Shown: piece after piece, positions 1 through 64,000 of the stretch
Layout of the letters: each line of letters opens with the position of its first letter
Numbering within the stretch: the stretch's first letter is position 1
Source of the DNA: Candidatus Krumholzibacteriia bacterium
GTDB taxonomy: Bacteria > Krumholzibacteriota > Krumholzibacteriia > LZORAL124-64-63
DNA length: 64,000 nucleotides
Direction of reading: 5' to 3'
Assembly (NCBI GenBank): GCA_963825035.1
Contig: CAWGRT010000022.1
Span: 196,117-260,116, forward strand
Position numbers and translations under genes: made by a program
Notes under the pieces: model-generated
What the model was told of the DNA's origin: nothing
The model's database searches: none
What the model saw: the letters and a program-made list of their open reading frames with translations, nothing else

Positions 1-521
1 CGGACGCCACCGCGCGCGGGGACAGCCTGGTCGCCCATCATCCTCGCGACGCCGAGGACAACCACGTGGTCGCCGCGGTCTACAGCAACCTGGGCGGCGT
101 CGAGATGCTCCGCGGGCAGTACGCCGCCTCGGCTGCGGCCTACCACCACGAATTGGCGACCCGCGAGTCGCTGGTGATGGACCATCCGGCGGTGGTCGAC
201 TACCGGCTCAAGCTGGCCAGCTCCTACACCAATCTCGGCGAGCTCGAGGCCCGGCGTGAGCAGCCGGCCGCGGCCCTCCCCTGGTTCGACAAGGCCGACG
301 AGACCTTGGCCTGGGTCCTGGCCCGCGAGCCCCGCAATCCCACGGCGCGCTACTTCCGCAGCTACACCTGCGCCTGGCACGCCCGCGCCCTGGACGCCCT
401 GGGCCGCCACGGCGATGCCATCGACCGCTGGGAGGCGGCGATCCGCTTCGACGACAACGGCGACACCACCCTGGTCGAGGGCCGCGACCGGTCGCGGCAG
501 CTGGCAAGCGCCGGGCGCTGA
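1..521 (+). CDS. TPR-repeat protein, C-terminal part (5' end outside the window)
   Basis: Frame 3 is open from base 3 to TGA at 519-521. The tail has repeated TPR-like helix pairs (YSNLG..., YTNLGELE...). Confidence 0.6.
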   Translation, partial: DATARGDSLVAHHPRDAEDNHVVAAVYSNLGGVEMLRGQYAASAAAYHHELATRESLVMDHPAVVDYRLKLASSYTNLGELEARREQPAAALPWFDKADETLAWVLAREPRNPTARYFRSYTCAWHARALDALGRHGDAIDRWEAAIRFDDNGDTTLVEGRDRSRQLASAGR

Positions 522-596
522 CCGGGACCCGATCGCCGCGCGCGGCCGAAGACGTGGTAGGATCGCCACGACTGCCGGACGCAAGGGGGACCGACC

Positions 597-1886
597 GTGA
601 CGAAGAACCCGGATACCAGAGCATATGAAGAGGAAATCCGCCGGCTGCGCCGCGCCGTGGAGGAGCTGGCGGTCCTGAACGAACTGGCCCAGGCCATCGC
701 CGCCGCCGCGGACGAGGAGGAGGCGATGCACGTGGTGGTCCACCGGGCCGTGCGCGCCGTGCGGGCCGAGGAGGCCATGATCCACCCGGTCCGGCCCGAG
801 GACCGGGTCACCGAGGGCACCCTCGTGAAGACCAACATCGGGCGCCGGGGCCGCCACTTCACCCTGGGCGGGGCCATCACCGGCATGATCGAGGCCCTGC
901 GCCGCCCCGTGGTGATGGACGACCCCCACCACGACGAGCGCCTGGCCCTGGCCCGGGCCAACCTCGACCCGGACCTGCGGAACCTGGTTTGCGTGCCGCT
1001 GATCGTGGGTGACGGCCTGATCGGCGTGCTGACCGTGTGCAACAAGCAGGGCGACGGCGGCTTCGACGACGACGACGTGCGGCTGCTGGCGATCATGGCG
1101 GGGCAGTCGGCCCAGGTGCTGGCCCGGTTGCGCGCCCGGGAGACGACGGGGGTCATCCTCGCCGGCCTGCTGATGGCGGCGGACATCCAGCGGGGGCTGC
1201 TGCCGGCCTCTTCGCCGGTGATCCCTGGCTACGACATCACGGGCGCGACGCGCCCGGCCTGGGACGTGGGCGGCGACTACTACGACTACATCGCCCTCGC
1301 CGAAGGCCGGTGGGGCCTGGCCCTGGGCGACGTCTCGGGCAAGGGCATCCCCGCGGCCCTGCTCATGGCCAACCTGCAGGCCACCCTCCGCGGCGTCGCC
1401 CTGCAGGGCCTGCCCTGCCACGACGGCATGGCCTGGTGCAACCGGCTGCTGCACCGCTCGACCGCGGCCGACCGCTTCGCCACCCTTTTCTTCTGCGTGC
1501 TGGACCCGGCCCTCCACCGCCTGTGCTACTGCAACGCCGGCCACGAACACCCGCTGATCCTGGCGCCGGACGGCGGCGTGCGCGCGCGGCTCGAGACGGG
1601 GGGCATCCCCGCGGGCATGCTCGGGGAGTTCCGCTACGAGGCCGGCGAAGCCGAGTTGGCGCCCGGCGAGCTGCTCCTGATCTACAGCGACGGGATCACG
1701 GACATGGAGAACGGCGCCGAGGAGCCTTTCGGCGTGGAGCGGCTGCTGGCCGTGGTGCGCCGCCACCGGGAGGCGGACAGCGCCCTGATCGCCGAGACGG
1801 TGCTGGCGGAGGTGCGCCGCCACGCGGGGGGCGAACCGCCCACGGACGACGCGACGCTGCTGGTCGTCAAGCGCGATCCCGCCTAG
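597..1886 (+). CDS. GAF domain-containing PP2C-type (SpoIIE/RsbU-like) serine phosphatase
   Basis: 429 aa ORF with a GTG start. An N-terminal GAF-like region is followed by PP2C/SpoIIE motifs (GGDYYDY, GDVSGKGIPAALLMA, YSDGITD, DDATLLVV). Confidence 0.9.
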   Translation: MTKNPDTRAYEEEIRRLRRAVEELAVLNELAQAIAAAADEEEAMHVVVHRAVRAVRAEEAMIHPVRPEDRVTEGTLVKTNIGRRGRHFTLGGAITGMIEALRRPVVMDDPHHDERLALARANLDPDLRNLVCVPLIVGDGLIGVLTVCNKQGDGGFDDDDVRLLAIMAGQSAQVLARLRARETTGVILAGLLMAADIQRGLLPASSPVIPGYDITGATRPAWDVGGDYYDYIALAEGRWGLALGDVSGKGIPAALLMANLQATLRGVALQGLPCHDGMAWCNRLLHRSTAADRFATLFFCVLDPALHRLCYCNAGHEHPLILAPDGGVRARLETGGIPAGMLGEFRYEAGEAELAPGELLLIYSDGITDMENGAEEPFGVERLLAVVRRHREADSALIAETVLAEVRRHAGGEPPTDDATLLVVKRDPA

Positions 1887-1908
1887 GACGCCGGCCGCCA
1901 CCCGCCGG

Positions 1909-3291
1909 TCACGACGACGGCGCCGCCTTCTTCTCCAGCACCAGCTTGCCGAACGTCCCCGCCGTCGCCAGCGGTGCGCCCGCCAGGTCCTGCAGCTCCG
2001 GGACGTGTTCCGGCCGGGTCAGCACCAGGCCCCCCTCGTCCAGCACCCGTCGCAGGGCGTCCCGGTCGTCGGGCGCCGGCGTCCCCGGCGGGAACGGCGC
2101 CCGCGGCACGCTGGGCACCGCGCCGTGGTGGTAGAAGACCAGGGCGCTGGGCGCTTCGTGGAACGCGGCCAAGGGCACCCGGGCCGACGCCACCGCCCGC
2201 ATGGCCGCCCGCGTCGGCGGGGCCAGGTGGAAGCCGCCGATGACGAAGGGCACCGCCAGCACCACCGCCGCCCAGCCGCCCGTCCGCCAGGCGAGGCCGC
2301 GGCCGGTCCGTTCCGGCAGGCCGCCCACCGCCAGCAGGGCCAGGGGCGTGACCATGGGCAGCAGGTAGTTGGGCCGCTTCGAATGGGCCACGGAGAAGAC
2401 CACCAGCGGCACCAGCACCCACACCAGCCACAGGCGGCGCCAGCGGGGCTCGACGGTGCCCCGGCGCAGCCCCCGTCCCAGCTCCGGCAACCACGGCAGC
2501 ATCAGCAGGGGCAGCTGGGGCAGGAAGTACCACCAGGGCTCGGTGCGTCCGTGGGTCGAGGCCATGACCCGGTCGGCCGTCTCGCTCCTGAGCCAGTAGT
2601 CCATCAGTTCGGGGTGCCGGTGCAGGGCGGCGGCGAACCAGGGCGCGGCCAGGCCCAGGAAGACCAGCAGGGTCACCGGGTGGACCACCAGCGCGGGCCG
2701 CGTCCAGGATACGCCGCGCACGGCGGCCCAGGCCACCGCGGGAATCACCACCCAGAACAGCACCATGTGCCCCTTGGCCATGAAGCCCAGGGCCAGGCCC
2801 AGGCCCAGGATGGCCGCGCGCACCGTCCGCGGCTTCGCCTGGTCCAGAAGCCCCGTATAGGCCAGCAGGATGCCCGTCCACAGGAAGATGTCCCCGGTGG
2901 TCATGCGCCCCTGCACCGTGGCCAGGGGCGCCAGCAGCGCCAGCAGTCCCGCCCAGCGGGCGCGCCGGCGGTCGTAGCCCGCGATCAGGGCCAGGGCCCG
3001 GGTCAGGAAGGCGCAGGCCAGCAGCGCCAGGGTGGCGGGCAGGCGCACCGCCCACGCGCGATCGGGCAGGGCCTCCAGGGCCGCGGCGCCGGCCCAGTAG
3101 GCCAGCGGCGGCTTGCTGAACAGGGGATCGCCGTTGAGGGTGGGCTCGATCCAGCTGCCCCCGTGGGCCATGTCCCAGGCGATGGAGGCGTAACGGCCCT
3201 CGGTGCTCTCCAGCAGGGGGTAGGCGCCCAGGCCGATCAGCCAGAGCATCGCCGCGGCGCCGATCAGCAGCCGCAGGCGGCCGGCGGTCAA
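1909..3291 (-). CDS. ArnT/PMT-like family 39 glycosyltransferase (polytopic membrane protein)
   Basis: Multi-TM protein with GT39-like N-terminal motifs (STEGRYASIAWDM...FSKPPLAYW). The listed 640 aa ORF is over-extended into the upstream gene. A TTG at 3291 overlaps the upstream stop as TTGA; an alternative ATG lies at 3249. Confidence 0.8.
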   Translation of the reverse strand: MTAGRLRLLIGAAAMLWLIGLGAYPLLESTEGRYASIAWDMAHGGSWIEPTLNGDPLFSKPPLAYWAGAAALEALPDRAWAVRLPATLALLACAFLTRALALIAGYDRRRARWAGLLALLAPLATVQGRMTTGDIFLWTGILLAYTGLLDQAKPRTVRAAILGLGLALGFMAKGHMVLFWVVIPAVAWAAVRGVSWTRPALVVHPVTLLVFLGLAAPWFAAALHRHPELMDYWLRSETADRVMASTHGRTEPWWYFLPQLPLLMLPWLPELGRGLRRGTVEPRWRRLWLVWVLVPLVVFSVAHSKRPNYLLPMVTPLALLAVGGLPERTGRGLAWRTGGWAAVVLAVPFVIGGFHLAPPTRAAMRAVASARVPLAAFHEAPSALVFYHHGAVPSVPRAPFPPGTPAPDDRDALRRVLDEGGLVLTRPEHVPELQDLAGAPLATAGTFGKLVLEKKAAPSS

Positions 3292-4082
3292 GCGCCGCCC
3301 CGGCGGGGGAAGGCGCCGCCCAACGCGTCCCGCAGGATGCCCTTGACCTCTTCGCTGAAGTCCTTGTTCAGCATCCACTCCAGGTAGCCGCGGCCACCGG
3401 CGTCGGCCAACGTCTCCTGCAGGCTGCGGCCGTTGTACTTGCCGAAGGTGAAGACGGCCTCGCCCTTGTCGTTCCAGACGAACTTGCGGGTGCGATCCAC
3501 GAAGCGGCCCTCGTCCGGGTTGCAGAAGCGGTGCAGGGCGTCCAGGTCCCGGGGCAATTCGGGGTAGCGCCCCACCTGGGCGTCCAGCACCTCGAGGGTG
3601 GCGGTGACGTCCGCCAGGGCATCGTGGGCGCCCTCCAGGGCCTTGTCGCAGTAGAAGCGGTAGGCGGCGGTCAGGTCGCGCCGCTCCATCTGGTGGAAGA
3701 TGCTCATGGCGTCCAGGTGGCGCACGCCGTCGAAGGTGAGGGTGCTGCCGGCCCGGCGCAGCTCGGCCTGCAGCAGCGGCAGGTCGAAGCGCACCGAGTT
3801 GTAGCCCGCCAGGTCGGCGCCGCCCAGCCACTGCTCCACGTCGGCCCGCAGCTGGGCGAAGGTGGGCTGGTCGCGCACGTGCTCGTCACGGATGCCGTGC
3901 ACCGCGGTGGCCTCGGGCGGGATGGGCCGCTCCGGGTTCACCAGCTGGTTCCAGGTGCGCCGGTTGCCGTCGGGTTCGACGCGGATCAGGCCGATCTGCA
4001 CGATGCGGTCCTTGTCCACGTCGACGCCGGTGGTCTCCAGGTCGAAGGCGACCAGGGGGCGGTCCAGATCGAGATGCTGCAT
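3288..4082 (-). CDS. DEDDh 3'-5' exonuclease (DnaQ/epsilon-like) with C-terminal extension
   Basis: ExoI-III motifs are present (FDLETTG, YNSVRFDLPLL, HDALADV). The ATG at 4082 is preferred, with AAGG about 11 nt upstream. Confidence 0.85.
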   Translation of the reverse strand: MQHLDLDRPLVAFDLETTGVDVDKDRIVQIGLIRVEPDGNRRTWNQLVNPERPIPPEATAVHGIRDEHVRDQPTFAQLRADVEQWLGGADLAGYNSVRFDLPLLQAELRRAGSTLTFDGVRHLDAMSIFHQMERRDLTAAYRFYCDKALEGAHDALADVTATLEVLDAQVGRYPELPRDLDALHRFCNPDEGRFVDRTRKFVWNDKGEAVFTFGKYNGRSLQETLADAGGRGYLEWMLNKDFSEEVKGILRDALGGAFPRRGGA

Positions 4083-4169
4083 GGCGAAAAGACCTTTCGT
4101 CGGAAACACGCCCGACATTATGCGCCCTGGCGGCCGCCGCGGCAACGCCGGGCGGGACGCCGGCGGCGG

Positions 4170-5561
4170 TCAGCCGCGCCGCCCGCCCCGCGCGCGGCCG
4201 TCGGTCCGCGGCAGGGTCAGGCCCAGCCGCCGCACCCGGCGCAGCAGGGTGGTCTTGTGGATGCCCATCTCCCGTGCCGCCGCCTGGCGGTTGCCGTGGT
4301 GGCGCGTCACCACGTCCAGGATGTAGCGGGCCTCGTAGTCCCGCAGGGTGGGTGCGGGCGACAGCCCCCCGGCCCCGCCCGGATCCCGGAAGTGGGCCGG
4401 CAGATCGTCGGGGCCGACCTCCGTCCCGGCGCACAACACGAAGGCGTGCTCCATCACGTTCTCCAGCTCGCGGATGTTGCCGGGGTAGTCGTGGACCATC
4501 AACAGGTCCAGGGCCTCCCGGTCGATCCCCGTCACCGGCTTGCCCCGCCGCCGCGACAGCTGCGCCAGGAACCGCTGGGCCAGCAGGGGGATGTCGCGCC
4601 GCCGCTCCCGCAGCGGCGGCAGCTCCAGGCTGAGCACGTTGATGCGGTAGTAGAGATCGCGGCGGAAGCGGCCGGCCTCCACCAGCCGCGCCAGGTCCTG
4701 GTTGGTGGCGGCCACCACGCGCACGTCGGCACGCACGGGACGGTTGTCGCCCAGCCGCTCGTACACGCGATCCTGCAGGAAGCGCAGCAGCTTCACCTGC
4801 ATGCCCGGGGACATGTCGCCGATCTCGTCCAGGAACAGGGTCCCACCCTCGGCCGCGGCGATGCGGCCCTGCCGGTCGTGGGCGGCGCCGGTGAAGGCGC
4901 CGGCCCGGTAACCGAAGAGCTCCGACTCCAGCAGGGTCTCGGGCAGGGCGCCGCAGCTGACGGTCACCAGCGGCCGTTCGCGGCGGGGGCTGAGGTTGTG
5001 CACCGCCCGCACGATCAGGCTCTTGCCGGTGCCCGTTTCGCCCCGCACCAGGATGGTGCTCTCGCTGCGGGCCACGGTGGGCAGGACCTCGAAGACGCGC
5101 TTCATGTGGGGATCGTCCGAGACGATCTCCGCGAAGGGATGATGCTGCTCCAGGTCCCGCAGCAGGTCCCGGACCCAGGTCAGGTTGCGGAAGGTCTCCA
5201 CGCAGCCCACCACCCGGCCGCGCCGGTCCTTCAGCACCGAACTGGAGAGGGTCGCCGGCACCCGGTGTCCGTGGGCATCCAGCAGGTCGACGGGCTGGTT
5301 CACCACCGGCGCGCCGGTCTCCAGGGCACAGGTCATGGCGCAGCATTCCCGGCAGATGTCGGCGCGGATCACCTCGTGGCAAGGTCGGCCCAGGGCCGCT
5401 GCGCGGTCGATGCCCAGGGTCAGCGCCGCCGCCCGGTTCAGGGCGATGATCCGCCGGTCGGCGTCCACGGCGAACACGCCGTCGGAGGTGCTGTCGAAGA
5501 GGAGTTCGCTCAGCCCCGGCGGCAGGGATGGGGCGGGGGTGTCGGGCCGGGCCGGGGTCAT
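4170..5561 (-). CDS. Sigma-54-dependent transcriptional activator (PAS - AAA+ - Fis-type HTH)
   Basis: Walker A GETGTGKS and the GAFTGA loop (YRAGAFTGA) are present, with a C-terminal HTH. The N-terminal PAS domain has a Cys cluster, [18 protein letters not shown]. Confidence 0.92.
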
Positions 5562-5749
5562 GGCGCCAACCTCCGGGTACGGGTCATGGGCCTGACGCCG
5601 AACGGCGCCGCGGCAAACGTAGCACTAACGCCCCGATACCTCCAGCAAATGGTGCGTTTTCGCTACGGCCCCTGACGCCGCCGCCCGACAGCCACTACGC
5701 AACACACTATAAGTCAACGTGTTAGCGGCATCCCGAGCCGCGCGAAGCC

Positions 5750-5765
5750 TGGCCCCGTCCATGCA
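5750..5765 (+). promoter_or_regulatory. Candidate sigma-54 promoter (TGGCCC-N5-ATGCA)
   Basis: TGGCCCCGTCCATGCA has GG and GC at the canonical 12-nt register. It lies 109 nt upstream of the ATG at 5874 and is divergent from the sigma-54 activator gene. Confidence 0.4.
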
Positions 5766-5873
5766 GCCACATTCCCGGCGACAGGGCATCCCAACCCGCC
5801 CTGCCGACCGAGGCGACACGCCCTCGCTCGCGGGCCTCGCCGGGATCGAGCGCCCCAACCGGAAGGACGCGCC

Positions 5874-6383
5874 ATGACCGACTGCCTGTACCAGCTGCTG
5901 CTGGAATGCGAGAACGAGTTCGTCAACGACATCATGACCCACCTGCGCCAGTCGACCGCCAGCCACTACGTGGCCGAGGACTACGACCGGCTGCAGCGCC
6001 GGGTCCAGAAGCTGGTGGCCTACTTCGTCATGTCCATGCGCGAGCACCCCGACCGCTTCGTGGACTACGTGGCGGAGATGGCCCGCGAGCGCATCGCCGA
6101 AGGGTACACCCTGCAGGAGATCCTCCTGGCCCTGCGCCTGCTGGAAGAGAAGGCCTGGCGCCTGACCATCGAGAGCCTGGTCCAACCTGCGCTGGTGCCC
6201 GCCCTGTGCCGCGTGACCGGCACGGTGGGGGCGGCCAAGGACGGCCTGGCCGGCATCTACCTGGGCCACCTCGAGCAGACGGCCCAGGCCGCGCAGACGT
6301 GGCAGCGTCGCTGCCAGGAACTGGAATTGGCCCTGGCGGAGGCCGACAGCGCGGTGGCGCATCACACCGCCGACGCGTCCTGA
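5874..6383 (+). CDS. Helical sensor-like protein, RsbRD_N-like (uncertain)
   Basis: 169 aa ORF with good GC3 and GGAAGG 7 nt upstream of the ATG. It is all-helical and resembles the N-terminal non-haem globin-like domain of RsbR paralogs. The family assignment is from memory only. Confidence 0.5.
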   Translation: MTDCLYQLLLECENEFVNDIMTHLRQSTASHYVAEDYDRLQRRVQKLVAYFVMSMREHPDRFVDYVAEMARERIAEGYTLQEILLALRLLEEKAWRLTIESLVQPALVPALCRVTGTVGAAKDGLAGIYLGHLEQTAQAAQTWQRRCQELELALAEADSAVAHHTADAS

Positions 6384-6402
6384 ATCGCGGACGGCGGCGC
6401 CT

Positions 6403-9249
6403 TCAGCGCACCACGACGAACTTGCCCACGAAGTCGCCGAAGCGGTTGTCGTCCGACTGGACAGAGTACAGGTAGACCCCGCTGACGATCTCCTGGGCGT
6501 TGCGGCTCATCAGGTTCCAACTCGCGGCGCCCACGCCGCCGGTGCCGTCGTGCTGCAGCTCGCGCACCAGATCCCCCGCCACCGTGTAGATGCGGATGGT
6601 GTTGCGGGCCGCCGGCAGGTTGGCGAAGACCACGCGCACACCGGTCGGATCGTCGCCGACGGGGTCCATCTGCTGGAACTCGCGCAGGGCGTCGCGGGTG
6701 GCCGGGTTGGGGTAGACGTAGATGTTGGCGCCCCGGCGGGACCGCTCCTCGGCGGTCTGGGCCGCCGCCGCCGGCGTGCCCCAGGTGAAGGACGTGCCCG
6801 GGTTGCCCGCCAGCCCGGGCCCCTGGGGCGTCAGGGCATCGGGCGTGTCCGCCCCCGCGGGCAGCAGGTGGTCCGTGGCCGTCACCGCGTAGAAGTACAG
6901 GAACCCGTTGTGGACGTCCCGGTCCAGGTACTCGTAGTAGGTGGTGCTCCGCTTGGCCACCACGTCGGGATCGTCCGGATCGGCCGGCCGCGCGGCCACG
7001 GCGAAGAAGGTGTCCAGCACGTCCGGTTCGGTCTCCCAGGGCAGGAGCGACAGGTACGCCGGGTCGGGCCGGCCGTCGGAGTCCCGCAGCTGCGGACTCT
7101 CCCGCAACAGGCCGCGGGTGTCGGCGTCCACGATCGCCTGCATCGCCGCCTCCAGTCCGGCGTAGGCAGGATCGTCGAGCACCCGCGGCCGATACCGGAT
7201 CTCCTCCAGGCCGGTGTTGCGGCCCAGGGGCATGGTGTCCGTCACCGCGACGCCGCCGCGGACCGACGTGGTGACGTAGTCGTTCACCAGGTCGTATTCC
7301 GCGACCAGCTGCCAGAGATCGCTCTCGGGCCCGCCCTCCAGGGACGAGCCGAAGGGCCGCGCCCAATTGTCGGCCCGCCACACCCGGTAGGACTCGAAGT
7401 CGATCTTCTGCAGACGCACGTCCGGACTGTGCTCCGAGCGGTCGTCCCAGAACACGTGCATGGCCGCGTCCCGCGGCCACAGGCGCACCCCCGGCGGCGG
7501 CGGCGCCATGCCCACCAACCAGTGGATCTGGGTGTCGAGGCCGTTGATGCCGGTGCAGCCCACGGTGCTGGTGGCCGTGCTGTCGCCGCAGGTCCAGACG
7601 TGGTCGCGGAAGTCGGCGGTGGTGCACTCCCGGCCCACGGACCGCGCGCACTCGAAGCAGTTGTCCAGGTTGAACATGGCGCAGACCTTGCCGTCGTGGT
7701 TGAACAGGTCGTCGTCCTGCAGGCCCGGCTGGTTCAGGGCCCACAGGGGGTCGAGGCAGGTGGTGTCCATGTAGTCGGGGATGAAGGTGTTGAAGGGATT
7801 GTCGGGCCCGTCATCGCCGAAGTCCTCGCGGCAGAGCATGGTCTCGCGTCCCCGCTGGCCCGGGTCGAACACCCGCCCCGAGTACGTCGCCACCGACCCC
7901 AGGTCGTTGGCCCACGCCCCGTGCCAGGTGAGCCAGGCCTCCATGCAGTTGCCCAGCAGCCCCGTCATGGCTTCGGGGTCGCCCCGCCCGTGGCCGCAGA
8001 CCATCGCCACCTGGAACGTCAGGCTCTCGTCGGGTGCCAGACTCCTGAAGGGTCCCGCCGAGACCAGCATGCGGAAGTCCGCCGGCCGGTTGGCGTCGGC
8101 ATCCCAATCCTCGGGCGCGGCCGACATCAGCTGGTAGAGCTGCGCGTCGTTGGTCGGGTCTCCCCCCTGCTCGAAGGCCGCGTTGCCCTGGAAGCTCTGG
8201 AAGGTGCGCAGGCCCACGCTCTGGGGTGCCGTGCGGCCGGTGGGGTCGATGTCGTGGCCCAGAAAGAGGATGCCGAAGTAGTCGTCCACCCGCCCCGACT
8301 CGGCGGCGTCGTAGGTGTAGCCCACCTCGATCGGCACCCAGCCGCCGTCGGGTGAGCGCACCATGCCGCGGTAGGATCCCGTCAGGTCGTCGGTGTAGTA
8401 GCTGTTCTCGGAGCGGGGGCCCACGTCGCCGTCGGCGTAGATGCCGATGTAGACCTGCTCCAGCTCCACCACGCCCACGTTGGTGACCGTGTAGTCGAAA
8501 CCGATGAAGTCGTCGGCCTGGTCCGTGTCCCAGGCCACCGCCGTCTGCACCACCTTCAGGTTCATGGGGGTGTGGTCGGGGAAGCGCTCCTGGGCGTAGA
8601 GCGTGTTGTCGTACATGGTGCACACCATCATCTGGGTGCCGATCTGCCCGAAGTCCTCGTCGATGCGGCCGTCCCCGTCGTCGTCGTGGCCGTCGAGGAC
8701 CTCCTCGTCCACGCGGCCGTCGTCGTCGTCGTCTGGGTTGGGCATGGGCGCGCGGGCGCCGCCGGCGGCGGTGTTGCCGGGCGGCCGGATGATCTGCTGG
8801 TTGCGCGCCTCGTAAAGGGTGGCTTCCAGCTCGTCCCGGGGCCGCCACTCGCTGGCGAGGCCGCCCTGGGAGACCACCGTCTCGCCCAGCATGCGCGCCC
8901 CCACCAGCAGACGCGCGGTGTAGAGGTGCTCGATGCCGGAACCGGCCGGCCACTGGCAGGACGGTTTGTCGGCGTACGCGGCCGGGCTGCCGGGCGCCGA
9001 TCCGATGAGGCCCCAGTTGGTGAGGTGCATCTGCACCTGGCCCACGTTCATGATGTAGCTGCCGTCGGTGATGTGGATCCCCGCGCCGTGGTAGGCGCCT
9101 TCGTCCGGCGGCGGCTCCTGCCAGGCGCGGACGGGCGCGGCCGCGGCGGTGGCGAGCACGGCCAGGACGACGATGACGGCGCGGGAATCGGGAAGACGGG
9201 ACGACGGGCGGGCGGCGCGACGGCGCGGCCGGAACTGACCACGGACCAC
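6403..9249 (-). CDS. Large secreted protein with acidic Ca-binding-like repeat, Cys-rich region and FlgD-Ig/T9SS-type C-terminal domain
   Basis: GTG at 9249 is preceded by GAGGAAG and followed by a signal peptide (AVIVVLAVLATAAAAPVRA). It has an Asp-rich stretch (NPDDDDDGRVDEEVLDGHDDDGDGRIDEDF). The C-terminus (YVYPNP...GVYLYSVQ...) is typical of sorting domains. Confidence 0.85.
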   Translation of the reverse strand: MVRGQFRPRRRAARPSSRLPDSRAVIVVLAVLATAAAAPVRAWQEPPPDEGAYHGAGIHITDGSYIMNVGQVQMHLTNWGLIGSAPGSPAAYADKPSCQWPAGSGIEHLYTARLLVGARMLGETVVSQGGLASEWRPRDELEATLYEARNQQIIRPPGNTAAGGARAPMPNPDDDDDGRVDEEVLDGHDDDGDGRIDEDFGQIGTQMMVCTMYDNTLYAQERFPDHTPMNLKVVQTAVAWDTDQADDFIGFDYTVTNVGVVELEQVYIGIYADGDVGPRSENSYYTDDLTGSYRGMVRSPDGGWVPIEVGYTYDAAESGRVDDYFGILFLGHDIDPTGRTAPQSVGLRTFQSFQGNAAFEQGGDPTNDAQLYQLMSAAPEDWDADANRPADFRMLVSAGPFRSLAPDESLTFQVAMVCGHGRGDPEAMTGLLGNCMEAWLTWHGAWANDLGSVATYSGRVFDPGQRGRETMLCREDFGDDGPDNPFNTFIPDYMDTTCLDPLWALNQPGLQDDDLFNHDGKVCAMFNLDNCFECARSVGRECTTADFRDHVWTCGDSTATSTVGCTGINGLDTQIHWLVGMAPPPPGVRLWPRDAAMHVFWDDRSEHSPDVRLQKIDFESYRVWRADNWARPFGSSLEGGPESDLWQLVAEYDLVNDYVTTSVRGGVAVTDTMPLGRNTGLEEIRYRPRVLDDPAYAGLEAAMQAIVDADTRGLLRESPQLRDSDGRPDPAYLSLLPWETEPDVLDTFFAVAARPADPDDPDVVAKRSTTYYEYLDRDVHNGFLYFYAVTATDHLLPAGADTPDALTPQGPGLAGNPGTSFTWGTPAAAAQTAEERSRRGANIYVYPNPATRDALREFQQMDPVGDDPTGVRVVFANLPAARNTIRIYTVAGDLVRELQHDGTGGVGAASWNLMSRNAQEIVSGVYLYSVQSDDNRFGDFVGKFVVVR

Positions 9250-9388
9250 GGTGGACTTCCTCGGCGATGTGGGGTGTCCGGTCCTGGTCGCGTCGGATGA
9301 CGATACGGAGGGGCGGTGCACGGGGCAAGCGGGCCGCCGGACCCGTCAGGATCCGGCGGCCCGGAAGGCGCGGCGCGGACGGCGCCGG

Positions 9389-11884
9389 CTACTTCAGCAT
9401 GGTGACCTTCTGCACCCGCGTGCCGGTCGGCGTCGCCAGCCGTACGGCGTAGATGCCCGCCGGCATGGCGCGGCCCGCGTCGTCGCGGCCGTCCCAGACG
9501 ACCGAGCCCGGGCCCGCCGGACGCGCCTCGTCCACCAGGGTGGCGACGCGGCGGCCGGCCAGGTCGTACACCACCAGCGACACGGGTCCCGCCTGGGCCA
9601 CCGCGTAGGCGATCGTCGTCTGCGGATTGAACGGGTTGGGCGTCGCCGGAGCCAGGGTCAGCGTCGGCGCGGTCGGCGTGACGCGCACCGTCTCGTAGGC
9701 CACGGTGGTCCAGGCGCCGTCCAGCCAGAGCTGGACGGCGTAGCTCACGTCGCCGCCCGTCGTCACCCGGTCCACGGCGCGGTAGGCGCCGCCCAGGTCG
9801 TCCACCGCCACGTCCCAGGACCGGCTGCCGGCGGCGGCGACCACCCGGAAGCGCGGGGCGTCCCCGGCGCCGGGGGCCGACCAGGCCACGGTCACCTCGC
9901 CGCCGCGGTGCGTGACCGTGAAGCCGGCGATCAGGGTGGGCACGGCGGCCTCGCAGGGCGCCGCCAGCACGGACAGGCCGCGCGCGGTCGTGGCCACCAG
10001 CGCGTAGTCGCTCACGGCCATGGTCACGGCGCCGATCGCCGTATAGCCCTCGATCTCCGGCGCCGACGGCGTCGTCACGTCCACCGTCACCACCTGGCCG
10101 GCGCCCACTGCGAACAGGCGGCTGCCCCGCAGGCCGGACAGCACGGTCCGGTCCGGGACGACGACCGATCCCAGTTCGGCCGGCGCCAGGGGCTGGCTCA
10201 GGTCGAACACGGCCAGGACCGTCAGGCCGTCCTGCACGCCCACGGCGTAGCCGAATCCGTCCCGGATCACCAGGCCCTTCGGACTCCAGGGGAACGAGGC
10301 CTGGCCCAGGACGGCCGGAGCCGTGAGATCACTCACATCCACGACCGCCGCCTCCGCGGAGCCGCCGGTGCAGTACGCCAGCCCGCCGTCGAGCGCCAGG
10401 TGATCGGTCGCGGCCGGCAGCAGAACCGAACCCTTCGCATGGGGTGCCGCCGGGTCGGCGAGATCGTCGATCTGGTAGGTGTAGTCCGCGCCGGCCAGCG
10501 TCACGTGGTGGACCCGCGACCCCTCGACCGCGGCCGCCCGCGCGTGCGGCAGCTGGGCGGTCTCGGTCCCCGTGGCGCGGTCCAGGATCCGCAGGATGCC
10601 CCAGCTGTCGTCGTTCACGACCACCGAGGCGGGGGTGAAGCCGACGATCGGCGCGCCCGAGTCGGCCATTTCCGAGATCTGCCACAACTGGTTGCCCAGC
10701 ACGTCGCCTTCCACGGCCCAGGCCTGGATCTTCATGGTGCCCAAGCCCGGGTCGTCCACGTCCGGGGTGAAGGAGGACTCGACGCAGACGTCGCTGCCGA
10801 CACCGACGGACGGGTAGCTCGCCGCGCCTGACTTCGTCTGCAGGACCGCCGTCTCGAAGCCCGGAGCCGCCGTCCAGACCTCGACCGATCCGTACGCCTC
10901 CACCACCAGGACGCCGCCCCCGATGGTGGGCGCCACCCCGGTCAGGCTCCCGTGGCTCACGGCCCCGATCTCCATGGCCGTCTCCGGGTTCACCAGCACC
11001 GCCCCGTACTTGCGGCCGATGGTGGCGATGTTGCCGGCCCCGCCGGGAACGCAGGACTGGAGGGAGGTCAGCTCCTGAGGGAACGTAAAGGTGCTGACGT
11101 CGACGATCGAACCGTCCGCCGCGATGGTGCGGTAATCGACCGAGTACTGCTTCAGGGTCGTGCCGTAGCCGAGCGACATCGACCACACCCTGATCGAGGC
11201 GAACCTGTCGCCCACGGCCCGCACGTGCGGCGCGTAGGTCTCGCCCGAGCCCACGATCTCATCCACCACCACGCCCGCGCTCGGGTCGCTCATGTCCACC
11301 GACTGGATGCGGGGGATGTAGGGTTCGGTGGCGCAGAGGACGAGATATCCGTGCAGGAACGCCACCGAATCGACGGTGCCGGGCGGGGTATAGGTGCCCA
11401 GGTGCGTGATCGCCGCGGGGTCGGTCACGTCCAGCACGACGACCCCGGCGTCCCGGGCGCCCACGTAGGCCGTGGTCCCGTCGAGGGCCACGTCGGTGGC
11501 GGCGGCCGGCGTCACGAAGGAGCCGACCAGGACCGCCGGACCGTCGGCCGGGACATCGATGACCATCAGCCCGCCCGTGTCGGCCGCGACGTAGGCCCGG
11601 CTGCCCGCCACCGCGATGGCGCGCACCGAATGGCCCAGGGCGAGGGTGTCGGTGAAGGTCGGCGCAAGGGGATCCGAGAGGTCCAGCACGACGAACGATC
11701 CCGTGGACGTGCCGATCAGTTCCCGGTCGCCCATCCGCGCCGAGCAGTTGGCGTTGCTGAACGGCAGGCTGGCGGTGTGGACGACGCCGTCGCCGTAGTC
11801 GTGGCAGGGCCAGGCCGCGGCGCTGCCGGCAAGCAGGCAGGCGCAGACGGCCGCGGCGAATCCGAGGCGGAATCGTGCGGACAT
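9389..11884 (-). CDS. LVIVD-repeat beta-propeller protein with FlgD-Ig/T9SS-type C-terminal domain
   Basis: ATG at 11884 with a GGGGGA RBS and a signal peptide (LLAGSAAA). It has repeated LVIVD-like units (VVLDLSDP, LMVIDV, VVVLDVTDP, VFDLSQP). The C-terminal tail reads NPFNPQTTI...GIYAVRL. Confidence 0.85.
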   Translation of the reverse strand: MSARFRLGFAAAVCACLLAGSAAAWPCHDYGDGVVHTASLPFSNANCSARMGDRELIGTSTGSFVVLDLSDPLAPTFTDTLALGHSVRAIAVAGSRAYVAADTGGLMVIDVPADGPAVLVGSFVTPAAATDVALDGTTAYVGARDAGVVVLDVTDPAAITHLGTYTPPGTVDSVAFLHGYLVLCATEPYIPRIQSVDMSDPSAGVVVDEIVGSGETYAPHVRAVGDRFASIRVWSMSLGYGTTLKQYSVDYRTIAADGSIVDVSTFTFPQELTSLQSCVPGGAGNIATIGRKYGAVLVNPETAMEIGAVSHGSLTGVAPTIGGGVLVVEAYGSVEVWTAAPGFETAVLQTKSGAASYPSVGVGSDVCVESSFTPDVDDPGLGTMKIQAWAVEGDVLGNQLWQISEMADSGAPIVGFTPASVVVNDDSWGILRILDRATGTETAQLPHARAAAVEGSRVHHVTLAGADYTYQIDDLADPAAPHAKGSVLLPAATDHLALDGGLAYCTGGSAEAAVVDVSDLTAPAVLGQASFPWSPKGLVIRDGFGYAVGVQDGLTVLAVFDLSQPLAPAELGSVVVPDRTVLSGLRGSRLFAVGAGQVVTVDVTTPSAPEIEGYTAIGAVTMAVSDYALVATTARGLSVLAAPCEAAVPTLIAGFTVTHRGGEVTVAWSAPGAGDAPRFRVVAAAGSRSWDVAVDDLGGAYRAVDRVTTGGDVSYAVQLWLDGAWTTVAYETVRVTPTAPTLTLAPATPNPFNPQTTIAYAVAQAGPVSLVVYDLAGRRVATLVDEARPAGPGSVVWDGRDDAGRAMPAGIYAVRLATPTGTRVQKVTMLK

Positions 11885-11977
11885 GGTATCCCCCAAAAAG
11901 CTGGAGCCCCGTTGTGATACCGGCACCGCAAGTGTCTGCACGCGGGTTTGCGACGAGGTGTCGATGTGCGTCGGTGG

Positions 11978-12007
11978 ATCATATCACAAGAGATTGCCGA
12001 AGATCAA
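11978..12007 (-). promoter_or_regulatory. Candidate sigma-70-type promoter (TTGATC -N18- TGATATGAT) for the LVIVD gene
   Basis: The minus strand reads TTGATC...TTGTGATATGAT. The 12-mer ATCATATCACAA (plus strand) recurs exactly at 18596-18607 upstream of another secreted-protein gene. Confidence 0.35.
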
Positions 12008-12029
12008 GATGGCCGGCCGGCGACGCGGC

Positions 12030-12915
12030 TCAGCGCAGCACCCAGTGCCTCGCTCCCTGCTCGTCCAGGAACGCCTCGGCCCCTGCGCCCTGCAGCATGG
12101 CCAGGGTAGCCAGCAGGCCCGCCTCCAGGCAGGTGTCGCCCAGCACCGTCACCGAGCGCGGCGCCTGGCGGGCGGGCCAGCCGGTGCGCGGGTCGAGGAT
12201 GTGGCCGTAGCGCACGCCGTCGCGCTGGACGAAGCGCCGCGCGTCGCCGCTGGTGGCCAGGGCGCCCTGCTCCAGGCGCACCGTCAGCGCCGCCTCGTCC
12301 TCCGCGCCGGGCCGTTCGACGCCCACCTCCCAGCCGCCCCCCCCGCGCCGGGCCCCGGCCGCCCGCAGGTCGCCGCCGAAGTTCACCAGCACCGCGGCGC
12401 CGGTCCGCTCCCGCAGCAGGGCCGCGGCCCGGTCCACGGCGTACTCCTTGCCCAGGCCGCCCAGGTCGATCTCCATGCCCGCGGGCAGCGTCAGCTCGGG
12501 CCGGCGCCACGCCGCCTTGTCCCAGCCCACCAGGGGCAGCAGCGCCCGCACCGCGCCCACGGGCGGCACCGCGTCGCCGCCGTCGAAGCGCCAGGCCCGG
12601 CGCAGCACGCCCGAGGTGACGTCGAAGAGCCCGCCGCTGAGGCGCCAGCAGCGGTCGGCGAAGTCCAGCAGGTCGGCGGTCTCGTCGTCCACGACCACGG
12701 GGCGGCCGCCGGCGGCGTTGACCGCGGCGACCGCCCCGTCGTCGCGGTAGCGGCTGAACTTGTGCTCGATGCGACGGGCCTCGGCGGCCGGCGGCCTCGC
12801 CCAGCAGCCGCGCCTCCAGGGGGTCGGTCGTGTCCAGCAACACCGTGCAGGGCGAGGCCATGGCCGCGAACGAGGCCCGGTGGTGGTCGCCGGCACGCTC
12901 GACCCGGACCTCCAC
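12030..12915 (-). pseudogene. apbE: FAD:protein FMN transferase ApbE, one frame break near 12785-12800 as sequenced
   Basis: The N-terminus (VEVRVERAGDHHRASFAAMASPCTVLLD) is in one frame. The rest (EARRIEHKFSRY...GGLGKEYAVD...YGHILDPRTG) is in another. Confidence 0.8.
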
Positions 12916-12917
12916 CG

Positions 12918-14192
12918 CTACAGGTGGAAGTTGAAGCCCACCTGGACGATGTAGGCGTCCACGGCGGGGAACAGGTCGAAGTTGCGCAGGGCGCCGAACG
13001 CCTCGGCCGGATGGCCGTCGCCCGTCTGCCGGTAGTACTCGGCGCGCAGGGTCAGCTCACGGCCGTCGCTCAGGGGCGTGCCGTACATCAGGCCGAAGGT
13101 CCAGGTGGTCATGTCCCCCAGACGATAGTCGGCCGAGGCGTGGGCCGGCGCCGCCGCCCCGTCCACCAGCCAGCGGTGGTAGAAGTCGGCGGCGGTCTGG
13201 TGGTACCAGCGCACGTGGGGCTGCAGGTACTTGCCGTTCCCGAAGTTCCAGCGCAGCCGGCCTTCCACCGCGTCGGACGCGATGCTCCAGTCGTCGGTCA
13301 TGCAGCCGGTACGAGAGCTGCAGGTCGTTGCCGGCGATGTCCCGCACCAGCCGCGTGTAGAAGATGTGCTTGGTGCGCGCGTCGGGCCGGCTCTCGTACA
13401 GGTACTGCAGCGGATCGCCGGTCGTGCCGTCGACCACGCTCAGCAGCTTGTAGGGATCGGTCTGGTAGCCGCTGACGTGGCTCCAGGGTGTAGCCCGCGT
13501 AGAACACCGTCTTCTTGTCCAGCACCTGGGTCAGGCCCAGGCCCGCTTCGGCGGTGTTCTTGGTGTCGGTGGAGCCGCCGCCCTCGTCCTCGCCGCCGGC
13601 GAAGGGGTCGGCGCCACCATGGGGGTCAGCGGGTCGGGCACGCCGCCCTCGGGGCCGCACCGATGTCGTGGAAGACGGCCGTGTGCAGGTCCAGGGTGGT
13701 GTTGCGCTTGTTGAAGTCGCGGGTGAGCGAGGCGTTGGCCCCGAGCGACGTGTAGTCGTGCTCGGTGGAGACGTACAGCCCGCCGGTGGCCGTGGAGAGC
13801 CGTCCCAGGTTGACGGTGCCGCTGCCGCTGAGCGCGATCCGCGTGTCCTTGAAGGTGTCGTCCAGGGGCGTGTCGCCGGCGGGCGCCGTGTAGGTGCCCT
13901 GGCCCGACGGCCGCGTGAAGGACTGCACGTGCGCGGACGGCGTGGCGCCGTTGGCCGAGGCGCCGGTCAGCGCGTCGTAGACCAGGCGGAAGTGGACCGA
14001 GCGCCCCTGATCGTCCTGGTGGGTCAGGTCGCCGATGGCCTCGAAGGCCGACACCCGGCCGGGCTCGGTGTAGCCCATGGCCGCGGTGCGCAGCTCCGTG
14101 GCCCGGGCGGTGCCGCCGCTGACGCCCAGCAGGCCGCAGGCGGAGACCAGGGCCGTGCGCAGGACGCCCTTCCCGCCGTCAGTTGCAGCCAC
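12918..14192 (-). pseudogene. DUF3570-family outer-membrane barrel protein, at least 4 frame breaks as sequenced
   Basis: Four collinear fragments in different frames rebuild one protein, ending in an aromatic-rich C-terminus (VQVGFNFHL). Breaks are near 13655, 13620, 13483 and 13302. It contains DALTGAS at 13956-13976. Confidence 0.7.
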
Positions 14193-14431
14193 AGCCGCCT
14201 CCCGCCGCGCCGAGGCCGCCGGTGGAGGCCTCCTTGCTGAAGTAGATGTGCTCGTCCAGGGCGGTCACCAGGACGTCGGGATCGATCTGCATGCCGGGCT
14301 CGGCCAGGGTCGGCGCGCTCCCAGGGCTTGACCCCGATCGAGGAGCAGCCCCCCAGGGCCAGGGGCGCGGCCAGGGCCAGCAGCAAGGGCAGCAGCGCCA
14401 GGGCGGTGCGGAGATTACGGCGCATGGTCAC
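14179..14431 (-). pseudogene. DUF4266 lipoprotein, one frame break near 14307-14309
   Basis: Lipobox LALGGC is followed by VKPWERA. After a 1-nt shift the frame reads LAEPGMQIDPDVLVTALDEHIYFSKEASTGG...GGGCGCN to the stop. This matches the family's C-terminal CGCN signature as I remember it. Confidence 0.65.
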
Positions 14432-14928
14432 CCTCCTTGTCCTTCAGCAGCAGCGCGATCTCGCCTTCCCGGTCGCCGGACTCGGCGGGCACGTACCCCA
14501 CGTGGTCGAAGCGCAGCTTGCCGGTCCGGTCGTAGACGTAGGTGCTGGGCATGCCCTGCAGGTCGTACTTGCCGGCCAGCTCGCCCTCGGGGTCGTGGAC
14601 CACCACCACCGCCGTGGACAGCCCGGCCAGCATGGTCTGCGCCGAGTCCAGGTCCTCGTCCAGGTTCACCGCCACCACCACCAGGCCGTCGTCCCTGTGG
14701 GCCGCCGCCAGCTGCGACAGCCAGGGCAGCGCCTTGCCGCAGGGCTTGCACCAGGAGGCCCAGAAGTCCACCACCAGCACCTTGCCGGCATAGTCGGCCA
14801 GGGCGAAGTCGGCGGGCGCGAGGACGGGGTGGCGGATCGGGTGCGGCGGCGGTCGCCGCGGCGGCGGCGCCGAGCGCCAGGAACACCGCGGCCAGGGCGG
14901 CCGTCCGAAGCGGTCCGTTGCGCAGCAT
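14415..14928 (-). pseudogene. TlpA-like thiol:disulfide oxidoreductase (thioredoxin fold), one frame break near 14840
   Basis: The signal peptide is in one frame. The thioredoxin core, with WASWCKPC and GMPSTYVYD, is in another frame. Confidence 0.75.
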
Positions 14929-15039
14929 GATGGCCTTTCCGCGTGGGGTGTCGAAGATGTGCCCGGGTGAATATCCGACGATTCTAGTCCGCCACTCGTC
15001 GAAAATGTTCCCACGTTTTCAGGCCGCGGTCGAGACAAA

Positions 15040-15069
15040 CGAGCCCGCCCGGCGGAGCAGGCGGGCTCG
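15040..15069 (-). terminator. Intrinsic terminator-like hairpin downstream of ilvE
   Basis: A 10-bp GC stem (CGAGCCCGCC / GGCGGGCTCG) is followed on the minus strand by TTTGTCTCG. It lies 26 nt after the ilvE stop. Confidence 0.55.
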
Positions 15070-15094
15070 CTGGCGGAGGGGACCGCCGGGCACG

Positions 15095-16159
15095 TCAAGC
15101 GCGCGGCACCACGTGGGTCCACTCGGGGTGGGCGCCGCCGCCCCGGGCGTGGATGCCGGTCAGGGTCCCGCGCAGCTTCAGGGTCAGCGGACCCTCCTTG
15201 CCGTCGCCGATGGTGTGGTCCTCGCCCTTGAAGTGGATGACGCCCACGGGGGTGACCACCGCGGCGGTGCCGCAGGCGAACACCTCCTTCAGCTTGCCGC
15301 TGTGGGCGTCGGCGACGACCTCGGCGATGGCCGGATGCTCCTCGATCCAGCGCACGTCCATGTCCTGCAGCAGGGCGCCCACCGACTCGCGGGTGACGCC
15401 GTGCAGGATGGTGTCGCCGGCCGGCGCCGTGACCACCTTGTCGTCGTAGACGAACATGATGTTCATGGCGCCCATCTCCTCGACGTACTTCTTCTCCCGC
15501 GCGTCGAGCCAGATGATGTTGTCGTAGCCGGCCTTCTGGGCCCGGGCGATGGGCAGCAGCGAGGCCGAGTAGTTGCCGCCGGTCTTGGCGTAGCCGGTGC
15601 CGCCGGGCGCCGAGCGCACGAACTCCTCCTCCACCCGCAGGCGCAGGGGATTCACGCCGCCGGCGAAGTAGCTGCCCACCGGCCCGATGATGATGAAGAA
15701 CACGTACTCGGTGCTGGCCTTGACGCCCAGCCCGCGCTGCGTCGCGATCATCGTCGGCCGGATGTACAGGGCGTTGGGGCTCTCGGGCACCCAGTCCCGG
15801 TCCAGGTCGATCAGCTTCTCCAGCGCGAGCATGAACAGCTCGGGATCGACCTCGGGCATGCACATGCGCTCGCAGCTGATGTTGAAGCGGCGGATGTTGC
15901 GGTCGGGGCGGAACATGTGGACGGTGCCGTCGTCGCTGTTGCGGTAGGCCTTCATGCCCTCGAAGATCTCCTGCCCGTAGTGCAGCACCTTGGCCGCCGG
16001 GTCGAGGGTGAACGGCCCGTAGGGCACGATGCGCGGGTCGTGCCACAGGCCGTCCTTCCAGTCCATCAGGAACATGTGCGGGGTGAACTTCTGGCCGAAG
16101 CCGTAGTCGCCGTCCGGCTTGGCGGGGGGATTGGGGTTCCTGGTGACCGTGATGCTCAT
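15095..16159 (-). CDS. ilvE: Branched-chain amino acid aminotransferase
   Basis: Intact 354 aa ORF with class IV aminotransferase motifs (YGQEIFEGMKAY, the conserved PLP-lysine motif). GAGGAGGA lies upstream of the ATG. Confidence 0.95.
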   Translation of the reverse strand: MSITVTRNPNPPAKPDGDYGFGQKFTPHMFLMDWKDGLWHDPRIVPYGPFTLDPAAKVLHYGQEIFEGMKAYRNSDDGTVHMFRPDRNIRRFNISCERMCMPEVDPELFMLALEKLIDLDRDWVPESPNALYIRPTMIATQRGLGVKASTEYVFFIIIGPVGSYFAGGVNPLRLRVEEEFVRSAPGGTGYAKTGGNYSASLLPIARAQKAGYDNIIWLDAREKKYVEEMGAMNIMFVYDDKVVTAPAGDTILHGVTRESVGALLQDMDVRWIEEHPAIAEVVADAHSGKLKEVFACGTAAVVTPVGVIHFKGEDHTIGDGKEGPLTLKLRGTLTGIHARGGGAHPEWTHVVPRA

Positions 16160-16332
16160 CCCGTCCTCCTCGTCTTGCGGAGCGCGCGGGGCGAGGGGCG
16201 CTCCGGCCCTAAAATAGGGTGGTCAGGCCCGGTATCGGGGGTGGGACCTTGGGTCCAATGTGGCGGTTGGGGGAGGGGAAATCAAGCCTTGCCGGGCGAC
16301 CCGCGCCCGGGGTCGCCGCCGGCGGTTCCGGA

Positions 16333-16515
16333 CAAAAAAGAACCCGGGTGAACCCTTCGCCCAAAGGTCCACCCGGGAGGGGGGCAGCGGGACCGGGTTC
16401 GCCCGGCCGGCCCCGCTGCATGTGACCCGGTCCCTCGCTCATCGACCGGGTTCAGGAGGCGTCACGCTCCGGATTATTGCAACGAATATGCCTCCGAGCG
16501 CCAGGATATTGTCAA
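16333..16515 (-). promoter_or_regulatory. Structured leader/attenuator candidate upstream of ilvE: TTGACA box, alternative helices, intrinsic terminator
   Basis: On the minus strand, TTGACA is at 16510-16515. ACCCGGTC (16444-16451), GACCGGGT (16425-16432) and ACCCGGTC (16391-16398) can pair alternately. The terminator stem CCCGGGTG/CACCCGGG (16343-16377) is followed by TTCTTTTTTG (A6 on the plus strand at 16334-16339). Confidence 0.5.
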
Positions 16516-16590
16516 GAGATTGTTATAAAAAGACTTATGGCATATTGTGAGATATTTGACATACCAAACGTTACATGAAAATCGCCGATT

Positions 16591-16642
16591 GTGTCCCGGA
16601 AAAGTGTCCCGCACGCCGCCCGGCGTGGGACACCCCGGACAC
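16591..16642. other. Composite imperfect hairpin built from GTGTCCC / GGGACAC units
   Basis: The sequence is GTGTCCCGG-aaaa-GTGTCCCGCACGCCG-ccc-GGCGTGGGACAC-cc-CCGGACAC. A related palindrome lies at 58038-58063. Confidence 0.5.
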
Positions 16643-16673
16643 CCCGGTTCCGCCTCGCGACCGCTAAACGACA

Positions 16674-16708
16674 GGGGCCGAAGGACGTTACCCGAGTCCT
16701 TCGGCCCC
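16674..16708 (-). terminator. Terminator hairpin after the EEP-family gene
   Basis: Perfect 13-bp stem GGGGCCGAAGGAC / GTCCTTCGGCCCC with a 9-nt loop, 31 nt downstream of the stop at 16739. Confidence 0.6.
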
Positions 16709-16738
16709 GTTTCGGCGGCCGGTGCGGGACTCGGCCCC

Positions 16739-18540
16739 CTACTCGAGCAGGGTCACCGCCCGGGTGGCCAGGATCCGGCCGGTCCCCGCGCCGCCGGTCA
16801 GCCGCACGTAGTAGACGCCCGAGGCGGCCGCGCGGCCGGCGTCGTCCCGGCCGTCCCAGGTGACGGCGTGCTCGCCGGCGGCGTAGGCCCGGCGCCCGAA
16901 GTCGCGCACCAGGCGCCCGCGGGCGTCGTACACGGCCAGGCGTCACGTCGCCTTCGCGGTCCAGGGCGAAGCGCAGCTGCGTCGCCGGGTTGAACGGGTT
17001 CGGCGCGTTGGGCAGCAGCCGCGCCCGGCCCCCCGTCGGCCGGGGCCGGCAACGGCACCGCCGACGACCGCCGAGCCCAGGCGAGAAGTCGGCGAAGCGG
17101 GCGGCGTGGTCGCTGGCGTCGGTGGTGTCGTACTGCTGCAGCCCGTAGGTGGCCAGGGTCGCGGCGGTCATCGTCCGCGTCTCCATGACCGCGTGGTGCT
17201 GCAGGGTCAGGTCGCTGTCGGTGTAGAAGATCCAGTCCAGCATGCCCGGGTAGTAGCTGCTGTAGTCGGCGAACCAGGTGTAGGCCGAGCGCTGGTCCGC
17301 GTGGCGGGAATGGGGCGTGGCGAAGTCGCCGCCGTCCCAGTCCGGCGCGGCGTCCGGGCCGTAGGTGCCCTCGTCCTGGATGTCGCCCGTCGTGATGGTG
17401 TCCAGCTGCTGCCGCCAGCCCACCAGGTTCAGGTCGCCCGACATGAGGATGGGCGTGTCCGCGGGCAGGGTGATGACGCCGCCGGGGCGTCTTGGCGTCG
17501 CGCAGGAAGGCGACGACGGCGTCGGCCTCCTCCTGGCGGTTGGCGTCGGCGGTGCAGCAGCGCCAGTGGCTGAAGACCATCAGCAGATCGGTGGACGCCG
17601 CCGGGCCCAGGTCCAGCAGCGCGGCGGAGTTGCGGAAGCTGGGCGTGATGCGCCAGCTCTGCAGGATGGGGAAGCGGGTGCACAGGACGTTGCCGTCGTC
17701 CTCCTTGACCGCGTACCACTGCTCGCCCGGGCCGCTGGGCAGGGCCTGCTCGATGCGGGCGGCCACCTGGGCGGCCGAGTGGTTCCAGACCTCGCAGCAC
17801 ACCAGGATGTCCGGGTCCATGACGGCCAGCAGGCGGTCCTGGGCGGCCGCGGCCGAGCCGCCGTCGAAGAGGCGGTCGCTCTGCACGTTCCAGGTGGCCA
17901 GGCGGATGTTGGACGGGTCGGCGCGGCCCAGGTCCAGGCTGGGCACGGGGATGCCGCCGGCGGCGAAGGTGTAGGTGACCGGGTCGGTGACGTCGCCGCC
18001 CGAGGCGCCGTCCCGCAGGACGAAGCGCACCGTGTTCCCCGGGAACAGGGGCGTGCTGCCCACGGGCACGGCGTCGCGGCGCAGGGCCAGCTCGAACTGG
18101 GTGCTGCTGACCGTCGGGCCCACCTGCAGGCCGATGTCCGGGTGGCCGATGTTCGTACCCCGGAAGGTCGCCGTTGCGCTGGCCCAGGTTCCAGACCAGG
18201 TCGGCGCCGATGCCGCCGTAGGCCGTGCCCGTGGACGGCGTTCATGTCCGTGTCCAGGTACAGGCGGATGTCCTGCTGCTCGTCGGGCTGGACGTCGACG
18301 CCGGTGGTGAAGCGGATGAAGAACCAGTCCTGGTCGTTGGCGGCGGCGATGTCGCCGAAATCGATGCCGCTGGTGCCGCCGTCGCCGGCCGGGTCGGTGG
18401 CCAGGGGCGCCACGGCGGCTCCAGTCGTCGAACCAGCCGTCCAGGACGATGGGCTCCAGGTCGGCCCGGGCGGGCCCGGCGGACAGCCCGACGGCGGCGG
18501 CGACCGCCGCGAGCAAAGAGGCGAGGACAATGCGGCGCAT
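16739..18540 (-). pseudogene. Secreted endonuclease/exonuclease/phosphatase (EEP)-family protein with FlgD-Ig/T9SS-type C-terminal domain, at least 5 frame breaks
   Basis: ATG at 18540 with a signal peptide (LLAAVAAAVGLSAGPARA). Collinear fragments in three frames include the EEP core (IRLATWNVQ...ILVCCEVW...LMSGDLN...SDHAA). The tail reads NPFNPATQLRF...GVYYVRL...VTLLE. Confidence 0.75.
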
Positions 18541-18595
18541 GGTGTTGTGCTTTCCTTGGGTTCGCTGGTGACCGGTTGCGCAGGCGGACGGACAA

Positions 18596-18625
18596 ATCAT
18601 ATCACAAAAACGGTGGTTTTGCCAA
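18596..18625 (-). promoter_or_regulatory. Candidate sigma-70-type promoter (TTGGCA -N18- TGATATGAT) for the EEP gene
   Basis: It has the same 12-mer and the same 18-nt spacer as at 11978-12007. The -10 lies 56 nt upstream of the ATG at 18540. Confidence 0.35.
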
Positions 18626-18661
18626 AAATTTCGTGCAGACCAAAATAGTCTGTCTTTTATT

Positions 18662-18690
18662 CTTGACTGATTCCGTCAAGATATTATCCT
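18662..18690 (+). promoter_or_regulatory. suf promoter region: TTGACT box embedded in the palindrome CTTGAC-N7-GTCAAG, followed by TATCCT
   Basis: TTGACT is at 18663-18668 and TATCCT at 18685-18690 (16-nt spacer). The inverted repeat at 18662-18680 overlaps the -35 and looks operator-like. Confidence 0.4.
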
Positions 18691-18743
18691 GTGCCTGACG
18701 GCAGGTGTGTGGCAGCCCTGCCGGATCCCAAGTGGTGAGAGGG

Positions 18744-18779
18744 CCGGCGCGACCCGCTTCAGCCTCCGGGTCGCGCCGG
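18744..18779 (+). promoter_or_regulatory. 13-bp GC hairpin in the sufC 5' leader
   Basis: CCGGCGCGACCCG - 10-nt loop - CGGGTCGCGCCGG, 39 nt upstream of the sufC ATG. No U tract follows. Confidence 0.45.
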
Positions 18780-18817
18780 AACTCAACGACGAACGATATC
18801 AAGGAGCTGACCGAGCC

Positions 18818-19600
18818 ATGAGCGACCGTCCCCAGCCCCTGTTCTCCTGCCGGGACGTGCGGGTCTTCATCCGCAACGGCGACGACGAGAAAGAGATCGT
18901 CAAGGGCGCCGACCTGGAGATCATGGCCGGCCAGAAGCACGCCCTGATGGGCCCCAACGGGTCCGGCAAGTCCACCCTGGCGGCCGCCCTCATGGGCCAC
19001 CCCGCCTACCGGGTCGAGGGCGAGATCTTCCTGAAGGGCCAGCCCGTCCACGACCTCGAACCCCACGAGCGCGCCCGCCTGGGCATGTTCCTGGGCTTCC
19101 AGTACCCGGTGGCGGTGCCCGGCGTCTCGGTCGCCAACTTCCTGCGCGCCGCCATGGGCGCCCGCCGCGGCGAGGACGTGCCGGTGCGCGAGTTCCGGCA
19201 GCTGATGACCGCGGGGTTCGAGAGCCTGGGCGTCCCCAAGGACTTCGCCGGACGCTACCTGAACGAAGGCTTCAGCGGAGGCGAGAAGAAGCGCCTCGAG
19301 ATCCTGCAGATGCTCCTGCTGAAGCCCACCTTCGCCCTGCTGGACGAGACCGACAGCGGGCTGGACATCGACGCCCTGAAGGTCGTCAGCGAGGGCGTGA
19401 ACCTGGCCGGCAACGCCGACAACGCCATCCTGCTGGTGACCCACTACCAGCGCATCCTGCAGTACGTGAAGCCCGACGTGGTCCACGTGTTCAAGGATGG
19501 GCGCATCGTGCGCACGGGCGGCCCCGAACTGGCGGTCGAACTGGAAGCGCGCGGTTACGACTGGATCGTCGGCGAGCCTTCGGCCGCCGCGAGGAGCTGA
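18818..19600 (+). CDS. sufC: Fe-S cluster assembly ATPase SufC
   Basis: AAGGAG RBS, Walker A GPNGSGKST, ABC signature FSGGEKKR and Walker B LLDETDSGLD. Confidence 0.95.
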   Translation: MSDRPQPLFSCRDVRVFIRNGDDEKEIVKGADLEIMAGQKHALMGPNGSGKSTLAAALMGHPAYRVEGEIFLKGQPVHDLEPHERARLGMFLGFQYPVAVPGVSVANFLRAAMGARRGEDVPVREFRQLMTAGFESLGVPKDFAGRYLNEGFSGGEKKRLEILQMLLLKPTFALLDETDSGLDIDALKVVSEGVNLAGNADNAILLVTHYQRILQYVKPDVVHVFKDGRIVRTGGPELAVELEARGYDWIVGEPSAAARS

Positions 19601-19606
19601 TAGATC

Positions 19607-21022
19607 ATGAGCACCAGCCGCATCGAGGATCTCAATCTCGACTACCAGGCGAAGTACGGCTTCGCCGACCCTGAAGAGTACCTCATGAAGGCCCCCAAGG
19701 GCCTGAGTCACGAGGTCGTGGAGATGATCTCGCGGTACAAGAACGAGCCCGACTGGATGCGCGAGTACCGGCACAAGGCCCTGGACATCTTCGAGAGCAA
19801 GCCCATGCCCCGCTGGGCCAACAGCGAGCTGCTGGATGCCATCGACTTCGCCGACATCCACTACTACCTGAAGTCCTCGGCCGGCTCGGCCAACGACTGG
19901 GACGACGTGCCCGAGAACATCAAGAACACCTTCGACCGCCTGGGCATCCCCGAGGCCGAGCAGAAGTTCCTGGCCGGGGTGACCGCCCAGTACGAGTCCG
20001 AGGTGGTCTACCACAGCATGCACGAGGCCGTCGCCAAGCAGGGCGTCCTGTTCACGGACATGGACACGGCCCTGCGCGAGCATCCGGAGATCGTCAAGAA
20101 GTACTGGGCCACGGTGATCCCCGCCCAGGACAACAAGTTCTCCGCGCTCAACAGCGCGGTGTGGTCGGGCGGTTCGTTCATCTACGTGCCCAAGAACACC
20201 AAGGTGGAGATCCCCCTGCAGGCCTACTTCCGGATCAACGCCGAGAACATGGGCCAGTTCGAGCGCACCCTGATCATCGCGGACGAGGGCAGCTCGGTGC
20301 ACTACATCGAGGGCTGCACGGCGCCGGTCTACTCCACCAACAGCCTGCACTCGGCGGTGGTCGAACTGGTGGCGCTCAAGGGCGCGCGCATCCGCTACAC
20401 GACCATCCAGAACTGGTCCAACAACATCTACAACCTGGTGACCAAGCGCGCCCACGCCCACGAGGACGCGGTGGTCGAGTGGGTCGACGGCAACATCGGC
20501 TCGAAGCTGACCATGAAGTACCCGGCGGTCTACCTGCTGGGCGAACGGGCCCACGGCGAGGTCCTGTCCATCGCCTACGCGGGCGACGGCCAGCACCAGG
20601 ACGCCGGCGCCAAGATGGTGCACGCGGCGGCCAACACCTCGAGCCGCATCATCAGCAAGTCCATCTCCAAGGGCACCGGGCGCACCAGCTACCGGGGCCT
20701 GGTGAAGGTGCTCAAGGGCAAGGACCACTGCCGCTCCAACGTGGAGTGCGACGCCCTGCTGATCGGCGACCAGGCCCGCAGCGACACCTTCCCCACCATG
20801 GAGATCGGCGAGCAGGACGTGCGCATGGAACACGAGGCGCGCGTCTCGAAACTGGCGGACGAGCAGCTGTTCTACCTGCAGAGCCGCGGCATCGATCCGG
20901 AGCAGGCGCGCCTGATGATCGTCAACGGCTTCATCGAGCCGTTCGTGCGCGAGCTGCCCATGGAGTACGCGGTCGAGCTGAACCGGCTGATCGCCCTGGA
21001 GATGGAGGGTTCCGTTGGTTGA
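19607..21022 (+). CDS. sufB: Fe-S cluster assembly scaffold SufB
   Basis: Intact 471 aa ORF that is highly SufB-like throughout ([21 protein letters not shown]...). Confidence 0.95.
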
Positions 21023-22301
21023 TCTGGCGCTCATGAGCATCGAAGGCAAGCCCGCCCTGGACACCGGGGACGTCCGCCGGCTGTCGGCCGAGCTGGGCGA
21101 GAGTCCCGCCGGCCTGGCCTGGCGCCTGGCGGCGCTGGATGACTACCGCGGCATGCCCCTGCCGTCCCGGGTGCGCCACCTGTGGCGCTACACCGACCCC
21201 ATGCACCTGATGCCGGGCGAGGCCCTGCCGGCGTCCATGCCGCCGCGCGATCTGACCGCCTGCGAGCTGCCGACGGTCGAGCCGGCGGTGCTGCTGGTGC
21301 CCGGCCGCGCGCCCGAACTGAACGAGGCGGCCCGCACCGCGGGCCTGCACATCGCCCCCCTGCTGCACGACGACGGGGACGCGGAGCTGCTCGGGACGGC
21401 GTCCCCCAGCGCCGCAGGCTTCTTCGCGTCCCTGAACTCGGCCGCCTGGAACGCCGGCGTGGCCGTCTTCGTGCCCGCGGGCAAGGCGCTGGAGCAGCCC
21501 CTGCGGGTGCTGGTGCCGGCGTTCGCCGAGACCACCCTGCCCCGGGTGCTGGTGGTCGCCGGCCGCGGCGCCGAGGTGACCGTGGTCGAGGAGCACTTCG
21601 ACGGCCGCGAGGGCCATCGCGTGATCGGCGTGACCGAACTGCTGGTGGGCGAGGGCGCCCACGTGCGCCACGTGCTGGTGGAACGCTGGGAAGCCGGCGT
21701 CCACGGGTTCCTGGCGGTCAAGGCGCGCGTCGAGCGGGACGGCTCCTACCTGGGCGTGAACGCCTCCCTGGGCGGGGACCGCGTCAAGCTGGAGCTGGGT
21801 GCCGACCTGGTGGGCCGCGGGGCCGGCAGCGAGCTGGTCGGCGTGGTGCTCGGCGGCGGCACGCAGCGCTTCGACCACCACACGAGCCACCGCCACGACG
21901 CCCCGGACACCACCAGCAACATCGACTTCAAGGTGGCCCTGACCGAGAAGTCGCGCTCGTCCTACACGGGACTGATCCGCATCGAGGAGCACGCGGTCCG
22001 CAGCGAGGCCTTCCAGGAGAACCGCAACCTGCTGCTCTCGGACGGCGCCCGCGCCGACACGATCCCCGAGCTGGAGATCCTCACCGACGACGTGTCCTGC
22101 AGCCACGGCGCCACCGCCGCGCCCATCGACCCCGAGCAGATCTTCTACCTGCAGAGCCGGGGCATCGCCCGCGACGAGGCCGTGCGCCTGGTGGTGCGCG
22201 GGTTCGTCGAGACCACCCTGACCCGGGTGCCGGCGTCGGTGCGCCAGGACCTCGAGTCCCTGGTCACCGCGCGCCTCTCCGTGCTCGGCGAGGGTGTGTG
22301 A
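21015..22301 (+). CDS. sufD: Fe-S cluster assembly protein SufD
   Basis: 428 aa SufB/D-family C-terminal beta-helix. TTG at 21015 lies 6 nt after GGAGGG and overlaps the sufB stop. An alternative ATG is at 21033. Confidence 0.85.
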
Positions 22302-23551
22302 TGGATCCCCGGTACGCAGCCGCGGACCGGGCGGCGGCCGAGGGGCTGCTGCGGGAGCGCTTTCCCATCCTCGGGCGGACGGTCAACGGCCGCCCGCTGG
22401 TCTATCTCGATTCGGCCGCCACCACCCAGAAGCCGGATGCGGTGATCGACGCCGAGGCCGACTACTACCGCCGCTCCAACGCCAACGTCCACCGCGGCCT
22501 GCACACCCTGGGCGACGAGGCCACGCACCTGTACGAGGGCTGCCGCGCGGCGGTGGCCGACTGGCTGGCGGTCGCGCCGGCGCAGGTGACGATCCAGCGC
22601 TCGGCCACCGCGGCCATCAACCTGGTGGCCCGGGGCTGGGAACAGAACCTGGCCGAGGGCGACGCGATCCTGGTGACCGAGATGGAGCACCACGCCAACT
22701 TCGTGCCCTGGCAGATGCTGGCGGCCAGGAAGAAGCTGGAACTGCGCGTGCTGCCGGTGACCGACGGCGGCGAACTGGACCTGGCCCGCCTGGACGACCT
22801 GCTGGACGCCAAGGTCAAGGTCGTGGCGGTGAACCACATCTCCAACGTGCTGGGCACGGTCAACCCGGTGGCGCGGATCTGCGCCCGCGCCCGCGACCTG
22901 GGCGCGGTCAGCCTGGTGGACGCCGCCCAGTCGGTGGGCCACCGCCCCCTGACCTTCGCCGACACCGGCGCCGACCTGATGGTCTTCAGCGCCCACAAAT
23001 GCTACGGCCCCATGGGCCTGGGCTTCCTGGTGGGCCGCCCCGAGACGCTGGCCCGGCTCGAGCCCATGGAGGGCGGCGGCGAGATGATCGAGTGGGTGCG
23101 CCTGGAGGGCACCACCTGGGCCGAGGTGCCCCACCGCTTCGAGGCGGGCACCCCCAACGTGGGGGCGGCGGCGGCCTTCCCCGCGGCCATCGCCCTGCTC
23201 CGGGAGATCGGGCTGGCGAACGTGCGGGCCCACGAGGAGGACCTGACCGGCTACGCCCTGGACACACTGGCGGCCATCGACGGTCTGGTTATCTTCGGTC
23301 CCGGGGACCCCGCGCGCCGCGGCGGCCTGGTGAGCTTCCACGACCCGCAGGTCCACCCCCACGACCTGAGCACGATCCTCGACCAGCTGGGGATCGCCGT
23401 CAGGGCGGGCCACCATTGCGCCCAGCCCCTGCACCGGCGGCTCGGCGTGGTCGCGACGACCCGGGCCTCCTTCGGCGTCTACACCACGCGGGGGGAGATC
23501 GACGCCCTGGCCGCCGGCATCCTGGAAGCCCGGAAGGTGTTCGCGCTGTGA
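22301..23551 (+). CDS. sufS: Cysteine desulfurase SufS (class V aminotransferase)
   Basis: The ATG overlaps the sufD stop (TGATG). Motifs YLDSAATTQKP, SAHKCYGP (PLP lysine) and RAGHHCAQP (active-site Cys) are present. Confidence 0.93.
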   Translation: MDPRYAAADRAAAEGLLRERFPILGRTVNGRPLVYLDSAATTQKPDAVIDAEADYYRRSNANVHRGLHTLGDEATHLYEGCRAAVADWLAVAPAQVTIQRSATAAINLVARGWEQNLAEGDAILVTEMEHHANFVPWQMLAARKKLELRVLPVTDGGELDLARLDDLLDAKVKVVAVNHISNVLGTVNPVARICARARDLGAVSLVDAAQSVGHRPLTFADTGADLMVFSAHKCYGPMGLGFLVGRPETLARLEPMEGGGEMIEWVRLEGTTWAEVPHRFEAGTPNVGAAAAFPAAIALLREIGLANVRAHEEDLTGYALDTLAAIDGLVIFGPGDPARRGGLVSFHDPQVHPHDLSTILDQLGIAVRAGHHCAQPLHRRLGVVATTRASFGVYTTRGEIDALAAGILEARKVFAL

Positions 23552-24069
23552 GCCTCGGACCCATCGACGACCTTTACCGCGAGGTGATCCTCGACCACCA
23601 TCGCCACCCCCGCGGCCGCGAGCCGCTGGCCGACCCGGACGTGACCGCCGAGGGGCGCAACCCCTCGTGCGGCGACGAGGTCACCCTGCAGCTCAACTTC
23701 GACGGCGACCGCATCAGCGCCGTGGGCGTGGACGCCCGCGGCTGCGCCATCAGCACCAGCAGCGGCTCCATGCTGGCCGACCTCATCGAGGGCATGACCG
23801 TCGACGAGGCCGAGCAGGTGGCCGAGTCCTTCCGCGAGGTGCTGCACGGCGGCGAGTTCCCCGCCGACGTGGACCTGGGCGACCTGGAGGCCCTGCAGGG
23901 GGTGCAGAAGTTCCCGGTGCGCGTCAAGTGCGCCATCCTGCCCTGGGTGACCATGCTCGACGCCATCATCGCCCACAAGCGGGGGCGCGCGCCGCGGCCG
24001 GTCTCCACCGAGGGCGTGCGCGACGACGGCGCCCCCATGGACGTGAACGTCAAGGAGAGGGATCGATGA
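23548..24069 (+). CDS. sufU: SUF-type Fe-S scaffold/sulfur acceptor SufU (NifU N-terminal family)
   Basis: GTGA overlap with sufS. Motifs NPSCGDE, GCAISTSS and KCAILPW are present. Confidence 0.88.
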   Translation: MSLGPIDDLYREVILDHHRHPRGREPLADPDVTAEGRNPSCGDEVTLQLNFDGDRISAVGVDARGCAISTSSGSMLADLIEGMTVDEAEQVAESFREVLHGGEFPADVDLGDLEALQGVQKFPVRVKCAILPWVTMLDAIIAHKRGRAPRPVSTEGVRDDGAPMDVNVKERDR

Positions 24070-24386
24070 ACGAGGGCAAGCCGACCATGAACGACGTGAT
24101 GGACTACCTCAAGCCGGTCATCGACCCGGAGCTGAACATCTCCATCGTCGATCTGGGCCTGGTGCGCGGCATCACCATCGACGACGCCGGCAAGGTGGAC
24201 ATCGACCTGACCCTGACCAGCCCCATGTGCCCCATGGGGCCGCAGATCATGGCCGCGACCACCCGCGCGGCCAAGCAGACCCCGGGCGTGAGCGAAGCCC
24301 ACGTCGACCTGGTCTTCTCCCCGCCTTGGGATCCGCGGACGGACGCCACGGAGGACGGCAAGGCGGCTCTCGGCATCTGGGACTGA
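24066..24386 (+). CDS. sufT: DUF59/MIP18-family Fe-S assembly protein (SufT-like)
   Basis: ATGA overlap with sufU. 106 aa with the DPELNISIVDLGLV and TSPMCP motifs. Confidence 0.8.
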   Translation: MNEGKPTMNDVMDYLKPVIDPELNISIVDLGLVRGITIDDAGKVDIDLTLTSPMCPMGPQIMAATTRAAKQTPGVSEAHVDLVFSPPWDPRTDATEDGKAALGIWD

Positions 24387-24407
24387 CAGCAGCGCGGAGG
24401 GAAGACC

Positions 24408-24440
24408 GGAAGGGGCGCGGCCGGAGGCCGCGCCCCTTCC
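24408..24440. terminator. Bidirectional terminator hairpin between convergent sufT and ppk2
   Basis: 14-bp stem GGAAGGGGCGCGGC / GCCGCGCCCCTTCC with a short loop. Confidence 0.65.
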
Positions 24441-24459
24441 GCGTTCATGTCGGCGGCGT

Positions 24460-25362
24460 TCAGCCCTCGTCCTCGAGCAGCCCCCGCGCCCGGTCCAGCT
24501 CGTCCGCGCGCTCCGGGCCCGCCTCCGGGTAGTGCAGGTCCAGCCGCTCCAGCGCCTCCACCACGGCGCCCGCCACCACCAGCCGCGTGTACCACTTGTG
24601 ATCCGCCGGCACCACGTACCAGGGGGCGTGCTCGGTGGCGGTGCGCCGGATCATCTCCTCGTAGGCCGCCTGGTACGCGTCCCAGGAGGCGCGCTCGCGC
24701 ACGTCGGCGCTGGAGAACTTCCAGTGCTTGTCGGGATCGTCCAGCCGGGCGAGGAAGCGTTCCTTCTGCTCCTCCCGCGACACGTTGAGGAAGAACTTCA
24801 GGACGAGGCAGCCGTTGCGGGCCAGGTAGCGCTCGATGGCCACCATGTCCTCGCAGCGCTCGGCCCAGATGCGGTCGGTGACCAGCTCCGGCGGCAGCTT
24901 CTGCTGCGCCAGCAGGGCCTCGTGCACCCGGACCACCAGCACCTCCTCGTAGTAGCTGCGGTTGAAGATGCCGATGCGCCCCCGCTCGGGCAGGTGCTTC
25001 AGGCAGCGCCACAGGTAGTCGTGGTCCAGCTCCTCGGCCGACGGTGCCTTGAACGAGACCACCTGCACGCCCTGGGGATTGATGCCCGACATCACGTGCT
25101 TGATGGTGCCGTCCTTGCCGGCGGCGTCCAGGGCCTGGAAGACCAGCAGCACGCTCCAGCGGTCCTGGGCGTACAGCTTCGCCTGCTGGTCGGCCAGCCG
25201 GGCGATGCCGTGCTTCAGGTCGCCCTTGGCCTTCTTCTTGTCGCCGGGGTCGAAGTCGCCGGTGTCACCGGGGTCGTGGTCGGCGAGGCGGAAGCCCGCA
25301 CCGCCGGTCACGCGGTACGGGGCGACGAGGCGGGTGAGCTGGTCACGATCGAAACTGGGCAT
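24460..25362 (-). CDS. Polyphosphate kinase 2 family protein (polyphosphate:nucleotide phosphotransferase)
   Basis: Intact 300 aa ORF. PPK2 motifs are FQALDAAGKDGTIKHV (Walker A-like), FNRSYYEEV and the lid region. Confidence 0.9.
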   Translation of the reverse strand: MPSFDRDQLTRLVAPYRVTGGAGFRLADHDPGDTGDFDPGDKKKAKGDLKHGIARLADQQAKLYAQDRWSVLLVFQALDAAGKDGTIKHVMSGINPQGVQVVSFKAPSAEELDHDYLWRCLKHLPERGRIGIFNRSYYEEVLVVRVHEALLAQQKLPPELVTDRIWAERCEDMVAIERYLARNGCLVLKFFLNVSREEQKERFLARLDDPDKHWKFSSADVRERASWDAYQAAYEEMIRRTATEHAPWYVVPADHKWYTRLVVAGAVVEALERLDLHYPEAGPERADELDRARGLLEDEG

Positions 25363-25430
25363 GGGCGTCCTCCCGGGGCATGGACCGAAGATAGCACCAT
25401 CCGGTCCGACCGGCAGGACGCCCCCCTCGC

Positions 25431-25994
25431 TCAGTCGTCGTCGCCCTTCTCCAGGGCCTGCAGCAGGCCGCTGCCCTGGACCGCGGGCGCCGCGACGCCC
25501 GGCTCGGCGGGCATCAGGGCGTGCACCCCGAGGCCGTGGACCAGCCGCCCGCCCTGGTGGGCGGTGTTGGCCAGCAGGACGGACCCGAACAGGTAGCAGA
25601 CCAGGTAGGCCCCGCCGGCCAACACGGTGATGCGGCGGCCGGGCGTGCGCTTCAGAAGCGCCGGCCCCAGCAGCAGCACCGCGAAGGTCAGGGTCAGCAG
25701 GGTGAACACGGTGCGGGTGGTTTCGGCCAGCTCCTCGTGCTGCTCGAGGGCCGCGCGGACGGCCGGCGTCCGGGTGGCCAGCTCGCCGGCGGCCTCGCCC
25801 GTGCCCACGGCCACCCAGGCGGCCACGGTGCCCAGGACCATCACCGCCAGGGCCGCGTTCAGGAAACCGCGGCCGGCGCGGGGCAGGGCCAGGCCCATCA
25901 GCACCAGCAGCGGCGCGGTCAGCAGCAGGGCGACGGGGAAGTGGACCACCAGCGGGTGCAGGGCGTCCCAGGTCGGAAGCGGCGGCAGGCTCAT
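25431..25994 (-). CDS. DUF2231-family integral membrane protein
   Basis: It has the HPLVVHFPVALL signature, about 4 TM helices and conserved His residues. ATG at 25994 is preferred, 9 nt after AAGGAG. Confidence 0.8.
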   Translation of the reverse strand: MSLPPLPTWDALHPLVVHFPVALLLTAPLLVLMGLALPRAGRGFLNAALAVMVLGTVAAWVAVGTGEAAGELATRTPAVRAALEQHEELAETTRTVFTLLTLTFAVLLLGPALLKRTPGRRITVLAGGAYLVCYLFGSVLLANTAHQGGRLVHGLGVHALMPAEPGVAAPAVQGSGLLQALEKGDDD

Positions 25995-26080
25995 GATCAT
26001 GGTCTCCTTGGTTTCGCGGATGATGGGCGCCGGCGGTCGCACGGGGGACACGACCGCCGGCTCTCAGCGGACATGGGCTG

Positions 26081-26710
26081 TCAGCTGATCTCGATGAACT
26101 TCTCGTTCTCGGTGTAGCAGACCGGGCACTTGCTGCCGTCGAGGCCCAGCACGGTGCGGCCGCAGGTGGGGCAGACGTACAGGGTCAGGGCCTTGCCGGT
26201 CATCTTGTCCAGGGAGGCCAGGGCGTCGGTGTAGAGCTGGGCGTGGCCGGCCTCGGCCTCGGCGGCGAAGTTGAAGGAGCGCACCGCGTCCTTCACGCCC
26301 TCGGCCTTGGCCGCGGCGATGAACTCGGGATACATGGTGTCCCGCTCGTAGGACTCGCCCTCGATGGCGGCCTTCAGGTTCTCGCCGGTGGTCTTCACCG
26401 TGGGCGTGACCACGTCGGCCTTGGGCTCGGCGCCCAGGGCGCGGATGACCTCGGCGTGGTTCTCGGCGTGGATGCCCTCGGCCCGGGCCGCCGCGCGGAA
26501 GATGCTGGCCGCCTTGGTGTAGCCCTCGGCGTCGGCCTTCACGGCGAAGGCGGTGTAGCGGGCGTGGGCGTTGGACTCGCCGTTGAAGGCCTCCTGCAGG
26601 TTGGCCAGGGTCTTGCCCTCGGCGCGGGCGGTGGCCACGGTCGGGCCGATCAGGGTCAGGGCGGCCAGGGCCGCGAAGACGAGGGCGGTCAGGGTCCGGG
26701 TCGTGCGCAT
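26081..26710 (-). CDS. rbr: Rubrerythrin with N-terminal Sec-type signal peptide
   Basis: ATG at 26710 with a GGAGGA RBS and signal peptide MRTTRTLTALVFAALAALTLIGPTVATARA. It has a ferritin-like diiron domain (ExxH pairs) and a C-terminal rubredoxin-like CPTC...CPVC. Confidence 0.88.
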   Translation of the reverse strand: MRTTRTLTALVFAALAALTLIGPTVATARAEGKTLANLQEAFNGESNAHARYTAFAVKADAEGYTKAASIFRAAARAEGIHAENHAEVIRALGAEPKADVVTPTVKTTGENLKAAIEGESYERDTMYPEFIAAAKAEGVKDAVRSFNFAAEAEAGHAQLYTDALASLDKMTGKALTLYVCPTCGRTVLGLDGSKCPVCYTENEKFIEIS

Positions 26711-26800
26711 GGTGGTGTCCTCCGGGTCGGGGTTCGTGCCTGGTCCGGGCCCGCGGCGCCGTCGGGGCGGCGGGCCGATCTTTCCGTTCACGTATCCCCT

Positions 26801-26816
26801 CGCAGGCGGCGTGCCA
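26801..26816 (-). promoter_or_regulatory. Sigma-54 promoter candidate (TGGCACG-N4-CTGCG)
   Basis: The minus strand reads TTGGCACGCCGCCTGCG. The -24 element is perfect and the -12 GC is at the canonical spacing. It lies about 90 nt upstream of the rubrerythrin ATG and directly downstream of a sigma-54 activator gene. Confidence 0.6.
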
Positions 26817-26926
26817 AACGACAACTCGTTGTTTATAAACTGTTTATCTTAAATTTGGACTGCGCAACTCTTGCATACCACCGCGCAGGCGTGAAAGCCT
26901 TGCGCACCGGCCGGGCAGCCGCACGG

Positions 26927-28285
26927 TCACTCGCAGCGGTAGCGCTTGAGCTTGTAGATGAGGGTGCGGCGGCTGATGCCCAGCAGCTCGGCGGCGTGGG
27001 TGCGGTTGCCGCCTGTCTGCTCGAGGGCGCGCTCGATGGTCTCGCGCTCCAGGCGATCCAGGGGCACCACCGGCTCGGACGCGGCGCCGTTGGCGGCGGC
27101 CGCCGGCGCCGACGCCGTTGCGGCCCCGCCTGCGCCCCGCCGCACCGCCGGCGGCAGGTGCTCGGGCAGGATGACGTCGGTGCGGGCCAGCAGCCGCGCC
27201 CGCTCGACGGCGTTGGCCAGCTCGCGCACGTTGCCGGGCCAGGGGTAGTTCTGCAGGGCGCGCGCCGCGGCCGGCGACAGGCGCTTGGCCTGCCCCGTCC
27301 CCTGCAGGAAGGCGCGGGCCAGGGGCAGCACGTCCTCGGGGCGTTCGCGCAGGGGCGGCAGCTCCAGGGCGATGACGTTCAGGCGATGGAACAGGTCCTC
27401 GCGGAAGCGCCCCTCGCGCACGGCCGCCCCCAGGTCGCGGTTGGTGGCCGCCACCAGGCGCACATCCACCTGCTGTTCGCCCGTGCCGCCGACCGGCGTG
27501 AAGCGTCCGGTCTCCAGCACCCGCAACAGGGCCGGCTGCAGTTCCAGGGGCATGTCCCCGATCTCGTCCAGGAAGAGGGTGCCGCCGTCGGCCTCGCCGA
27601 AGCGGCCCACCCGCCGGCCGGTGGCGCCGGTGAACGAGCCCGCCTCGTGGCCGAACAACTCGCTGGCGATGAGACTCTCCGGCAGGGCGGCGCAGTTGAC
27701 CGCCACCAGGGGCTTGCGGGCCCGCCGGCTGTGGCGGTGGAGGAACTGGGCCAGCACCTCCTTGCCGCTGCCGCTCTCGCCGGTCAGCAGCACGGTGGCC
27801 TCGCTGGGCGCCACCCGCCAGGCATCGTGGAGCACGGCGCGCAGGGCCGGGCTCTCGGCCACGATGCCCGTCAGGGCCTCGGCGGGCAGGCCGTCGGCGA
27901 TCGTCTCGCCCCGGAACCCGACGATGTCGCCGCAGGCGGCCACCAGCTCGTCCAGGTCCACGGGTTTGCCCAGGTAGTCCACCGCGCCCAGCTTGAGGGC
28001 CGTCACGGCCTCGGGCACGTTGGGGAAGGCGGTGACCAGGAGGAAGGGCAGGTCAGGGCAGCAGTCCCGGGCCTGGCGCAGCAGCTCCAGGCCGTCCACG
28101 CCGGGCATGCGCACGTCGCTGACCACCAGGGCCGGGCGCTCGCGGCCCAGCATGACCAGGGCCACGCCGCCGTCGGGGGCCTCGACCACGTCGAAGCCGG
28201 CCTCGCCCAGGGTGGCGGCGTAGAGCCCGCGGTGGGCCGCGTCGTCGTCCACCACCAGCACGCGGGGGCCGGGTCGGGCGGTCAT
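26927..28285 (-). CDS. NtrC-family sigma-54-dependent response regulator (REC - AAA+ - HTH)
   Basis: REC domain (LVVDDD...SDVRMPG), GESGSGKE Walker A, GSFTGA loop and a C-terminal Fis-type HTH. Confidence 0.93.
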   Translation of the reverse strand: MTARPGPRVLVVDDDAAHRGLYAATLGEAGFDVVEAPDGGVALVMLGRERPALVVSDVRMPGVDGLELLRQARDCCPDLPFLLVTAFPNVPEAVTALKLGAVDYLGKPVDLDELVAACGDIVGFRGETIADGLPAEALTGIVAESPALRAVLHDAWRVAPSEATVLLTGESGSGKEVLAQFLHRHSRRARKPLVAVNCAALPESLIASELFGHEAGSFTGATGRRVGRFGEADGGTLFLDEIGDMPLELQPALLRVLETGRFTPVGGTGEQQVDVRLVAATNRDLGAAVREGRFREDLFHRLNVIALELPPLRERPEDVLPLARAFLQGTGQAKRLSPAAARALQNYPWPGNVRELANAVERARLLARTDVILPEHLPPAVRRGAGGAATASAPAAAANGAASEPVVPLDRLERETIERALEQTGGNRTHAAELLGISRRTLIYKLKRYRCE

Positions 28286-29685
28286 GGGGTCTCCTCCGCG
28301 GGGACGGGCTCGGGGGCCGGCACCAGGCCGTCGATGGCCACCTCGGTGCCGCGGCCGCCGGACCCGGCGGGCGAACGCAGGGCGACGGTCCAGCCGTGAT
28401 CCTCCACCATCCGCCGCACGATGGCCAGCCCCAGGCCGTGGCCGTCGTCGCGGCCGGTGACGTAGGGCTTGAAGACCTCGTCCCGCAGTTCGGGCGCCAC
28501 GCCGGCGCCCTCGTCGCGCACCGCCAGCCGCACCCCGCCCACGTCCCGGGTCACGGAGACGGTCACGGCGGTGCCGGCGGGCGAGGCCTGCAGGCTGTTG
28601 AGCAGCAGGTTCACCAGGATCTGCTCCACCTGCTCGGCGTCCGCCAGCACGCGCGCGTCGTCACCGTCACAGTCCAGGCGGACACCCGCCTCGGCGAAGT
28701 CGACCGCCAGCAGCCCGCACACCCGCCGCGCCAGAGGCATCAGGTCCACGGGACGGGGCTGCGCCGAGCGCGGCCGCGCGTAGGCCAGGAACTCGCCCAG
28801 GCGGGCCGTCGCGGTGTCGGCCTGCTCCATGATGGTGGCGGCCGAGTCGCGGGCGGCCGGCGGCACGCCGTCGTCGCCGGCGATGCGCTGGGCCAGGCCG
28901 CGCACCAGCCCCAGGGGATTCTTGGTCTCGTGGGCCAGCCCCCGGGCGGCATGGCCCAGTTCGGCCAGGTGTTCGGCCCGCACCCGCGCCTCACCCAGGC
29001 GGCCCCGCAGCTCGCGATTGCGGATGGACAGGGTCCAGGCCAGGGAGAGACCCGCCAGGCAGAGCACGCCCACGGCCAGGATGGCGTTCAGACGCTTGGT
29101 GGCCTCGCCCACGTGGCGGACGTAGCCACCGGCCAGCATGCCCACGGCCAGGAGCTGGGGACGATCCCCCAGATCGAGGTCGGCCTCGGGGTCGGCGGCG
29201 CCGAAGTCGGGGTAGCGGTGTCGGGAGGGCAAGGGCGAGTCCTGCAGATGCACTTCCTCCCAGTGGACGTACTGGCCGTCCCGCAGCACGCCACCGTGGT
29301 CACCGACGGGGTCCAGCCAGCCGGGCACGTCGCCCGCGGTCAAGGTGGTGCCGTCGCCGGCGCTCAGGGAGACGAAGGTCACCTCCGTGCTGGCCACCAC
29401 ATTCTCCAGGATCATGCGGGTCTGGGGCATGTCCAGCTGGCCCCGGCGCACCTGGGCCTGGATGCTGGCCTCCACCGCGTCCGCGACGCCATGCGTGGCC
29501 TGCCGCGCCTCACGCAGGCCGAGGGCCCGGCTGCGCCCCCGTTCCGCCAGGTTCCAGGCCACCAGCAGGGCCAGCAACACCAGCCCCACGGCGACCGGCT
29601 GATGATACCAGCGCACCAGGTGGACGACGCGCTGCGGCCGGACCTTCGTCCCATCGCCGGATCCGTCGTCTGCCGGGTTCTTCAT
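28282..29685 (-). CDS. Sensor histidine kinase (periplasmic loop, HisKA, HATPase_c)
   Basis: H-box LAHETKNPL plus N/G boxes (LLNSLQA, DEGAGV, GHGLGLAIV). ATGA overlap with the RR gene. ATG at 29685 lies after GGGAGAA; an alternative start is at 29703. Confidence 0.88.
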   Translation of the reverse strand: MKNPADDGSGDGTKVRPQRVVHLVRWYHQPVAVGLVLLALLVAWNLAERGRSRALGLREARQATHGVADAVEASIQAQVRRGQLDMPQTRMILENVVASTEVTFVSLSAGDGTTLTAGDVPGWLDPVGDHGGVLRDGQYVHWEEVHLQDSPLPSRHRYPDFGAADPEADLDLGDRPQLLAVGMLAGGYVRHVGEATKRLNAILAVGVLCLAGLSLAWTLSIRNRELRGRLGEARVRAEHLAELGHAARGLAHETKNPLGLVRGLAQRIAGDDGVPPAARDSAATIMEQADTATARLGEFLAYARPRSAQPRPVDLMPLARRVCGLLAVDFAEAGVRLDCDGDDARVLADAEQVEQILVNLLLNSLQASPAGTAVTVSVTRDVGGVRLAVRDEGAGVAPELRDEVFKPYVTGRDDGHGLGLAIVRRMVEDHGWTVALRSPAGSGGRGTEVAIDGLVPAPEPVPAEETP

Positions 29686-29723
29686 GCTTGGTTCTCCCGT
29701 CATGCCCTTGGGTGGTGGCGGCT

Positions 29724-29733
29724 GGGGGGGGGG
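29724..29733. repeat. G10 homopolymer in the divergent HK / transposase-like intergenic region
   Basis: Ten consecutive G residues, read directly from the sequence. Confidence 0.9.
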
Positions 29734-29751
29734 CGCCGGCGCGATCATAAC

Positions 29752-30912
29752 ATGGGGGAAACCGTGACCGATCCGCAACCTGTCGGTTGTGCCCCGCAGA
29801 TTGTGTCCGGCCCGGTCCCTGCGACCGGGCCGGGTATGTTCACCCCCAAACAGCAACATCCAGCCTGGCGCCCACCCTTCTGCCCCAACCCCAACTGCCC
29901 ATACCACAGGCAGTTGACCGCCGGCTGGCGCTACAAGAAGTCCGGATTCTTCCGGAGACAGGCCCGCCCCCACCGTATCCAGCGGTTCACATGCCTCCAC
30001 TGCAGGAAGTCTTTCAGCACCCAGACTTTCTCCACCACCTACTGGCAGCGGAAGCCCGAACTCGACGCGCTGATCCTCACCAAGACCGTCGGCTGCATGG
30101 CCAACCGCCAGCTTGCGCGGGACCTGGGCGTCGCGCCGGCGACCATCGACCGGCGGCTGTCACGGCTCGGCCGTCACTGCATGCACTTGCACGCCTTGCA
30201 CATGCAGTCGGCGCCGCCGGCGTCGCAGATCGTGATCGACGGCTTCGTCACCTTCGAGCGCTCCCAGTACCAGCCGTTCCATCACCACGTGGCCGTCGAG
30301 AAGGACACCGACTTCTTCCTCTACTTCACCGACAGCGAGGTGCGGCGCAGCGGCACGATGACTCCCGCGCAGAAGAGACGTCGCGCCGAGCTCGAGCAGT
30401 TGTATGGCCGTCCCGATCCGCAGGCGGTGCGCAAGGACGTGCGCGAGTTGCTGGAGGTCGTGATCGGTCGCCAACCGGAGGTGACGATCTACAGCGACGA
30501 CCACAAGGCCTATCTCCGGGCGATGCGGGGTCTGGCGCCGCATATCCATCACCAGGTGACGTCGAGCAAGGAGCGGCGTGACAACCGCAACCCGTTGTGG
30601 GAGGTGAACCTGTTGGATCTGCTGATCCGGCACTGCAGCGCCAACCACAAGCGGGAGACGATCGCCTGGTCGAAGCGACGGCAGTGCAGCGCCGAGCGGC
30701 TGGCGATCTTTCTGGTGTGGCGGAACTACATGAAGGGTCGGCGGGAGAAGCAGCGGGGGAGTCCGACGCCGGCGATGGCGCGGGGGATGGTGGATCGGCC
30801 GCTGACTGTTGGCGATGTGCTGGCGGAGAGGATCTTCCCCGACCACGTCCCGTTGCCGCCGCGGTGGACGGAGTATCGCGACCGGGCCGTCGCCACCCGT
30901 TGCGTTGGTTGA
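29752..30912 (+). CDS. IS1/IS1595-like DDE transposase homolog with N-terminal zinc ribbon (element ends not identified)
   Basis: It has CPNPNCPYH...CLHCRKSF, an HTH-like segment (ANRQLARDLGVAPATIDRRL) and DDE-like landmarks (IVIDGF, YSDDHKAY, NPLWEVNLLDLLIRH). An alternative ATG is at 29836. The listed 838 aa ORF is over-extended antisense to the HK. Confidence 0.55.
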   Translation: MGETVTDPQPVGCAPQIVSGPVPATGPGMFTPKQQHPAWRPPFCPNPNCPYHRQLTAGWRYKKSGFFRRQARPHRIQRFTCLHCRKSFSTQTFSTTYWQRKPELDALILTKTVGCMANRQLARDLGVAPATIDRRLSRLGRHCMHLHALHMQSAPPASQIVIDGFVTFERSQYQPFHHHVAVEKDTDFFLYFTDSEVRRSGTMTPAQKRRRAELEQLYGRPDPQAVRKDVRELLEVVIGRQPEVTIYSDDHKAYLRAMRGLAPHIHHQVTSSKERRDNRNPLWEVNLLDLLIRHCSANHKRETIAWSKRRQCSAERLAIFLVWRNYMKGRREKQRGSPTPAMARGMVDRPLTVGDVLAERIFPDHVPLPPRWTEYRDRAVATRCVG

Positions 30913-30985
30913 CCAGCGCGGCGCCGCCGAACCAATGGATGAGTCGTGGTATCGTGAACCGACCAACACAAACGGCAAGCGAGAA

Positions 30986-31014
30986 CCGGCCCGCGGTGTT
31001 CGACCGCGGGCCGG
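30986..31014. terminator. Bidirectional terminator hairpin between convergent genes
   Basis: 12-bp stem CCGGCCCGCGGT / ACCGCGGGCCGG with a 5-nt loop. Confidence 0.6.
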
Positions 31015-31052
31015 CAACAATCATCGAGGCACAACGGAAGGGCCACGTGGGC

Positions 31053-31994
31053 CTACCGGTACGTCGCCTTCACGTCGCTGAACGACCGGTTCACCGTAGG
31101 CACCGCCCCACCCGTGGACGCGAAGTCCAGGGTATAGGTGCCGCAGGAGTCCGCGCCCCAGGAGTCGACCACCAGGTAGACGACCATGTCGGAGCCCGAG
31201 TCGTTGGCGTAGGCCAGGGTCTCGGTCTCGCCGTCGAGGGTGTTGTCGGCGTAGGCCAGGCAGTTGAAGGGGCCGGTGCACGAGTCCAGCAGCCACAGGG
31301 CGCCGTCGGCCACGGCGTAGGTGACGTCGGCGGTGAAGCTGCTGCCGGCCGGCAGGAGGATCTCGTAGTAGGCCTCCAGGCCGTCCTCGGCGAAGTCGCC
31401 GCAGTCCAGGGACGAGAAGTTGTTGATGCCGCCGCAGGTGTCGCCCGTGAAGTGGGTGCCGTACACGTCCTCGACCGCGCTGCAGTAGGGGTCGGGCTCC
31501 ACCGGCGTCACGGTGTTGATCTCGAAGGTGAACGGGCAGCCGGCACCGCCGAAACCGTCCACCACGAAGTAGAAGTCCCCGGACACGGGCACGTTGGTCA
31601 CCACGCCCGCATCGACGACGATCAGGCAGCCGAGGTCCTCGTCGCACTGGTCGAGCACGGCCAGGTCCAGGTCACACCCGCTGCCGGTGAGGGTCCCCTC
31701 GAACATGGCGGGCGTGTCCAGGTACAGGTGGTAGACCACCTCGCCGCCGGACTCGTCCCAGGTGGAGCAGCCGTACATGGACACGTTGTCGGGCAGACCC
31801 GTGTTGTCCCCGTAGTAGATGTTGTCCAAGGTGATCTCGATGGCACCCGAGCAGTCGAGGGTACCCTTGTCGGGCGTGCCGGCCTGCTTGGTCGGCGGCT
31901 GCTTCGCGATGCTGCGGAACGGGCCGCCATCGGCGGCGAAGGCGGTGCCGGCCACGAGGCTCAGCGCGATAAGGACGATGATCATTTTCTTCAT
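31053..31994 (-). CDS. Secreted Cys-rich protein with two tandem PPC-like (pre-peptidase C-terminal-like) beta domains
   Basis: Signal peptide MKKMIIVLIALSLVAGTAFA. Two internally similar halves each end in a ...VVDGFGGAGCPFTFEI / ...VVDSWGADSCGTYTLDF type motif. 14 Cys in total. Confidence 0.7.
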   Translation of the reverse strand: MKKMIIVLIALSLVAGTAFAADGGPFRSIAKQPPTKQAGTPDKGTLDCSGAIEITLDNIYYGDNTGLPDNVSMYGCSTWDESGGEVVYHLYLDTPAMFEGTLTGSGCDLDLAVLDQCDEDLGCLIVVDAGVVTNVPVSGDFYFVVDGFGGAGCPFTFEINTVTPVEPDPYCSAVEDVYGTHFTGDTCGGINNFSSLDCGDFAEDGLEAYYEILLPAGSSFTADVTYAVADGALWLLDSCTGPFNCLAYADNTLDGETETLAYANDSGSDMVVYLVVDSWGADSCGTYTLDFASTGGAVPTVNRSFSDVKATYR

Positions 31995-32539
31995 GGGATC
32001 CCCCCAAGTGAGGAGACGGCCGGGCTATCGACCCGCTCCGCTCCGATCGATGCAGGACATCGCCGGCGCCGCACCCGCGGCGCCCACGCGACTCCTGCCG
32101 CTGGTCCGTCGGCGGCCGGTCGCCGTGGCGCCCGGTCCGCCTGGAACCCTTGCTGGAGGAACTCTACCAACTGGGCCCACTCACCGGCGATGAGAAAATA
32201 TCAAAATCATGGGGGCGGCCCCCGGCGGCGGGCGGCCGGCGGGAGGGCGCGCCACCCGGGGGCGGGCAGGCGAAGGTCGCAGGCGTCGCGAACGCGGCCT
32301 TCCTGGAGGTTACATATAGAAAATACAACGCGATACAATCAATGACAACGCCACAACCATCACGCCGGGCGGGTGGTTTTGCGACAGAAATGACATGGTA
32401 CTTGACCAGACAGGTCCATTTGCGCGGTCACAAGACGTGACCGGGAAGCGGAAAACCTCGTTTGTGCAATATTATAATAAAACAAATATGGCCGGGGCGA
32501 GCGGGGCCACCGACCCACCCCGCGTCGGCCGGCGCGTCG

Positions 32540-33535
32540 TCACCGCGCCGGAACCGCCGGGAAGACGATCGCCCAGCACCGCTGCATGCTGACCTCCCAG
32601 GCACCGGCCCGGTCGTCGCAGAGCTTTCCCAGGGAGCCCGGTTTGCCGTAGGCGTACTCCCGGTCGCCGTCGTCGTGGTGGATCCACAGGGCCAGGCCGC
32701 GGTGGGCGCCGGTCAGGGCGTAGCGGCACATGGGCTCGTCGTTGTTGCTGTTGCCGGCGGCGAAGACGGGCCGGCGGCCGATGCGCACCTCGATGTTCTC
32801 GGGTTTGCGCTCGTGGCCGTTGTCCACCTGCTCCGCGCCGCGCACCAGGGTGACCGAGCCGTCCTTCTCCACCCGGTAGACCGGCGGCGTGGTGGTGCCG
32901 ATGACGTGCTCGGGCGGGACGCCCAGCACGGGCTCGCAATAGCTGCGCACGAAGTCCTGGTTGCCGCCGGTGACGATCCAAACCTGGAAGTCGTGGTCCC
33001 GCAGCGCATCCATGAGCTGGAGCATGGGCGCGTAGTAGAGACGGTCGTAGGTGACGCCGTAGCGCGGGTGCGTCGTGCGCGCCAGCCAAGCCCGCGCCGA
33101 GTCGCGGAACGCGACCACGGGCATGCCCGCGAAGGCGGCGTTCAGCTCGGCGTAGGCCTTGCCCCAGCCGTACTCGCGCAGGGCACGGTGGTCCTCGGCG
33201 AACCAGGCGGAAAACGGCATGGCCGAGCCGTCGATGACGCCCCGGGCCGCGAGGCCCCGGGCCAGATCCGATCGGAACCGGGCCGGCGGATCCTCGGGCC
33301 GTTCGCACCAGGAGGTGCCGTCGTTGTCGAGGACGGCGATGCGCTCGGGTACGGGGATGAAGTCGGGACTGTCCGGATCCGTGACCGCCTCCAGCCAGAC
33401 GAGGATGGCCGTCTTGACCTCGCCGTCGCGCCAGGCGGGCAGGGGGTCGGCGGCCGGCGCGGCGGCCGGCTGGGCCGCGGCGGCCGCGGCCGCCAGCAGC
33501 ACGATGAGCACGAGGATGATTCGCAGCTTGCGCAC
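32540..33535 (-). CDS. Exported HAD-superfamily hydrolase (phosphatase-like)
   Basis: GTG start after GGGAGGGG, followed by a signal peptide. HAD motifs I (VLDNDGT) and IV (GNSNNDEPM) are present. Confidence 0.75.
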   Translation of the reverse strand: MRKLRIILVLIVLLAAAAAAAQPAAAPAADPLPAWRDGEVKTAILVWLEAVTDPDSPDFIPVPERIAVLDNDGTSWCERPEDPPARFRSDLARGLAARGVIDGSAMPFSAWFAEDHRALREYGWGKAYAELNAAFAGMPVVAFRDSARAWLARTTHPRYGVTYDRLYYAPMLQLMDALRDHDFQVWIVTGGNQDFVRSYCEPVLGVPPEHVIGTTTPPVYRVEKDGSVTLVRGAEQVDNGHERKPENIEVRIGRRPVFAAGNSNNDEPMCRYALTGAHRGLALWIHHDDGDREYAYGKPGSLGKLCDDRAGAWEVSMQRCWAIVFPAVPAR

Positions 33536-33572
33536 GTCAGGCCCCTCCCGATTCCCGGATTCCCACGGCGGA

Positions 33573-34478
33573 TCAGGTGGTGACGCGGGGTCGCTCCCGC
33601 CGCCCCTGCCACCACAGCCCGCCCACGATCAGCACCAGACCCGCCACGGTGGCGGGCACGATCCGCTCGCCCAGGACGAAGCGGATGAACAGCAACGAAA
33701 GGAACGGCGACAGGAAGATCAAGTTGGCCACCTTGGCCGTGGCCGACGCCGTCTTCATGGCCATGAGCCACAGCACGAAGGTGAAGCCCATCTCGAAGCA
33801 GCCCACGTAGGCTCCCGCCAGCAGCCCCACCCGGGTCAGGTGAAGGTCGCTGAACAGGAGCGTGGTCGCCAGCGTGAACGGCAGCGCGGCGACGAAGCCC
33901 ACGAACAGCCCGGCCACCGGCTCCAGCTCGCTCTTCCGGTTCCCGATCCAGTACAGGGCCCACACGATGGTGCTGCCCAGGGCCAGGCCCACCCCCAGGG
34001 GCGAGTCGACGTGGAAACCCGTCAGGTCGCCCCGCGTGGAGATGATCACCACCCCCGCGTAGCAGACGATGCCCGCCACCGCGTCCCGCAACCGCAGCTT
34101 CTGTCCCAGCAGCGGCACCGACAGCCAGGCCAGGGTCAGCGCCCAGGTGTAGTTGAGCGGCTGGGCCACCTGGGCGGGCAGCCGGTCGTAGGCCTGGAAG
34201 AGGATCACGTAGTAGACGAAGGGATTGAGCAGGCCCAGGCCGGCCGCCGACAGGAGCCGGCGCGGCGTCGCCGTCCGCAGGGACCGCCAGCTCCCGCGGG
34301 CGGGCATGACCACGGCCAGAGCCAGGATGGACACGGCGTTGGCCACCAGCAGCAGCTGCAGCGGGTCCAGGTGGCGCAGGGCCAGCTTGAAGGCGGTGGC
34401 CACCGTGGACCAGGTCAGCACGGCGGCCAGGCCGTAGATGACCGCGCGGCGGTCGTTGGTCACGGGCTGGGCGGTCAT
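33573..34478 (-). CDS. EamA/DMT-family transporter
   Basis: 301 aa with about 10 TM helices and two EamA-like halves. Confidence 0.85.
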   Translation of the reverse strand: MTAQPVTNDRRAVIYGLAAVLTWSTVATAFKLALRHLDPLQLLLVANAVSILALAVVMPARGSWRSLRTATPRRLLSAAGLGLLNPFVYYVILFQAYDRLPAQVAQPLNYTWALTLAWLSVPLLGQKLRLRDAVAGIVCYAGVVIISTRGDLTGFHVDSPLGVGLALGSTIVWALYWIGNRKSELEPVAGLFVGFVAALPFTLATTLLFSDLHLTRVGLLAGAYVGCFEMGFTFVLWLMAMKTASATAKVANLIFLSPFLSLLFIRFVLGERIVPATVAGLVLIVGGLWWQGRRERPRVTT

Positions 34479-34603
34479 GGGCGGAAGTGTAGCCTGCGGC
34501 CGGGGCGCGGACCAGCGGCTTCGCGCCGGTTGACCGGCGGGACGGCCGACCGTATCGTCGAAGGGCGAACCCGCCCCCTGGCCCGATCCCGGAGATGTCG
34601 CCC

Positions 34604-35302
34604 ATGCGCCGATCCGTCCTTTGCCTCGGCCTGGCCGTCCTGCTGGCCGCGGCCTGCCTGCCCGTCCCGTCGGTGGCCGCCGCCGGCGACGATCGCTTCC
34701 CCGAGCGCTCGCCCTGGGTGCTGGACCTGGAGATCGGCTGGGCCAAGATGGCCATGGGCCAGATCAACGACGCCGTGGCCGTGATCAACGAGGGCTACCA
34801 CTCCACCTACGGCGACCTGAAGGAGATCAACGGCGGCGTGGACTTCGGCGCGGCCGTGGGCCGGCGGCTGGGCCCATCCCTGACCGCGGGCCTGAAGTTC
34901 ACCCGCCTGGATGCCTCCACCGACCTGCCCGACCCCATCGGCGCCATCGAGTACAACGTGGGCGCCAACGTCTGGAGCGCCTTCGTGCACTGGATCCCGC
35001 CCATGGAGGGCGGCGTGGCCTGGGGCGCGGGGCTGGACCTGGGCGTGATCTCGACCACGGGGTCGATCGATCTGGCGATCCCGTCGGTGGGCGTGGAGTC
35101 GGGCGGGCTGGACGGCTCGGCCCCGGCGGCGGCCGGCTACCTGATCATGGACTTCGCCGGCACGCGCACCGTGTCGCTCCAGGGCCAGGTGGGGTACCGG
35201 CAAGCCAAGATCACGGACCTGAAGGTGGCGGGGGCGACGACGGACGGGGAGCTGGATTATTCGGGGTTCTTCTTCCGGGCGGCGTTTCTCCTTCATCCGT
35301 AG
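34604..35302 (+). CDS. Putative outer-membrane beta-barrel protein
   Basis: It has a signal peptide and alternating beta-strand pattern, and the aromatic-rich C-terminus reads FFFRAAFLLHP. The ATG at 34604 has a better RBS spacing than the one at 34595. Confidence 0.6.
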   Translation: MRRSVLCLGLAVLLAAACLPVPSVAAAGDDRFPERSPWVLDLEIGWAKMAMGQINDAVAVINEGYHSTYGDLKEINGGVDFGAAVGRRLGPSLTAGLKFTRLDASTDLPDPIGAIEYNVGANVWSAFVHWIPPMEGGVAWGAGLDLGVISTTGSIDLAIPSVGVESGGLDGSAPAAAGYLIMDFAGTRTVSLQGQVGYRQAKITDLKVAGATTDGELDYSGFFFRAAFLLHP

Positions 35303-35331
35303 CGGGGGGACGGAGAGAGGCGCAAGGGGTG

Positions 35332-35805
35332 CTACTCGAAGGCCGCGACGTCCCGCTGTGCCGCATCCTCCATCCGCCAGGTCACCCGCTGCAGGTAGAT
35401 GACCCACGCCAGCGCCACCAGGTTGAGGCCGACGGCGGGATCCGGCCGTCCCATCAGGATGAGGGTGGCGCCCGCCCCCCAATTCCAGTTCAGGTTGAGG
35501 GCATGGCCGATCGTCGCGGACAGGTCGAGGCCGGCGAAGAGCTTGTAGCTGATCGGCGCCGTGACGATGACGGGCACCTGGAACGCCTGGGCCTTCAGCG
35601 AGAGATGGGCGCCTCGCGGATTCCCTTCCAGGGTCTGCACGCCCGCGATCAGGCTCAGCGTGCTGATCGCCGTCACCAGGGCCACGATCAGGAACCGCCA
35701 GGCCCCGATGTTCGTGGCCATCACGGCGCCGTACACGGTGGCGACGCCCGCGCCGGCGGCGGCTATCTGGTAGGCCCCCAACAGCCTGCGACCCGCGTCT
35801 CCCAT
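35332..35805 (-). CDS. Hypothetical 4-TM membrane protein
   Basis: The high-GC3 part of the listed 310 aa ORF begins at MGDAGRRLL, after AAGGGGGG. The upstream part overlaps the divergent MBL gene region. Confidence 0.5.
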   Translation of the reverse strand: MGDAGRRLLGAYQIAAAGAGVATVYGAVMATNIGAWRFLIVALVTAISTLSLIAGVQTLEGNPRGAHLSLKAQAFQVPVIVTAPISYKLFAGLDLSATIGHALNLNWNWGAGATLILMGRPDPAVGLNLVALAWVIYLQRVTWRMEDAAQRDVAAFE

Positions 35806-35977
35806 GGCCATACCCCCCTTGTGCTCGATTCCACAGACATTCGCGATAGTAGCACATGGCGGGGCCGGGCGACGGCAACCCCGGCGCAATGAATGCGTAT
35901 TATCACCCTCCGCGGCCGCATCCGCACCCCACGACACCCCCGACACGGACCTGGCCGCCCACCGAGGAGGAGACGCC

Positions 35978-37420
35978 ATGAAAGCGTTCGCGTCCGTGTT
36001 GTTGGGCCTGGGGTTGCTGTTCGTCGGCACCGGGGCTTCGGCCGAGACCGTGGCCGGCCTGCCCGTCCACATCCACAAATTCGATTCGGGAGCCGTCCGC
36101 GTGTGGATCGGGGACCATGTCTCCTCCACCGGGACGGTGGCGTTCGCCACGAGCAAGGGGATCGTCGTCATCGACACGACGGGCGATCCGGCCGTGGACC
36201 GTGAGCTGCGGCGCATCGTCGCCCGCGAGCTGGGCCGCGACGACTTCGCGGTGCTCATCAACACCCACGAGCACGACGATCACACCGGCGGCAACGCCGT
36301 GTACGCCGACTGCGAGATCGTCGGGCACGAGCTGGTGACCGCGGGCATGGAGGCGATCTCCCGCGAGCAGCCGCGGATGATCGCGTGGGGCACGCGGCGG
36401 GTGGCCGAGCTGGAGCAGCAGGTGGCGGGGCTGGCGGCGGACGACGCGGACGGGCCCAGGCTGCGCGAGGAGTTGGCGGTGACCAAGCTGCGGCTGGCCG
36501 CGAGCCGGAACGCCGGCCTGCCGGTGCCGCCCACGCGGACCTTCGCCGACCGCCTGACGCTGGACATGGGCGACACCCGGTTCGAGCTGTCGTACATCGG
36601 CGGCATGCACTCGTCCAGCGACATCGCCGTGCTGGTGCCGGAGCACAGGATGCTGCTGACCGGCGACACCATGGCCGACGTCTGGTTGACCCAGACGCCG
36701 GGCTGCCTGGCCTCGTTCATGGCGCGGCCGGGCGTCGTCCACGACTTCCCGCGGCTGCTGAGGAACTGGCACGCGCTGCTGGACCGCCGCGACGAGGTCA
36801 CGACCCTGGTCACCGGCCACTGGAACGGCGAACTGACCTGGGACGGGTTCGCGAAGCGGGTGGACTACGTGCAGGCGCTGTGGGACGGGGTGCGGCAGGG
36901 CGCGGACGCGGGGCTGTCCCTGGAAGCCGTGCAGGCGCAGTTCGCGCTGGCCGAGCGGTTCCCGGGGCTGGTGGAGGCACGGGGGTTCGAGCCGCGGTTC
37001 AACGTCGGGACCATCCGCGAGATGTGGACGTCCGTGACGGGGCAGCGGTCGGCCGCCGACGCGCTGGCGGCGCTGATGGCGGACGAGGCCGGGTTCCTGG
37101 CCGAGTTGGCGCGCGTGCAGGACGGAGCGGCGGAGTACTTCCGCGACGAGGCCTCGCTCAACGGGCTGGGTTACCGGCTGCTGAACGAGGAGAAGGTGCC
37201 GCTGGCGGTGGCGGTGTTCCGGGCCAACGCCGGGTTCTACCCGGGGTCGTGGAACGTGTACGACAGCCTGGCCGAGGCGCTGCTGCGGGCCGGCGACCGC
37301 GCCGGGGCGATCGCCAACTACGAGCGGTCGGTGCAGATGAACCCGGAGAACGCCAACGGGGTGCAGGCGCTGGAGAGGATCCGCAGCGCCGGGGCGGGGG
37401 GCGACACCGGGCGGATCTAG
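35978..37420 (+). CDS. Exported MBL-fold metallo-hydrolase with C-terminal TPR region
   Basis: GAGGAGGAG RBS, a signal peptide, the HEHDDHTGGN (HxHxDH) motif and C-terminal TPR-like repeats. Confidence 0.85.
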   Translation: MKAFASVLLGLGLLFVGTGASAETVAGLPVHIHKFDSGAVRVWIGDHVSSTGTVAFATSKGIVVIDTTGDPAVDRELRRIVARELGRDDFAVLINTHEHDDHTGGNAVYADCEIVGHELVTAGMEAISREQPRMIAWGTRRVAELEQQVAGLAADDADGPRLREELAVTKLRLAASRNAGLPVPPTRTFADRLTLDMGDTRFELSYIGGMHSSSDIAVLVPEHRMLLTGDTMADVWLTQTPGCLASFMARPGVVHDFPRLLRNWHALLDRRDEVTTLVTGHWNGELTWDGFAKRVDYVQALWDGVRQGADAGLSLEAVQAQFALAERFPGLVEARGFEPRFNVGTIREMWTSVTGQRSAADALAALMADEAGFLAELARVQDGAAEYFRDEASLNGLGYRLLNEEKVPLAVAVFRANAGFYPGSWNVYDSLAEALLRAGDRAGAIANYERSVQMNPENANGVQALERIRSAGAGGDTGRI

Positions 37421-37452
37421 TCCGCCGAACGACACTCGGAACACGCGTGCTA

Positions 37453-37482
37453 GGCGCCGCCGCGGGTGACGGCGGCGGCGCC
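37453..37482. terminator. Hairpin between convergent genes
   Basis: GGCGCCGCCG / CGGCGGCGCC 10-bp stem. It abuts the stop of the minus-strand gene. Confidence 0.5.
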
Positions 37483-38178
37483 TCACGGTCCCTGGCGGCC
37501 CGGCAGCTCCCACCGGACGCCGAGCCGCACCAGCCAGCCGCTGTAGTCCAGCGGCACGTAGGCGCCGGTCGCGGGATCGATCATCGCGACGTAGCCGAAA
37601 TCCAGTTCGTCGAAGCGCAGGTGGCGCGCCCCCGCGGTCGCGACGATCCAGACGTGGTCCACCGGCGTGAACTCGAGCGAGACCTGGCCGTCGACGACGA
37701 GGCTGTGCTCGGAGATGTCGCCGACGTACGGGTCGCCTTCGTAGTCCGAAATCAGCTGCCCCGACAGCACGCCGATGCCGACCCCCGCGCCCACGCCGAT
37801 CCGCACCCGCGACCGGACGTACGGTCGCCACCAGGCCGTGACCTTGAACTGGTGGACGGGCAGGTCGACGTCCGCGGGCGGGCTGTCGCCGCTGCTGGCG
37901 GTGCGCTCGAACAGGCGCTCGTAGTCAAAGCTGAGCGCCCAGGCCTGGTCGAGGTCGGCGCCGACGCCGAGGCCAAACGAGGGGCCGCTCTCCAGGAGGG
38001 AAGCGTCGAAGGAGCGGGAAAAGCGGCCAAGGTACTCGAAGGTGGCGCCGTCGAACGCGCTGGGGCCGCGGTCGGCATAGCCGGCGGTGACGGTCAGCCA
38101 GGGCTGCATCGGGTACGCGATTGACGGCGCCAACGCCAACATACAGAGGCCACACAGCGCCCCGAGGAGTCTAGCCAT
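37483..38178 (-). CDS. Putative outer-membrane beta-barrel protein
   Basis: It has a signal peptide, amphipathic beta strands and a terminal LGVRWELP-type strand. Confidence 0.6.
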   Translation of the reverse strand: MARLLGALCGLCMLALAPSIAYPMQPWLTVTAGYADRGPSAFDGATFEYLGRFSRSFDASLLESGPSFGLGVGADLDQAWALSFDYERLFERTASSGDSPPADVDLPVHQFKVTAWWRPYVRSRVRIGVGAGVGIGVLSGQLISDYEGDPYVGDISEHSLVVDGQVSLEFTPVDHVWIVATAGARHLRFDELDFGYVAMIDPATGAYVPLDYSGWLVRLGVRWELPGRQGP

Positions 38179-38253
38179 TGTGATGTTCTCCGACTTGCAA
38201 CGTTGGCTCCGCCTGCAATCGTCGCTGGCGCGGTTGTCAGGTGGAAGTGGTAG

Positions 38254-38523
38254 TTAAACCTCTATTTCTTCCTTCGCCGCCGCTGCCACGGATCCTCCGG
38301 CTGAGCGGTTCGCAAAGTAGAAGATGTAGACCAGGCCTCCCAAGACCAACGGCAAAGCCGCCGCCGGAGGTGGCGGCATAAAGAACATGAAGCCGATCGG
38401 CAACAGGATGAAGTACGCGCCGAACACCGCCCGCTTCTGAGTTGGAAACAGCCACGCGAGCCCGAATTGAATCACCAGGATAACGGCATGGACGACCAGG
38501 ATACCTATTGAATTCTCCGTCAC
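38254..38523 (-). CDS. Small hypothetical membrane protein (low-GC island)
   Basis: GTG at 38523 after GGGGGTG. 89 aa with 3 predicted hydrophobic helices. I recognise no family. Confidence 0.4.
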   Translation of the reverse strand: MTENSIGILVVHAVILVIQFGLAWLFPTQKRAVFGAYFILLPIGFMFFMPPPPAAALPLVLGGLVYIFYFANRSAGGSVAAAAKEEIEV

Positions 38524-38655
38524 TGAACACCCCCGCGATATCGGTTTAGCGTTAGCTTCAGCTGCAAAGGCGTTTGGCGCGGGCCGTGCGCCAGCACGGT
38601 GCGTGACAAGCGGCTTTGTCAGCTGGAAGCCATTGTTAGAATGGCCTGCCAACAA

Positions 38656-39240
38656 TCACTGAAGCCTCTTGATCCAAGATTCGAGTTTCGTCGAGACGGC
38701 AAATATGCGCCCCTCCATGTCCTCGGGCTCGGGCCGCACGCGTTTGAATTTAACATCTTTGGGAAGCACCTCGACACACGATTTCACTTGATCGAGGTTG
38801 TCCCGCGTTAGCAGTAGCGGTTCGCATAGCGGCCACATAACTCGTGGATCCGCGCTTGAGTCCCTGACAAACCCTAAGCACCATAGAGCGGTCACGCCCT
38901 CCAGTTCGCTAAGAGGAACAAATGTATCAGTTCTTCTCGCGACCACATCTTCCCCCGGATACCACTCTGCAGCGTGCCATTCAACCGGAAGAGGCTCACT
39001 GGATATCACCTTGCCGACTACAATATCATCGACTTGAAGGTAGCTGACCCGTTCGCTCACTGTGGAGTCAACAGGCGCTGTGCCTACGATATGCCCGATA
39101 ACTACATAGTCCGATTCAGCAACCGCTGATCGGAATACAACTTCAAATGGAAACGAGAAGGCGCAGACGACGCCAGCCCCCGCACACAATAGCAACGCGG
39201 TCAATGTCCCGGCGGAATTCCGCAACTGCTTAGTGTTCAT
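38656..39240 (-). CDS. Hypothetical signal-anchored protein (low-GC island)
   Basis: 194 aa starting MNTKQLRNSAGTLTALLLCAGAGVVCA... Its codon usage is clearly AT-richer than the neighbours. I recognise no family. Confidence 0.5.
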   Translation of the reverse strand: MNTKQLRNSAGTLTALLLCAGAGVVCAFSFPFEVVFRSAVAESDYVVIGHIVGTAPVDSTVSERVSYLQVDDIVVGKVISSEPLPVEWHAAEWYPGEDVVARRTDTFVPLSELEGVTALWCLGFVRDSSADPRVMWPLCEPLLLTRDNLDQVKSCVEVLPKDVKFKRVRPEPEDMEGRIFAVSTKLESWIKRLQ

Positions 39241-39406
39241 CTGAAAGACTCTCATTCTAACCGGAACTCTACCGCCCGCAGCATCAGTTGCACCGCGGAC
39301 CCCACGACCAAGTAATGCAGAACTCGAATTACGGTCGCACCTTGGCGCGGTGTTCTGATCGCGATCAACGGCACCCCGCCCACCCAGCGAATCACCCGCC
39401 ATCGCC

Positions 39407-41562
39407 TCACTCCACCGCAATGGCATACCCCGCCGCCTCCCAGGCCAACATCCCCCCCTTGAGCACGAACACCCGCTCATACCCGAAGTCCTTGAGGATC
39501 GTCACCCCGAGCACCGCCCGCCGCCCCATCCGACTGACGAGGCAGACGCTCTTCTCCCCAAGCACTCCGGCGCCCGGGCCGTCAAGACCCGCAGCGGCAT
39601 CGACCGGGCCCCGGGAATGTGCCAGTTCCGAAATTCCCCTGGCTCCCCCACGTCCACCACCAGCAGGTCCGTGTCCGGGTCCAGCATCAGCAGCTTCAGG
39701 GTGCTGGGCGACAGGAAATCGATCTCGTGCTCCGGGATCTCGGCCGCGTCGGGCAGCGACGCCGCGTGCTCCTCCTTGGGCAGCGCCTGGCACTCGGCGA
39801 ACACCCGCACCTTGCAGCCGTAGATGCAGATCCCCGGATGCAGCTTCTTGTGGAAGAGGAAGCCGATGGTGTCGTCCTGGTCCAGGATGTTCTCCGTGCC
39901 GATGAAGCGGTCGAAGCCCGCCAGGTTCATCATGTGCCGCACCATGGGGCGCACGCCGTCCAGAAAGACGTCGCCGCCGCGCTTGCGGTAGGAGCGGACC
40001 ACGCCCTCCAGCATGTGGATGCCGCTGACGTCGCAGTGGTCCACCATGTGCATCTTCAGCAGCAGGAACATCTGGGTGGGGTTCGTCTTCTGGTTGGCGT
40101 GGACGGCCTCCTCGATGTGGTTGACCGCGCCGAAGTACAGCGAGCCCTCGATCTTCATCACGCCCAGCTGCGGGCACACCGTGTGGTCGTCGGCGCGCAG
40201 GAAGTGGCGGAAGTTCTCGTCGGGCACCACCGGATACACGCCCGGGGTGGAGGTCTTGATGAGGAAGCGGCCGAAGCTGACCAGCATGCCCGCCAGCACC
40301 GCCACGTCCAGGGGCAGGACCAGGGTGCCCGTCAGCGTGGCCAGCATGATGACACTGTCGCCCTTGCTGGTGCGCAGGATGCGCCGCATCTCCCTGCGGT
40401 CGACCATGCCCCAGGCCGTCACCAGCAGCACGCCGGCCAGGGCCGCCCGGGGCAGGTACCGCACCAGGGGCGCCAGGGCCAGCACCGCCGCCAGCACCCA
40501 CAGGCCGCAGAACACGTTGGCCAGGGGCGTGCGGGCGCCCGCGGCGTGGTTGATCATCGTCCGGGACGGCGAGCCGCTGACCGGGTAGCCCGAGAAGAAC
40601 CCCGCCAGCACGTTGGCCACGCCCTGGCCGAAGAACTCCTGGTTGGTATCCAGCCGCTGGCCCGTGCGCGCGGCCACCGCGCGGGCGCTGGACGTGGCCT
40701 CCACCAGGCCGATGGCCGCCACCGCCAGGGCGCCGGCCGCCAGCTGGAAGAACAGATCGCCCGAGATCAGGGGCAGGGCCGTCAAGGGCGGCAGCGAGCG
40801 GGGCAGGGTGCCCAGCACCACCAGGCCGTGGCGATCCAGGTGCAGCCCCGCGGTCACGGCGCAGGCGGCCGCCACGGCGATCAGCGCCGCCGGCCACCGG
40901 GGCCGCAGCGCCCGCACCAGCACCAGCAGGACCATCACGCCCGCGCCCACGGCCACGCTGGGCAGGTGTGTGGACCCCATGGACCGGCCGATCTCCCTCA
41001 CCGTCACCACGAACTCGGGGCTGCTGTGCAGGTCCAGCCGCAGCAGGTGGCGCATCTGGTTGGCGGCGATCAGCACGCCCGCGCCCGCCGTGAACCCCAG
41101 CACCACGCTGTCGGCCACGAAGTTCACCAGCACGCCCATCCGCAAGAGCCCCATGGCGATACGGATCGTGCCCGCCAGCACCGCCAGGTAGCCGGCCGCC
41201 ACCAGGAACTCGGGGGTGCCCGGCTGGGCCACCGTCAGCAGGGTGGCCAGCACCAGCATCGAGGACGCGTTGGTGGGCCCGCTCTGCAGCTGGATCGACG
41301 AGCCCCACAGCGCCCCGGCGATGCTGGCCACGATGGCCGCGTACAGGCCCGTCTGGGCGGGCAGTTCGGCGATGGAAGCGTAGGCGATGGCCTGGGGCAG
41401 CAGCACCACGGCCACCGTCAGGCCCGTCAGGGCGTCGGGCAGCAGGTCGGCGCGGTGCACGGTCTCCAGGATGCGGGCCGGGCGCAGCACGTACGCCGCC
41501 CCCTTGGCCGCCAGCAGGCGCCCGGTCCCGAGGATGCGCTCCGCTGCCGTCCCGGCGCTCAC
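39407..41562 (-). pseudogene. SulP-family anion transporter fused to STAS and a C-terminal rhodanese domain, one frame break near 39565-39575
   Basis: GTG at 41562 overlaps the glpX stop (GTGA). The order is SulP TM core, then STAS (KIEGSLYFGAVNH), then rhodanese (WHIPGA... / ...VCLVSRMGRRA...GGMLAW), which is split across two frames. Confidence 0.8.
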
Positions 41563-42554
41563 TTCAGGCGGTGCGCCGTGCGGATGAACCGCCGCGTGCC
41601 CGTGTCCATGCGCAGGACCAGCGATTCGGTGTCGGCGCTGTCGCCGTGGAAGCGGACACCCCGCAGCAGCGGCGTGTCGGTGATGCCCGTGGCGGTGAAG
41701 AACACGTCGTCGCCGGCCACCATGTCGCCGCAGGCGAAGATGCGGTCCACGTCCAGGCCCGCGTCCCGGCAGGACCGGCGCTCGTCCTCGTTCCGGGTGA
41801 ACACCCGGCCCAGCATGCCGCCGCCCAGGGCCTTCACGGCGCAGGCGGCCAGCAGGCCCTCCGAGGCGCCGCCGGTGCCCATCATCAGGTCCACGCCGCC
41901 GTCGGGATCGGCGGTCATGATGGCCCCGCCGATGTCGCCGGCCGGCCGCAGGTAGACCCGGGCGCCGGCCTTGCGGATGTCGTGCACCAGGTTCTCGTGC
42001 CGCTGGCGCTCGAGGATGAACACCACCAGGTCGCGGATATCCTTGCCCATGGCCCTGGCCACGAGCGCCAGCACCCAGCCGGGGGGCGCGTCCAGCGCCT
42101 CGGGGCCCAGGGCGGCCGCGGCGCGGCGGTCCACCACCAGCTTCTCCATGTACACGGCGGGCGCCGGCTTCCACATGGCGCCCGGATCGGCGAAGGCCGC
42201 CACCGAGATGCTGCCCGGCCGGCCCTCGGCCACCAGGCTGGCGCCGTCGATGGCGTTGACCTCCACGTCCAGCTCCGGGCCCTTGCCCGTGCCCACGGCG
42301 GCCCCGCTGTCCAGGCGCGAGTGCTCGCCCACGCGCAGCTCCTCGCCGCTGACAATGCGGCCCTGCATGGGCATCAGGTTCAGGGCGGCGGCCATGGCGT
42401 CCTGGGCGGCGTGGTCGGCGGCCTGGCGATCGCCCAGGCCCATCCAGCGGCCGGCGGCCAGGGCCGCGGCCTCGGTGGCGCGCACCAGGCCCAGGCCCGG
42501 ATGGGGCGGGGGCTGGCGCAGGCCGATCTCGGCGTGAGAGGGTTGGTCCGGCAT
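41559..42554 (-). CDS. glpX: Class II fructose-1,6-bisphosphatase GlpX
   Basis: ATG at 42554 after GGAGG. It is GlpX-like throughout (ATEAAALAAGRWMG, DPIDG-equivalent AIDGAS, GTGGASEG). Confidence 0.9.
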   Translation of the reverse strand: MPDQPSHAEIGLRQPPPHPGLGLVRATEAAALAAGRWMGLGDRQAADHAAQDAMAAALNLMPMQGRIVSGEELRVGEHSRLDSGAAVGTGKGPELDVEVNAIDGASLVAEGRPGSISVAAFADPGAMWKPAPAVYMEKLVVDRRAAAALGPEALDAPPGWVLALVARAMGKDIRDLVVFILERQRHENLVHDIRKAGARVYLRPAGDIGGAIMTADPDGGVDLMMGTGGASEGLLAACAVKALGGGMLGRVFTRNEDERRSCRDAGLDVDRIFACGDMVAGDDVFFTATGITDTPLLRGVRFHGDSADTESLVLRMDTGTRRFIRTAHRLK

Positions 42555-42721
42555 GGCGGGGCCTCCGGGGACAGGGAGAGGTCGCTCGTCACGGATCCAC
42601 TCTAGCCCAACGGCGGCGTCCGGGGAACGCCCATGTCGCCGCGCCTTCCCCGGTTGACCTGCCGGCGGGGCGTCCGCACAATGGGCGGAGCATGGATCCC
42701 CGTCGGCAAGGAGCATCGGTC

Positions 42722-43783
42722 ATGGCAAGAGTGTTCTCCCTGCACCGCGACCGGATCGGGCGCTCGCCCGGCACCGTCGAGTACCTGGGCCAGCAGAAGG
42801 TGGACAACGTCACCGTCCAGGTGCGCGCCTTCGGTCCGGACCGGATCGCCGACCTGGACATCGAGGCGGTGCTGGACGGCGCCGGCCCCGAACCGGGCGA
42901 GACCCTGTGGGTGGACGTGCTGGGCCTGCACGACACCCTGCTGATCGCCCGCCTGGGCGCGCGCTTCGGCGTGGATGCCCTGGTGCTGGAGGACGTGCTC
43001 TCCACCTCCCAGCGGGCCAAGGTCGAGGAGAACGGCGACGTGCTGTACGCCGTGTGCCGCTCGTCCATCTTCACCGAGAGCGTCGGCCGGGCCGAGACCG
43101 AGCAGGTCAGCGTCATCATGGGGGAAAACTTCGTGCTCTCGTTCCAGGAGCGCGATCCCGACGTGTTCGCGCCGGTGCGCGACCGGCTGCACCGGGGCCG
43201 CGGACGCCTGCGCACCGGCGGCCCGGGCTACCTGGGCTACGCGCTGGTGGACGCCGTGGTCGACGGCCACCTGCTGGCCCTGTCCCAGTTCGGCGAGCGG
43301 GTGGAGGCGCTGGAGGAGGACATGATCGACGACCCGGAGCCCGACCACCTGGCCAACCTCCACGCCCTCAAGCGCGAGCTCGTGCTCCTGCGCCGCGCCA
43401 TCCGCCCCATGCGCGAGATGACCACCAACTTCACCCGCCTGGTGGTGGACGATTACGGCGACGACGTGGCCGGCTTCCTGGGCGACCTGCACGACCACAC
43501 CATCCAGGCCGGCGACGCCATCGAGTCCTACTACGAGCTGCTGGTGGGCATGCACGACTTCTACCAGTCCACCGTCAGCCAGCGCCTGAACGAGGTGATG
43601 AAGGTCCTGACCATCATCTCCACCCTGTTCGTGCCCCTGACCTTCGTGGCGGGCATCTACGGCATGAACTTCCAGCACATGCCCGAGCTGGCCTGGAAGT
43701 GGAGCTATCTGGTGTTCTGGTGCGTGATCACGGCGGTGGGGGTGGGCATGCTCATGTTCTTCCGGCGGCGGCGCTGGCTGTAG
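42722..43783 (+). CDS. corA: Magnesium/cobalt transporter CorA
   Basis: AAGGAG lies 8 nt upstream. The YGMNF (GMN) motif is followed by two C-terminal TM helices. Confidence 0.92.
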   Translation: MARVFSLHRDRIGRSPGTVEYLGQQKVDNVTVQVRAFGPDRIADLDIEAVLDGAGPEPGETLWVDVLGLHDTLLIARLGARFGVDALVLEDVLSTSQRAKVEENGDVLYAVCRSSIFTESVGRAETEQVSVIMGENFVLSFQERDPDVFAPVRDRLHRGRGRLRTGGPGYLGYALVDAVVDGHLLALSQFGERVEALEEDMIDDPEPDHLANLHALKRELVLLRRAIRPMREMTTNFTRLVVDDYGDDVAGFLGDLHDHTIQAGDAIESYYELLVGMHDFYQSTVSQRLNEVMKVLTIISTLFVPLTFVAGIYGMNFQHMPELAWKWSYLVFWCVITAVGVGMLMFFRRRRWL

Positions 43784-43849
43784 CGCCACCGGCCACGGCC
43801 ACGTCCGAAAACGGCGAGCACGGCGCCGGCGACCTGCTATCTTGCGGGC

Positions 43850-45279
43850 ATGGAACTCGACCGCGACACCTGCTACCGCGCCGTCCAGAGCCGCGATCCC
43901 CGCTTCGACGGGCGCTTCTTCACGGCCGTGCGCACCACCGGCATCTACTGCCGTCCCGTGTGCCCGGCCCGCACCCCCCATGCCGCCAACGTGGAGTTCT
44001 TCGCCTGCGCCGCGGCCGCCGAGCAGGCGGGCTACCGTCCCTGCAAGCGCTGCCGGCCCGAGACGGCGCCGGGCACCCCGGCCTGGGCGGGCACCGCGGC
44101 CACCGTCGCAAGGGCCCTGCGGCTGATCGGCGAGGGCGCCCTGGACGCGGGCGCGGTGGCCGACCTGGCGGCGCGGCTGGGCCTGGGCGCCCGCCAATTG
44201 GACCGCCTCTTCCACGAACACCTGGGCACCACCCCCGTGGCGGTGGCCCAGACCCGGCGGGCGCACTTCGCCCGGGCGCTGCTGGAGCAGGGCGACCTGC
44301 CCTTGGCCCGGGTGGCCCTGGCGGCGGGGTTCGGCAGCCTGCGGCGGTTCAACACGGTGATGAAGAGCACCTTCGGGATGCCGCCCAGCGCCCTGCGCCG
44401 GGCCGCGGCATCGCGCCCGGCCGGCGGGCCGTTCCGGGCCCGGCTGACCGTGCGCCCGCCCTATGCCTGGGACGCGGTGCTGGCCTACCTGGCCGGCCGG
44501 GCCATCCCCGGGGTGGAGGAGGTGGCCGGCGGCCGCTACCGTCGCACCGTGGTCTGGGGCGGCCGGCCCGGGGTGATCGCCGTGGGTCGCGACGGGCCCG
44601 ACCACCTGCTGCTGGAAGCCGAACTGGGTGCCACCGACGGCGCCGTGGCCCTGGTGGCGCGGGTGCGGCGCATGTTCGACTGCGACGCCGATCCGGGGAT
44701 CATCGCCGCGCACCTGGGCGGCGACCCGCTGCTGGCCGGATCGTTGCAACGGCGGCCGGGCCTGCGGCTGCCCAGCGGCTGGGATCCCTTCGAGCTGGCG
44801 GTGCGCACGGTGGTGGGCCAGCAGATCTCGGTGGCGGCGGCGTCCACCGTGACCGGACGGCTGGCCCGGCGGCTGGGCGCGCCCCTGGCAGCACCGGACG
44901 GCGGCCTGACCCACGTGTTTCCGGGGCCGGACGTGGTGGCGGCGGCGGACCTGGACGGTCTGGGCCTCAACCGTCGCCGCGCGGCGACGCTGGCCGGCCT
45001 GGCCCGCGCCGTGGCCGCCGGCGCGGTGGACCTGGCCGCCCCCCGCGGACCCGACGATGCTGGCCGCCCAGCCTGACCGCCCTGCCGGGCATCGGCCCCT
45101 GGACCGCCGGTTACGTGGCCATGCGGGCGGCGGGCGAGCCCGACGCCTTCCCCCTGGGGGACCTGGGCCTGCACAAGGCCGCCCCCGACCTGGACCTGGC
45201 GGCGCGCGCCGAAGCCTGGCGCCCCTGGCGCGCCTACGCCGCCCTGCACCTGTGGGCGTCCCTGGGAGACCGGCCATGA
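43850..45279 (+). pseudogene. Ada-like Zn-finger/AraC HTH fused to AlkA-type HhH-GPD DNA glycosylase, frame break near 45055-45070
   Basis: The N-terminus has a Cys4 Ada domain (CRPVCPAR...CKRC) and an AraC HTH, followed by the AlkA N-domain and HhH-GPD. The C-terminal [18 protein letters not shown] segment is in another frame, ending at 45279. Confidence 0.8.
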
Positions 45280-45772
45280 GCACCCTCTACACCCGCACCT
45301 ACCGCAGCCCCCTGGGCGACCTCGAGCTGCAGAGCGACGGCACCGCGCTGATGCGCATCCGCCTGCCCGAGGAGGTGCGCCCGGCCGCGGCCACCGCCGT
45401 GCGCCGCGCCGACGCCGCGCCTTTCGCCGCCGTCGTCGCCCAGCTGGACGATTACTTCGCCGGCACGCGCCGCGCCTTCGACCTGCCCCTGGCCCCCGGG
45501 GGCACCGCCGTTCCAGCAGGCGGTGTGGAACGCCCTGCGCGCGCATACCCTACGGCCGCACCATCAGCTACGCCGCCCTGGCGCGCAAGTTGGGCCGGCC
45601 CACCGCCTGCCGGGCCGTGGGGGCCGCCAACGGCCGCAATCCCCTGCCCATCGTGGTGCCCTGCCACCGGGTGATCGGCAGCGACGGGCGCCTGACCGGG
45701 TACGCCGGCGGCCTGGAAGCCAAGCGGTGGCTGCTGGAGCTGGAGGGAGCCCTGCCGACCCCGGCGGGCTGA
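45276..45772 (+). pseudogene. ogt: Methylated-DNA-protein-cysteine methyltransferase, 2-3 frame breaks
   Basis: ATGA overlap with the upstream gene. Fragments carry FQQAVWNAL, the YG..ISY-type motif and the active site [10 protein letters not shown]. Confidence 0.8.
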
Positions 45773-45852
45773 GGTCCGTTGCGCCCCGTGCGGCGGCGCG
45801 TTACGTTGGCCCGCAATCGTGCCGCGCACCCCTTTTCCCCGTGGAGGATCCG

Positions 45853-46991
45853 ATGCTCCGCCTGACCGGCGCCCTTGCGCTCCTGTGCCTGGCCGCCGCG
45901 CCCGCCGCCGCCCAGGACGATCCGCCGGCCCGTCTGGACGAGGCGCCCGTGGTGGTCCCGGTGGACTCCACCGCGGCCGAGCTGGCCAAGGGCAACACGG
46001 TGATCCTGCCCATCGTGGCCTACACCCCCGACACGGGGCTGGCCCTGGGGGCGTTCGCCCTGCGCTTCTTCTACCTGGATCCGCCGGGGGATGGCGCGCG
46101 GCCCTCGACCCTGAGCCCGGTGTTCATCTACACCTTCAAGAACCAGCTCATCGCCTTCCTGGGCGCCGATCTCAACTGGGGCGACGGCCGCTGGCACGCC
46201 CGCCTGGTGCCGGGCTACCAGAAGTTCCCCGACGATTTCTACGGCATCGGACGCGACGCGCCGGCCGACCCGCTGGAGGAGTACACCCCCGAGCAGTTCA
46301 GCTTCGCGGCCATGGTCGAGCGCGAGGTGCTGGGCGAGCTGCGCCTCGGCGTCGGCTACCAGGTCAGGCGACACCAGCTCCTGGAGACCGAGGCCGGCGG
46401 CAGGTTGGCCTCGGGCATGGTCCGGGGGTCCGGGCGCACGGTGCTGTCGGCGCCGGGCCTGCAGGCGGCCTGGGACACCCGCGACAACACCTGGGCCCCC
46501 CGCCGCGGCCTGTGGGCGGTGGCGACCGCCACGTTCTACCGGGAAAGCTGGGGCAGCGACACCCGCTTCACCGAGTACCTGGCCGACCTGCGGGGCTACC
46601 TGCCCGTGGGCGAGGGCGGCACCCTGGCCGCCCAGGTCCGCTACCAGGACGTGGACGGGGATCGCGCCCTTCTTCGCCCTGCCCCGCCTGGGGGGCCAGG
46701 AGGGCCTGCGGGGCTATCCCGGCGGCCGGTTCCTGGACAACGCCGCCGCCTGGGTGCGGGGCGAGTGGCGCTGCGGGCCGGTGTGGAAGCGTTTCGGCGG
46801 CGTGGTCTTCGCCGCGGTGGGCGACGTGGCGCCGCGGCCGGGTGGCCTGACGATGGCGTCGGGGCTGACCACCTTCGGCGCCGGCATCCGCTGGACCGTC
46901 GATCCCGAGGAAAAGGTGAACGTGCGCATGGATTTCGGGTTCGGGCCGCAACGACGGCGGGTTCTACCTGTCCCTGGGCGAGGCCTTCTGA
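45853..46991 (+). pseudogene. Omp85/surface-antigen (bacterial surface antigen D15-like) barrel protein, at least 2 frame breaks
   Basis: It has a signal peptide and a barrel region. The C-terminal fragments (GGQEGLRGYPGGRF..., FGAGIRW..., DFGFGP...FYLSLGEAF to the stop) sit in shifted frames. Confidence 0.7.
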
Positions 46992-47097
46992 CGACGATCG
47001 CTGTTTGCCCAGGAGGCTCGACACGGTATACGATCGGGACGCCGGCGCGCCCGTGCGTCGGCGCCACGCGGGAGCAGACGTGACCACAGTCACCGCC

Positions 47098-49474
47098 ATG
47101 CCGCGGCGAGCCCGCCGCGCCCTGCCCTGGGTCTTCGCCATCGTGGGGATCCTGGGGGTGCTGCTCCTGTGGGCCTCCAGCGAGGAGACCGAGCACCGCA
47201 CCATCCAGCCAGGACACCGCCCTGACCGCCGAGCAGATCCACCTGCGGCTGGAGGCCTGGGTCGACGACCGCGATCGCCGCCGTCAAGTTGTTCGCAGGA
47301 CGAACACGCCCGGCGCCCACCACGTCGAGGGCAACTATGAGGCCAACGCCCTCCGCCTGATGGACCTGTTCCCCGGCTTCCAGGCCCTGAACTTCCTGGA
47401 TGCCGACGGCGTGATCCGCAACGTGGTGCCGGACGAGGGCAACGAGGCGGCCCTGGGCCGCAACGTCCACGAGCACGTGGCCGGGGTCGGGCGGCCGCCA
47501 TGGACCGCGCCCGGCCAACGAAGAGATCGCCTACGGTCCGGTGATCACCCTGTTCCAGGGCGGGCTGGGGGTGACCACCTACCTGCCGGTCCACGACGGC
47601 GACGACGGCTCGCTCGACGGCTTCGTCAACGCCGTGTTCCGCATCGACACCCTGGTGGACTCCTGCCTGTCCGAGCCGTTCGCTGCGCAACAACTACCGC
47701 TTCCGACCTGTTCGCCCCCGACGGCCGCAGGTCTACCGCCACGGCCCGGACGACACGGCCCTGGCCGTTCGCCACCCGGCGCGGACGTGGCGATCTTCGG
47801 CCAGGACTGGCGCCTGGAGCTGGCGCCGTCGCCGCAGCTGCTCGCGGCCCAGGCGGTGACGCAATGCCGACGAGATCTCGGCGCCGTGCTGGGCGTGCTG
47901 CTGGTGGTCCTGCTGGCGCTGCTGCTGCGCGCCCACTTCGCGGGGCTGGACCGCCTGGCCGAGAGCCAGGCCCGTTACCGCCTGCTGGTGGAGCACACCG
48001 GCGACATGATCGTCAAGGTCGACCCCCAGGGGCGCTTCCTCTACGTCAGCCCCAGCTACTGCTCCACCTTCGGCATGAGCGAGGACCGAGCTGCTGGGCC
48101 ACGGCTTCATGCCGCTGGTCCACGAGGACGACCGCGCGGCCACGGCCCAGGAGATGGCCAAGCTCGTCCCAGCCGCCCCACACCTGCTACGTCGAGCAGC
48201 GCGCCCTGACCCGCGACGGCTGGCGCTGGCTGTCCTGGTCGGACACGGCGATCCTCGACGCCGACGGGCAGGTCGAGGCGATCATCGGCGTCGGCCGCGA
48301 CATCAGCGCGCGCAAGGAGCTGGAGGACCAGCTGCGCCAGGCCCAGAAGCTGCAGGCGGTGGGCCAGCTGGCCGGCGGCATCGCCCACGACTTCAACAAC
48401 ATCCTGCAGGCGGTGCTGGGCAACCTGCACTTCGCCCGGGAGGAGCTGGCGACCGGACCATCCCGGCCCAGGCCGAGCTGGACCTGGTGCAGCAGGGGGC
48501 CGAGCGGGCGGCCCAGCTCACCCGGCAGCTGCTGGCCTTCAGCCGGCAGCAGGTGCTCAGCCGCGGCGCTGCTGGACGTCAACGCGCTGGTGTCGGATCT
48601 CCTGCGCATGCTGCGCCGCATCCTCGGCGAGGGCGTCGCCCTGGACTTCCGGCCCGACCAGGACATCGGCCCCGTCGTCCGCCGACCGCGGCCAGCTGGA
48701 GCAGGTGCTGCTGAACCTCTGCGTCAACGCCCGCGACGCCATCGGCACCAGCGGGCACATCCGGATCACCACCGGGGAGCGGACGCTGACGGTGCCGCCG
48801 GCCGACGTGCCCGGCGCCGCGGCGGGAACCTACGTGACCGTCAGCGTGGCCGACGACGGCTGCGGCATGGACGACGGACGTCCGCGACCGCATCTTCGAC
48901 CCCTTCTTCACCACCAAGGGCGTGGGCCGCGGCACCGGCCTGGGCCTGGCCACGGCCTACGGCATCGTGCAGCAGCACGGCGGTTTCCTCGACGTGCAGA
49001 GCGAGCCCGGCGTCGGCAGCACCTTCACCGTCTGCCTGCCCCGGGCGGAGGGCGAGGTCGAGCCGACGAGTCCCTCGGCTCCACCGAGGCGACCGGCCCG
49101 CGGCCACGAGACCATCCTGCTGGCCGAGGACGACGAGGCGGTGAGGGAATTCGCCGAGCGCGCCCTGAAACGCGCCGGCTACAAGGTGATCACCGCCGGC
49201 GACGGCGCCGAGGCCGTGGCCCTGGCCGCCGCGGCACGCGGGCGAGATCGACCTGGCCCTGCTGGACGTGGTCATGCCGCGCCTGGGAGGGCTCGAGGCC
49301 GCCCAGCGCATCCGGGCCGCCGCCCCGGGGGTCGGCGTGGTCTTCGCCTCGGGCTACGCCCCCGACGACGACCTGCCCGTGGCCGGCTCGGAGCCCGGCG
49401 TGGTCTTCCTGGGCAAACCCTACCGCCTGGCCGACCTGCTGCAGGCCGTGCGCGAGGTCCTCGACCGGCGCTAG
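47098..49474 (+). pseudogene. Hybrid sensor histidine kinase (TM - CHASE-type sensor - PAS - HisKA - HATPase_c - REC), more than ten frame breaks
   Basis: Collinear fragments carry [17 protein letters not shown] ([16 protein letters not shown]), the H-box ([10 protein letters not shown]), GTGLGLA and REC (ILLAEDDE...LDVVMP). The final 68 aa ORF ends at 49474. Confidence 0.75.
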
Positions 49475-50271
49475 GGCACCGCGATGAAGGTGCGCGTGAC
49501 GCTGTTGTTGGACTCGTCGGTCTCCGCCAGCTCATCCAGGACGTCCACCACCACCGTCACCGTGTGCTCGCCCGGGTCGGCCACCGTCTGCACGCAATGG
49601 AAGTACTGATCGGCCGAGATCGTGTCGGTGCCCCAGTGGATGTTGGGCGCCAGGGGCTGGCGCGTGCGCTGCACCATGACGCCGTCCAGCCGGACCTCCA
49701 CGGTCATGTAGCCCGTCGTGCCCCGCTCGGTCCACCGCAGGTGGTTCGCCATCACCAGGAACGGCTGGCCCACCCGCACGGTGTCGGTCTCCGAGTAGCT
49801 GCCGATGGTGTCGATCGCGGCCGCGCGCGCCACGATGTCGGGCGCCCGGAACCAGGGCCGGGGCATGGGGATGGTGTCGGCCACGCCGACGATGTGGCCG
49901 GCGACGTCGCGGACCTCGCACTTGGCGGACCAGGTGTCCGTGGGCAGGGGGCTGGGCACGAAGCCGGCCCGGTACTGGAGCGGCTGGAAGGCGGTGTCCC
50001 AGACCCCGTCGTTCTCCCAGTCCCAGCGGACGGCGAGCTCGTGCCGCGGGGTGTAGTCGTCGCTCGAGCCCAGGGGATTGCAGGTGAACTGCACGTAGGC
50101 GTAGCCCTCGACCACCAGGTCGTCGAAGCTGATCCGCAGCGCCGCCGACGGCGGCCCGTCGTCGTCGGGGATCGTGTGCACGGGGAGCGTGAAGGGATCC
50201 GGGTCGTTGCACGCGGCCACGAGGACGGCCAACGTCGCGACGAACGCCGCGGCCCCGATCCGGGATCGCAT
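49471..50271 (-). CDS. Lipoprotein with C-terminal CARDB-like domain
   Basis: ATG at 50271 and lipobox LVAAC. The C-terminal motif ETDESNN is typical of CARDB-type domains. The listed ORF is over-extended. Confidence 0.65.
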
Positions 50272-50447
50272 CGCTGCCCGCCTTTCCGCCGCCGGCGGCG
50301 GCTGCAGGGTGGCGGACGACCGGAGACGGCCGCCCGGAGCACGCGGGATGTGCCCGCGGATACTACGTTGCCGCGGGCCGCGGGTCAAACGGACGGGGGC
50401 GGCCCGGCTGGGCCGCCCCCGGTTCGGGTTCCGGTCCGGTGGGACCG

Positions 50448-53400
50448 CTACTTCAGCAGGGTCAGGGACCTGGTGGCCGTGAACTCGCCGGACTCGATCC
50501 GGTAGAAGTACACGCCCGAGGCCATCTGCCGGCCCCGGTTGTCCTTGCCCAGCCAGACCACCTCGTGCCGGCCGCGCGGCATTTCGCCGCGGACCAGCTC
50601 GCGCACCAGGCGGCCGCGCACGTCGTAGAGCGCCAGCCTCGTCATGCCGCCCTTGGGCAGATCGAAGCTGATGGTGGTCTTGGGATTGCACGGGTTCGGG
50701 AACGCCGACTTGAGGGCGTAGACCGTGACGTCCGCCTCGGGGACCGCCGACGCGTCGGTGGTCACGTTGAAGTTGGCGTCACTGAGATCCGAGCCCAGCA
50801 GGCCTCCGTTGCCGTAGATGAACACGCCGACCTTGGCGGCGTCCGAGGCCACCAGCGGCACCTGCCACTCGTACCACGGATTCCGCACGCCGGTCGCCAT
50901 GGGCTCCCAGGTCAGGCCGTCGTCCAGGCTGAAGTACAGGTCCGCGTGGTCCACCACGGTGTTCTCCGGGTTGTTCCAGCGGACGGTCACCGGCGAGCCG
51001 ATGTAGTAGATCTCGCCGCCGTTGGGCGTGGTCAGGGCCGGCGCGATCACGCTCATGGCGTCGGTGGCCCGGAAGCACATCCAGTCGCCGATGTCGCCGG
51101 TGATCACGATGTCCGTCATCTCGCCCGGGGGCAGCATGGCCTCGACGGCCTCGCGGTTGAACTTCACCGTGAGGTCGGGGATGCCGTTGTTGTTGAAGTC
51201 GCTGTCGGTGAACCAGCGGCCGGTGAAGGCCGGCACCTGGCCGTTGAGCATGACCGTGTGGATGTCGATCGTCGTCAGATCGATCTCCGGCGGCAGCTCC
51301 ACGTGGTAGGTGATCAGCGTCACGCCGTCCGACTCGTCCAGCACGTCCGGCGAGACCGCGCTGTCCACCGCCTCCATCACGCCCACGTGGAACAGGACGT
51401 TCAGGTCGATGCTCGGGTTGGCCGGGTCGTTGCTGGTCAGGGTCAGGGCGCCGACGTGATCGCCCACCGGCAGGTTGGCGGCATCCATCGTGATGTCCAC
51501 CGTGCCGATGCCCAGCGACTCGACCGTGCCGTTCTCCGCCGACAGGGTCAGCCACGCCGGCTGCGCCTTGAACAGGATCGCCAGGCCGTCGTGCAGGTAG
51601 TCGGCGTTGTAGGCGACCATCAGGGCGTCGTCGTTGGTGCCGTTCTGGATGCCGACGGTGGCGCTGTTGGTGGTCGCGCCCAGCGTGTTGTACTGGTACA
51701 CGATGTTGCCGTTGGGGTACAGGATGGCCTGCATGCTGTAGAACGGCGTGGTGTACGTGCCGATCCGCCGCAGTTCGAACTGCACGATCAGCTTCTCGCC
51801 GTCGTTGTAGTAGTAGATCTCCCGGTCGTAGGTCGGGATCCACCACCATGTCGTCCCAGAACACGGCCAGCAGGTTCTCCGGCCCGCCCGCGTTGGGCAG
51901 GGGCTGGTTCGAGTACGTGGTCGCCGTGCTGGTGAAGCTCAGCCAGCCGTTGGAGCACACGTTGAACTCGTTGAACGAGCCGTCGTAGAACGGGAAGTCG
52001 AACCCGATGGGGAACGGCCCCCGGTTGCCGTCGTCGCTGTAGGCGCCGAAGCACGCCGTGCCGATGGTGCTGATGTCCGTCCACGCGAACACCGGCCCGC
52101 CCGGCTCGTCGCTGTCGATCCACGAGTGGCCGAAGTTGTCGGGACCGCCCGTGCCCAGCATGCCGGGCCGCGGGTCGATCTCCTCCTTGCCGTAGTTGAC
52201 GAACGGGTACTGCACCGTCGGCGTTGACCTCGCCCTCGGCGGCGGCCAGCGACCAGGTCAGCGGCGTCGGGCCGAAGTTGCGGATCTTCAGCTGCTTGAC
52301 CTTGGTGCCGCCCGGGACCGCCGGACCCTCGATCGTCGCCTCCGGAATGAGGTCCACGATCGGCGGGTTGACGGCCGTGCCGGAGAAGGGCACCACCATC
52401 GGCGAGTTCGGGTCGTTGCTGGTCAGCGTCAGCTCACCGGAACGGTCGCCCGTCCAGTGGGGCAGGTACGTCACGGTCACCGCCTGGGTGCCGAAGGGGT
52501 CGAGGGAGAACGCGGTCGGCTCGGCCGAGACCTCGCTCTTGGACGACACGATGTTCGCGACCGTCAACACGTCCGTGCCGGCGTTCGTGACCATCAGCGT
52601 CATCGTCTTCGGATAGGTGTTGTAGGCCAGGCCGAAGTCCAGCGCGGGCTGGTCGACCGCCAGCACCGGCACCCCGGTCACGTGCAGCATCGCGGGCACC
52701 TCGAGCAGGCCCGCCTGCGGGTCGTTGGTCTCCAGCCGCACGGCACCCTCGTAGTCGCCGCCGAACATCTCGTTGGCGTCGAAGGTCACGGCCAGCTCCG
52801 CGGTCCCGCCCGGGGGACACGCTGCCGTTGGCCGGGTTGACCGTCAGCCAGTCGGACACGGGCGCGATCCTGACCGCCAGGTTGTCGTGCACGTAGTCCG
52901 TGTTGTAGGCGACGGTCAGGCCGTCGTCGCGCGTCGCGTTCTGGATGCCGATGGTGGCGCTGTTGAGGGTCGCGCCCTGCATCGACTGGTAGTAGTAGAA
53001 GATCGCGCCGTTCGGGATACAGGTGCGCCTGGAAGGTGTACGGGCCACCCGAGCTCAGGCGCATGACCTGGTCGAACTGGATGATCAGCTTGTTGCCGTC
53101 GTACTGGTAGTAGATGTTGCTGCCGTCGCCGGCGGGATCGATCTTCAGGTCGTCGTGGAAGACCGCCAGCAGGTTCTCCGGCGAGCCGGTGCTCGGCAGC
53201 GGGTCGTTGCTGTAGTCGGTCGAGCGTGCTGGTGAAGCTGACCCAGCCGTTGGAGCAGACGCGGAATTCGGTGAAGGTCGTGCCGTAGAACGGGAAGGCG
53301 AACCCGATCGGGATACGGCCCGCGGTTCCCGTCGTCGGAGTAGCCGGTGAAGGTCGGCGTGCCGGTGCGCGCTGATGTCGGTCCAGTCGAACATCGGGCC

Positions 53401-56400
53401 GCCGGGCTCGTCGCTGTCCTTCCAGCGGTAGCCGTAGCCGTCCGGGCCGCCGGAGCCCAGGATGCCCGGCCGCGGATCCTGCTCGTCCTTGCCCAGCACC
53501 GCGTCGGCGTAACGACGACGTCGGCGGCACCCAGCAGGGTGTGCGCGGTGTACGTCAGGTCGCTGTTGCCGGTGTTGGACAGGGTCAGGGCCTGCGTCTG
53601 CTGCTCGCCCGTCACCAGGTCGGCCGCCAGGGAGGTGGGCGTGATTCCCGCCACCGGCGGGTCGAGCCCGACGCCGGTCAGGTCGACCGTCAGGTTCGGG
53701 GTACCCGGATCGTTGCTCGCGATCGTGAGGACGCCCGTCCCGCGTCCCGACCATCGACGGCGTGAAGCGCACCGTGACGATCAGGCTCTGCGTCGGCCCG
53801 ACGGTCGCGGGCACCGTCAGGTCGGTGTCGTAGTCCGGGTTGTCCAGGCTCCAGCCGGTGATGAGCAGGTCGTCGGTCCCGGCGTTGGCGATCACCAGGT
53901 TGCGCAGGGTCGGCGTGCCGACGAAGACATTGCCGTAGTCGATGGCCGTCAGGCTCGAGGGCGATGTCCGGCGCACCGGTCACGTGCATCGCCGCGGGCA
54001 CGGCCAGGTTCGGCGCGGCGGGGTCGTTGTTGGCGACCATGATGTCGGCGGCGTAGGTCCCGCCGAACAGGCCCGACGCGTTGAAGCTGGCCGTCACCGG
54101 CAGCGAGCCGCCCGGGGGCACGACGCCGCGGACGTCGGCGACACGGTCAGCCACTCGGGGAAGGCCTGCAGCCGGATGGCCAGACCGTCGTGCACGTAGT
54201 CCGTGTTGTAGGCCACGGTCAGGCCGTCGTCCTGCAGCGTCGTTCTGGAGGCCGATGGTGGCCTCGTTCAGGCGCGTGCCCTGCATGTCGGCGTACTGGT
54301 AGACGACCGTGCCGTCGGGATAGAGAAGCACCTGGAACGTGTACGGGCCGCCCGAGCTGTAGCGCGGGACCTGCTCGTACTGCACGATCAGGCGCGCGCC
54401 GTCGTACAGGTAGTACACGTTGTTGCCGGCGTCGGCGTCCACGCGGAGATCGTCCCAGAACGCGGCCAGCAGGTTCTCGGGCGCCCCGGTGTTGGGCAGC
54501 AGCTGGTTCGAGAGCGAGGTGCTCGTCGAACTGAAGCTGAGCCAGCCGTTGGAGCACACCCTGAAGTCGGAGAAATGCTCGCCGTAGAACGGGAAGTCGA
54601 ACCCGATGGGGAACGGCCCCGAGTTCTGGTCGTCGGCCACGCCGGTGAACACGGGGGTGCCGGTGGCCGAGATGTCGATCCAGTCGTAGGTCGGCCCGCC
54701 CGGCTCGTCGCTGTCGATCCAGCGGTAGCCGTAGACGTCCGGGCCGCCCGAACCCTCGAGCACCGGTGCGCCGGCGTTCGCGTCGACCTGCGTCCTTGCC
54801 CACCTCCACGTACTCGTGGACGGTGACCTCGGCGTTGAAGTCCACCGCCAGGTCGAACTCGAAGTCGGCGCCGCCGTGTTGGTGAAGGTCAGGGTCTGCT
54901 GCTCCGACTCGCCGGTCAGCAGGTCCGCCGCCAGGACGGTCGGATCGACCGCGAACTGCGGCGGCTCGAGGCCCGGCCCGGACAGCGTCACGGTCGTCGC
55001 CGGGTTGGAGGGATCGTCGCTCGTGACGGTCATGGTCCCGGAGTAGGCCGGGGCGACGGTCGGCGTGAAGGTCACGTGGACCACCTGGAGCCGCTCCGGC
55101 GCCAGGGCGAAGGCGTCGGCGTCGGCCGTGAAGCCCGCTCGCTCGATGGCGATGCCCGAAATGGTCAGAGGTCGGTGCCGGCGTTGCGGACCACGATCGT
55201 CCGTCGGTCTGGACGTCGCCCCCAGGAACAGGGGCCGAAGTCGAAGACCGGCGGCGAAACCTCGATGTCCGGGGCGCCGGTCACGTCCAGCTGCACGGGC
55301 ACCTGGTAGTCGGGCTCGTCCGGATCGTTGCTGACGATGCGGATGAAGCCGTCGTAGGTGCCGCCCACCAGGCCGGAGGCGTCGAAGGCGACGTCCAGGG
55401 TGGTGGAGTCGCCGGCGCGTAGATCGTGCCCGAGGTCGGGGTCACGGTCAGCCACTGGGGGATGGCCCAGATCCGGACGGCCAGGCCGTCGGCCACGTAC
55501 GGCGTGTTGAAGGCCACCTGCAGGCCGTCGCTGCCGGTGCCGTCCTGGATGCCCAGGGTGGCGCTGTTGGTCGGGGTCGGCCATGCTGTTGTACTGGAAG
55601 ACGATGCTGCCGTCGGCGTTCAGGATCGCCTGGAAGCTGTACGGGCCGCCGGCGCTGTAGTGGGCGACGTTGTCCCACTGCACGATCAGGCGGCTGCCGT
55701 CGTCATACCAGTAGACGGTGCCGTCGGACACGTCCAGGTCGTCCCAGAACGGGGCGACCAGGAACGGCGGCGCGCCCGTGTTGGGCAGCTGCTGGTTGCC
55801 GTAGGCCGTCGAGTTGCTGGTCAGGCTGATGAAGCCGTTGGAGCAGACGTTGAACTCGGTGTGGTCGCCCCCGTAGAACGTGAACGGGAACGAGATGCGG
55901 GAACGGGCCCGCCGAGGCGTCGTCGCCCGTGCTCATGGCCACGTTGCCGATGGTGGAGATGTCCTCCCAGGCGAACACGGGGCCCATGGGATCGTTGCTG
56001 TCCACCCAGCGGTAGCCGAAGGCGTCCGGCCCGCCGGCGGCCTCGGTGACCGGGTCGCCCAGGCGCGGATCCAGGCCCTTGAGCACTTCCTCGTAGGCCT
56101 TCTGGATCGCCGGCGCGCCCAGCAGGGTCGGCGTCGGGATGGTGTAGTCCAGGGTGCCGGCACCCACGTTGCTCAGGGTCAGCGTCTGGTAGTCGGTGCC
56201 GCCCGTCAGCAGGGCGGCCGACAGGGACGCCGGAGCCACCGCCACGTCCGGCGCGCCCAGGGTGGTGGCCGAGGGCGCGTTGGAAGCCGGCGAGGGGTTG
56301 CCGAACTCGTCCATGGCCTTCACGGCCACGTAGTAGTTCGTGCTGAAGTCCAGGCCGGACAGGCGGAAGGTCTCCATCGTGCCCGCATCGCCGGGATCGG

Positions 56401-57876
56401 GCGCGCCGTTGGCCGGCGTGGCCGCGTCCCAGTTGGCGTCGGTGATGGGCGACGTGGACCAGCGCACGTCGTAGCGGCTGGCGGCGCCGGTGTAGTCGTC
56501 GTCACCGGGCGCGGTCCAGGTCAGCTCCAGCCAGTTGGAGCCGGCCTCGACCACCGCGAGGTCGGTGATCCGGCCCGGCGCGATGCTGTCGGGCTCGGCG
56601 ATGGGCATGAACACGTTCAGGCGTCCGCCCGTCAGCACGACCCCGTCCAGCGCGGGGATCGGATCGGCGAAGTTCAGCAGCAGCGACTTGGCGTCGGCGC
56701 CGCCGATGGCCGGGAAGCGGCCGAAGACCAGGCCCAGGGCGCCCGACACGTGGGGCGTGGCCATGGAGGTGCCGCTCAGGTAGCCGTAGCTGTTGCCCGG
56801 CAGGGTCGACAGGATGTCGACGCCGGGCGCGGCCAGGTCGACGCTGGTCGCGCCGTAGCAGGAGAAGCTCGCCAGGGCGTCGTTGTGGTCGGTGGCCGCC
56901 ACGGCCACGATGTTGTCCAGGTCGTAGCTGGACGGGTAATGGGGGCTGACGTCGTTGTCCGACGCCGTCGTTGCCGGCCGCGGCCACGAACAGGCAGCCG
57001 GCGGCCTGGGCGTCGGCGATGGCGTCGTACATGGCCTGGGAGTAGCCCCCGCCGCCCCAGCTGTTGCTGGTCAGCTTGACGCCCATCATGGTGGCGTACT
57101 GGAGGGCTTCGACCGCGTCCGCGGTCGATCCGGATCCGCTGGAGCTCAGGAACTTCAGGCCCATCATCTTGACGTGCCAGTTCACGCCCGCGACGCCGAT
57201 GCCGTTGTTGCCCACGCCGCCGATGGTGCCGGCGCAGTGGGAACCGTGGCCGTGGTCGTCCATGGGGTCGTTGTCGTCGTTGATGAAGTCCCAGCCGTGG
57301 ATGTCGTCGACGAAGCCGTTGCCGTCGTCGTCGATGCCGTTGCCGGCGATCTCGCCGGGGTTGGTCCAGACGTTGGCGGCCAGGTCCGGGTGGGTGTAGT
57401 CGATGCCGGTGTCGATGATGCCCACCACCACGTCACTGGACCCGGTGAACACGTCCCAGGCGCTGGTGGCGCTGATGTCGGCGCCCGCCGTGCCGCCCGT
57501 CTGGCCCGTGTTCTGCATGCCCCAGAGGTCGCCGAAACGCGGGATCGTTCGGCGTCTCGCTGATCTGAACCACGTAGTTGGGTTCGATGAACTCGACCAG
57601 GGGATTGCTGCGGTAGCGCTCGATGGCCGTTTCCACCGAGGCATTGGAGATCTTGCCGTACTTGCTCTGGATGCGCGCGAAGTTGACCACGTCGTAGGCG
57701 CCCAGGTCCGCGAGGATCGCGTTCTTCTGGGCCTCGGTGGCCGACGGTTTGAACTTGAGAATCAGCTCGTTGGGAACGTACTGGTGGGTGATGGTCTGGC
57801 CCAGGGCGGTCCCCGCCGTAGCGAGGATCAGCAGGACCAGGAGGATAGACGGAATACGTGCTCTGCCGTGCAGCAT
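50448..57876 (-). pseudogene. Giant (about 2,470 aa) secreted S8 subtilase with Fn3-like domain, four NIDO-like/Ig super-repeats and FlgD-Ig/T9SS-type C-terminal domain; more than 15 frame breaks as sequenced
   Basis: ATG at 57876 after GGGGGGAG, then a signal peptide and an I9-like propeptide. The triad is present (IIDTGID, HGHGSHCAGT, GTSMATPHV). All listed minus-strand ORF fragments from 57433-58062 down to 50448-51785 are collinear pieces of one protein, with no independent starts or signal peptides. Confidence 0.75.
51570..56035 (-). repeat. Four tandem super-repeats of about 1.3 kb (about 430 aa) inside the giant S8 gene
   Basis: NIDO-like modules lie at about 55467-56035, 54172-54748, 52866-53451 and 51570-52149. 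Each has GGPDxxGYxWxDSDEPGGPxFxWxDIS...GPFPIGFxFPFYGxxFxxFxVCSNGWLSF...PENLLAxFWDD...PYTFQ..LYPxG...ATIGIQN...VAYN. Each is followed by Ig-like N-A-G-T-D-L type domains. The copies are diverged at the nucleotide level. Confidence 0.75.
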
Positions 57877-58025
57877 GGCACTCCCCCCAAAGTTGGCGAT
57901 GTGATCAGTACATGGAATCCGTGGTAGGCGCGGGATGTCGTTCGATCGATGCGGCCGGTAAGGACTCCCCCCTTGCGTCGGTGACCGTACCATGACACAA
58001 AACCAAATAAAAGTGATTTTTTGCC

Positions 58026-58496
58026 TCATTTGACGATCGTGGGACACCGCGAAGTGTCCCACGCCCGGAAGCGTCCTTGTTTAACCGGGTTAAGAAGTGG
58101 GCGGGGCGGCCGCGAGGAGTCCAGGCCGTCGGCGAGCGTCTCACCAAGTGAGAATAGCCGGTCCAGTTGGGAAATGCGCAGGATGTTGCGGATGCGGTCG
58201 TTGGCCCGGCAGATCACCACCCGCCCCCCCTGTCGGTCCAGCAGGTGGTGCCACGAGACCCACACCCCCAGCGTCCCGCTGTCCACCCAGTCGCAGAACT
58301 CCAGGTCCACCAGGATGCCGGCCAGGGGCCCGGCCTCGATCCGGCGCGCGATCTCCGCGGTCACGGCCGCGACCTCGGCGGCGGGCCTGCGCAGGACCTC
58401 GGTCTCGGAGCCGTCACCGGCGCGCTCCAGCACCAGCAGCTGGGACACGCCCAGGGTCGTCAGCGGGCGGATCACCAGGATGGCGGCGAGGTCCAT
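58026..58496 (-). CDS. STAS-domain protein (anti-sigma-factor antagonist-like), copy 1
   Basis: 156 aa with a GGAG RBS. The SpoIIAA-like core has DLEFCDWVDSGTLG (Ser at the phosphorylatable position). Confidence 0.8.
   Translation of the reverse strand: MDLAAILVIRPLTTLGVSQLLVLERAGDGSETEVLRRPAAEVAAVTAEIARRIEAGPLAGILVDLEFCDWVDSGTLGVWVSWHHLLDRQGGRVVICRANDRIRNILRISQLDRLFSLGETLADGLDSSRPPRPLLNPVKQGRFRAWDTSRCPTIVK
58038..58063. other. Perfect palindrome CGTGGGACAC-N6-GTGTCCCACG
   Basis: 10-bp arms, read directly. It lies in the last 12 codons of the STAS gene and about 160 nt upstream of the S8 start codon. Confidence 0.6.
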
Positions 58497-58601
58497 GGCG
58501 GGCTCCGGGCTGCGGACACGATGCCGCGCGGTCGCTGACCGCGCCGGCTCACCCGGTCATGGTGACGCGGAACGCCCGGGCGTGCAAGGATCTTCGTCCG
58601 C

Positions 58602-59015
58602 TCAGGTTCCCGCCACCACCGCGTCCACCGCGGCCTCCAGCAGGTCGTGGACGGGGAGGACCTGGTCCAACCGGGTCACCGCCAGCACGTTGCGCACCCG
58701 CTGGTTGGGCCGGGCCAGGGCCAGCCCGCCGCCCCCGCGGACGGCCAGCTGGTACCAGGCGATCAGCCCGCCCACCCCCTGGCTGTTCAGCCACTGGCAG
58801 TGGGCCAGGTCCACCACGCAGCGGCAGCCCCCGGCGGCGGTCTCGGCCCGGATGGCACTCTCCACCGCGGCCTCGAACTCCTCCCAGGGGGCGATGGGCA
58901 CGCTCAGGGTCGACTGCACCAGCAGGCGCCCGTCCTCGCGGCGGGCGCGCAGGATCTCGGCCGGCGCGCCGGCCTGGGGGCAGAAGCGGATCCACAGGAT
59001 GTGCGCGCGGTCCAT
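58602..59015 (-). CDS. STAS-domain protein (anti-sigma-factor antagonist-like), copy 2
   Basis: ATG at 59015 after GGAGGA. The core has DLAHCQWLNSQGVG and NVLAVTRLDQV. The listed ORF is over-extended. Confidence 0.78.
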   Translation of the reverse strand: MDRAHILWIRFCPQAGAPAEILRARREDGRLLVQSTLSVPIAPWEEFEAAVESAIRAETAAGGCRCVVDLAHCQWLNSQGVGGLIAWYQLAVRGGGGLALARPNQRVRNVLAVTRLDQVLPVHDLLEAAVDAVVAGT

Positions 59016-59097
59016 GGTGGCGTCCTCCGGGGTCCGCCGCCGGCACGGACGCGGACCCGGCTGAAGATACGGATTCCAGGGCGTCCGGGATGCGTCC

Positions 59098-59331
59098 TCA
59101 GCGGCCGGCGGCGGCCGCATCCTCCCGGTCGGCGCGCACCTGGGCCGAATCGGCCACGTCCAGGGCACCCTTGACCGCGCCGGCGCCGGGCAGCGCCGAC
59201 TCCGACAGCACGCTGTCCTTCTGGGCCGGGGTCAGCTTGGTGTCGGGCTCGTCCTTGCCGCCGCCGCAGCCGGCGGCCAGCAGGGCGAGGGCGGCCAGGG
59301 CCGCCGCCGCGAATGTCGTCTTGCCTCTCAT
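59098..59331 (-). CDS. Small lipoprotein
   Basis: ATG at 59331 after GAGGAGG. Lipobox LLAAGC. 77 aa. Confidence 0.6.
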   Translation of the reverse strand: MRGKTTFAAAALAALALLAAGCGGGKDEPDTKLTPAQKDSVLSESALPGAGAVKGALDVADSAQVRADREDAAAAGR

Positions 59332-59513
59332 GGCGTCGCCTCCTCGGCGTTCATGTCGCTCCATCGCCGCGCCTTGCGCGCGAACACCACCAGCGCCGCG
59401 TTGGCGGCCATGCCGATGGCGGCGAACGGCAGCCAGACCGCGTACTGGGGCGGGTACGTGTCCCACAGTACGCCCGTGGCCGCCCGGGCGTCCAGGCCTG
59501 TGACCTCCATCAT
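59328..59513 (-). CDS. Small hypothetical membrane protein
   Basis: ATGA overlap with the lipoprotein gene. GC3 rises from MMEVTG onward. It has one C-terminal TM helix. The listed TTG start at 59630 lacks an RBS and has lower GC3. Confidence 0.4.
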   Translation of the reverse strand: MMEVTGLDARAATGVLWDTYPPQYAVWLPFAAIGMAANAALVVFARKARRWSDMNAEEATP

Positions 59514-59719
59514 CCGCGCGAACGCGTCCGGCGGTGGCGGGGGATCCGATCGGGGTGGCGGAATGACAGCGGACCCGGCTCGCGCCGTCAGCACGAATCG
59601 GCCTGATTCGACGTTGAACGTCGGTTTCAATGGGGTTTGGGGCTGGTTGCGATCGCCACGTTCGGTTATGATGGACGGGGTGGCGGCGCCACTGTCGGCG
59701 CCGACCCGGGGAAGGGAAG

Positions 59720-60211
59720 ATGTTCGAGCCTGCGGTGATCCGTCGCTATTCCAGCCGGGAGTTCCCTCCCTATCGCCACGTACCCGGGAGCACGCCGCAT
59801 CCCACCCGCGATCCGGAGGGTCATTCCTACGGGGGCGGTGCCGGCCATCTGCCCGACCTCAACGCCATCGACTGGCGCCTGTGCGAGCACTACCTCTTCG
59901 GCATCGACCTGTTCAACGCCGGCTACTGGTGGGAGGCCCACGAGGTGCTGGAGGGCCTGTGGCATGCCGCGGGCATCGGCACGCCGGCAGCCCACGTGCT
60001 GCAGGCGGTGATCCAGTGCGCCGCGGCCCATCTGAAGACCGTCACCAGCCGTCCGACGGGCGCGCGGCGCCTGTTCGAGCAGGCCCACAACCACGTGCTG
60101 TGGCGCCGCGACCATCACCTGGGGCTGGACCTGATCGGCATGCTCGCCGAAACGGGCGCCTTCGTCACCGGCGACACCCCCCGGCCCGCCCACCTGGTCC
60201 TGCACTTCTAG
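59720..60211 (+). CDS. DUF309 domain protein
   Basis: 163 aa with the LFNAGYWWEAHEVLEGLW signature. Confidence 0.8.
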   Translation: MFEPAVIRRYSSREFPPYRHVPGSTPHPTRDPEGHSYGGGAGHLPDLNAIDWRLCEHYLFGIDLFNAGYWWEAHEVLEGLWHAAGIGTPAAHVLQAVIQCAAAHLKTVTSRPTGARRLFEQAHNHVLWRRDHHLGLDLIGMLAETGAFVTGDTPRPAHLVLHF

Positions 60212-61080
60212 CCCGACTGCCGCGGTCCGAACTCCGCCACGGCCTCCGCCAGCAGCGCGTTGAACGCCTCCGGCTTCTCCAGCATGGGGAAGTGGCCCGT
60301 GCCCGGCACCGTGCGGACCTCGAAGCCCGGCAGCACGGCACGGGCGCCCTCCACGTCGGTGGGGTGCAGCTCGCCGCTCACGGTGGTCAGGCCCACCTTC
60401 AGCGGCGCCAGGCGGTCGGCCGCATGCACCATCCAGTCCAGGGTGTGGCCCATGGCGCTCAGGCCCACCGCGGGCGGCGCCGAGGCCATGTCGCCGGCAA
60501 CCTCGCGCCACCAGGGCCGAATCCGCCGTCGCGGGGAACATGCTCCCGACCCAGGCCGTCACCGTGCCGCGGAAGTCCGCCTTCATCGCCCCGGTGAAGG
60601 CCTGGATCTGCGCCTCGGTGACCTGCGGGTGCAGGTCCTGGAAGTTGTCGATGCCCACGATCCCGCGCACCCGGTCCGGCGCGGCCAGGGCCGCCTCCAC
60701 CGCCACCGGGCCGCCCATGGAATGGCCGACCAGCACGGCGTCGTCGATGCCCTCGGCCTCCATCACCGCCACCACGTCCTGCCCGAAGGCCGCCATGGTG
60801 TAGTCCTGCCGCTGCTGCCCGGATTCGCCGTGGCCGGCCAGGTCCACCGCCACCACGCGGTGCGTGCGCGGCGAAGGGCCGGTCGTGGTCGCGCCAGTAG
60901 CTGCCGTCGCAGCTCCAGCCGTGGACAAAGACCAGGGTCGGCGCGCCCTCGCCCTGCACCGTGTAGTGGATGGTCGTCCCGTCGGCCGACGCCGTGGTGG
61001 CGCGAACGCGTCCGGCCGCCGTCGCCGGTCCCCGCCGCCAGGGCCAGGCGCCAGCAGCGTCGCATCAGTGTCCTCGTCAT
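60208..61080 (-). pseudogene. Alpha/beta hydrolase, at least 3 frame breaks
   Basis: ATG at 61080 after AAGGAG. Fragments carry LVFVHGW, the nucleophile elbow GHSMGG and the C-terminal GHFPMLEKPE. Confidence 0.7.
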
Positions 61081-61094
61081 GGTTTCTCCTTTCA

Positions 61095-61304
61095 TCAGTC
61101 GCGCAACCGGTACCAGAGCCTGAAGCCGACCTTGAGCACCGCGGTGGTCACGCCGATCACCGCCAGGTCGGTCCGGAAGATACCTTTGACATAGTATTGG
61201 TAGGCGAACCAGCCGATGACCATCACCGCGCAGGCGATGCCCGCGTGGCTGCTGGCCTTGTAGCGGTGCAGGTTCGCTCGTTCGTCCATTGCCATCAGGC
61301 TCAT
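61095..61304 (-). CDS. Small 2-TM membrane protein coupled to the XRE regulator
   Basis: 69 aa. ATGA overlap with the upstream HTH gene. Confidence 0.55.
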   Translation of the reverse strand: MSLMAMDERANLHRYKASSHAGIACAVMVIGWFAYQYYVKGIFRTDLAVIGVTTAVLKVGFRLWYRLRD

Positions 61305-61511
61305 CGGTCATCCTCCAAGCGGAACAGTTCCTCCATGGGGCAGGCGAAGATCCGGGCCAGGCGCAGGGCCAGGGCAGGCTGGGCACGTAGCGCCCGCGCT
61401 CGATGGAGATCACGCTCTGGCGCGAGACCCCGGCCTGGCCGGCCAGCTCCTCCTGGGTCAGGCCGCGCTCGACGCGGCACTCCTTGACCTGGTTCGGATC
61501 GATTCCTTCAT
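61301..61511 (-). pseudogene. Short XRE-family HTH regulator (YozG-like), 2 frame breaks
   Basis: The rebuilt sequence is MK..IDPNQVKECRVERGLTQEELAGQAGVSRQSVISIERGRYVPSL..LALRLARIFACPMEELFRLEDDR across three frames. Confidence 0.6.
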
Positions 61512-61681
61512 GCCTGCTCCTCCATGCCTGCTCCTGGGTCGCGTGCAGGAGACGATGATAGTAAAGCCGGCTTTACGTCAAGCCGGTTTTACATTCGGCG
61601 CGCGGCCAATTTCGGCGTGGCCCCCGCCCCGGCGCCGGTGTTAAGCTGTGCGGCGACACCGTCGTGAAAGGATGCGAGACC

Positions 61682-62935
61682 ATGCCCCGCCGCGCCCTGC
61701 CGGTCCTGCTGCCGCTGCTCCTGGCCGCGATCCCCGCCTGCGGCCCCCGCCCCGTGGAGCAGGTCACCCTGACCGGCCGCGCCGTGCTGCCGGCGGACAC
61801 CTACACCGCTGGGTCCGGCGGTGGGCGCGGCCCTCAGCGGCGAGATCAACGGGCGCAAGGTGCCGTTCCCCGCCGTGCCGGTGCAGGGCTTCAGCTCGCT
61901 CATCGTCACCGACCCCGCCGAGGGCGACGTGCTGGCCCTGCAGGACAACGGCTTCGGCACCCGGGCCAACAGCGGCGACTTCCCCCTGCGCTGGTACGAG
62001 CTGCGGCTGCACCTGGACTTCCCGCCCCGCAAGGGCGGCCGGGTGGAGGTGCTGGGCTTCACGCCGCTGCGGGACCGCCGACGGCACGCCAGCTCACCGG
62101 CGGCGACTACGACCCCGAGGGCTTCGTGCGCCTGGCCGACGGCAGCTTCTGGATCGGCGACGAGTTCGGCCCCTGGCTGCTCCACTTCGGGGACGACGGC
62201 CGGCCTGCTGGGCCAACCCGAGCCGGTGCCGGTGCCCCGCCCGCTGCGTGCCCTACGGACGCGGCCTGGGCCACCTGCGCACCCCCGACCATCCCGACCT
62301 GCGCGGCCTGCCCGACGCGGCAGCCGCGGCCCGGGCCAACCTGCCCCGCAGCGGCGGCCTGGAGGGCCTGGCCCTCGGCCCGCGACGGCAAGCACATCTA
62401 CGTGGCGGTGGAGAAGGCCCTGCTGGACGACCCCGACCCGCGGCGCCGCCTCATCCTGGAGTTCGATCCGGCCCGCGGCGCCTTCACCGACCGTTTCTGG
62501 ACCTACCGCGTGGATACGGTCGGCGTCTCGGTGGCCTCGCTGGAGGCGGTGACCGACCGACGTGCTGGTGCTGATCGAGCGCGACGGCGCGGAGGGGGCG
62601 CAGGCCGCCGATCAAGCGCATCTACCGCATCGACCTGCGCCGCACCGGCGCGGACGGCGTGCTGGCCAAGACCCTGGCGGCGGACCTGCTGGACATCGAC
62701 GATCCCGACGCCTGACCGAGTCCGTGGAGGGCGCCGTCGGCCTGGGCCCGCGACTACGCGTTCCCCTACGTCACCCCCGAGTGCCTGGCCGTGCCTGGAT
62801 CCGTCCACCCTGCTGGTGGCCTGCGACAACAACTATCCCTTCAGCACCGGGCGCCGACCGGGCACCCCCGACGACACCGAGTTCATCCGCCTGCGCCTGC
62901 CCGTGCCCCTGGACCGGGAGCCGTCGACGCCGTGA
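61682..62935 (+). pseudogene. Lipoprotein of the esterase-like-activity-of-phytase family, more than 6 frame breaks
   Basis: Lipobox LLAAIPAC. Collinear fragments include DYDPEGFVRLADGSFWIGDEFGPWLLHF, GLEGLA, VLIERDG and ACDNNYPFS. Confidence 0.65.
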
Positions 62936-62948
62936 CGCCGCTGGCGCC

Positions 62949-64000
62949 GTGCACGACCGGCTGCTGGCCGCCCTGCTGGTGGCGGCCGCCGCGGTGCGCC
63001 TGGTCTTCCTGCTGGAGATCGCCCGCACCGACCTGGTGGCCGTGCACCTGCTGGACGCCCAGACCTACCACGACTGGGCGCTGCGCCTGGTCGCCGGCGA
63101 CTGGGGCTGGAACGAGACCTACTGGATGGGCCCCCTCTATCCCCACCTGCTGGCGGCTGGTCTACTGGCTGTTGGGGCCGGACGGGGTGGCGGTCCAGGC
63201 CATCCAGATGGTGCTGACGGTGCTGAACGTGTGGCTGGTGCACGGGCTGGTCCTGGCCCTGCTGCGCGGACGGGGGACGAGGACGACGCGGCCGCGACCC
63301 GCGGCCCTGCTGGCGGCGGCCCTCTACGCCTTCTACGGGGCCCCGGTCTTCTACGCCGGCTTCCTGCTCATGGCCACCCTGGTCACCACCCTCCTGCTGC
63401 TGGTGGCCCGCCAGGCCGTGCGCGCCCAGGCAGCAGCCCACGGCGCGCGACTGGTTTGTCCTGGGCCTGCTGGTGGGCCTGACGGGCCTGGCCCGGGGCA
63501 ACGTGCTGCTGCTGGTGGCCACCCTGCCCCTGCTCCTGCTGGGCCGCGGCCGACCTGCCCTGGCGCCCGCGGCTGCGCCTGGCGGCGGTGCTGGCGGCCG
63601 GCGCCCTGCTGATGGTGGCGCCGGTGACCGTGCGCAACGTGCTGGTCGCCCACGACTTCACCCTGCTGACCAGCAACGGCGGCGTGAACCTGTTCATCGG
63701 CCAGCAGCCCCAGGGCGAGGGCGCCTTCACCGCGGCCCTGGAGGCGCCCCCAGGCCGAGCACGACCCCTCCCTGGAGATGTCCCTGGAATGGGAGTTCGG
63801 CCGCGACCTGAAGGGCTCGGAGATCTCGCGCATCCTGGTGGGCCGCGCCTGGAAGACCTTCCGCGACAACCTGGGGGCCATGCCCCGCCTCTACCTGCTG
63901 AAGACCTGGCGCTTCTGGAGCGGCTACGAGCTGCCCCAGATCGAGGCCTACGTCTGGTGGCGCCGGGTGTTCACCGGCCTGAAGCTGCTGCCGGTGCCCT
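62949..64000 (+). pseudogene. Second GT39/ArnT-like membrane glycosyltransferase, 3' end outside the window, several frame breaks
   Basis: GTG at 62949. Fragments include DAQTYHDWALRLVAGDW, MGPLYPHLLA and multiple TM segments. It continues to the window end. Confidence 0.55.

Follow-up and report, generated by a model that had tools for sequence, protein, structure and literature searches.

ApbE-family FAD:protein FMN transferases join FMN to their substrates through a phosphoester linkage. In the canonical periplasmic ApbE/Ftp system, the substrates are FMN_bind-domain proteins of the NqrC, RnfG and NosR type, which are modified at a D-x-x-[ST]-G-A-[ST] motif. The last Ser or Thr of this motif accepts the FMN, and seven-residue motifs suffice as ApbE substrate even on unstructured segments (reviewed in PMC12052999). 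Known ApbEs that lack a signal peptide modify cytoplasmic enzymes; that of Klebsiella pneumoniae is cytosolic and acts on a soluble cytoplasmic fumarate reductase (PMC12052999).

A different type of flavinylation cluster was described by Méheust et al. (eLife 2021; PMC8238504). Here, the gene for ApbE is found together with genes for a DUF3570 protein, a thioredoxin-like protein and a DUF4266 protein, and 227 of the 543 clusters contain DsbD while 316 do not. The authors reported two conserved [S/T]GA[S/T] sites in DUF3570 and suggested that the cluster forms a hybrid thioredoxin/flavin module for electron transfer. When the DUF3570 protein of Chlorobium luteolum was co-expressed with its cognate ApbE in the cytoplasm of E. 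coli, it acquired a covalent flavin, which was lost only when the serines of both sites were mutated (PMC8238504).

The locus analyzed here lies in a 64-kb window (the whole stretch of DNA under study) from a lineage related to Krumholzibacteriota with a genomic GC content of ~71%. It is with high probability a typical cluster of this published type whose eight single-nucleotide indels are assembly errors and not biology. The first-pass annotation had proposed that the co-encoded ApbE flavinylates DUF3570; this idea is correct and has been in print since 2021 (PMC8238504). As far as flavinylation is concerned, the annotation's view of the cluster as functionally uncharacterised has been superseded.

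Gene content and organization

In Pfam searches, the minus-strand frames of positions 12030-14928 matched the thioredoxin-like/Redoxin, DUF4266, DUF3570 (PF12094) and ApbE (PF02424) families (Table 1). The genes are tightly packed: the thioredoxin-like and DUF4266 genes overlap by 11 nt and the DUF4266 and DUF3570 genes by 14 nt, with the GTG start of DUF3570 lying within the GCGCN-stop codons of DUF4266, and the ApbE start is found 2 nt past the DUF3570 stop. Families, order and overlaps are thus as annotated in the first pass, which had, however, overlooked that each of the four genes changes frame at least once.

Table 1. Features of the flavinylation cluster, in window coordinates.
Feature	Position	Strand	Basis
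ApbE-family FAD:protein FMN transferase, read-through length 294 aa	12030..12915	-	PF02424, E=7e-68
Inserted C in ApbE	12787	-	L002 alignment, related metagenome contigs
DUF3570, read-through length 423 aa	12918..14192	-	PF12094
Inserted T in DUF3570	13304	-	L002 alignment, related metagenome contigs
Inserted A in DUF3570	13482	-	L002 alignment, related metagenome contigs
Approximate site of 1-nt deletion in DUF3570 (divergent region, exact base uncertain)	13590..13613	-	HMM frames, L002 alignment
Inserted G in DUF3570	13650	-	L002 alignment
Inserted T in DUF3570	13663	-	L002 alignment
NGAT at second-site position, DUF3570 residues 81-84	13941..13952	-	Translation; [ST]GA[ST] there in some homologues
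DALTGAS, flavinylation site 1, DUF3570 residues 73-79	13956..13976	-	Translation
DUF4266 small lipoprotein, 81 aa	14179..14425	-	PF14086, E=1.6e-21
Inserted G in DUF4266	14311	-	L002 alignment; base missing from related metagenome contigs
Thioredoxin-like (ResA/DsbE/TlpA-class) thiol:disulfide oxidoreductase, exported	14415..14928	-	Pfam AhpC-TSA/Redoxin/Thioredoxin_8
Inserted G in thioredoxin-like gene	14833	-	L002 alignment; HMM frame switch at 14842
Terminator-like hairpin 3' of upstream BCAT gene	15043..15062	-	Consensus scan only

The synteny of the four genes is intact in three relatives (L001, L002 and L003). Across 104 loci, DUF4266 adjoins DUF3570 in all and ApbE does so in 91, and the canonical gene order is found in 73. 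Cultivable carriers of the cluster include Peristeroidobacter and Oceanospirillum (loci L022 and L075). The window cluster shares with those of Méheust et al. (2021) its four Pfam families (PF12094, PF02424, thioredoxin-like and PF14086), the gene order of most loci, the conserved [S/T]GA[S/T] in the N-terminal part of DUF3570 and the C-terminal CXC of DUF4266. As in 316 of the published clusters, DsbD is not found nearby: neither DsbD nor CcdA is present among the multi-pass membrane proteins encoded in the 64-kb window, and DsbD lies within 4 kb in 13 of 160 loci. Unlike the published clusters, the reading frames are broken in the window assembly.

The cluster is separated from the upstream BCAT gene by a spacer of 166 nt (14929-15094). 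The hairpin following BCAT suggests that the four genes form a transcription unit of their own, which would start within this spacer. A promoter-like match at 14954-14927 was set aside, as it overlaps the start codon of the thioredoxin-like gene. Rfam yielded no matches across the whole window.

The thioredoxin-like protein (170 aa once read through) carries a signal peptide and a WCKPC motif (14753-14739, minus strand), in agreement with the exported thioredoxin of the first-pass annotation. Its specific identification as TlpA did not hold. The protein scores 56 bits against the NCBIfam TlpA equivalog NF047696 (cutoff 230), 71 against ResA (cutoff 170) and 63 against DsbE (cutoff 123), and because it falls below all of these cutoffs "TlpA" can only serve as a family-level label. 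DUF4266 has an LGGC lipobox and, as had been noted, ends in GGGCGCN, with its stop at 14179; the GCGCN tail is invariant in 157/157 homologues.

DUF3570 and its flavinylation motif

Four frame pieces of the window DUF3570 span the PF12094 profile positions 8-177, 215-244, 246-303 and 305-427 with E-values down to 5e-40. The intact protein of a relative (P0001) falls in three frames when mapped onto the window by tblastn and is 86-89% identical to the read-through product. A Sec-type signal peptide is present, with predicted cleavage after ARA at residue 31.

An AlphaFold model of P0001 (86% identical to the window protein; pLDDT 88, pTM 0.83) exhibits 16 long strands, with connections of 20-37 aa on one face of the barrel and 2-5 aa on the other. 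DUF3570 is therefore predicted to form a closed antiparallel outer-membrane beta-barrel with an even number of strands (16), the short turns and both termini on one face and the long loops on the opposite face, the sidedness of the loops being deduced from strand and loop lengths only. A Foldseek search against the PDB gave 131 matches at E<=0.001, and the 50 matches listed are all outer-membrane barrels. The best match is MtrB (E 1.8e-6, TMq 0.40), the barrel component of the Shewanella MtrB/MtrA porin-cytochrome conduit (PDB 6r2q). MtrB is, as predicted for DUF3570, an outer-membrane beta-barrel linked to a redox cofactor; however, its 26 strands form a sheath around a distinct decahaem protein, whereas DUF3570 has ~16 predicted strands and would carry its own covalent flavin. 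The resemblance is that of barrels in general (11% identity) and indicates neither homology nor electron transfer across the membrane.

Translation places DALTGAS exactly where the first-pass annotation had put it. By the motif rule its final Ser, Ser79 (codon 13958-13956, minus strand), is the predicted FMN acceptor (PMC12052999). In the model, this residue is predicted to lie at the end of strand 3 and the start of a long loop (residues 78-114), which is the most conserved one. The motif is retained in 121/121, 83/83 and 160/161 DUF3570 homologues in three alignments, the last count referring to the pattern D-x-x-[ST]-G-[APSG]-[ST] at one common alignment column. Such conservation is far beyond chance.

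The adjacent second site is less uniform. A strict [ST]GA[ST] is found in 9/83 and 15/161 homologues, and an Ignavibacteriales locus (L083) reads TGASPTGAS, comprising two strict sites. The window protein has Asn in place of Ser/Thr (NGAT) and thus lacks a strict second site, unlike the Chlorobium protein with its two modified serines. The flavinylation of DUF3570 at Dxx[ST]GA[ST] by the co-encoded ApbE, shown for the Chlorobium homologue, is supported for the window protein by analogy.

A DUF3570-linked ApbE without export signal

The catalytic motifs of ApbE are kept on the minus strand (DLGGLGKEY at 12467-12441, NFGGD at 12383-12369, ALATSGD at 12263-12243 and GHILDPRTG at 12206-12180), and its homologues in the PDB are FMN transferases of known structure, among them 1vrm (1.6e-34), 4xdt and 6nxi. 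The enzyme carries neither a signal peptide nor a lipobox; its conserved core follows after just 18 residues, and its alignment to the PDB chains begins at equivalent positions. The same holds for the subfamily: none of 115 DUF3570-linked ApbEs, including that of the Ignavibacteriales locus, has a hydrophobic N-terminus. As a proxy for signal peptides, the maximum 10-residue hydropathy was used with a threshold of 2.0, which 115/115 ApbEs failed to reach and 97% of the thioredoxin-like and DUF4266 controls exceeded.

The cluster thus shares with the canonical ApbE/Ftp system the enzyme family, the catalytic motifs, the acceptor motif and, presumably, the phosphoester linkage. It differs in its substrate, which is predicted to be an outer-membrane beta-barrel and not an FMN_bind domain, and in its enzyme, which has no lipoprotein or Sec signal and shows MASPC in place of the canonical N-terminal core motif. 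Lack of a signal peptide is shared with the cytosolic ApbE of K. pneumoniae; DUF3570, however, carries a signal peptide and is predicted to adopt an outer-membrane fold. Given that the whole ApbE subfamily appears to be signal-less, flavinylation may precede export, with the cytoplasmic, still unfolded precursor as the substrate.

Frame breaks in the four genes

Three-frame translation and an alignment of the nucleotide sequence with that of L002, the closest relative, revealed seven 1-nt insertions and one 1-nt deletion, leaving no intact open reading frame among the four genes; DUF3570 alone changes frame five times. A further 3-nt difference to this relative in DUF3570 (13580-13582) is in frame. 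In public metagenomes, contigs from relatives of ~90% identity provide independent evidence, as one base is missing from them at each of positions 12788, 13304, 13481 and 14311. Removal of seven bases and addition of one yields full-length proteins which match the relative at the affected codons and are 86-94% identical to it.

Similar breaks occur elsewhere in the window. About 60 more are found in blocks, at 16.7-18.5, 43.8-49.5, 51.8-57.8 and 59-64 kb. The pattern affects ~40% of the window, with a break about every 300 bp, and 53 of 67 breaks are of the insertion type. The read-through proteins of these other blocks are clean, without in-frame stops. The blocks roughly coincide with whole genes or operons, and no frame breaks affect the adjacent BCAT gene, an 850-aa gene or the Suf operon. 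Programmed frameshifting and transcriptional slippage were ruled out, given eight sites in 2.9 kb and ~60 in the window, which share no motif and contain no homopolymers.

Alternative explanations

The eight indels are most likely errors of assembly, judging from the sequence: both the ~60 comparable insertion-biased breaks in blocks and the lack of excess amino-acid change point to this cause. Conversely, the indels could be real, in which case the operon would be recently pseudogenised and non-functional, as would several other genes in the window. All four genes are broken, and the correspondence of the blocks with particular genes or operons, alongside intact BCAT, 850-aa and Suf genes, could fit selective gene decay. 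Furthermore, the inserted bases lie outside homopolymers; the commonest type of long-read error would not usually be placed there, which counts against an artefact. Nor did public data provide same-strain reads or contigs that contradict the indels: sequencing runs contained no more than relatives of ~90% identity and very short stretches of identical sequence that did not span any indel site, an exact-protein look-up of the intact BCAT neighbor found nothing on record, and the best match to DUF3570 in a metagenome scan for near-identical proteins reached 65%. Recent decay is nevertheless unlikely. All eight events are 1-nt indels, unaccompanied by nonsense mutations or larger deletions, whereas tens of neutral substitutions should have accumulated alongside eight independent neutral indels; in a relative-rate test, the lineage of the window shows no such excess, the counts of unique changes being 27 vs 22 and 23 vs 22. 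The insertion bias also extends over ~40% of the window while leaving the proteins perfectly readable. Known bacterial gene decay, by contrast, is biased towards deletions.

A second question is which protein the enzyme serves. An ApbE without signal peptide next to an exported DUF3570, together with the precedent of signal-less ApbEs acting on cytoplasmic enzymes (PMC12052999), could indicate another FMN-binding substrate encoded elsewhere, with DALTGAS left unmodified in this lineage. This is very improbable, as all but one of 161 homologues keep the motif and DUF3570 has ApbE as its neighbor in most loci. Moreover, none of the 115 linked ApbEs has a signal, yet the Chlorobium homologue was flavinylated by its cognate enzyme in the E. 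coli cytoplasm, and a seven-residue motif on an unstructured segment is enough for recognition. DUF3570 thus remains the favored substrate of the window ApbE, a view with which motif conservation, gene adjacency and the C. luteolum experiments (PMC8238504) all agree.

Proposed mechanism and implications

By homology to the Chlorobium protein, ApbE would use FAD to join FMN by a phosphoester bond to Ser79 of DUF3570. Exported via its Sec signal, DUF3570 would then fold into the predicted 16-strand barrel, with the flavin at the start of the conserved long loop. Reducing equivalents may reach this flavin through a relay formed by the exported thioredoxin-like protein (WCKPC) and lipoprotein DUF4266 (GCGCN), and a DsbD/CcdA-type membrane protein encoded elsewhere could be the source of the electrons. 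In its most extended form, the proposal makes the DUF3570 system an outer-membrane redox module based on flavin, which would receive this cofactor prior to export: ApbE would act in the cytoplasm, the FMN-bearing chain would pass through SecYEG, the flavin would come to lie on the conserved long loop at the extracellular or lumenal side of the barrel, and there it would take up electrons from the periplasmic thioredoxin-like/DUF4266 thiol relay and hand them on across the outer membrane, in a haem-free counterpart of porin-cytochrome conduits. This full scheme is speculative and, on balance, unlikely.

The locus itself adds a further example to a system already published, with gene breaks that are probably technical, and matters little on its own. 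Two points from the survey are of wider relevance, and neither the location of the DUF3570-linked ApbE nor the topology of the barrel was found to be discussed in the literature searched. The flavin transferase is apparently cytoplasmic although its substrate is an exported barrel, and the flavin site is predicted to lie on the most conserved long loop of that barrel. If both are true, the DUF3570 system would represent an unusual way to place a flavin in the outer membrane.

Cluster Organization and Gene Content

The window, with a GC content of ~71%, carries on its minus strand the genes for a thioredoxin-like protein, DUF4266, DUF3570 and ApbE, in this order from 14928 to 12030. All four families named in the first-pass annotation are confirmed by Pfam, and its DALTGAS motif is encoded exactly where it had been placed. 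The tight packing it described also holds: the first two genes overlap by 11 nt and DUF4266 and DUF3570 by 14 nt, followed by a gap of 2 nt before ApbE. The families, motif and coordinates therefore stand, but the open reading frames are not intact. Likewise, the exported thioredoxin called TlpA is thioredoxin-like by Pfam and carries WCKPC, but scores below the NCBIfam cutoffs for TlpA, ResA and DsbE, so that "TlpA" serves as a class label. Both in the window and in the three relatives closest to it, the GTG start of DUF3570 sits within the GCGCN codons of DUF4266 (14179–14196), in agreement with the conserved "VAAT" N-terminus, and the overlap suggests translational coupling. Since a terminator-like hairpin lies 3′ of the upstream BCAT gene, the four genes probably form a separate transcription unit.

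Features of the DUF3570 cluster (window coordinates)
Feature	Position	Strand	Basis
Thioredoxin-like gene	14928–14415	minus	Pfam; WCKPC
DUF4266 gene	14425–14179	minus	Pfam; C-terminus GGGCGCN
DUF3570 gene	14192–12918	minus	Pfam
ApbE gene	12915–12030	minus	Pfam
DALTGAS motif codons in DUF3570	13976–13956	minus	translation
Isolated one-base insertions	14833, 14311, 13663, 13650, 13482, 13304, 12787	minus-strand genes	alignment to L002
One-base deletion	near 13600	minus-strand DUF3570	alignment to L002

A Known Flavinylation System

DUF3570 emerged as a conserved neighbor of orphan apbE genes, with conserved [S/T]GA[S/T] motifs (Méheust et al., eLife 2021, PMC8238504). The Chlorobium luteolum protein was covalently flavinylated by its cognate ApbE upon co-expression in E. 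coli, and loss of the flavin required change of both motif serines (PMC8238504). The proposal that DUF3570 is the substrate of the co-encoded ApbE is thus supported but has been known since 2021, and for the flavinylation step the cluster is no longer functionally uncharacterized, as had been assumed. The same study described clusters of ApbE, DUF3570, thioredoxin-like protein and DUF4266 (227 with DsbD, 316 without), drew attention to a CXC motif at the C-terminus of DUF4266, and put forward an electron-transfer system, hybrid between thioredoxin and flavin, whose function is uncertain (PMC8238504). The window cluster shares these four families and, like the 316, lacks DsbD, and its DUF4266 ends in GGGCGCN; it is an ordinary member of the known system, in an assembly that probably contains errors. 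As FMN is attached to the last residue of D-x-x-[S/T]-G-A-[S/T] (2025 review, PMC12052999), the predicted acceptor is Ser79 (codon 13958–13956).

A protein search returned >1000 DUF3570 homologs, the nearest (P0001) being 86% identical and the named relatives belonging to Krumholzibacteriia. Three related loci (L001–L003) share the arrangement BCAT, thioredoxin-like, DUF4266, DUF3570, ApbE with all genes intact. In a set of 164 genomic and metagenomic loci, order and adjacency were counted only in the 104 with enough flank: the canonical order occurs in 73/104, and DUF3570 is adjoined by ApbE in 91/104 and by DUF4266 in 104/104. The DALTGAS-type site is present in 160 of 161 DUF3570 sequences, and both conservation and neighborhood thus agree with the first-pass reading. 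A strict second site directly downstream occurs in only 15/161 (an Ignavibacteriales locus, for example, reads TGASPTGAS); the window and most homologs have NGAT there. GCGCN terminates DUF4266 in 157/157 loci. Recurrent neighbors are a histidine kinase/response regulator pair (~40/160 loci; frequent in other phyla, mainly Gammaproteobacteria, among L005–L164) and DsbD (13/160). Neither adjoins the window cluster, and DsbD/CcdA is absent among the membrane proteins of the whole 64-kb window.

Frame Breaks in the Cluster and the Window

All four genes are broken as open reading frames: in three-frame translation every protein switches frame, and tblastn with the closest intact homolog spreads DUF3570 over three frames. 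Nucleotide alignment to the closest relative's contig (L002, 89% identical) located seven insertions and one deletion; at 12788, 13304, 13481 and 14311 one base is independently absent from ~90%-identical relatives' contigs in four public metagenomes. Once seven bases are taken out and one is put in, the reading frames again yield proteins of 170 (thioredoxin-like), 81 (DUF4266), 423 (DUF3570) and 294 aa (ApbE), whose repaired codons agree with the relative residue for residue.

Over the whole window, a codon-usage HMM called another ~60 same-strand switches of frame. Besides the cluster (12055–14959), they fall in blocks at 16740–18502, 43781–49471, 51838–57844 and 59102–64000, at ~1 per 300 bp, single-base and insertion-biased (+1 in 53/67 calls). 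Clean stretches (1–11858, 15105–16172, 18837–43780) alternate with these blocks, and the BCAT gene and the 18.8–43.8 kb stretch, Suf operon included, are free of switches. The blocks look like locally unpolished assembly consensus, and a pattern made up purely of one-nucleotide changes, mostly insertions, makes consensus errors in some portions of the assembly the very probable cause. Real gene decay would fit the position of the inserted bases outside homopolymers and the rough tracking of gene boundaries by the blocks, but at one indel per ~300 bp it would be expected to come with numerous substitutions, stop codons and deletions. Instead, the blocks read through into clean, recognizable proteins without in-frame stops, and a relative-rate test against intact relatives reveals no excess of amino-acid change on the window lineage (unique changes 27 vs. 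22 and 23 vs. 22). Public read-run, metagenome and exact-protein searches found no same-strain reads or contigs, which leaves the case for assembly error indirect. Two 151-bp pieces from a salt-marsh metagenome run (X3) match the window within 12406–12704 with 0 and 2 differences at depth 2–3; together with the mangrove and marine sediments that yielded other relatives, this hints at the source habitat.

Other Features of the Window

An intact Suf iron-sulfur assembly operon (18837–24381, plus strand) reads in translation as SufC, SufB, SufD, SufS, SufU/NifU-like and a small DUF59-like protein; a SUFBD gene also lies near a relative's syntenic locus. A very large S8 subtilisin-like protease (50449–57844, minus strand), broken by ~20 frame switches, contains a ~300-aa module repeated several times and ends in a sorting domain of FlgD-Ig-like/T9SS type; similar C-terminal domains occur on an 850-aa protein (9389–11941) and an Exo_endo_phos protein (16740–18600). 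The 1.5 kb at 38120–39646 (~60% GC vs. 71%) are non-coding by codon model, contain two atypical hypothetical minus-strand ORFs (38254–38655, 38656–39480), have no Rfam match, and may be a small acquired island.

The Predicted DUF3570 Barrel and a Leaderless ApbE

An AlphaFold model of P0001, run with 120 homologs (pLDDT 88, pTM 0.83), has 16 long strands in antiparallel arrangement. The long connections (37, 29, 29, 28, and 20 residues) all lie on a single face; the opposite face holds all 2–5-residue turns and both termini. The Foldseek matches listed are all outer-membrane barrels, with MtrB on top, at TM-scores of 0.3–0.47 that indicate generic barrel similarity. With sidedness assigned by the usual outer-membrane-protein rule, the flavinylation motif would lie at the point where strand 3 ends on the outer side and loop 78–114 begins; this loop holds many invariant family residues. 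A 2024 follow-up study of the structural settings in which flavinylation occurs does not model DUF3570.

Judged by sequence, DUF3570-linked ApbE has no signal peptide although its substrate is exported. Only ~15–30 residues precede its conserved F-x-A-MASPCE core, no space for a leader remains in the alignment to solved ApbE structures, and a hydrophobic N-terminal stretch occurs in 0/115 of these enzymes, as opposed to 97% of neighboring thioredoxin-like and DUF4266 proteins by the identical measure; the catalytic motifs are kept. Cytosolic ApbEs are known for cytoplasmic substrates only (PMC12052999); they are equally leaderless, whereas DUF3570 is exported. It is possible that the DUF3570 precursor is flavinylated ahead of export, with which the E. 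coli co-expression, performed in the cytoplasm with an insoluble product, is compatible (PMC8238504). The pairing of a leaderless ApbE with an exported substrate poses the question of where the flavin is attached.

Follow-up and report, generated by a model that had tools for sequence, protein, structure and literature searches.

Results

Genes and features of the locus

We analysed a window of 64,000 nt. On its minus strand lie, in this order, a histidine kinase gene, the gene for an NtrC-type regulator, a 216-nt spacer, and the genes for a rubrerythrin, a DUF2231 membrane protein and a PPK2. The sensor histidine kinase (28282..29685, alternative ATG at 29703) has two transmembrane segments by hydropathy (~29-47 and ~201-219) with a periplasmic domain of ~150 aa between them, followed by the Pfam domains HisKA and HATPase_c. 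Among the NCBIfam models ZraS fits it best and aligns end to end, but its 160 bits fall well short of the cut-off (479). The regulator (26927..28285) is a response regulator and sigma-54 enhancer-binding protein with REC, AAA+ and HTH_8 domains (Pfam Response_reg, 86.8 bits; Sigma54_activat, 229.6 bits; HTH_8, 65.1 bits), and a motif search finds the GSFTGA loop in it. It stays below the NCBIfam equivalog cut-offs for NtrC, AtoC and ZraR, with ZraR among its top matches (378 versus 760). The regulator ATG overlaps the kinase stop codon as ATGA; the gene calls thus bear out an overlap described in the first-pass annotation. A second enhancer-binding protein is encoded in the same window, and rpoN is not found there.

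The rubrerythrin precursor (209 aa, 26081..26710; PF02915, 95 bits) starts 7 nt after the ribosome-binding site GGAGGA (26718..26723), and the DUF2231 protein (187 aa, 25431..25994; PF09990, 42 bits) has an alternative ATG at 26000. The 96-nt spacer between the two genes folds at -35.7 kcal/mol (z = -2.4); it holds a GC-rich hairpin with a stem of ~12 bp (26029..26061) that may tune the rubrerythrin:DUF2231 expression ratio. The spacer before the PPK2-family polyphosphate kinase (24460..25362; PF03976, 241 bits; TIGR03709, 379 bits against a cut-off of 247) is also structured (25363..25430, -45.5 kcal/mol, z = -3.06), and in its predicted fold the PPK2 ribosome-binding site is paired. All these features are on the minus strand. 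The gap between PPK2 and the convergent suf genes contains a perfect GC-rich hairpin (~24407..24441, -43.4 kcal/mol, z = -4.9). It had been called a strong terminator: the hairpin is indeed stable, but it has no T-tract and a terminator scan made no call there. It is probably a two-way terminator.

A sigma-54-type promoter with two upstream dyads

The spacer before the rubrerythrin gene carries a sigma-54-type promoter element, TTGGCACGCCGCCTGCG (26801..26817, minus strand), with the -24 GG at 26814-26815 and the -12 GC at 26802-26803. Its core TGGCACGCCGCCTGC (26802-26816) keeps the GG-N10-GC spacing and differs by one mismatch from TGGCACG-N4-TTGC. The element reads TGGCACG-N4-CTGC, hence the -12 region is CTGC and not TTGC. 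It had been placed about 90 nt before the rubrerythrin ATG (26710) and about 110 nt after the regulator stop codon, and we find it at 91 and 110 nt.

Taken alone, the match is within chance expectation for 64 kb. It is the sole site of its kind in the window, and shuffled sequences average 1.97 sites per 64 kb, with at least one site in 86 of 100 shuffles. On the coding strand of the 216-nt spacer ~0.003 such sites are expected. When the intergenic region is scored with a sigma-54 PWM, as had been proposed, the element reaches 12.3, which is only near the 99th percentile of the background.

Comparison with relatives is more informative. Of 83 related loci, 30 have the strict pattern TGGCA[CT]-N6-TGC ahead of the rubrerythrin gene, in most cases 67-113 nt from the ATG; the chance expectation is 0.007 per 300 nt. 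Where the regulator lies upstream, a PWM scan recovers GG-N10-GC at a constant distance in nearly all loci; where it lies downstream, the scan finds a weaker TTGGCCCACGCCGTGCC. In some relatives the -12 region is TTGA or TTGT. We also aligned nine orthologous spacers (mean column identity 57%). The invariant islands are two dyads, the -24/-12 element and the ribosome-binding site; nothing else is conserved. The GG/GC element, whose conservation the first-pass annotation had left to be checked, is thus kept at the orthologous position.

The two dyads are of the type TGCGCA-N5-TGCGCA and are candidate activator sites. The proximal one, TATGCAAGAGTTGCGCA (26861..26877, minus strand), is centred ~79 nt upstream of the inferred transcription start and takes the form GTGCGCA-N5-TGCGCAC in relatives. 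The distal one, TGCGCAAGGCTTTCACG (26890..26906, minus strand), is centred ~108 nt upstream, and its GCGCA core is invariant in the nine spacers. CTGCGC/GCGCAG repeats noticed earlier in this region overlap both conserved dyads. Counted across the window by itself, the dyad pattern shows no excess (9 matches versus 7.2 expected).

Between the dyads and the promoter lies an AT-rich spacer (26822..26858, minus strand), which may be a DNA-bending region. The palindrome GTTTATAAAC within it (26831-26840) had been suggested as the bend site. The palindrome is present and the AT-richness of the stretch is kept in relatives, but the palindrome itself is missing even in the 87%-identical relative L086. 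We therefore reject it as a conserved bend site.

The rubrerythrin has a conserved signal peptide

The rubrerythrin begins with a signal peptide, MRTTRTLTALVFAALAALTLIGPTVATARA/EG, encoded by 26621-26710, which has a basic n-region, a hydrophobic core and an A-R-A site; it contains no twin-arginine motif. A hydrophobic N-terminal extension is found in all 120 closest homologues, with a lipobox in 22 and a Tat-like motif in one, and is not part of the stretch that aligns to rubrerythrins of solved structure. The only in-frame downstream start that would remove the signal peptide, a possibility raised earlier, is a GTG at 26638 without a ribosome-binding site, whereas the ATG has GGAGGA. Judged from sequence, the Sec-type signal peptide claimed in the first-pass annotation is real.

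The mature part consists of a diiron four-helix bundle and a C-terminal Cys4 rubredoxin-like domain. The diiron ligands E45, E78, H81, E119, E122, E153 and H156 are invariant (alignment A1), as are C180, C183 and C195 of the Cys4 site, C198 being nearly invariant. It is solely from these intact active-site residues that we infer a role in peroxide or oxygen defence.

This two-domain build and all metal ligands are shared with the classical cytoplasmic rubrerythrins and nigerythrin (Pyrococcus furiosus 1NNQ, Desulfovibrio vulgaris 1YUZ/1RYT), and residues 36-206 span the full length of 1NNQ (E = 5e-32). The exported protein differs from them by a 13-residue loop insertion and remains below the NCBIfam cut-offs for rubrerythrin (103.6 versus 200) and nigerythrin (128.7 versus 340). 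Classical rubrerythrins lack its 30-residue cleavable Sec signal peptide, or the lipobox of some relatives; its site of work is therefore predicted to be outside the cytoplasm. Moreover, its partner here is a membrane protein, whereas the classical partners are rubredoxin or NADH-linked reductases. Export is unusual for a rubrerythrin, and we found no paper that describes an exported one.

The invariant histidines of DUF2231 are predicted to face the periplasm

DUF2231, earlier called His-rich, has six histidines in 187 residues, five of which are invariant in 50 homologues (alignment A2). Hydropathy and the positive-inside rule place both basic loops in the cytoplasm. In this topology the invariant H13, H18, H86, H146 and H153, the conserved acidic residues and both termini are on the periplasmic side. 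A confident AlphaFold2 model (pLDDT 87.5) is a membrane bundle of four transmembrane helices. Foldseek matched the model to no solved structure (best E-value 0.2) and to no cytochrome b or other redox membrane protein, and a sequence search of the PDB found nothing; neither route gave a relative of known function. In the literature we found DUF2231 mentioned in one database paper only. In one relative, DUF2231 is extended at the C-terminus by a cytochrome c'-like domain that ends in CEDCH, consistent with a periplasmic C-terminus and a redox context.

DUF2231 had been proposed to supply electrons across the membrane. Because all five invariant histidines are predicted to be periplasmic and no redox fold is matched, the membrane-crossing route is weakened: to judge by the model, DUF2231 does not look like a trans-membrane conduit. 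A donor role at the outer face stays plausible, and a quinol-linked electron donor at that face is our best guess for its function.

A four-gene unit without PPK2

The order kinase, sigma-54 regulator, signal-peptide rubrerythrin, DUF2231 recurs in the relatives L001, L003, L004 and L086. Our survey of gene order covered 80 genomes, most of them from Acidobacteriota. In 72, DUF2231 is the next gene after rubrerythrin. A kinase/regulator pair is a neighbour in 49 genomes, of which 33 have it immediately upstream and 16 a short way downstream, and 23 genomes have the rubrerythrin-DUF2231 pair with no adjacent regulator. Cyanobacterial rubrerythrin homologues occur without DUF2231. By this survey the four-gene unit is conserved across Acidobacteriota; we found no description of it in the literature.

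PPK2, earlier counted as part of the operon, does not belong to this unit. While the rubrerythrin, DUF2231 and the kinase/regulator pair recur together in relatives as anticipated, PPK2 has no match in loci L001-L085, close relatives L001, L003 and L004 included, and its place after DUF2231 is shared only with L086, the closest relative. We therefore reject it as a module member; on gene order it appears to be a lineage-specific downstream neighbour.

Discussion

We propose that the locus encodes a conserved four-gene module, in which a two-component, sigma-54-dependent system controls an exported rubrerythrin and a quinol-linked DUF2231 protein. An envelope signal would cause the kinase, through its periplasmic sensor domain, to phosphorylate the regulator. 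The regulator would bind the two dyads at about -79 and -108 and, across the AT-rich spacer, activate RNA polymerase-sigma-54, so that rubrerythrin and DUF2231 would be transcribed together. The rubrerythrin would be exported by Sec as an unfolded chain, lose its signal peptide and acquire iron in the periplasm, where metal loading is assumed. There it would most likely reduce H2O2, and possibly O2, to water. DUF2231, its only co-conserved partner, would most likely hold a histidine-bound cofactor at the outer face of the inner membrane, draw electrons from the menaquinol pool and deliver them to the rubredoxin-like domain. We give the explanation as a whole a probability of about 0.6. In the regulatory part, where the comparative evidence favours the earlier link between the kinase/NtrC pair and the sigma-54 promoter, our confidence is high. 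The biochemical part is tentative, and we would put it somewhat short of even odds.

The regulatory part would fail if the sigma-54-like match were fortuitous, an unrecognised sigma-70-type promoter read the operon, and the two-component pair controlled something else. About one such site per 64 kb is expected by chance and the -12 region is imperfect, but many genera keep the match at this position in a spacer that diverges around it, a sigma-54 activator is linked in more than half of the surveyed genomes, and we found no sigma-70-like site in 24200-30200. We consider this very improbable. The fuller model proposed earlier, a three-gene operon in which PPK2 is a working part of the defence, for example through polyphosphate linked to oxidative stress, is quite improbable. 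In its favour, 68 nt separate PPK2 from DUF2231, both genes are on one strand, the scan called no terminator between them, and L086 has the same arrangement with a 96%-identical spacer. Against this stand the lack of a PPK2 match in loci L001-L085 and the strong spacer structure that pairs its ribosome-binding site, which is compatible with separate control.

The biochemistry leaves more room. The pair might handle iron rather than peroxide: rubrerythrin would be a periplasmic Fe2+ ferroxidase or sequestration protein, DUF2231 would load it or pass iron on, as an Fe2+ channel or metallochaperone, and the ZraS-like kinase would be a metal sensor. Rubrerythrins belong to the ferritin-like superfamily (there is a Pfam Ferritin match), the invariant His, Asp and Glu residues that cluster on the periplasmic side of DUF2231 resemble a metal site as much as a haem site, the best full-length match of the kinase is the metal-sensing ZraS, and a Sec-exported apo-protein must gain its metal outside the cytoplasm. 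However, the Cys4 rubredoxin-like domain, an electron-entry module needless for a simple ferroxidase, persists in the whole exported family, ZraS is matched far below its cut-off, and the four-helix bundle matches no transporter-like fold. We regard iron handling as unlikely. Alternatively, DUF2231 is no redox partner at all: it could be a membrane anchor or docking site, or an accessory to kinase feedback, with electrons coming from another periplasmic carrier encoded elsewhere. It resembles no redox membrane protein detectably, the lipoprotein homologues suggest that membrane tethering matters, and the cyanobacterial homologues do without it. Yet five invariant histidines and several invariant acidic residues on one membrane face are unexpected for a passive anchor, and the adjacency to rubrerythrin is near-universal wherever the kinase and regulator lie. 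A non-redox DUF2231 is in our view quite improbable.

The proposed module resembles several known systems without matching any. Like ZraSR-zraP of enterobacteria, it joins a periplasmic-sensor kinase, a REC-AAA+-HTH sigma-54 activator and a sigma-54 promoter to a periplasmic effector. Kinase and regulator score far under the ZraSR equivalog cut-offs, however, and the target is the rubrerythrin-DUF2231 pair instead of ZraP. In Myxococcus xanthus, the sigma-54 activator PexR binds dyad repeats and switches on H2O2-detoxifying genes, and PexR homologues have been noted near rbr in Acidobacteriota (PMC12754779). PexR, however, acts in the cytoplasm as a one-component sensor and carries a metal-binding GAF domain at its N-terminus (PMC12754779), whereas the activator here has a REC domain and would depend on a periplasmic-sensor membrane kinase, and its targets are exported. 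In Acidobacterium capsulatum an rbr gene, of either the exported or the cytoplasmic type, rises ~13-fold as O2 falls (PMC11636273).

MsrPQ is a quinol-linked periplasmic repair system in which MsrQ is a di-haem b protein. YhjA of Escherichia coli is a membrane-anchored periplasmic peroxidase for which feeding by quinol has been proposed (PMC10301912). The logic that we propose is shared with both: a periplasmic oxidoreductase would receive electrons from a membrane-embedded partner of the quinol pool. YhjA, however, has c-type haems and a single transmembrane helix, and DUF2231 shows no sequence or fold relation to YhjA or MsrQ. If our reading is true, the rubrerythrin-DUF2231 pair would be a haem-c-independent periplasmic quinol peroxidase.

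Gene row and conserved unit

Five genes stand in a row on the minus strand at 24460-29685. The row begins with a histidine kinase (28282-29685, minus strand; HisKA and HATPase_c domains). The start of the next gene, an NtrC-type response regulator (26927-28285, minus strand; Response_reg 86.8, Sigma54_activat 229.6 and HTH_8 65.1 bits), overlaps the kinase stop as ATGA. Rubrerythrin (26081-26710, minus strand; PF02915, 95 bits against a cut-off of 22.8), a DUF2231 protein (25431-25994, minus strand; PF09990, 42.2 bits against a gathering threshold of 26.4) and the polyphosphate kinase PPK2 (24460-25362, minus strand; PF03976, 241 against 22.3 bits; TIGR03709, 379 against 247.2 bits) complete the row.

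The regulator has the make-up of an NtrC-family enhancer-binding protein: a REC domain, an AAA+ domain with a GSFTGA loop (GAFTGA type) and a Fis-type HTH. For the kinase, hydropathy predicts a periplasmic domain of about 150 residues between two hydrophobic segments. The alignment, trimmed so that it covers this domain in two of the five relatives shown, has conserved His-containing motifs and no Cys there. The 64-kb window contains no RpoN box. It does encode another sigma-54 enhancer-binding protein, at about 4901 on the minus strand, whose GAFTGA loop is canonical. Two open reading frames beyond the kinase gene have no Pfam match. One (29791-30912, plus strand) is divergent from the kinase gene, encodes about 373 amino acids, is Cys-rich and looks transposase-like by eye. 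The other (31053-31994, minus strand) encodes a 313-aa protein with a signal-peptide-like N-terminal segment.

Four of the five genes recur together. Context look-ups find the kinase, the sigma-54 regulator, a signal-peptide rubrerythrin and DUF2231 side by side in four metagenomic relatives (L001, L003, L004 and L086, the closest). A scan of species-representative genomes yields 80 loci, for which counts were obtained by comparing the window proteins with six-frame open reading frames in phmmer. Most belong to Acidobacteriota (Holophagae, Thermoanaerobaculia, Terriglobia and Blastocatellia); the remainder come from Phycisphaerae, Eisenbacteria, Hydrogenedentota and cyanobacteria. DUF2231 lies directly 3' of the rubrerythrin gene in 72 of the 80 loci. 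Two of the other eight are cut by a contig end and six are without DUF2231, four of them cyanobacterial. The kinase/sigma-54 regulator pair is found immediately upstream in 33/80 loci and just downstream of DUF2231 in another 16/80. The nearest relatives are Acidobacteriota/Holophagae metagenome-assembled genomes (66-75% identity) and the metagenome contig L086 (about 87-90%). One DUF2231 database protein, P0121, is 100% identical to that of the window.

The unit also occurs in variant forms. In Terriglobales the order is rubrerythrin, DUF2231, a sortase (PF04203), a 262-aa secreted protein, a 126-aa membrane protein, kinase and sigma-54 regulator (L089 8001-14066; also L029, L041, L044, L054, L056, L076 and L083-L085). 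Two of these loci carry an additional open reading frame between the rubrerythrin and DUF2231 genes (L041 1573-2313, L044 8653-9393), by eye a cyclic-nucleotide-binding, Crp-like regulator. It starts with a copy of about the first 19 DUF2231 residues, which suggests an insertion with target duplication. The cyanobacterial loci L051, L055, L070 and L080 lack an adjacent DUF2231 or sigma-54 regulator. Weakly matching kinase and regulator genes of a non-sigma-54 type lie upstream there, with only a marginal kinase match in L051. The two cyanobacterial N-termini that are resolved (L070 and L080) have lipoprotein-type signal peptides. In L036 the exported rubrerythrin gene is a tandem duplicate (6539-7207 and 7962-8633) with a regulator fragment in between.

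Exported rubrerythrin

Rubrerythrins are regarded as enzymes of the cytoplasm that scavenge peroxide in anaerobes and microaerophiles. The protein encoded here instead carries an N-terminal signal peptide, as the first-pass annotation had proposed. By a rule-based check the peptide is of the Sec type: the first 30 residues contain a basic region (R2 and R5), a hydrophobic stretch (residues 7-25, hydropathy 2.08) and an A-R-A/E site, and they lack a twin-arginine motif. Cleavage there is predicted to leave EGKTL as the mature N-terminus. The start codon agrees with this, since GGAGGA precedes the ATG at 26710 by 7 nt. A start further downstream would remove the signal peptide, and the only in-frame candidate, a GTG at 26638, is without a ribosome-binding site.

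An export signal is shared by the closest homologues. Among 4509 matches at E ≤ 1e-10 we examined the N-termini of the best 120, and all 120 have a hydrophobic N-terminal extension, with a median of 36 residues before helix A. A lipobox is present in 22 of these 120 and a Tat-like motif in one. Residues 36-206 of the window protein align with the entire Pyrococcus furiosus rubrerythrin 1NNQ; thus the extension lies outside the fold.

The diiron ligands (E45, E78, H81, E119, E122, E153 and H156) show no variation among 32 diverse members. The Cys4 rubredoxin-like domain is also kept in these members, with C180, C183 and C195 invariant and C198 nearly so. With its ligands and cysteines in place, the rubrerythrin looks catalytically intact. 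It falls short of the NCBIfam equivalog cut-offs for rubrerythrin (NF045767, 103.6 against 200) and for nigerythrin (NF045783, 128.7 against 340). It represents a distinct subfamily. Members of the exported group abound in Acidobacteriota from soil and sediment.

Sigma-54-type promoter and upstream sites

The spacer between regulator and rubrerythrin is 216 nt long. On its minus strand TGGCACGCCGCCTGC (26802-26816) has the exact GG-N10-GC spacing and a single mismatch to TGGCACG-N4-TTGC. It lies 91 nt 5' of the rubrerythrin ATG and 110 nt 3' of the regulator stop, so that the position and distances first reported for this element are correct. Taken within the window alone, the match is not beyond chance, because shuffled windows yield such sites routinely (a mean of 1.97 per 64 kb, with at least one site in 86 of 100 shuffles).

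The case for the promoter goes beyond chance because of location and conservation. For the coding strand of the 216-nt spacer the expectation is only about 0.003 such sites. At the same spacer position the four metagenomic relatives carry TGGCACGCCGCATGC (L001), TGGCACGCTAGGTGC (L003), TGGCACGAGACTTGA (L004) and AGGCACACCGTCTGC (L086). Of 83 related loci, 30 have the strict pattern TGGCA[CT]-N6-TGC in the 300 nt before the rubrerythrin ATG, against an expectation of 0.007 per 300 nt. Most of these 30 sites stand 67-113 nt from the ATG. In 2.3 Mb scanned on both strands the pattern occurs 57 times, and the 30 sites account for about half of this total.

We built a position weight matrix (PWM) from the strict-pattern sites of the related loci. 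With it, almost every locus whose regulator lies upstream shows a GG-N10-GC element at a fixed distance. In the Terriglobales loci, where kinase and regulator lie downstream, the matrix finds the weaker but conserved TTGGCCCACGCCGTGCC. An alignment of nine orthologous spacers has a mean column identity of 57%, and its invariant columns form four islands: two GCGCA-containing sites, the promoter GGCA...TG and GGAGGA-N-ATG. We found no sigma-70-like promoter in 24200-30200. Conservation at the orthologous position and the fixed-distance matrix matches thus bear out the sigma-54-type element of the first-pass annotation.

Very strong sigma-54-type sites (PWM scores 20-24) are also present in three loci that have no adjacent regulator (L023, L043 and L060). 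At about 385-435 nt ahead of the NGES motif, these sites are farther upstream than those of the other loci.

Two further sites lie upstream of the promoter. The proximal dyad, TATGCAAGAGTTGCGCA (26861-26877), has the form GTGCGCA-N5-TGCGCAC in relatives, and the distal site is TGCGCAAGGCTTTCACG (26890-26906). The inferred start lies about 79 and 108 nt downstream of them, a spacing that is usual for NtrC-family activators. The CTGCGC/GCGCAG repeats noted earlier as a likely activator site overlap these conserved dyad features. By itself the dyad pattern is not enriched within the window; hence support for the dyads comes only from conservation. More distant relatives have a more divergent regulator and a different dyad, GTTCGAA-N3/4-TTCGAAC, again in two copies. 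Such a change of dyad alongside the regulator would be expected if a regulator and its own sites co-evolve.

The palindrome GTTTATAAAC had been noted in the AT-rich stretch where a bend site would be expected. It is present here, but L086, with 87% identity over the spacer, no longer has it. Of the sequence around it, the AT-richness alone persists in relatives.

PPK2 and the 3' neighbourhood

PPK2 does not belong to the conserved module. The loci L001-L085 contain no match, and PPK2 follows DUF2231 only in L086. It is therefore a lineage-specific neighbour, which may or may not be co-transcribed with DUF2231. The 68-nt spacer between the two genes (25363-25430, minus strand) folds with -45.5 kcal/mol (z = -3.06), and the fold pairs the PPK2 ribosome-binding site. 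This spacer is 96% identical in L086 (2595-2661), compared to 87% for the promoter spacer.

A hairpin lies 3' of PPK2 (24407-24441; -43.4 kcal/mol, z = -4.9). It is without a T-tract, is not called by a terminator scan and is common to PPK2 and the convergent suf genes (21015-24386, plus strand), which encode a SufBD core, the class-V aminotransferase SufS, a NifU_N/SufU-like protein and FeS_assembly_P. Adjacency to suf is not seen in the relatives covered by the context look-ups (L001, L003 and L004).

DUF2231 protein

Across 50 homologues thirteen positions of DUF2231 are invariant: W9, D10, H13, P14, H18, F19, P20, G66, H86, H146, G148, G149 and H153. The protein has four hydrophobic segments. 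Its two short loops have 2 and 4 basic residues and lack acidic ones; a net negative charge is found in the N-terminus, in the long loop (66-95) and in the acidic C-tail. Read with the positive-inside rule, this predicts a periplasmic location for both termini and for all five of the invariant histidines. The AlphaFold2 model is a confident bundle of four long helices (pLDDT 87.5, pTM 0.76).

Neither PDB sequence search nor permissive Pfam scans find a relative of known function. The sequence search against the PDB returns noise only (best E 0.032, on a transmembrane stretch of MnhG), and the Pfam scans of 50 members return only noise from transmembrane composition, for example DUF4131 and a weak MauE match. 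A Foldseek search of the model against the PDB finds generic helical bundles only (best E = 0.2). We considered a transmembrane di-haem cytochrome b and rejected it: the invariant histidines are all at the periplasmic ends or in the periplasmic loop and not in both leaflets, and the Foldseek search finds no related fold.

The family is large, with 4338 clusters at 50% identity in a profile search at E ≤ 0.001. The top 150 representatives include two fusions, one to a cytochrome c'-like domain and one to a SnoaL-like domain (P0326); the other long members have acidic low-complexity tails. In the cytochrome fusion (P0375, 316 aa) DUF2231 is followed by a C-terminal domain that ends in CEDCH and scores 24.8 bits for PF01322, just under the cut-off of 26.5. 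This single case is compatible with a periplasmic C-terminus and a redox setting. Rieske-DUF2231 fusions are also known.

Discussion

Part of the interpretation in the first-pass annotation stands. The part that stands is the control of an exported rubrerythrin-DUF2231 pair by a two-component system and sigma-54, which is conserved widely; neither PPK2 nor the palindrome is part of the unit. The regulatory half, in which kinase, NtrC-type activator, dyads and sigma-54 promoter would control rubrerythrin and DUF2231, is well supported by comparison of the loci. The periplasm-sensing kinase would phosphorylate the activator. The activator would then bind the two dyads and switch on the sigma-54 promoter of rubrerythrin and DUF2231.

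For the biochemical half, the simplest reading is that DUF2231 is the electron donor of rubrerythrin. An intact rubrerythrin whose Cys4 domain is the point of electron entry needs a local donor when it works in the periplasm. We infer that DUF2231 is this donor because it is the only co-conserved gene and because its product, a membrane protein, has histidines clustered on the periplasmic side. DUF2231 would oxidise menaquinol and reduce rubrerythrin, which would in turn reduce H2O2 or O2. YhjA, a membrane-anchored periplasmic peroxidase for which a supply of electrons from quinol has been proposed, provides a precedent (PMC10301912). Such a role for DUF2231 is plausible, and it probably differs in detail from the original proposal, in which DUF2231 carries electrons across the membrane. 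We do not favour a trans-membrane route since the histidines are all on one side and the quinol pool makes the route unnecessary.

Other readings compete with a DUF2231 donor. The pair could serve iron handling, with ferroxidase activity and metal delivery in place of peroxide reduction. DUF2231 could also be a passive anchor or an accessory of the kinase; the histidine cluster is the feature for which we prefer a donor. The three-gene model would add PPK2 to the unit, a gene order shared by the window and its closest relative. Taken furthest, the donor reading would make DUF2231 a new kind of small membrane redox protein that takes menaquinol electrons at the outer face of the inner membrane. 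Paired with the Sec-exported rubrerythrin, it would act as a periplasmic quinol:H2O2 (or O2) oxidoreductase that does not depend on haem c. Such an enzyme would be widespread in Acidobacteriota and in neighbouring phyla, and an envelope-sensing two-component system would induce it via sigma-54. We hold this furthest reading tentatively, at a probability of roughly 0.3.

The module recombines known kinds of parts, rubrerythrin peroxidases and NtrC-type sigma-54 circuits, and is no new category. Its regulatory logic is like that of ZraSR-zraP, where a sigma-54 activator drives a periplasmic effector, and ZraS is the best full-length match of the kinase. However, the ZraS/ZraR equivalog cut-offs lie far above the scores found here (kinase 160 against 479, regulator 378 against 760 bits), and the targets here are rubrerythrin and DUF2231. 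PexR, described in December 2025, is a sigma-54 activator of ahpC and katB in Myxococcus with homologues near rbr in Acidobacteriota (PMC12754779). It is a one-component sensor with an N-terminal metal-binding GAF domain (PMC12754779), whereas the window regulator has an N-terminal REC domain and a membrane kinase.

Falling O2 raises the expression of rbr (ACP_1512) about 13-fold in Acidobacterium capsulatum (PMC11636273). This gene may be of the exported type; our third search for homologues brought up no protein named as coming from A. capsulatum. The main phylogenomic survey of rubrerythrins does not mention signal peptides, the periplasm or membrane partners (PMC5114695). A literature search for periplasmic, secreted or exported rubrerythrin found no paper, and one for DUF2231 found a single database paper.

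The main significance of the module is the export of a classically cytoplasmic enzyme family. The pairing with rubrerythrin gives DUF2231, a large uncharacterised family, a concrete and testable partner and function. If the furthest reading is true, a function would be assigned to a DUF family of more than 4000 clusters at 50% identity, and non-haem diiron peroxidases would work outside the cytoplasm. OxyR and PerR are known controls of oxidative-stress genes. To these, and to the recent PexR, the module would add a two-component/sigma-54 route, and it may help explain how abundant soil bacteria withstand fluctuating oxygen.
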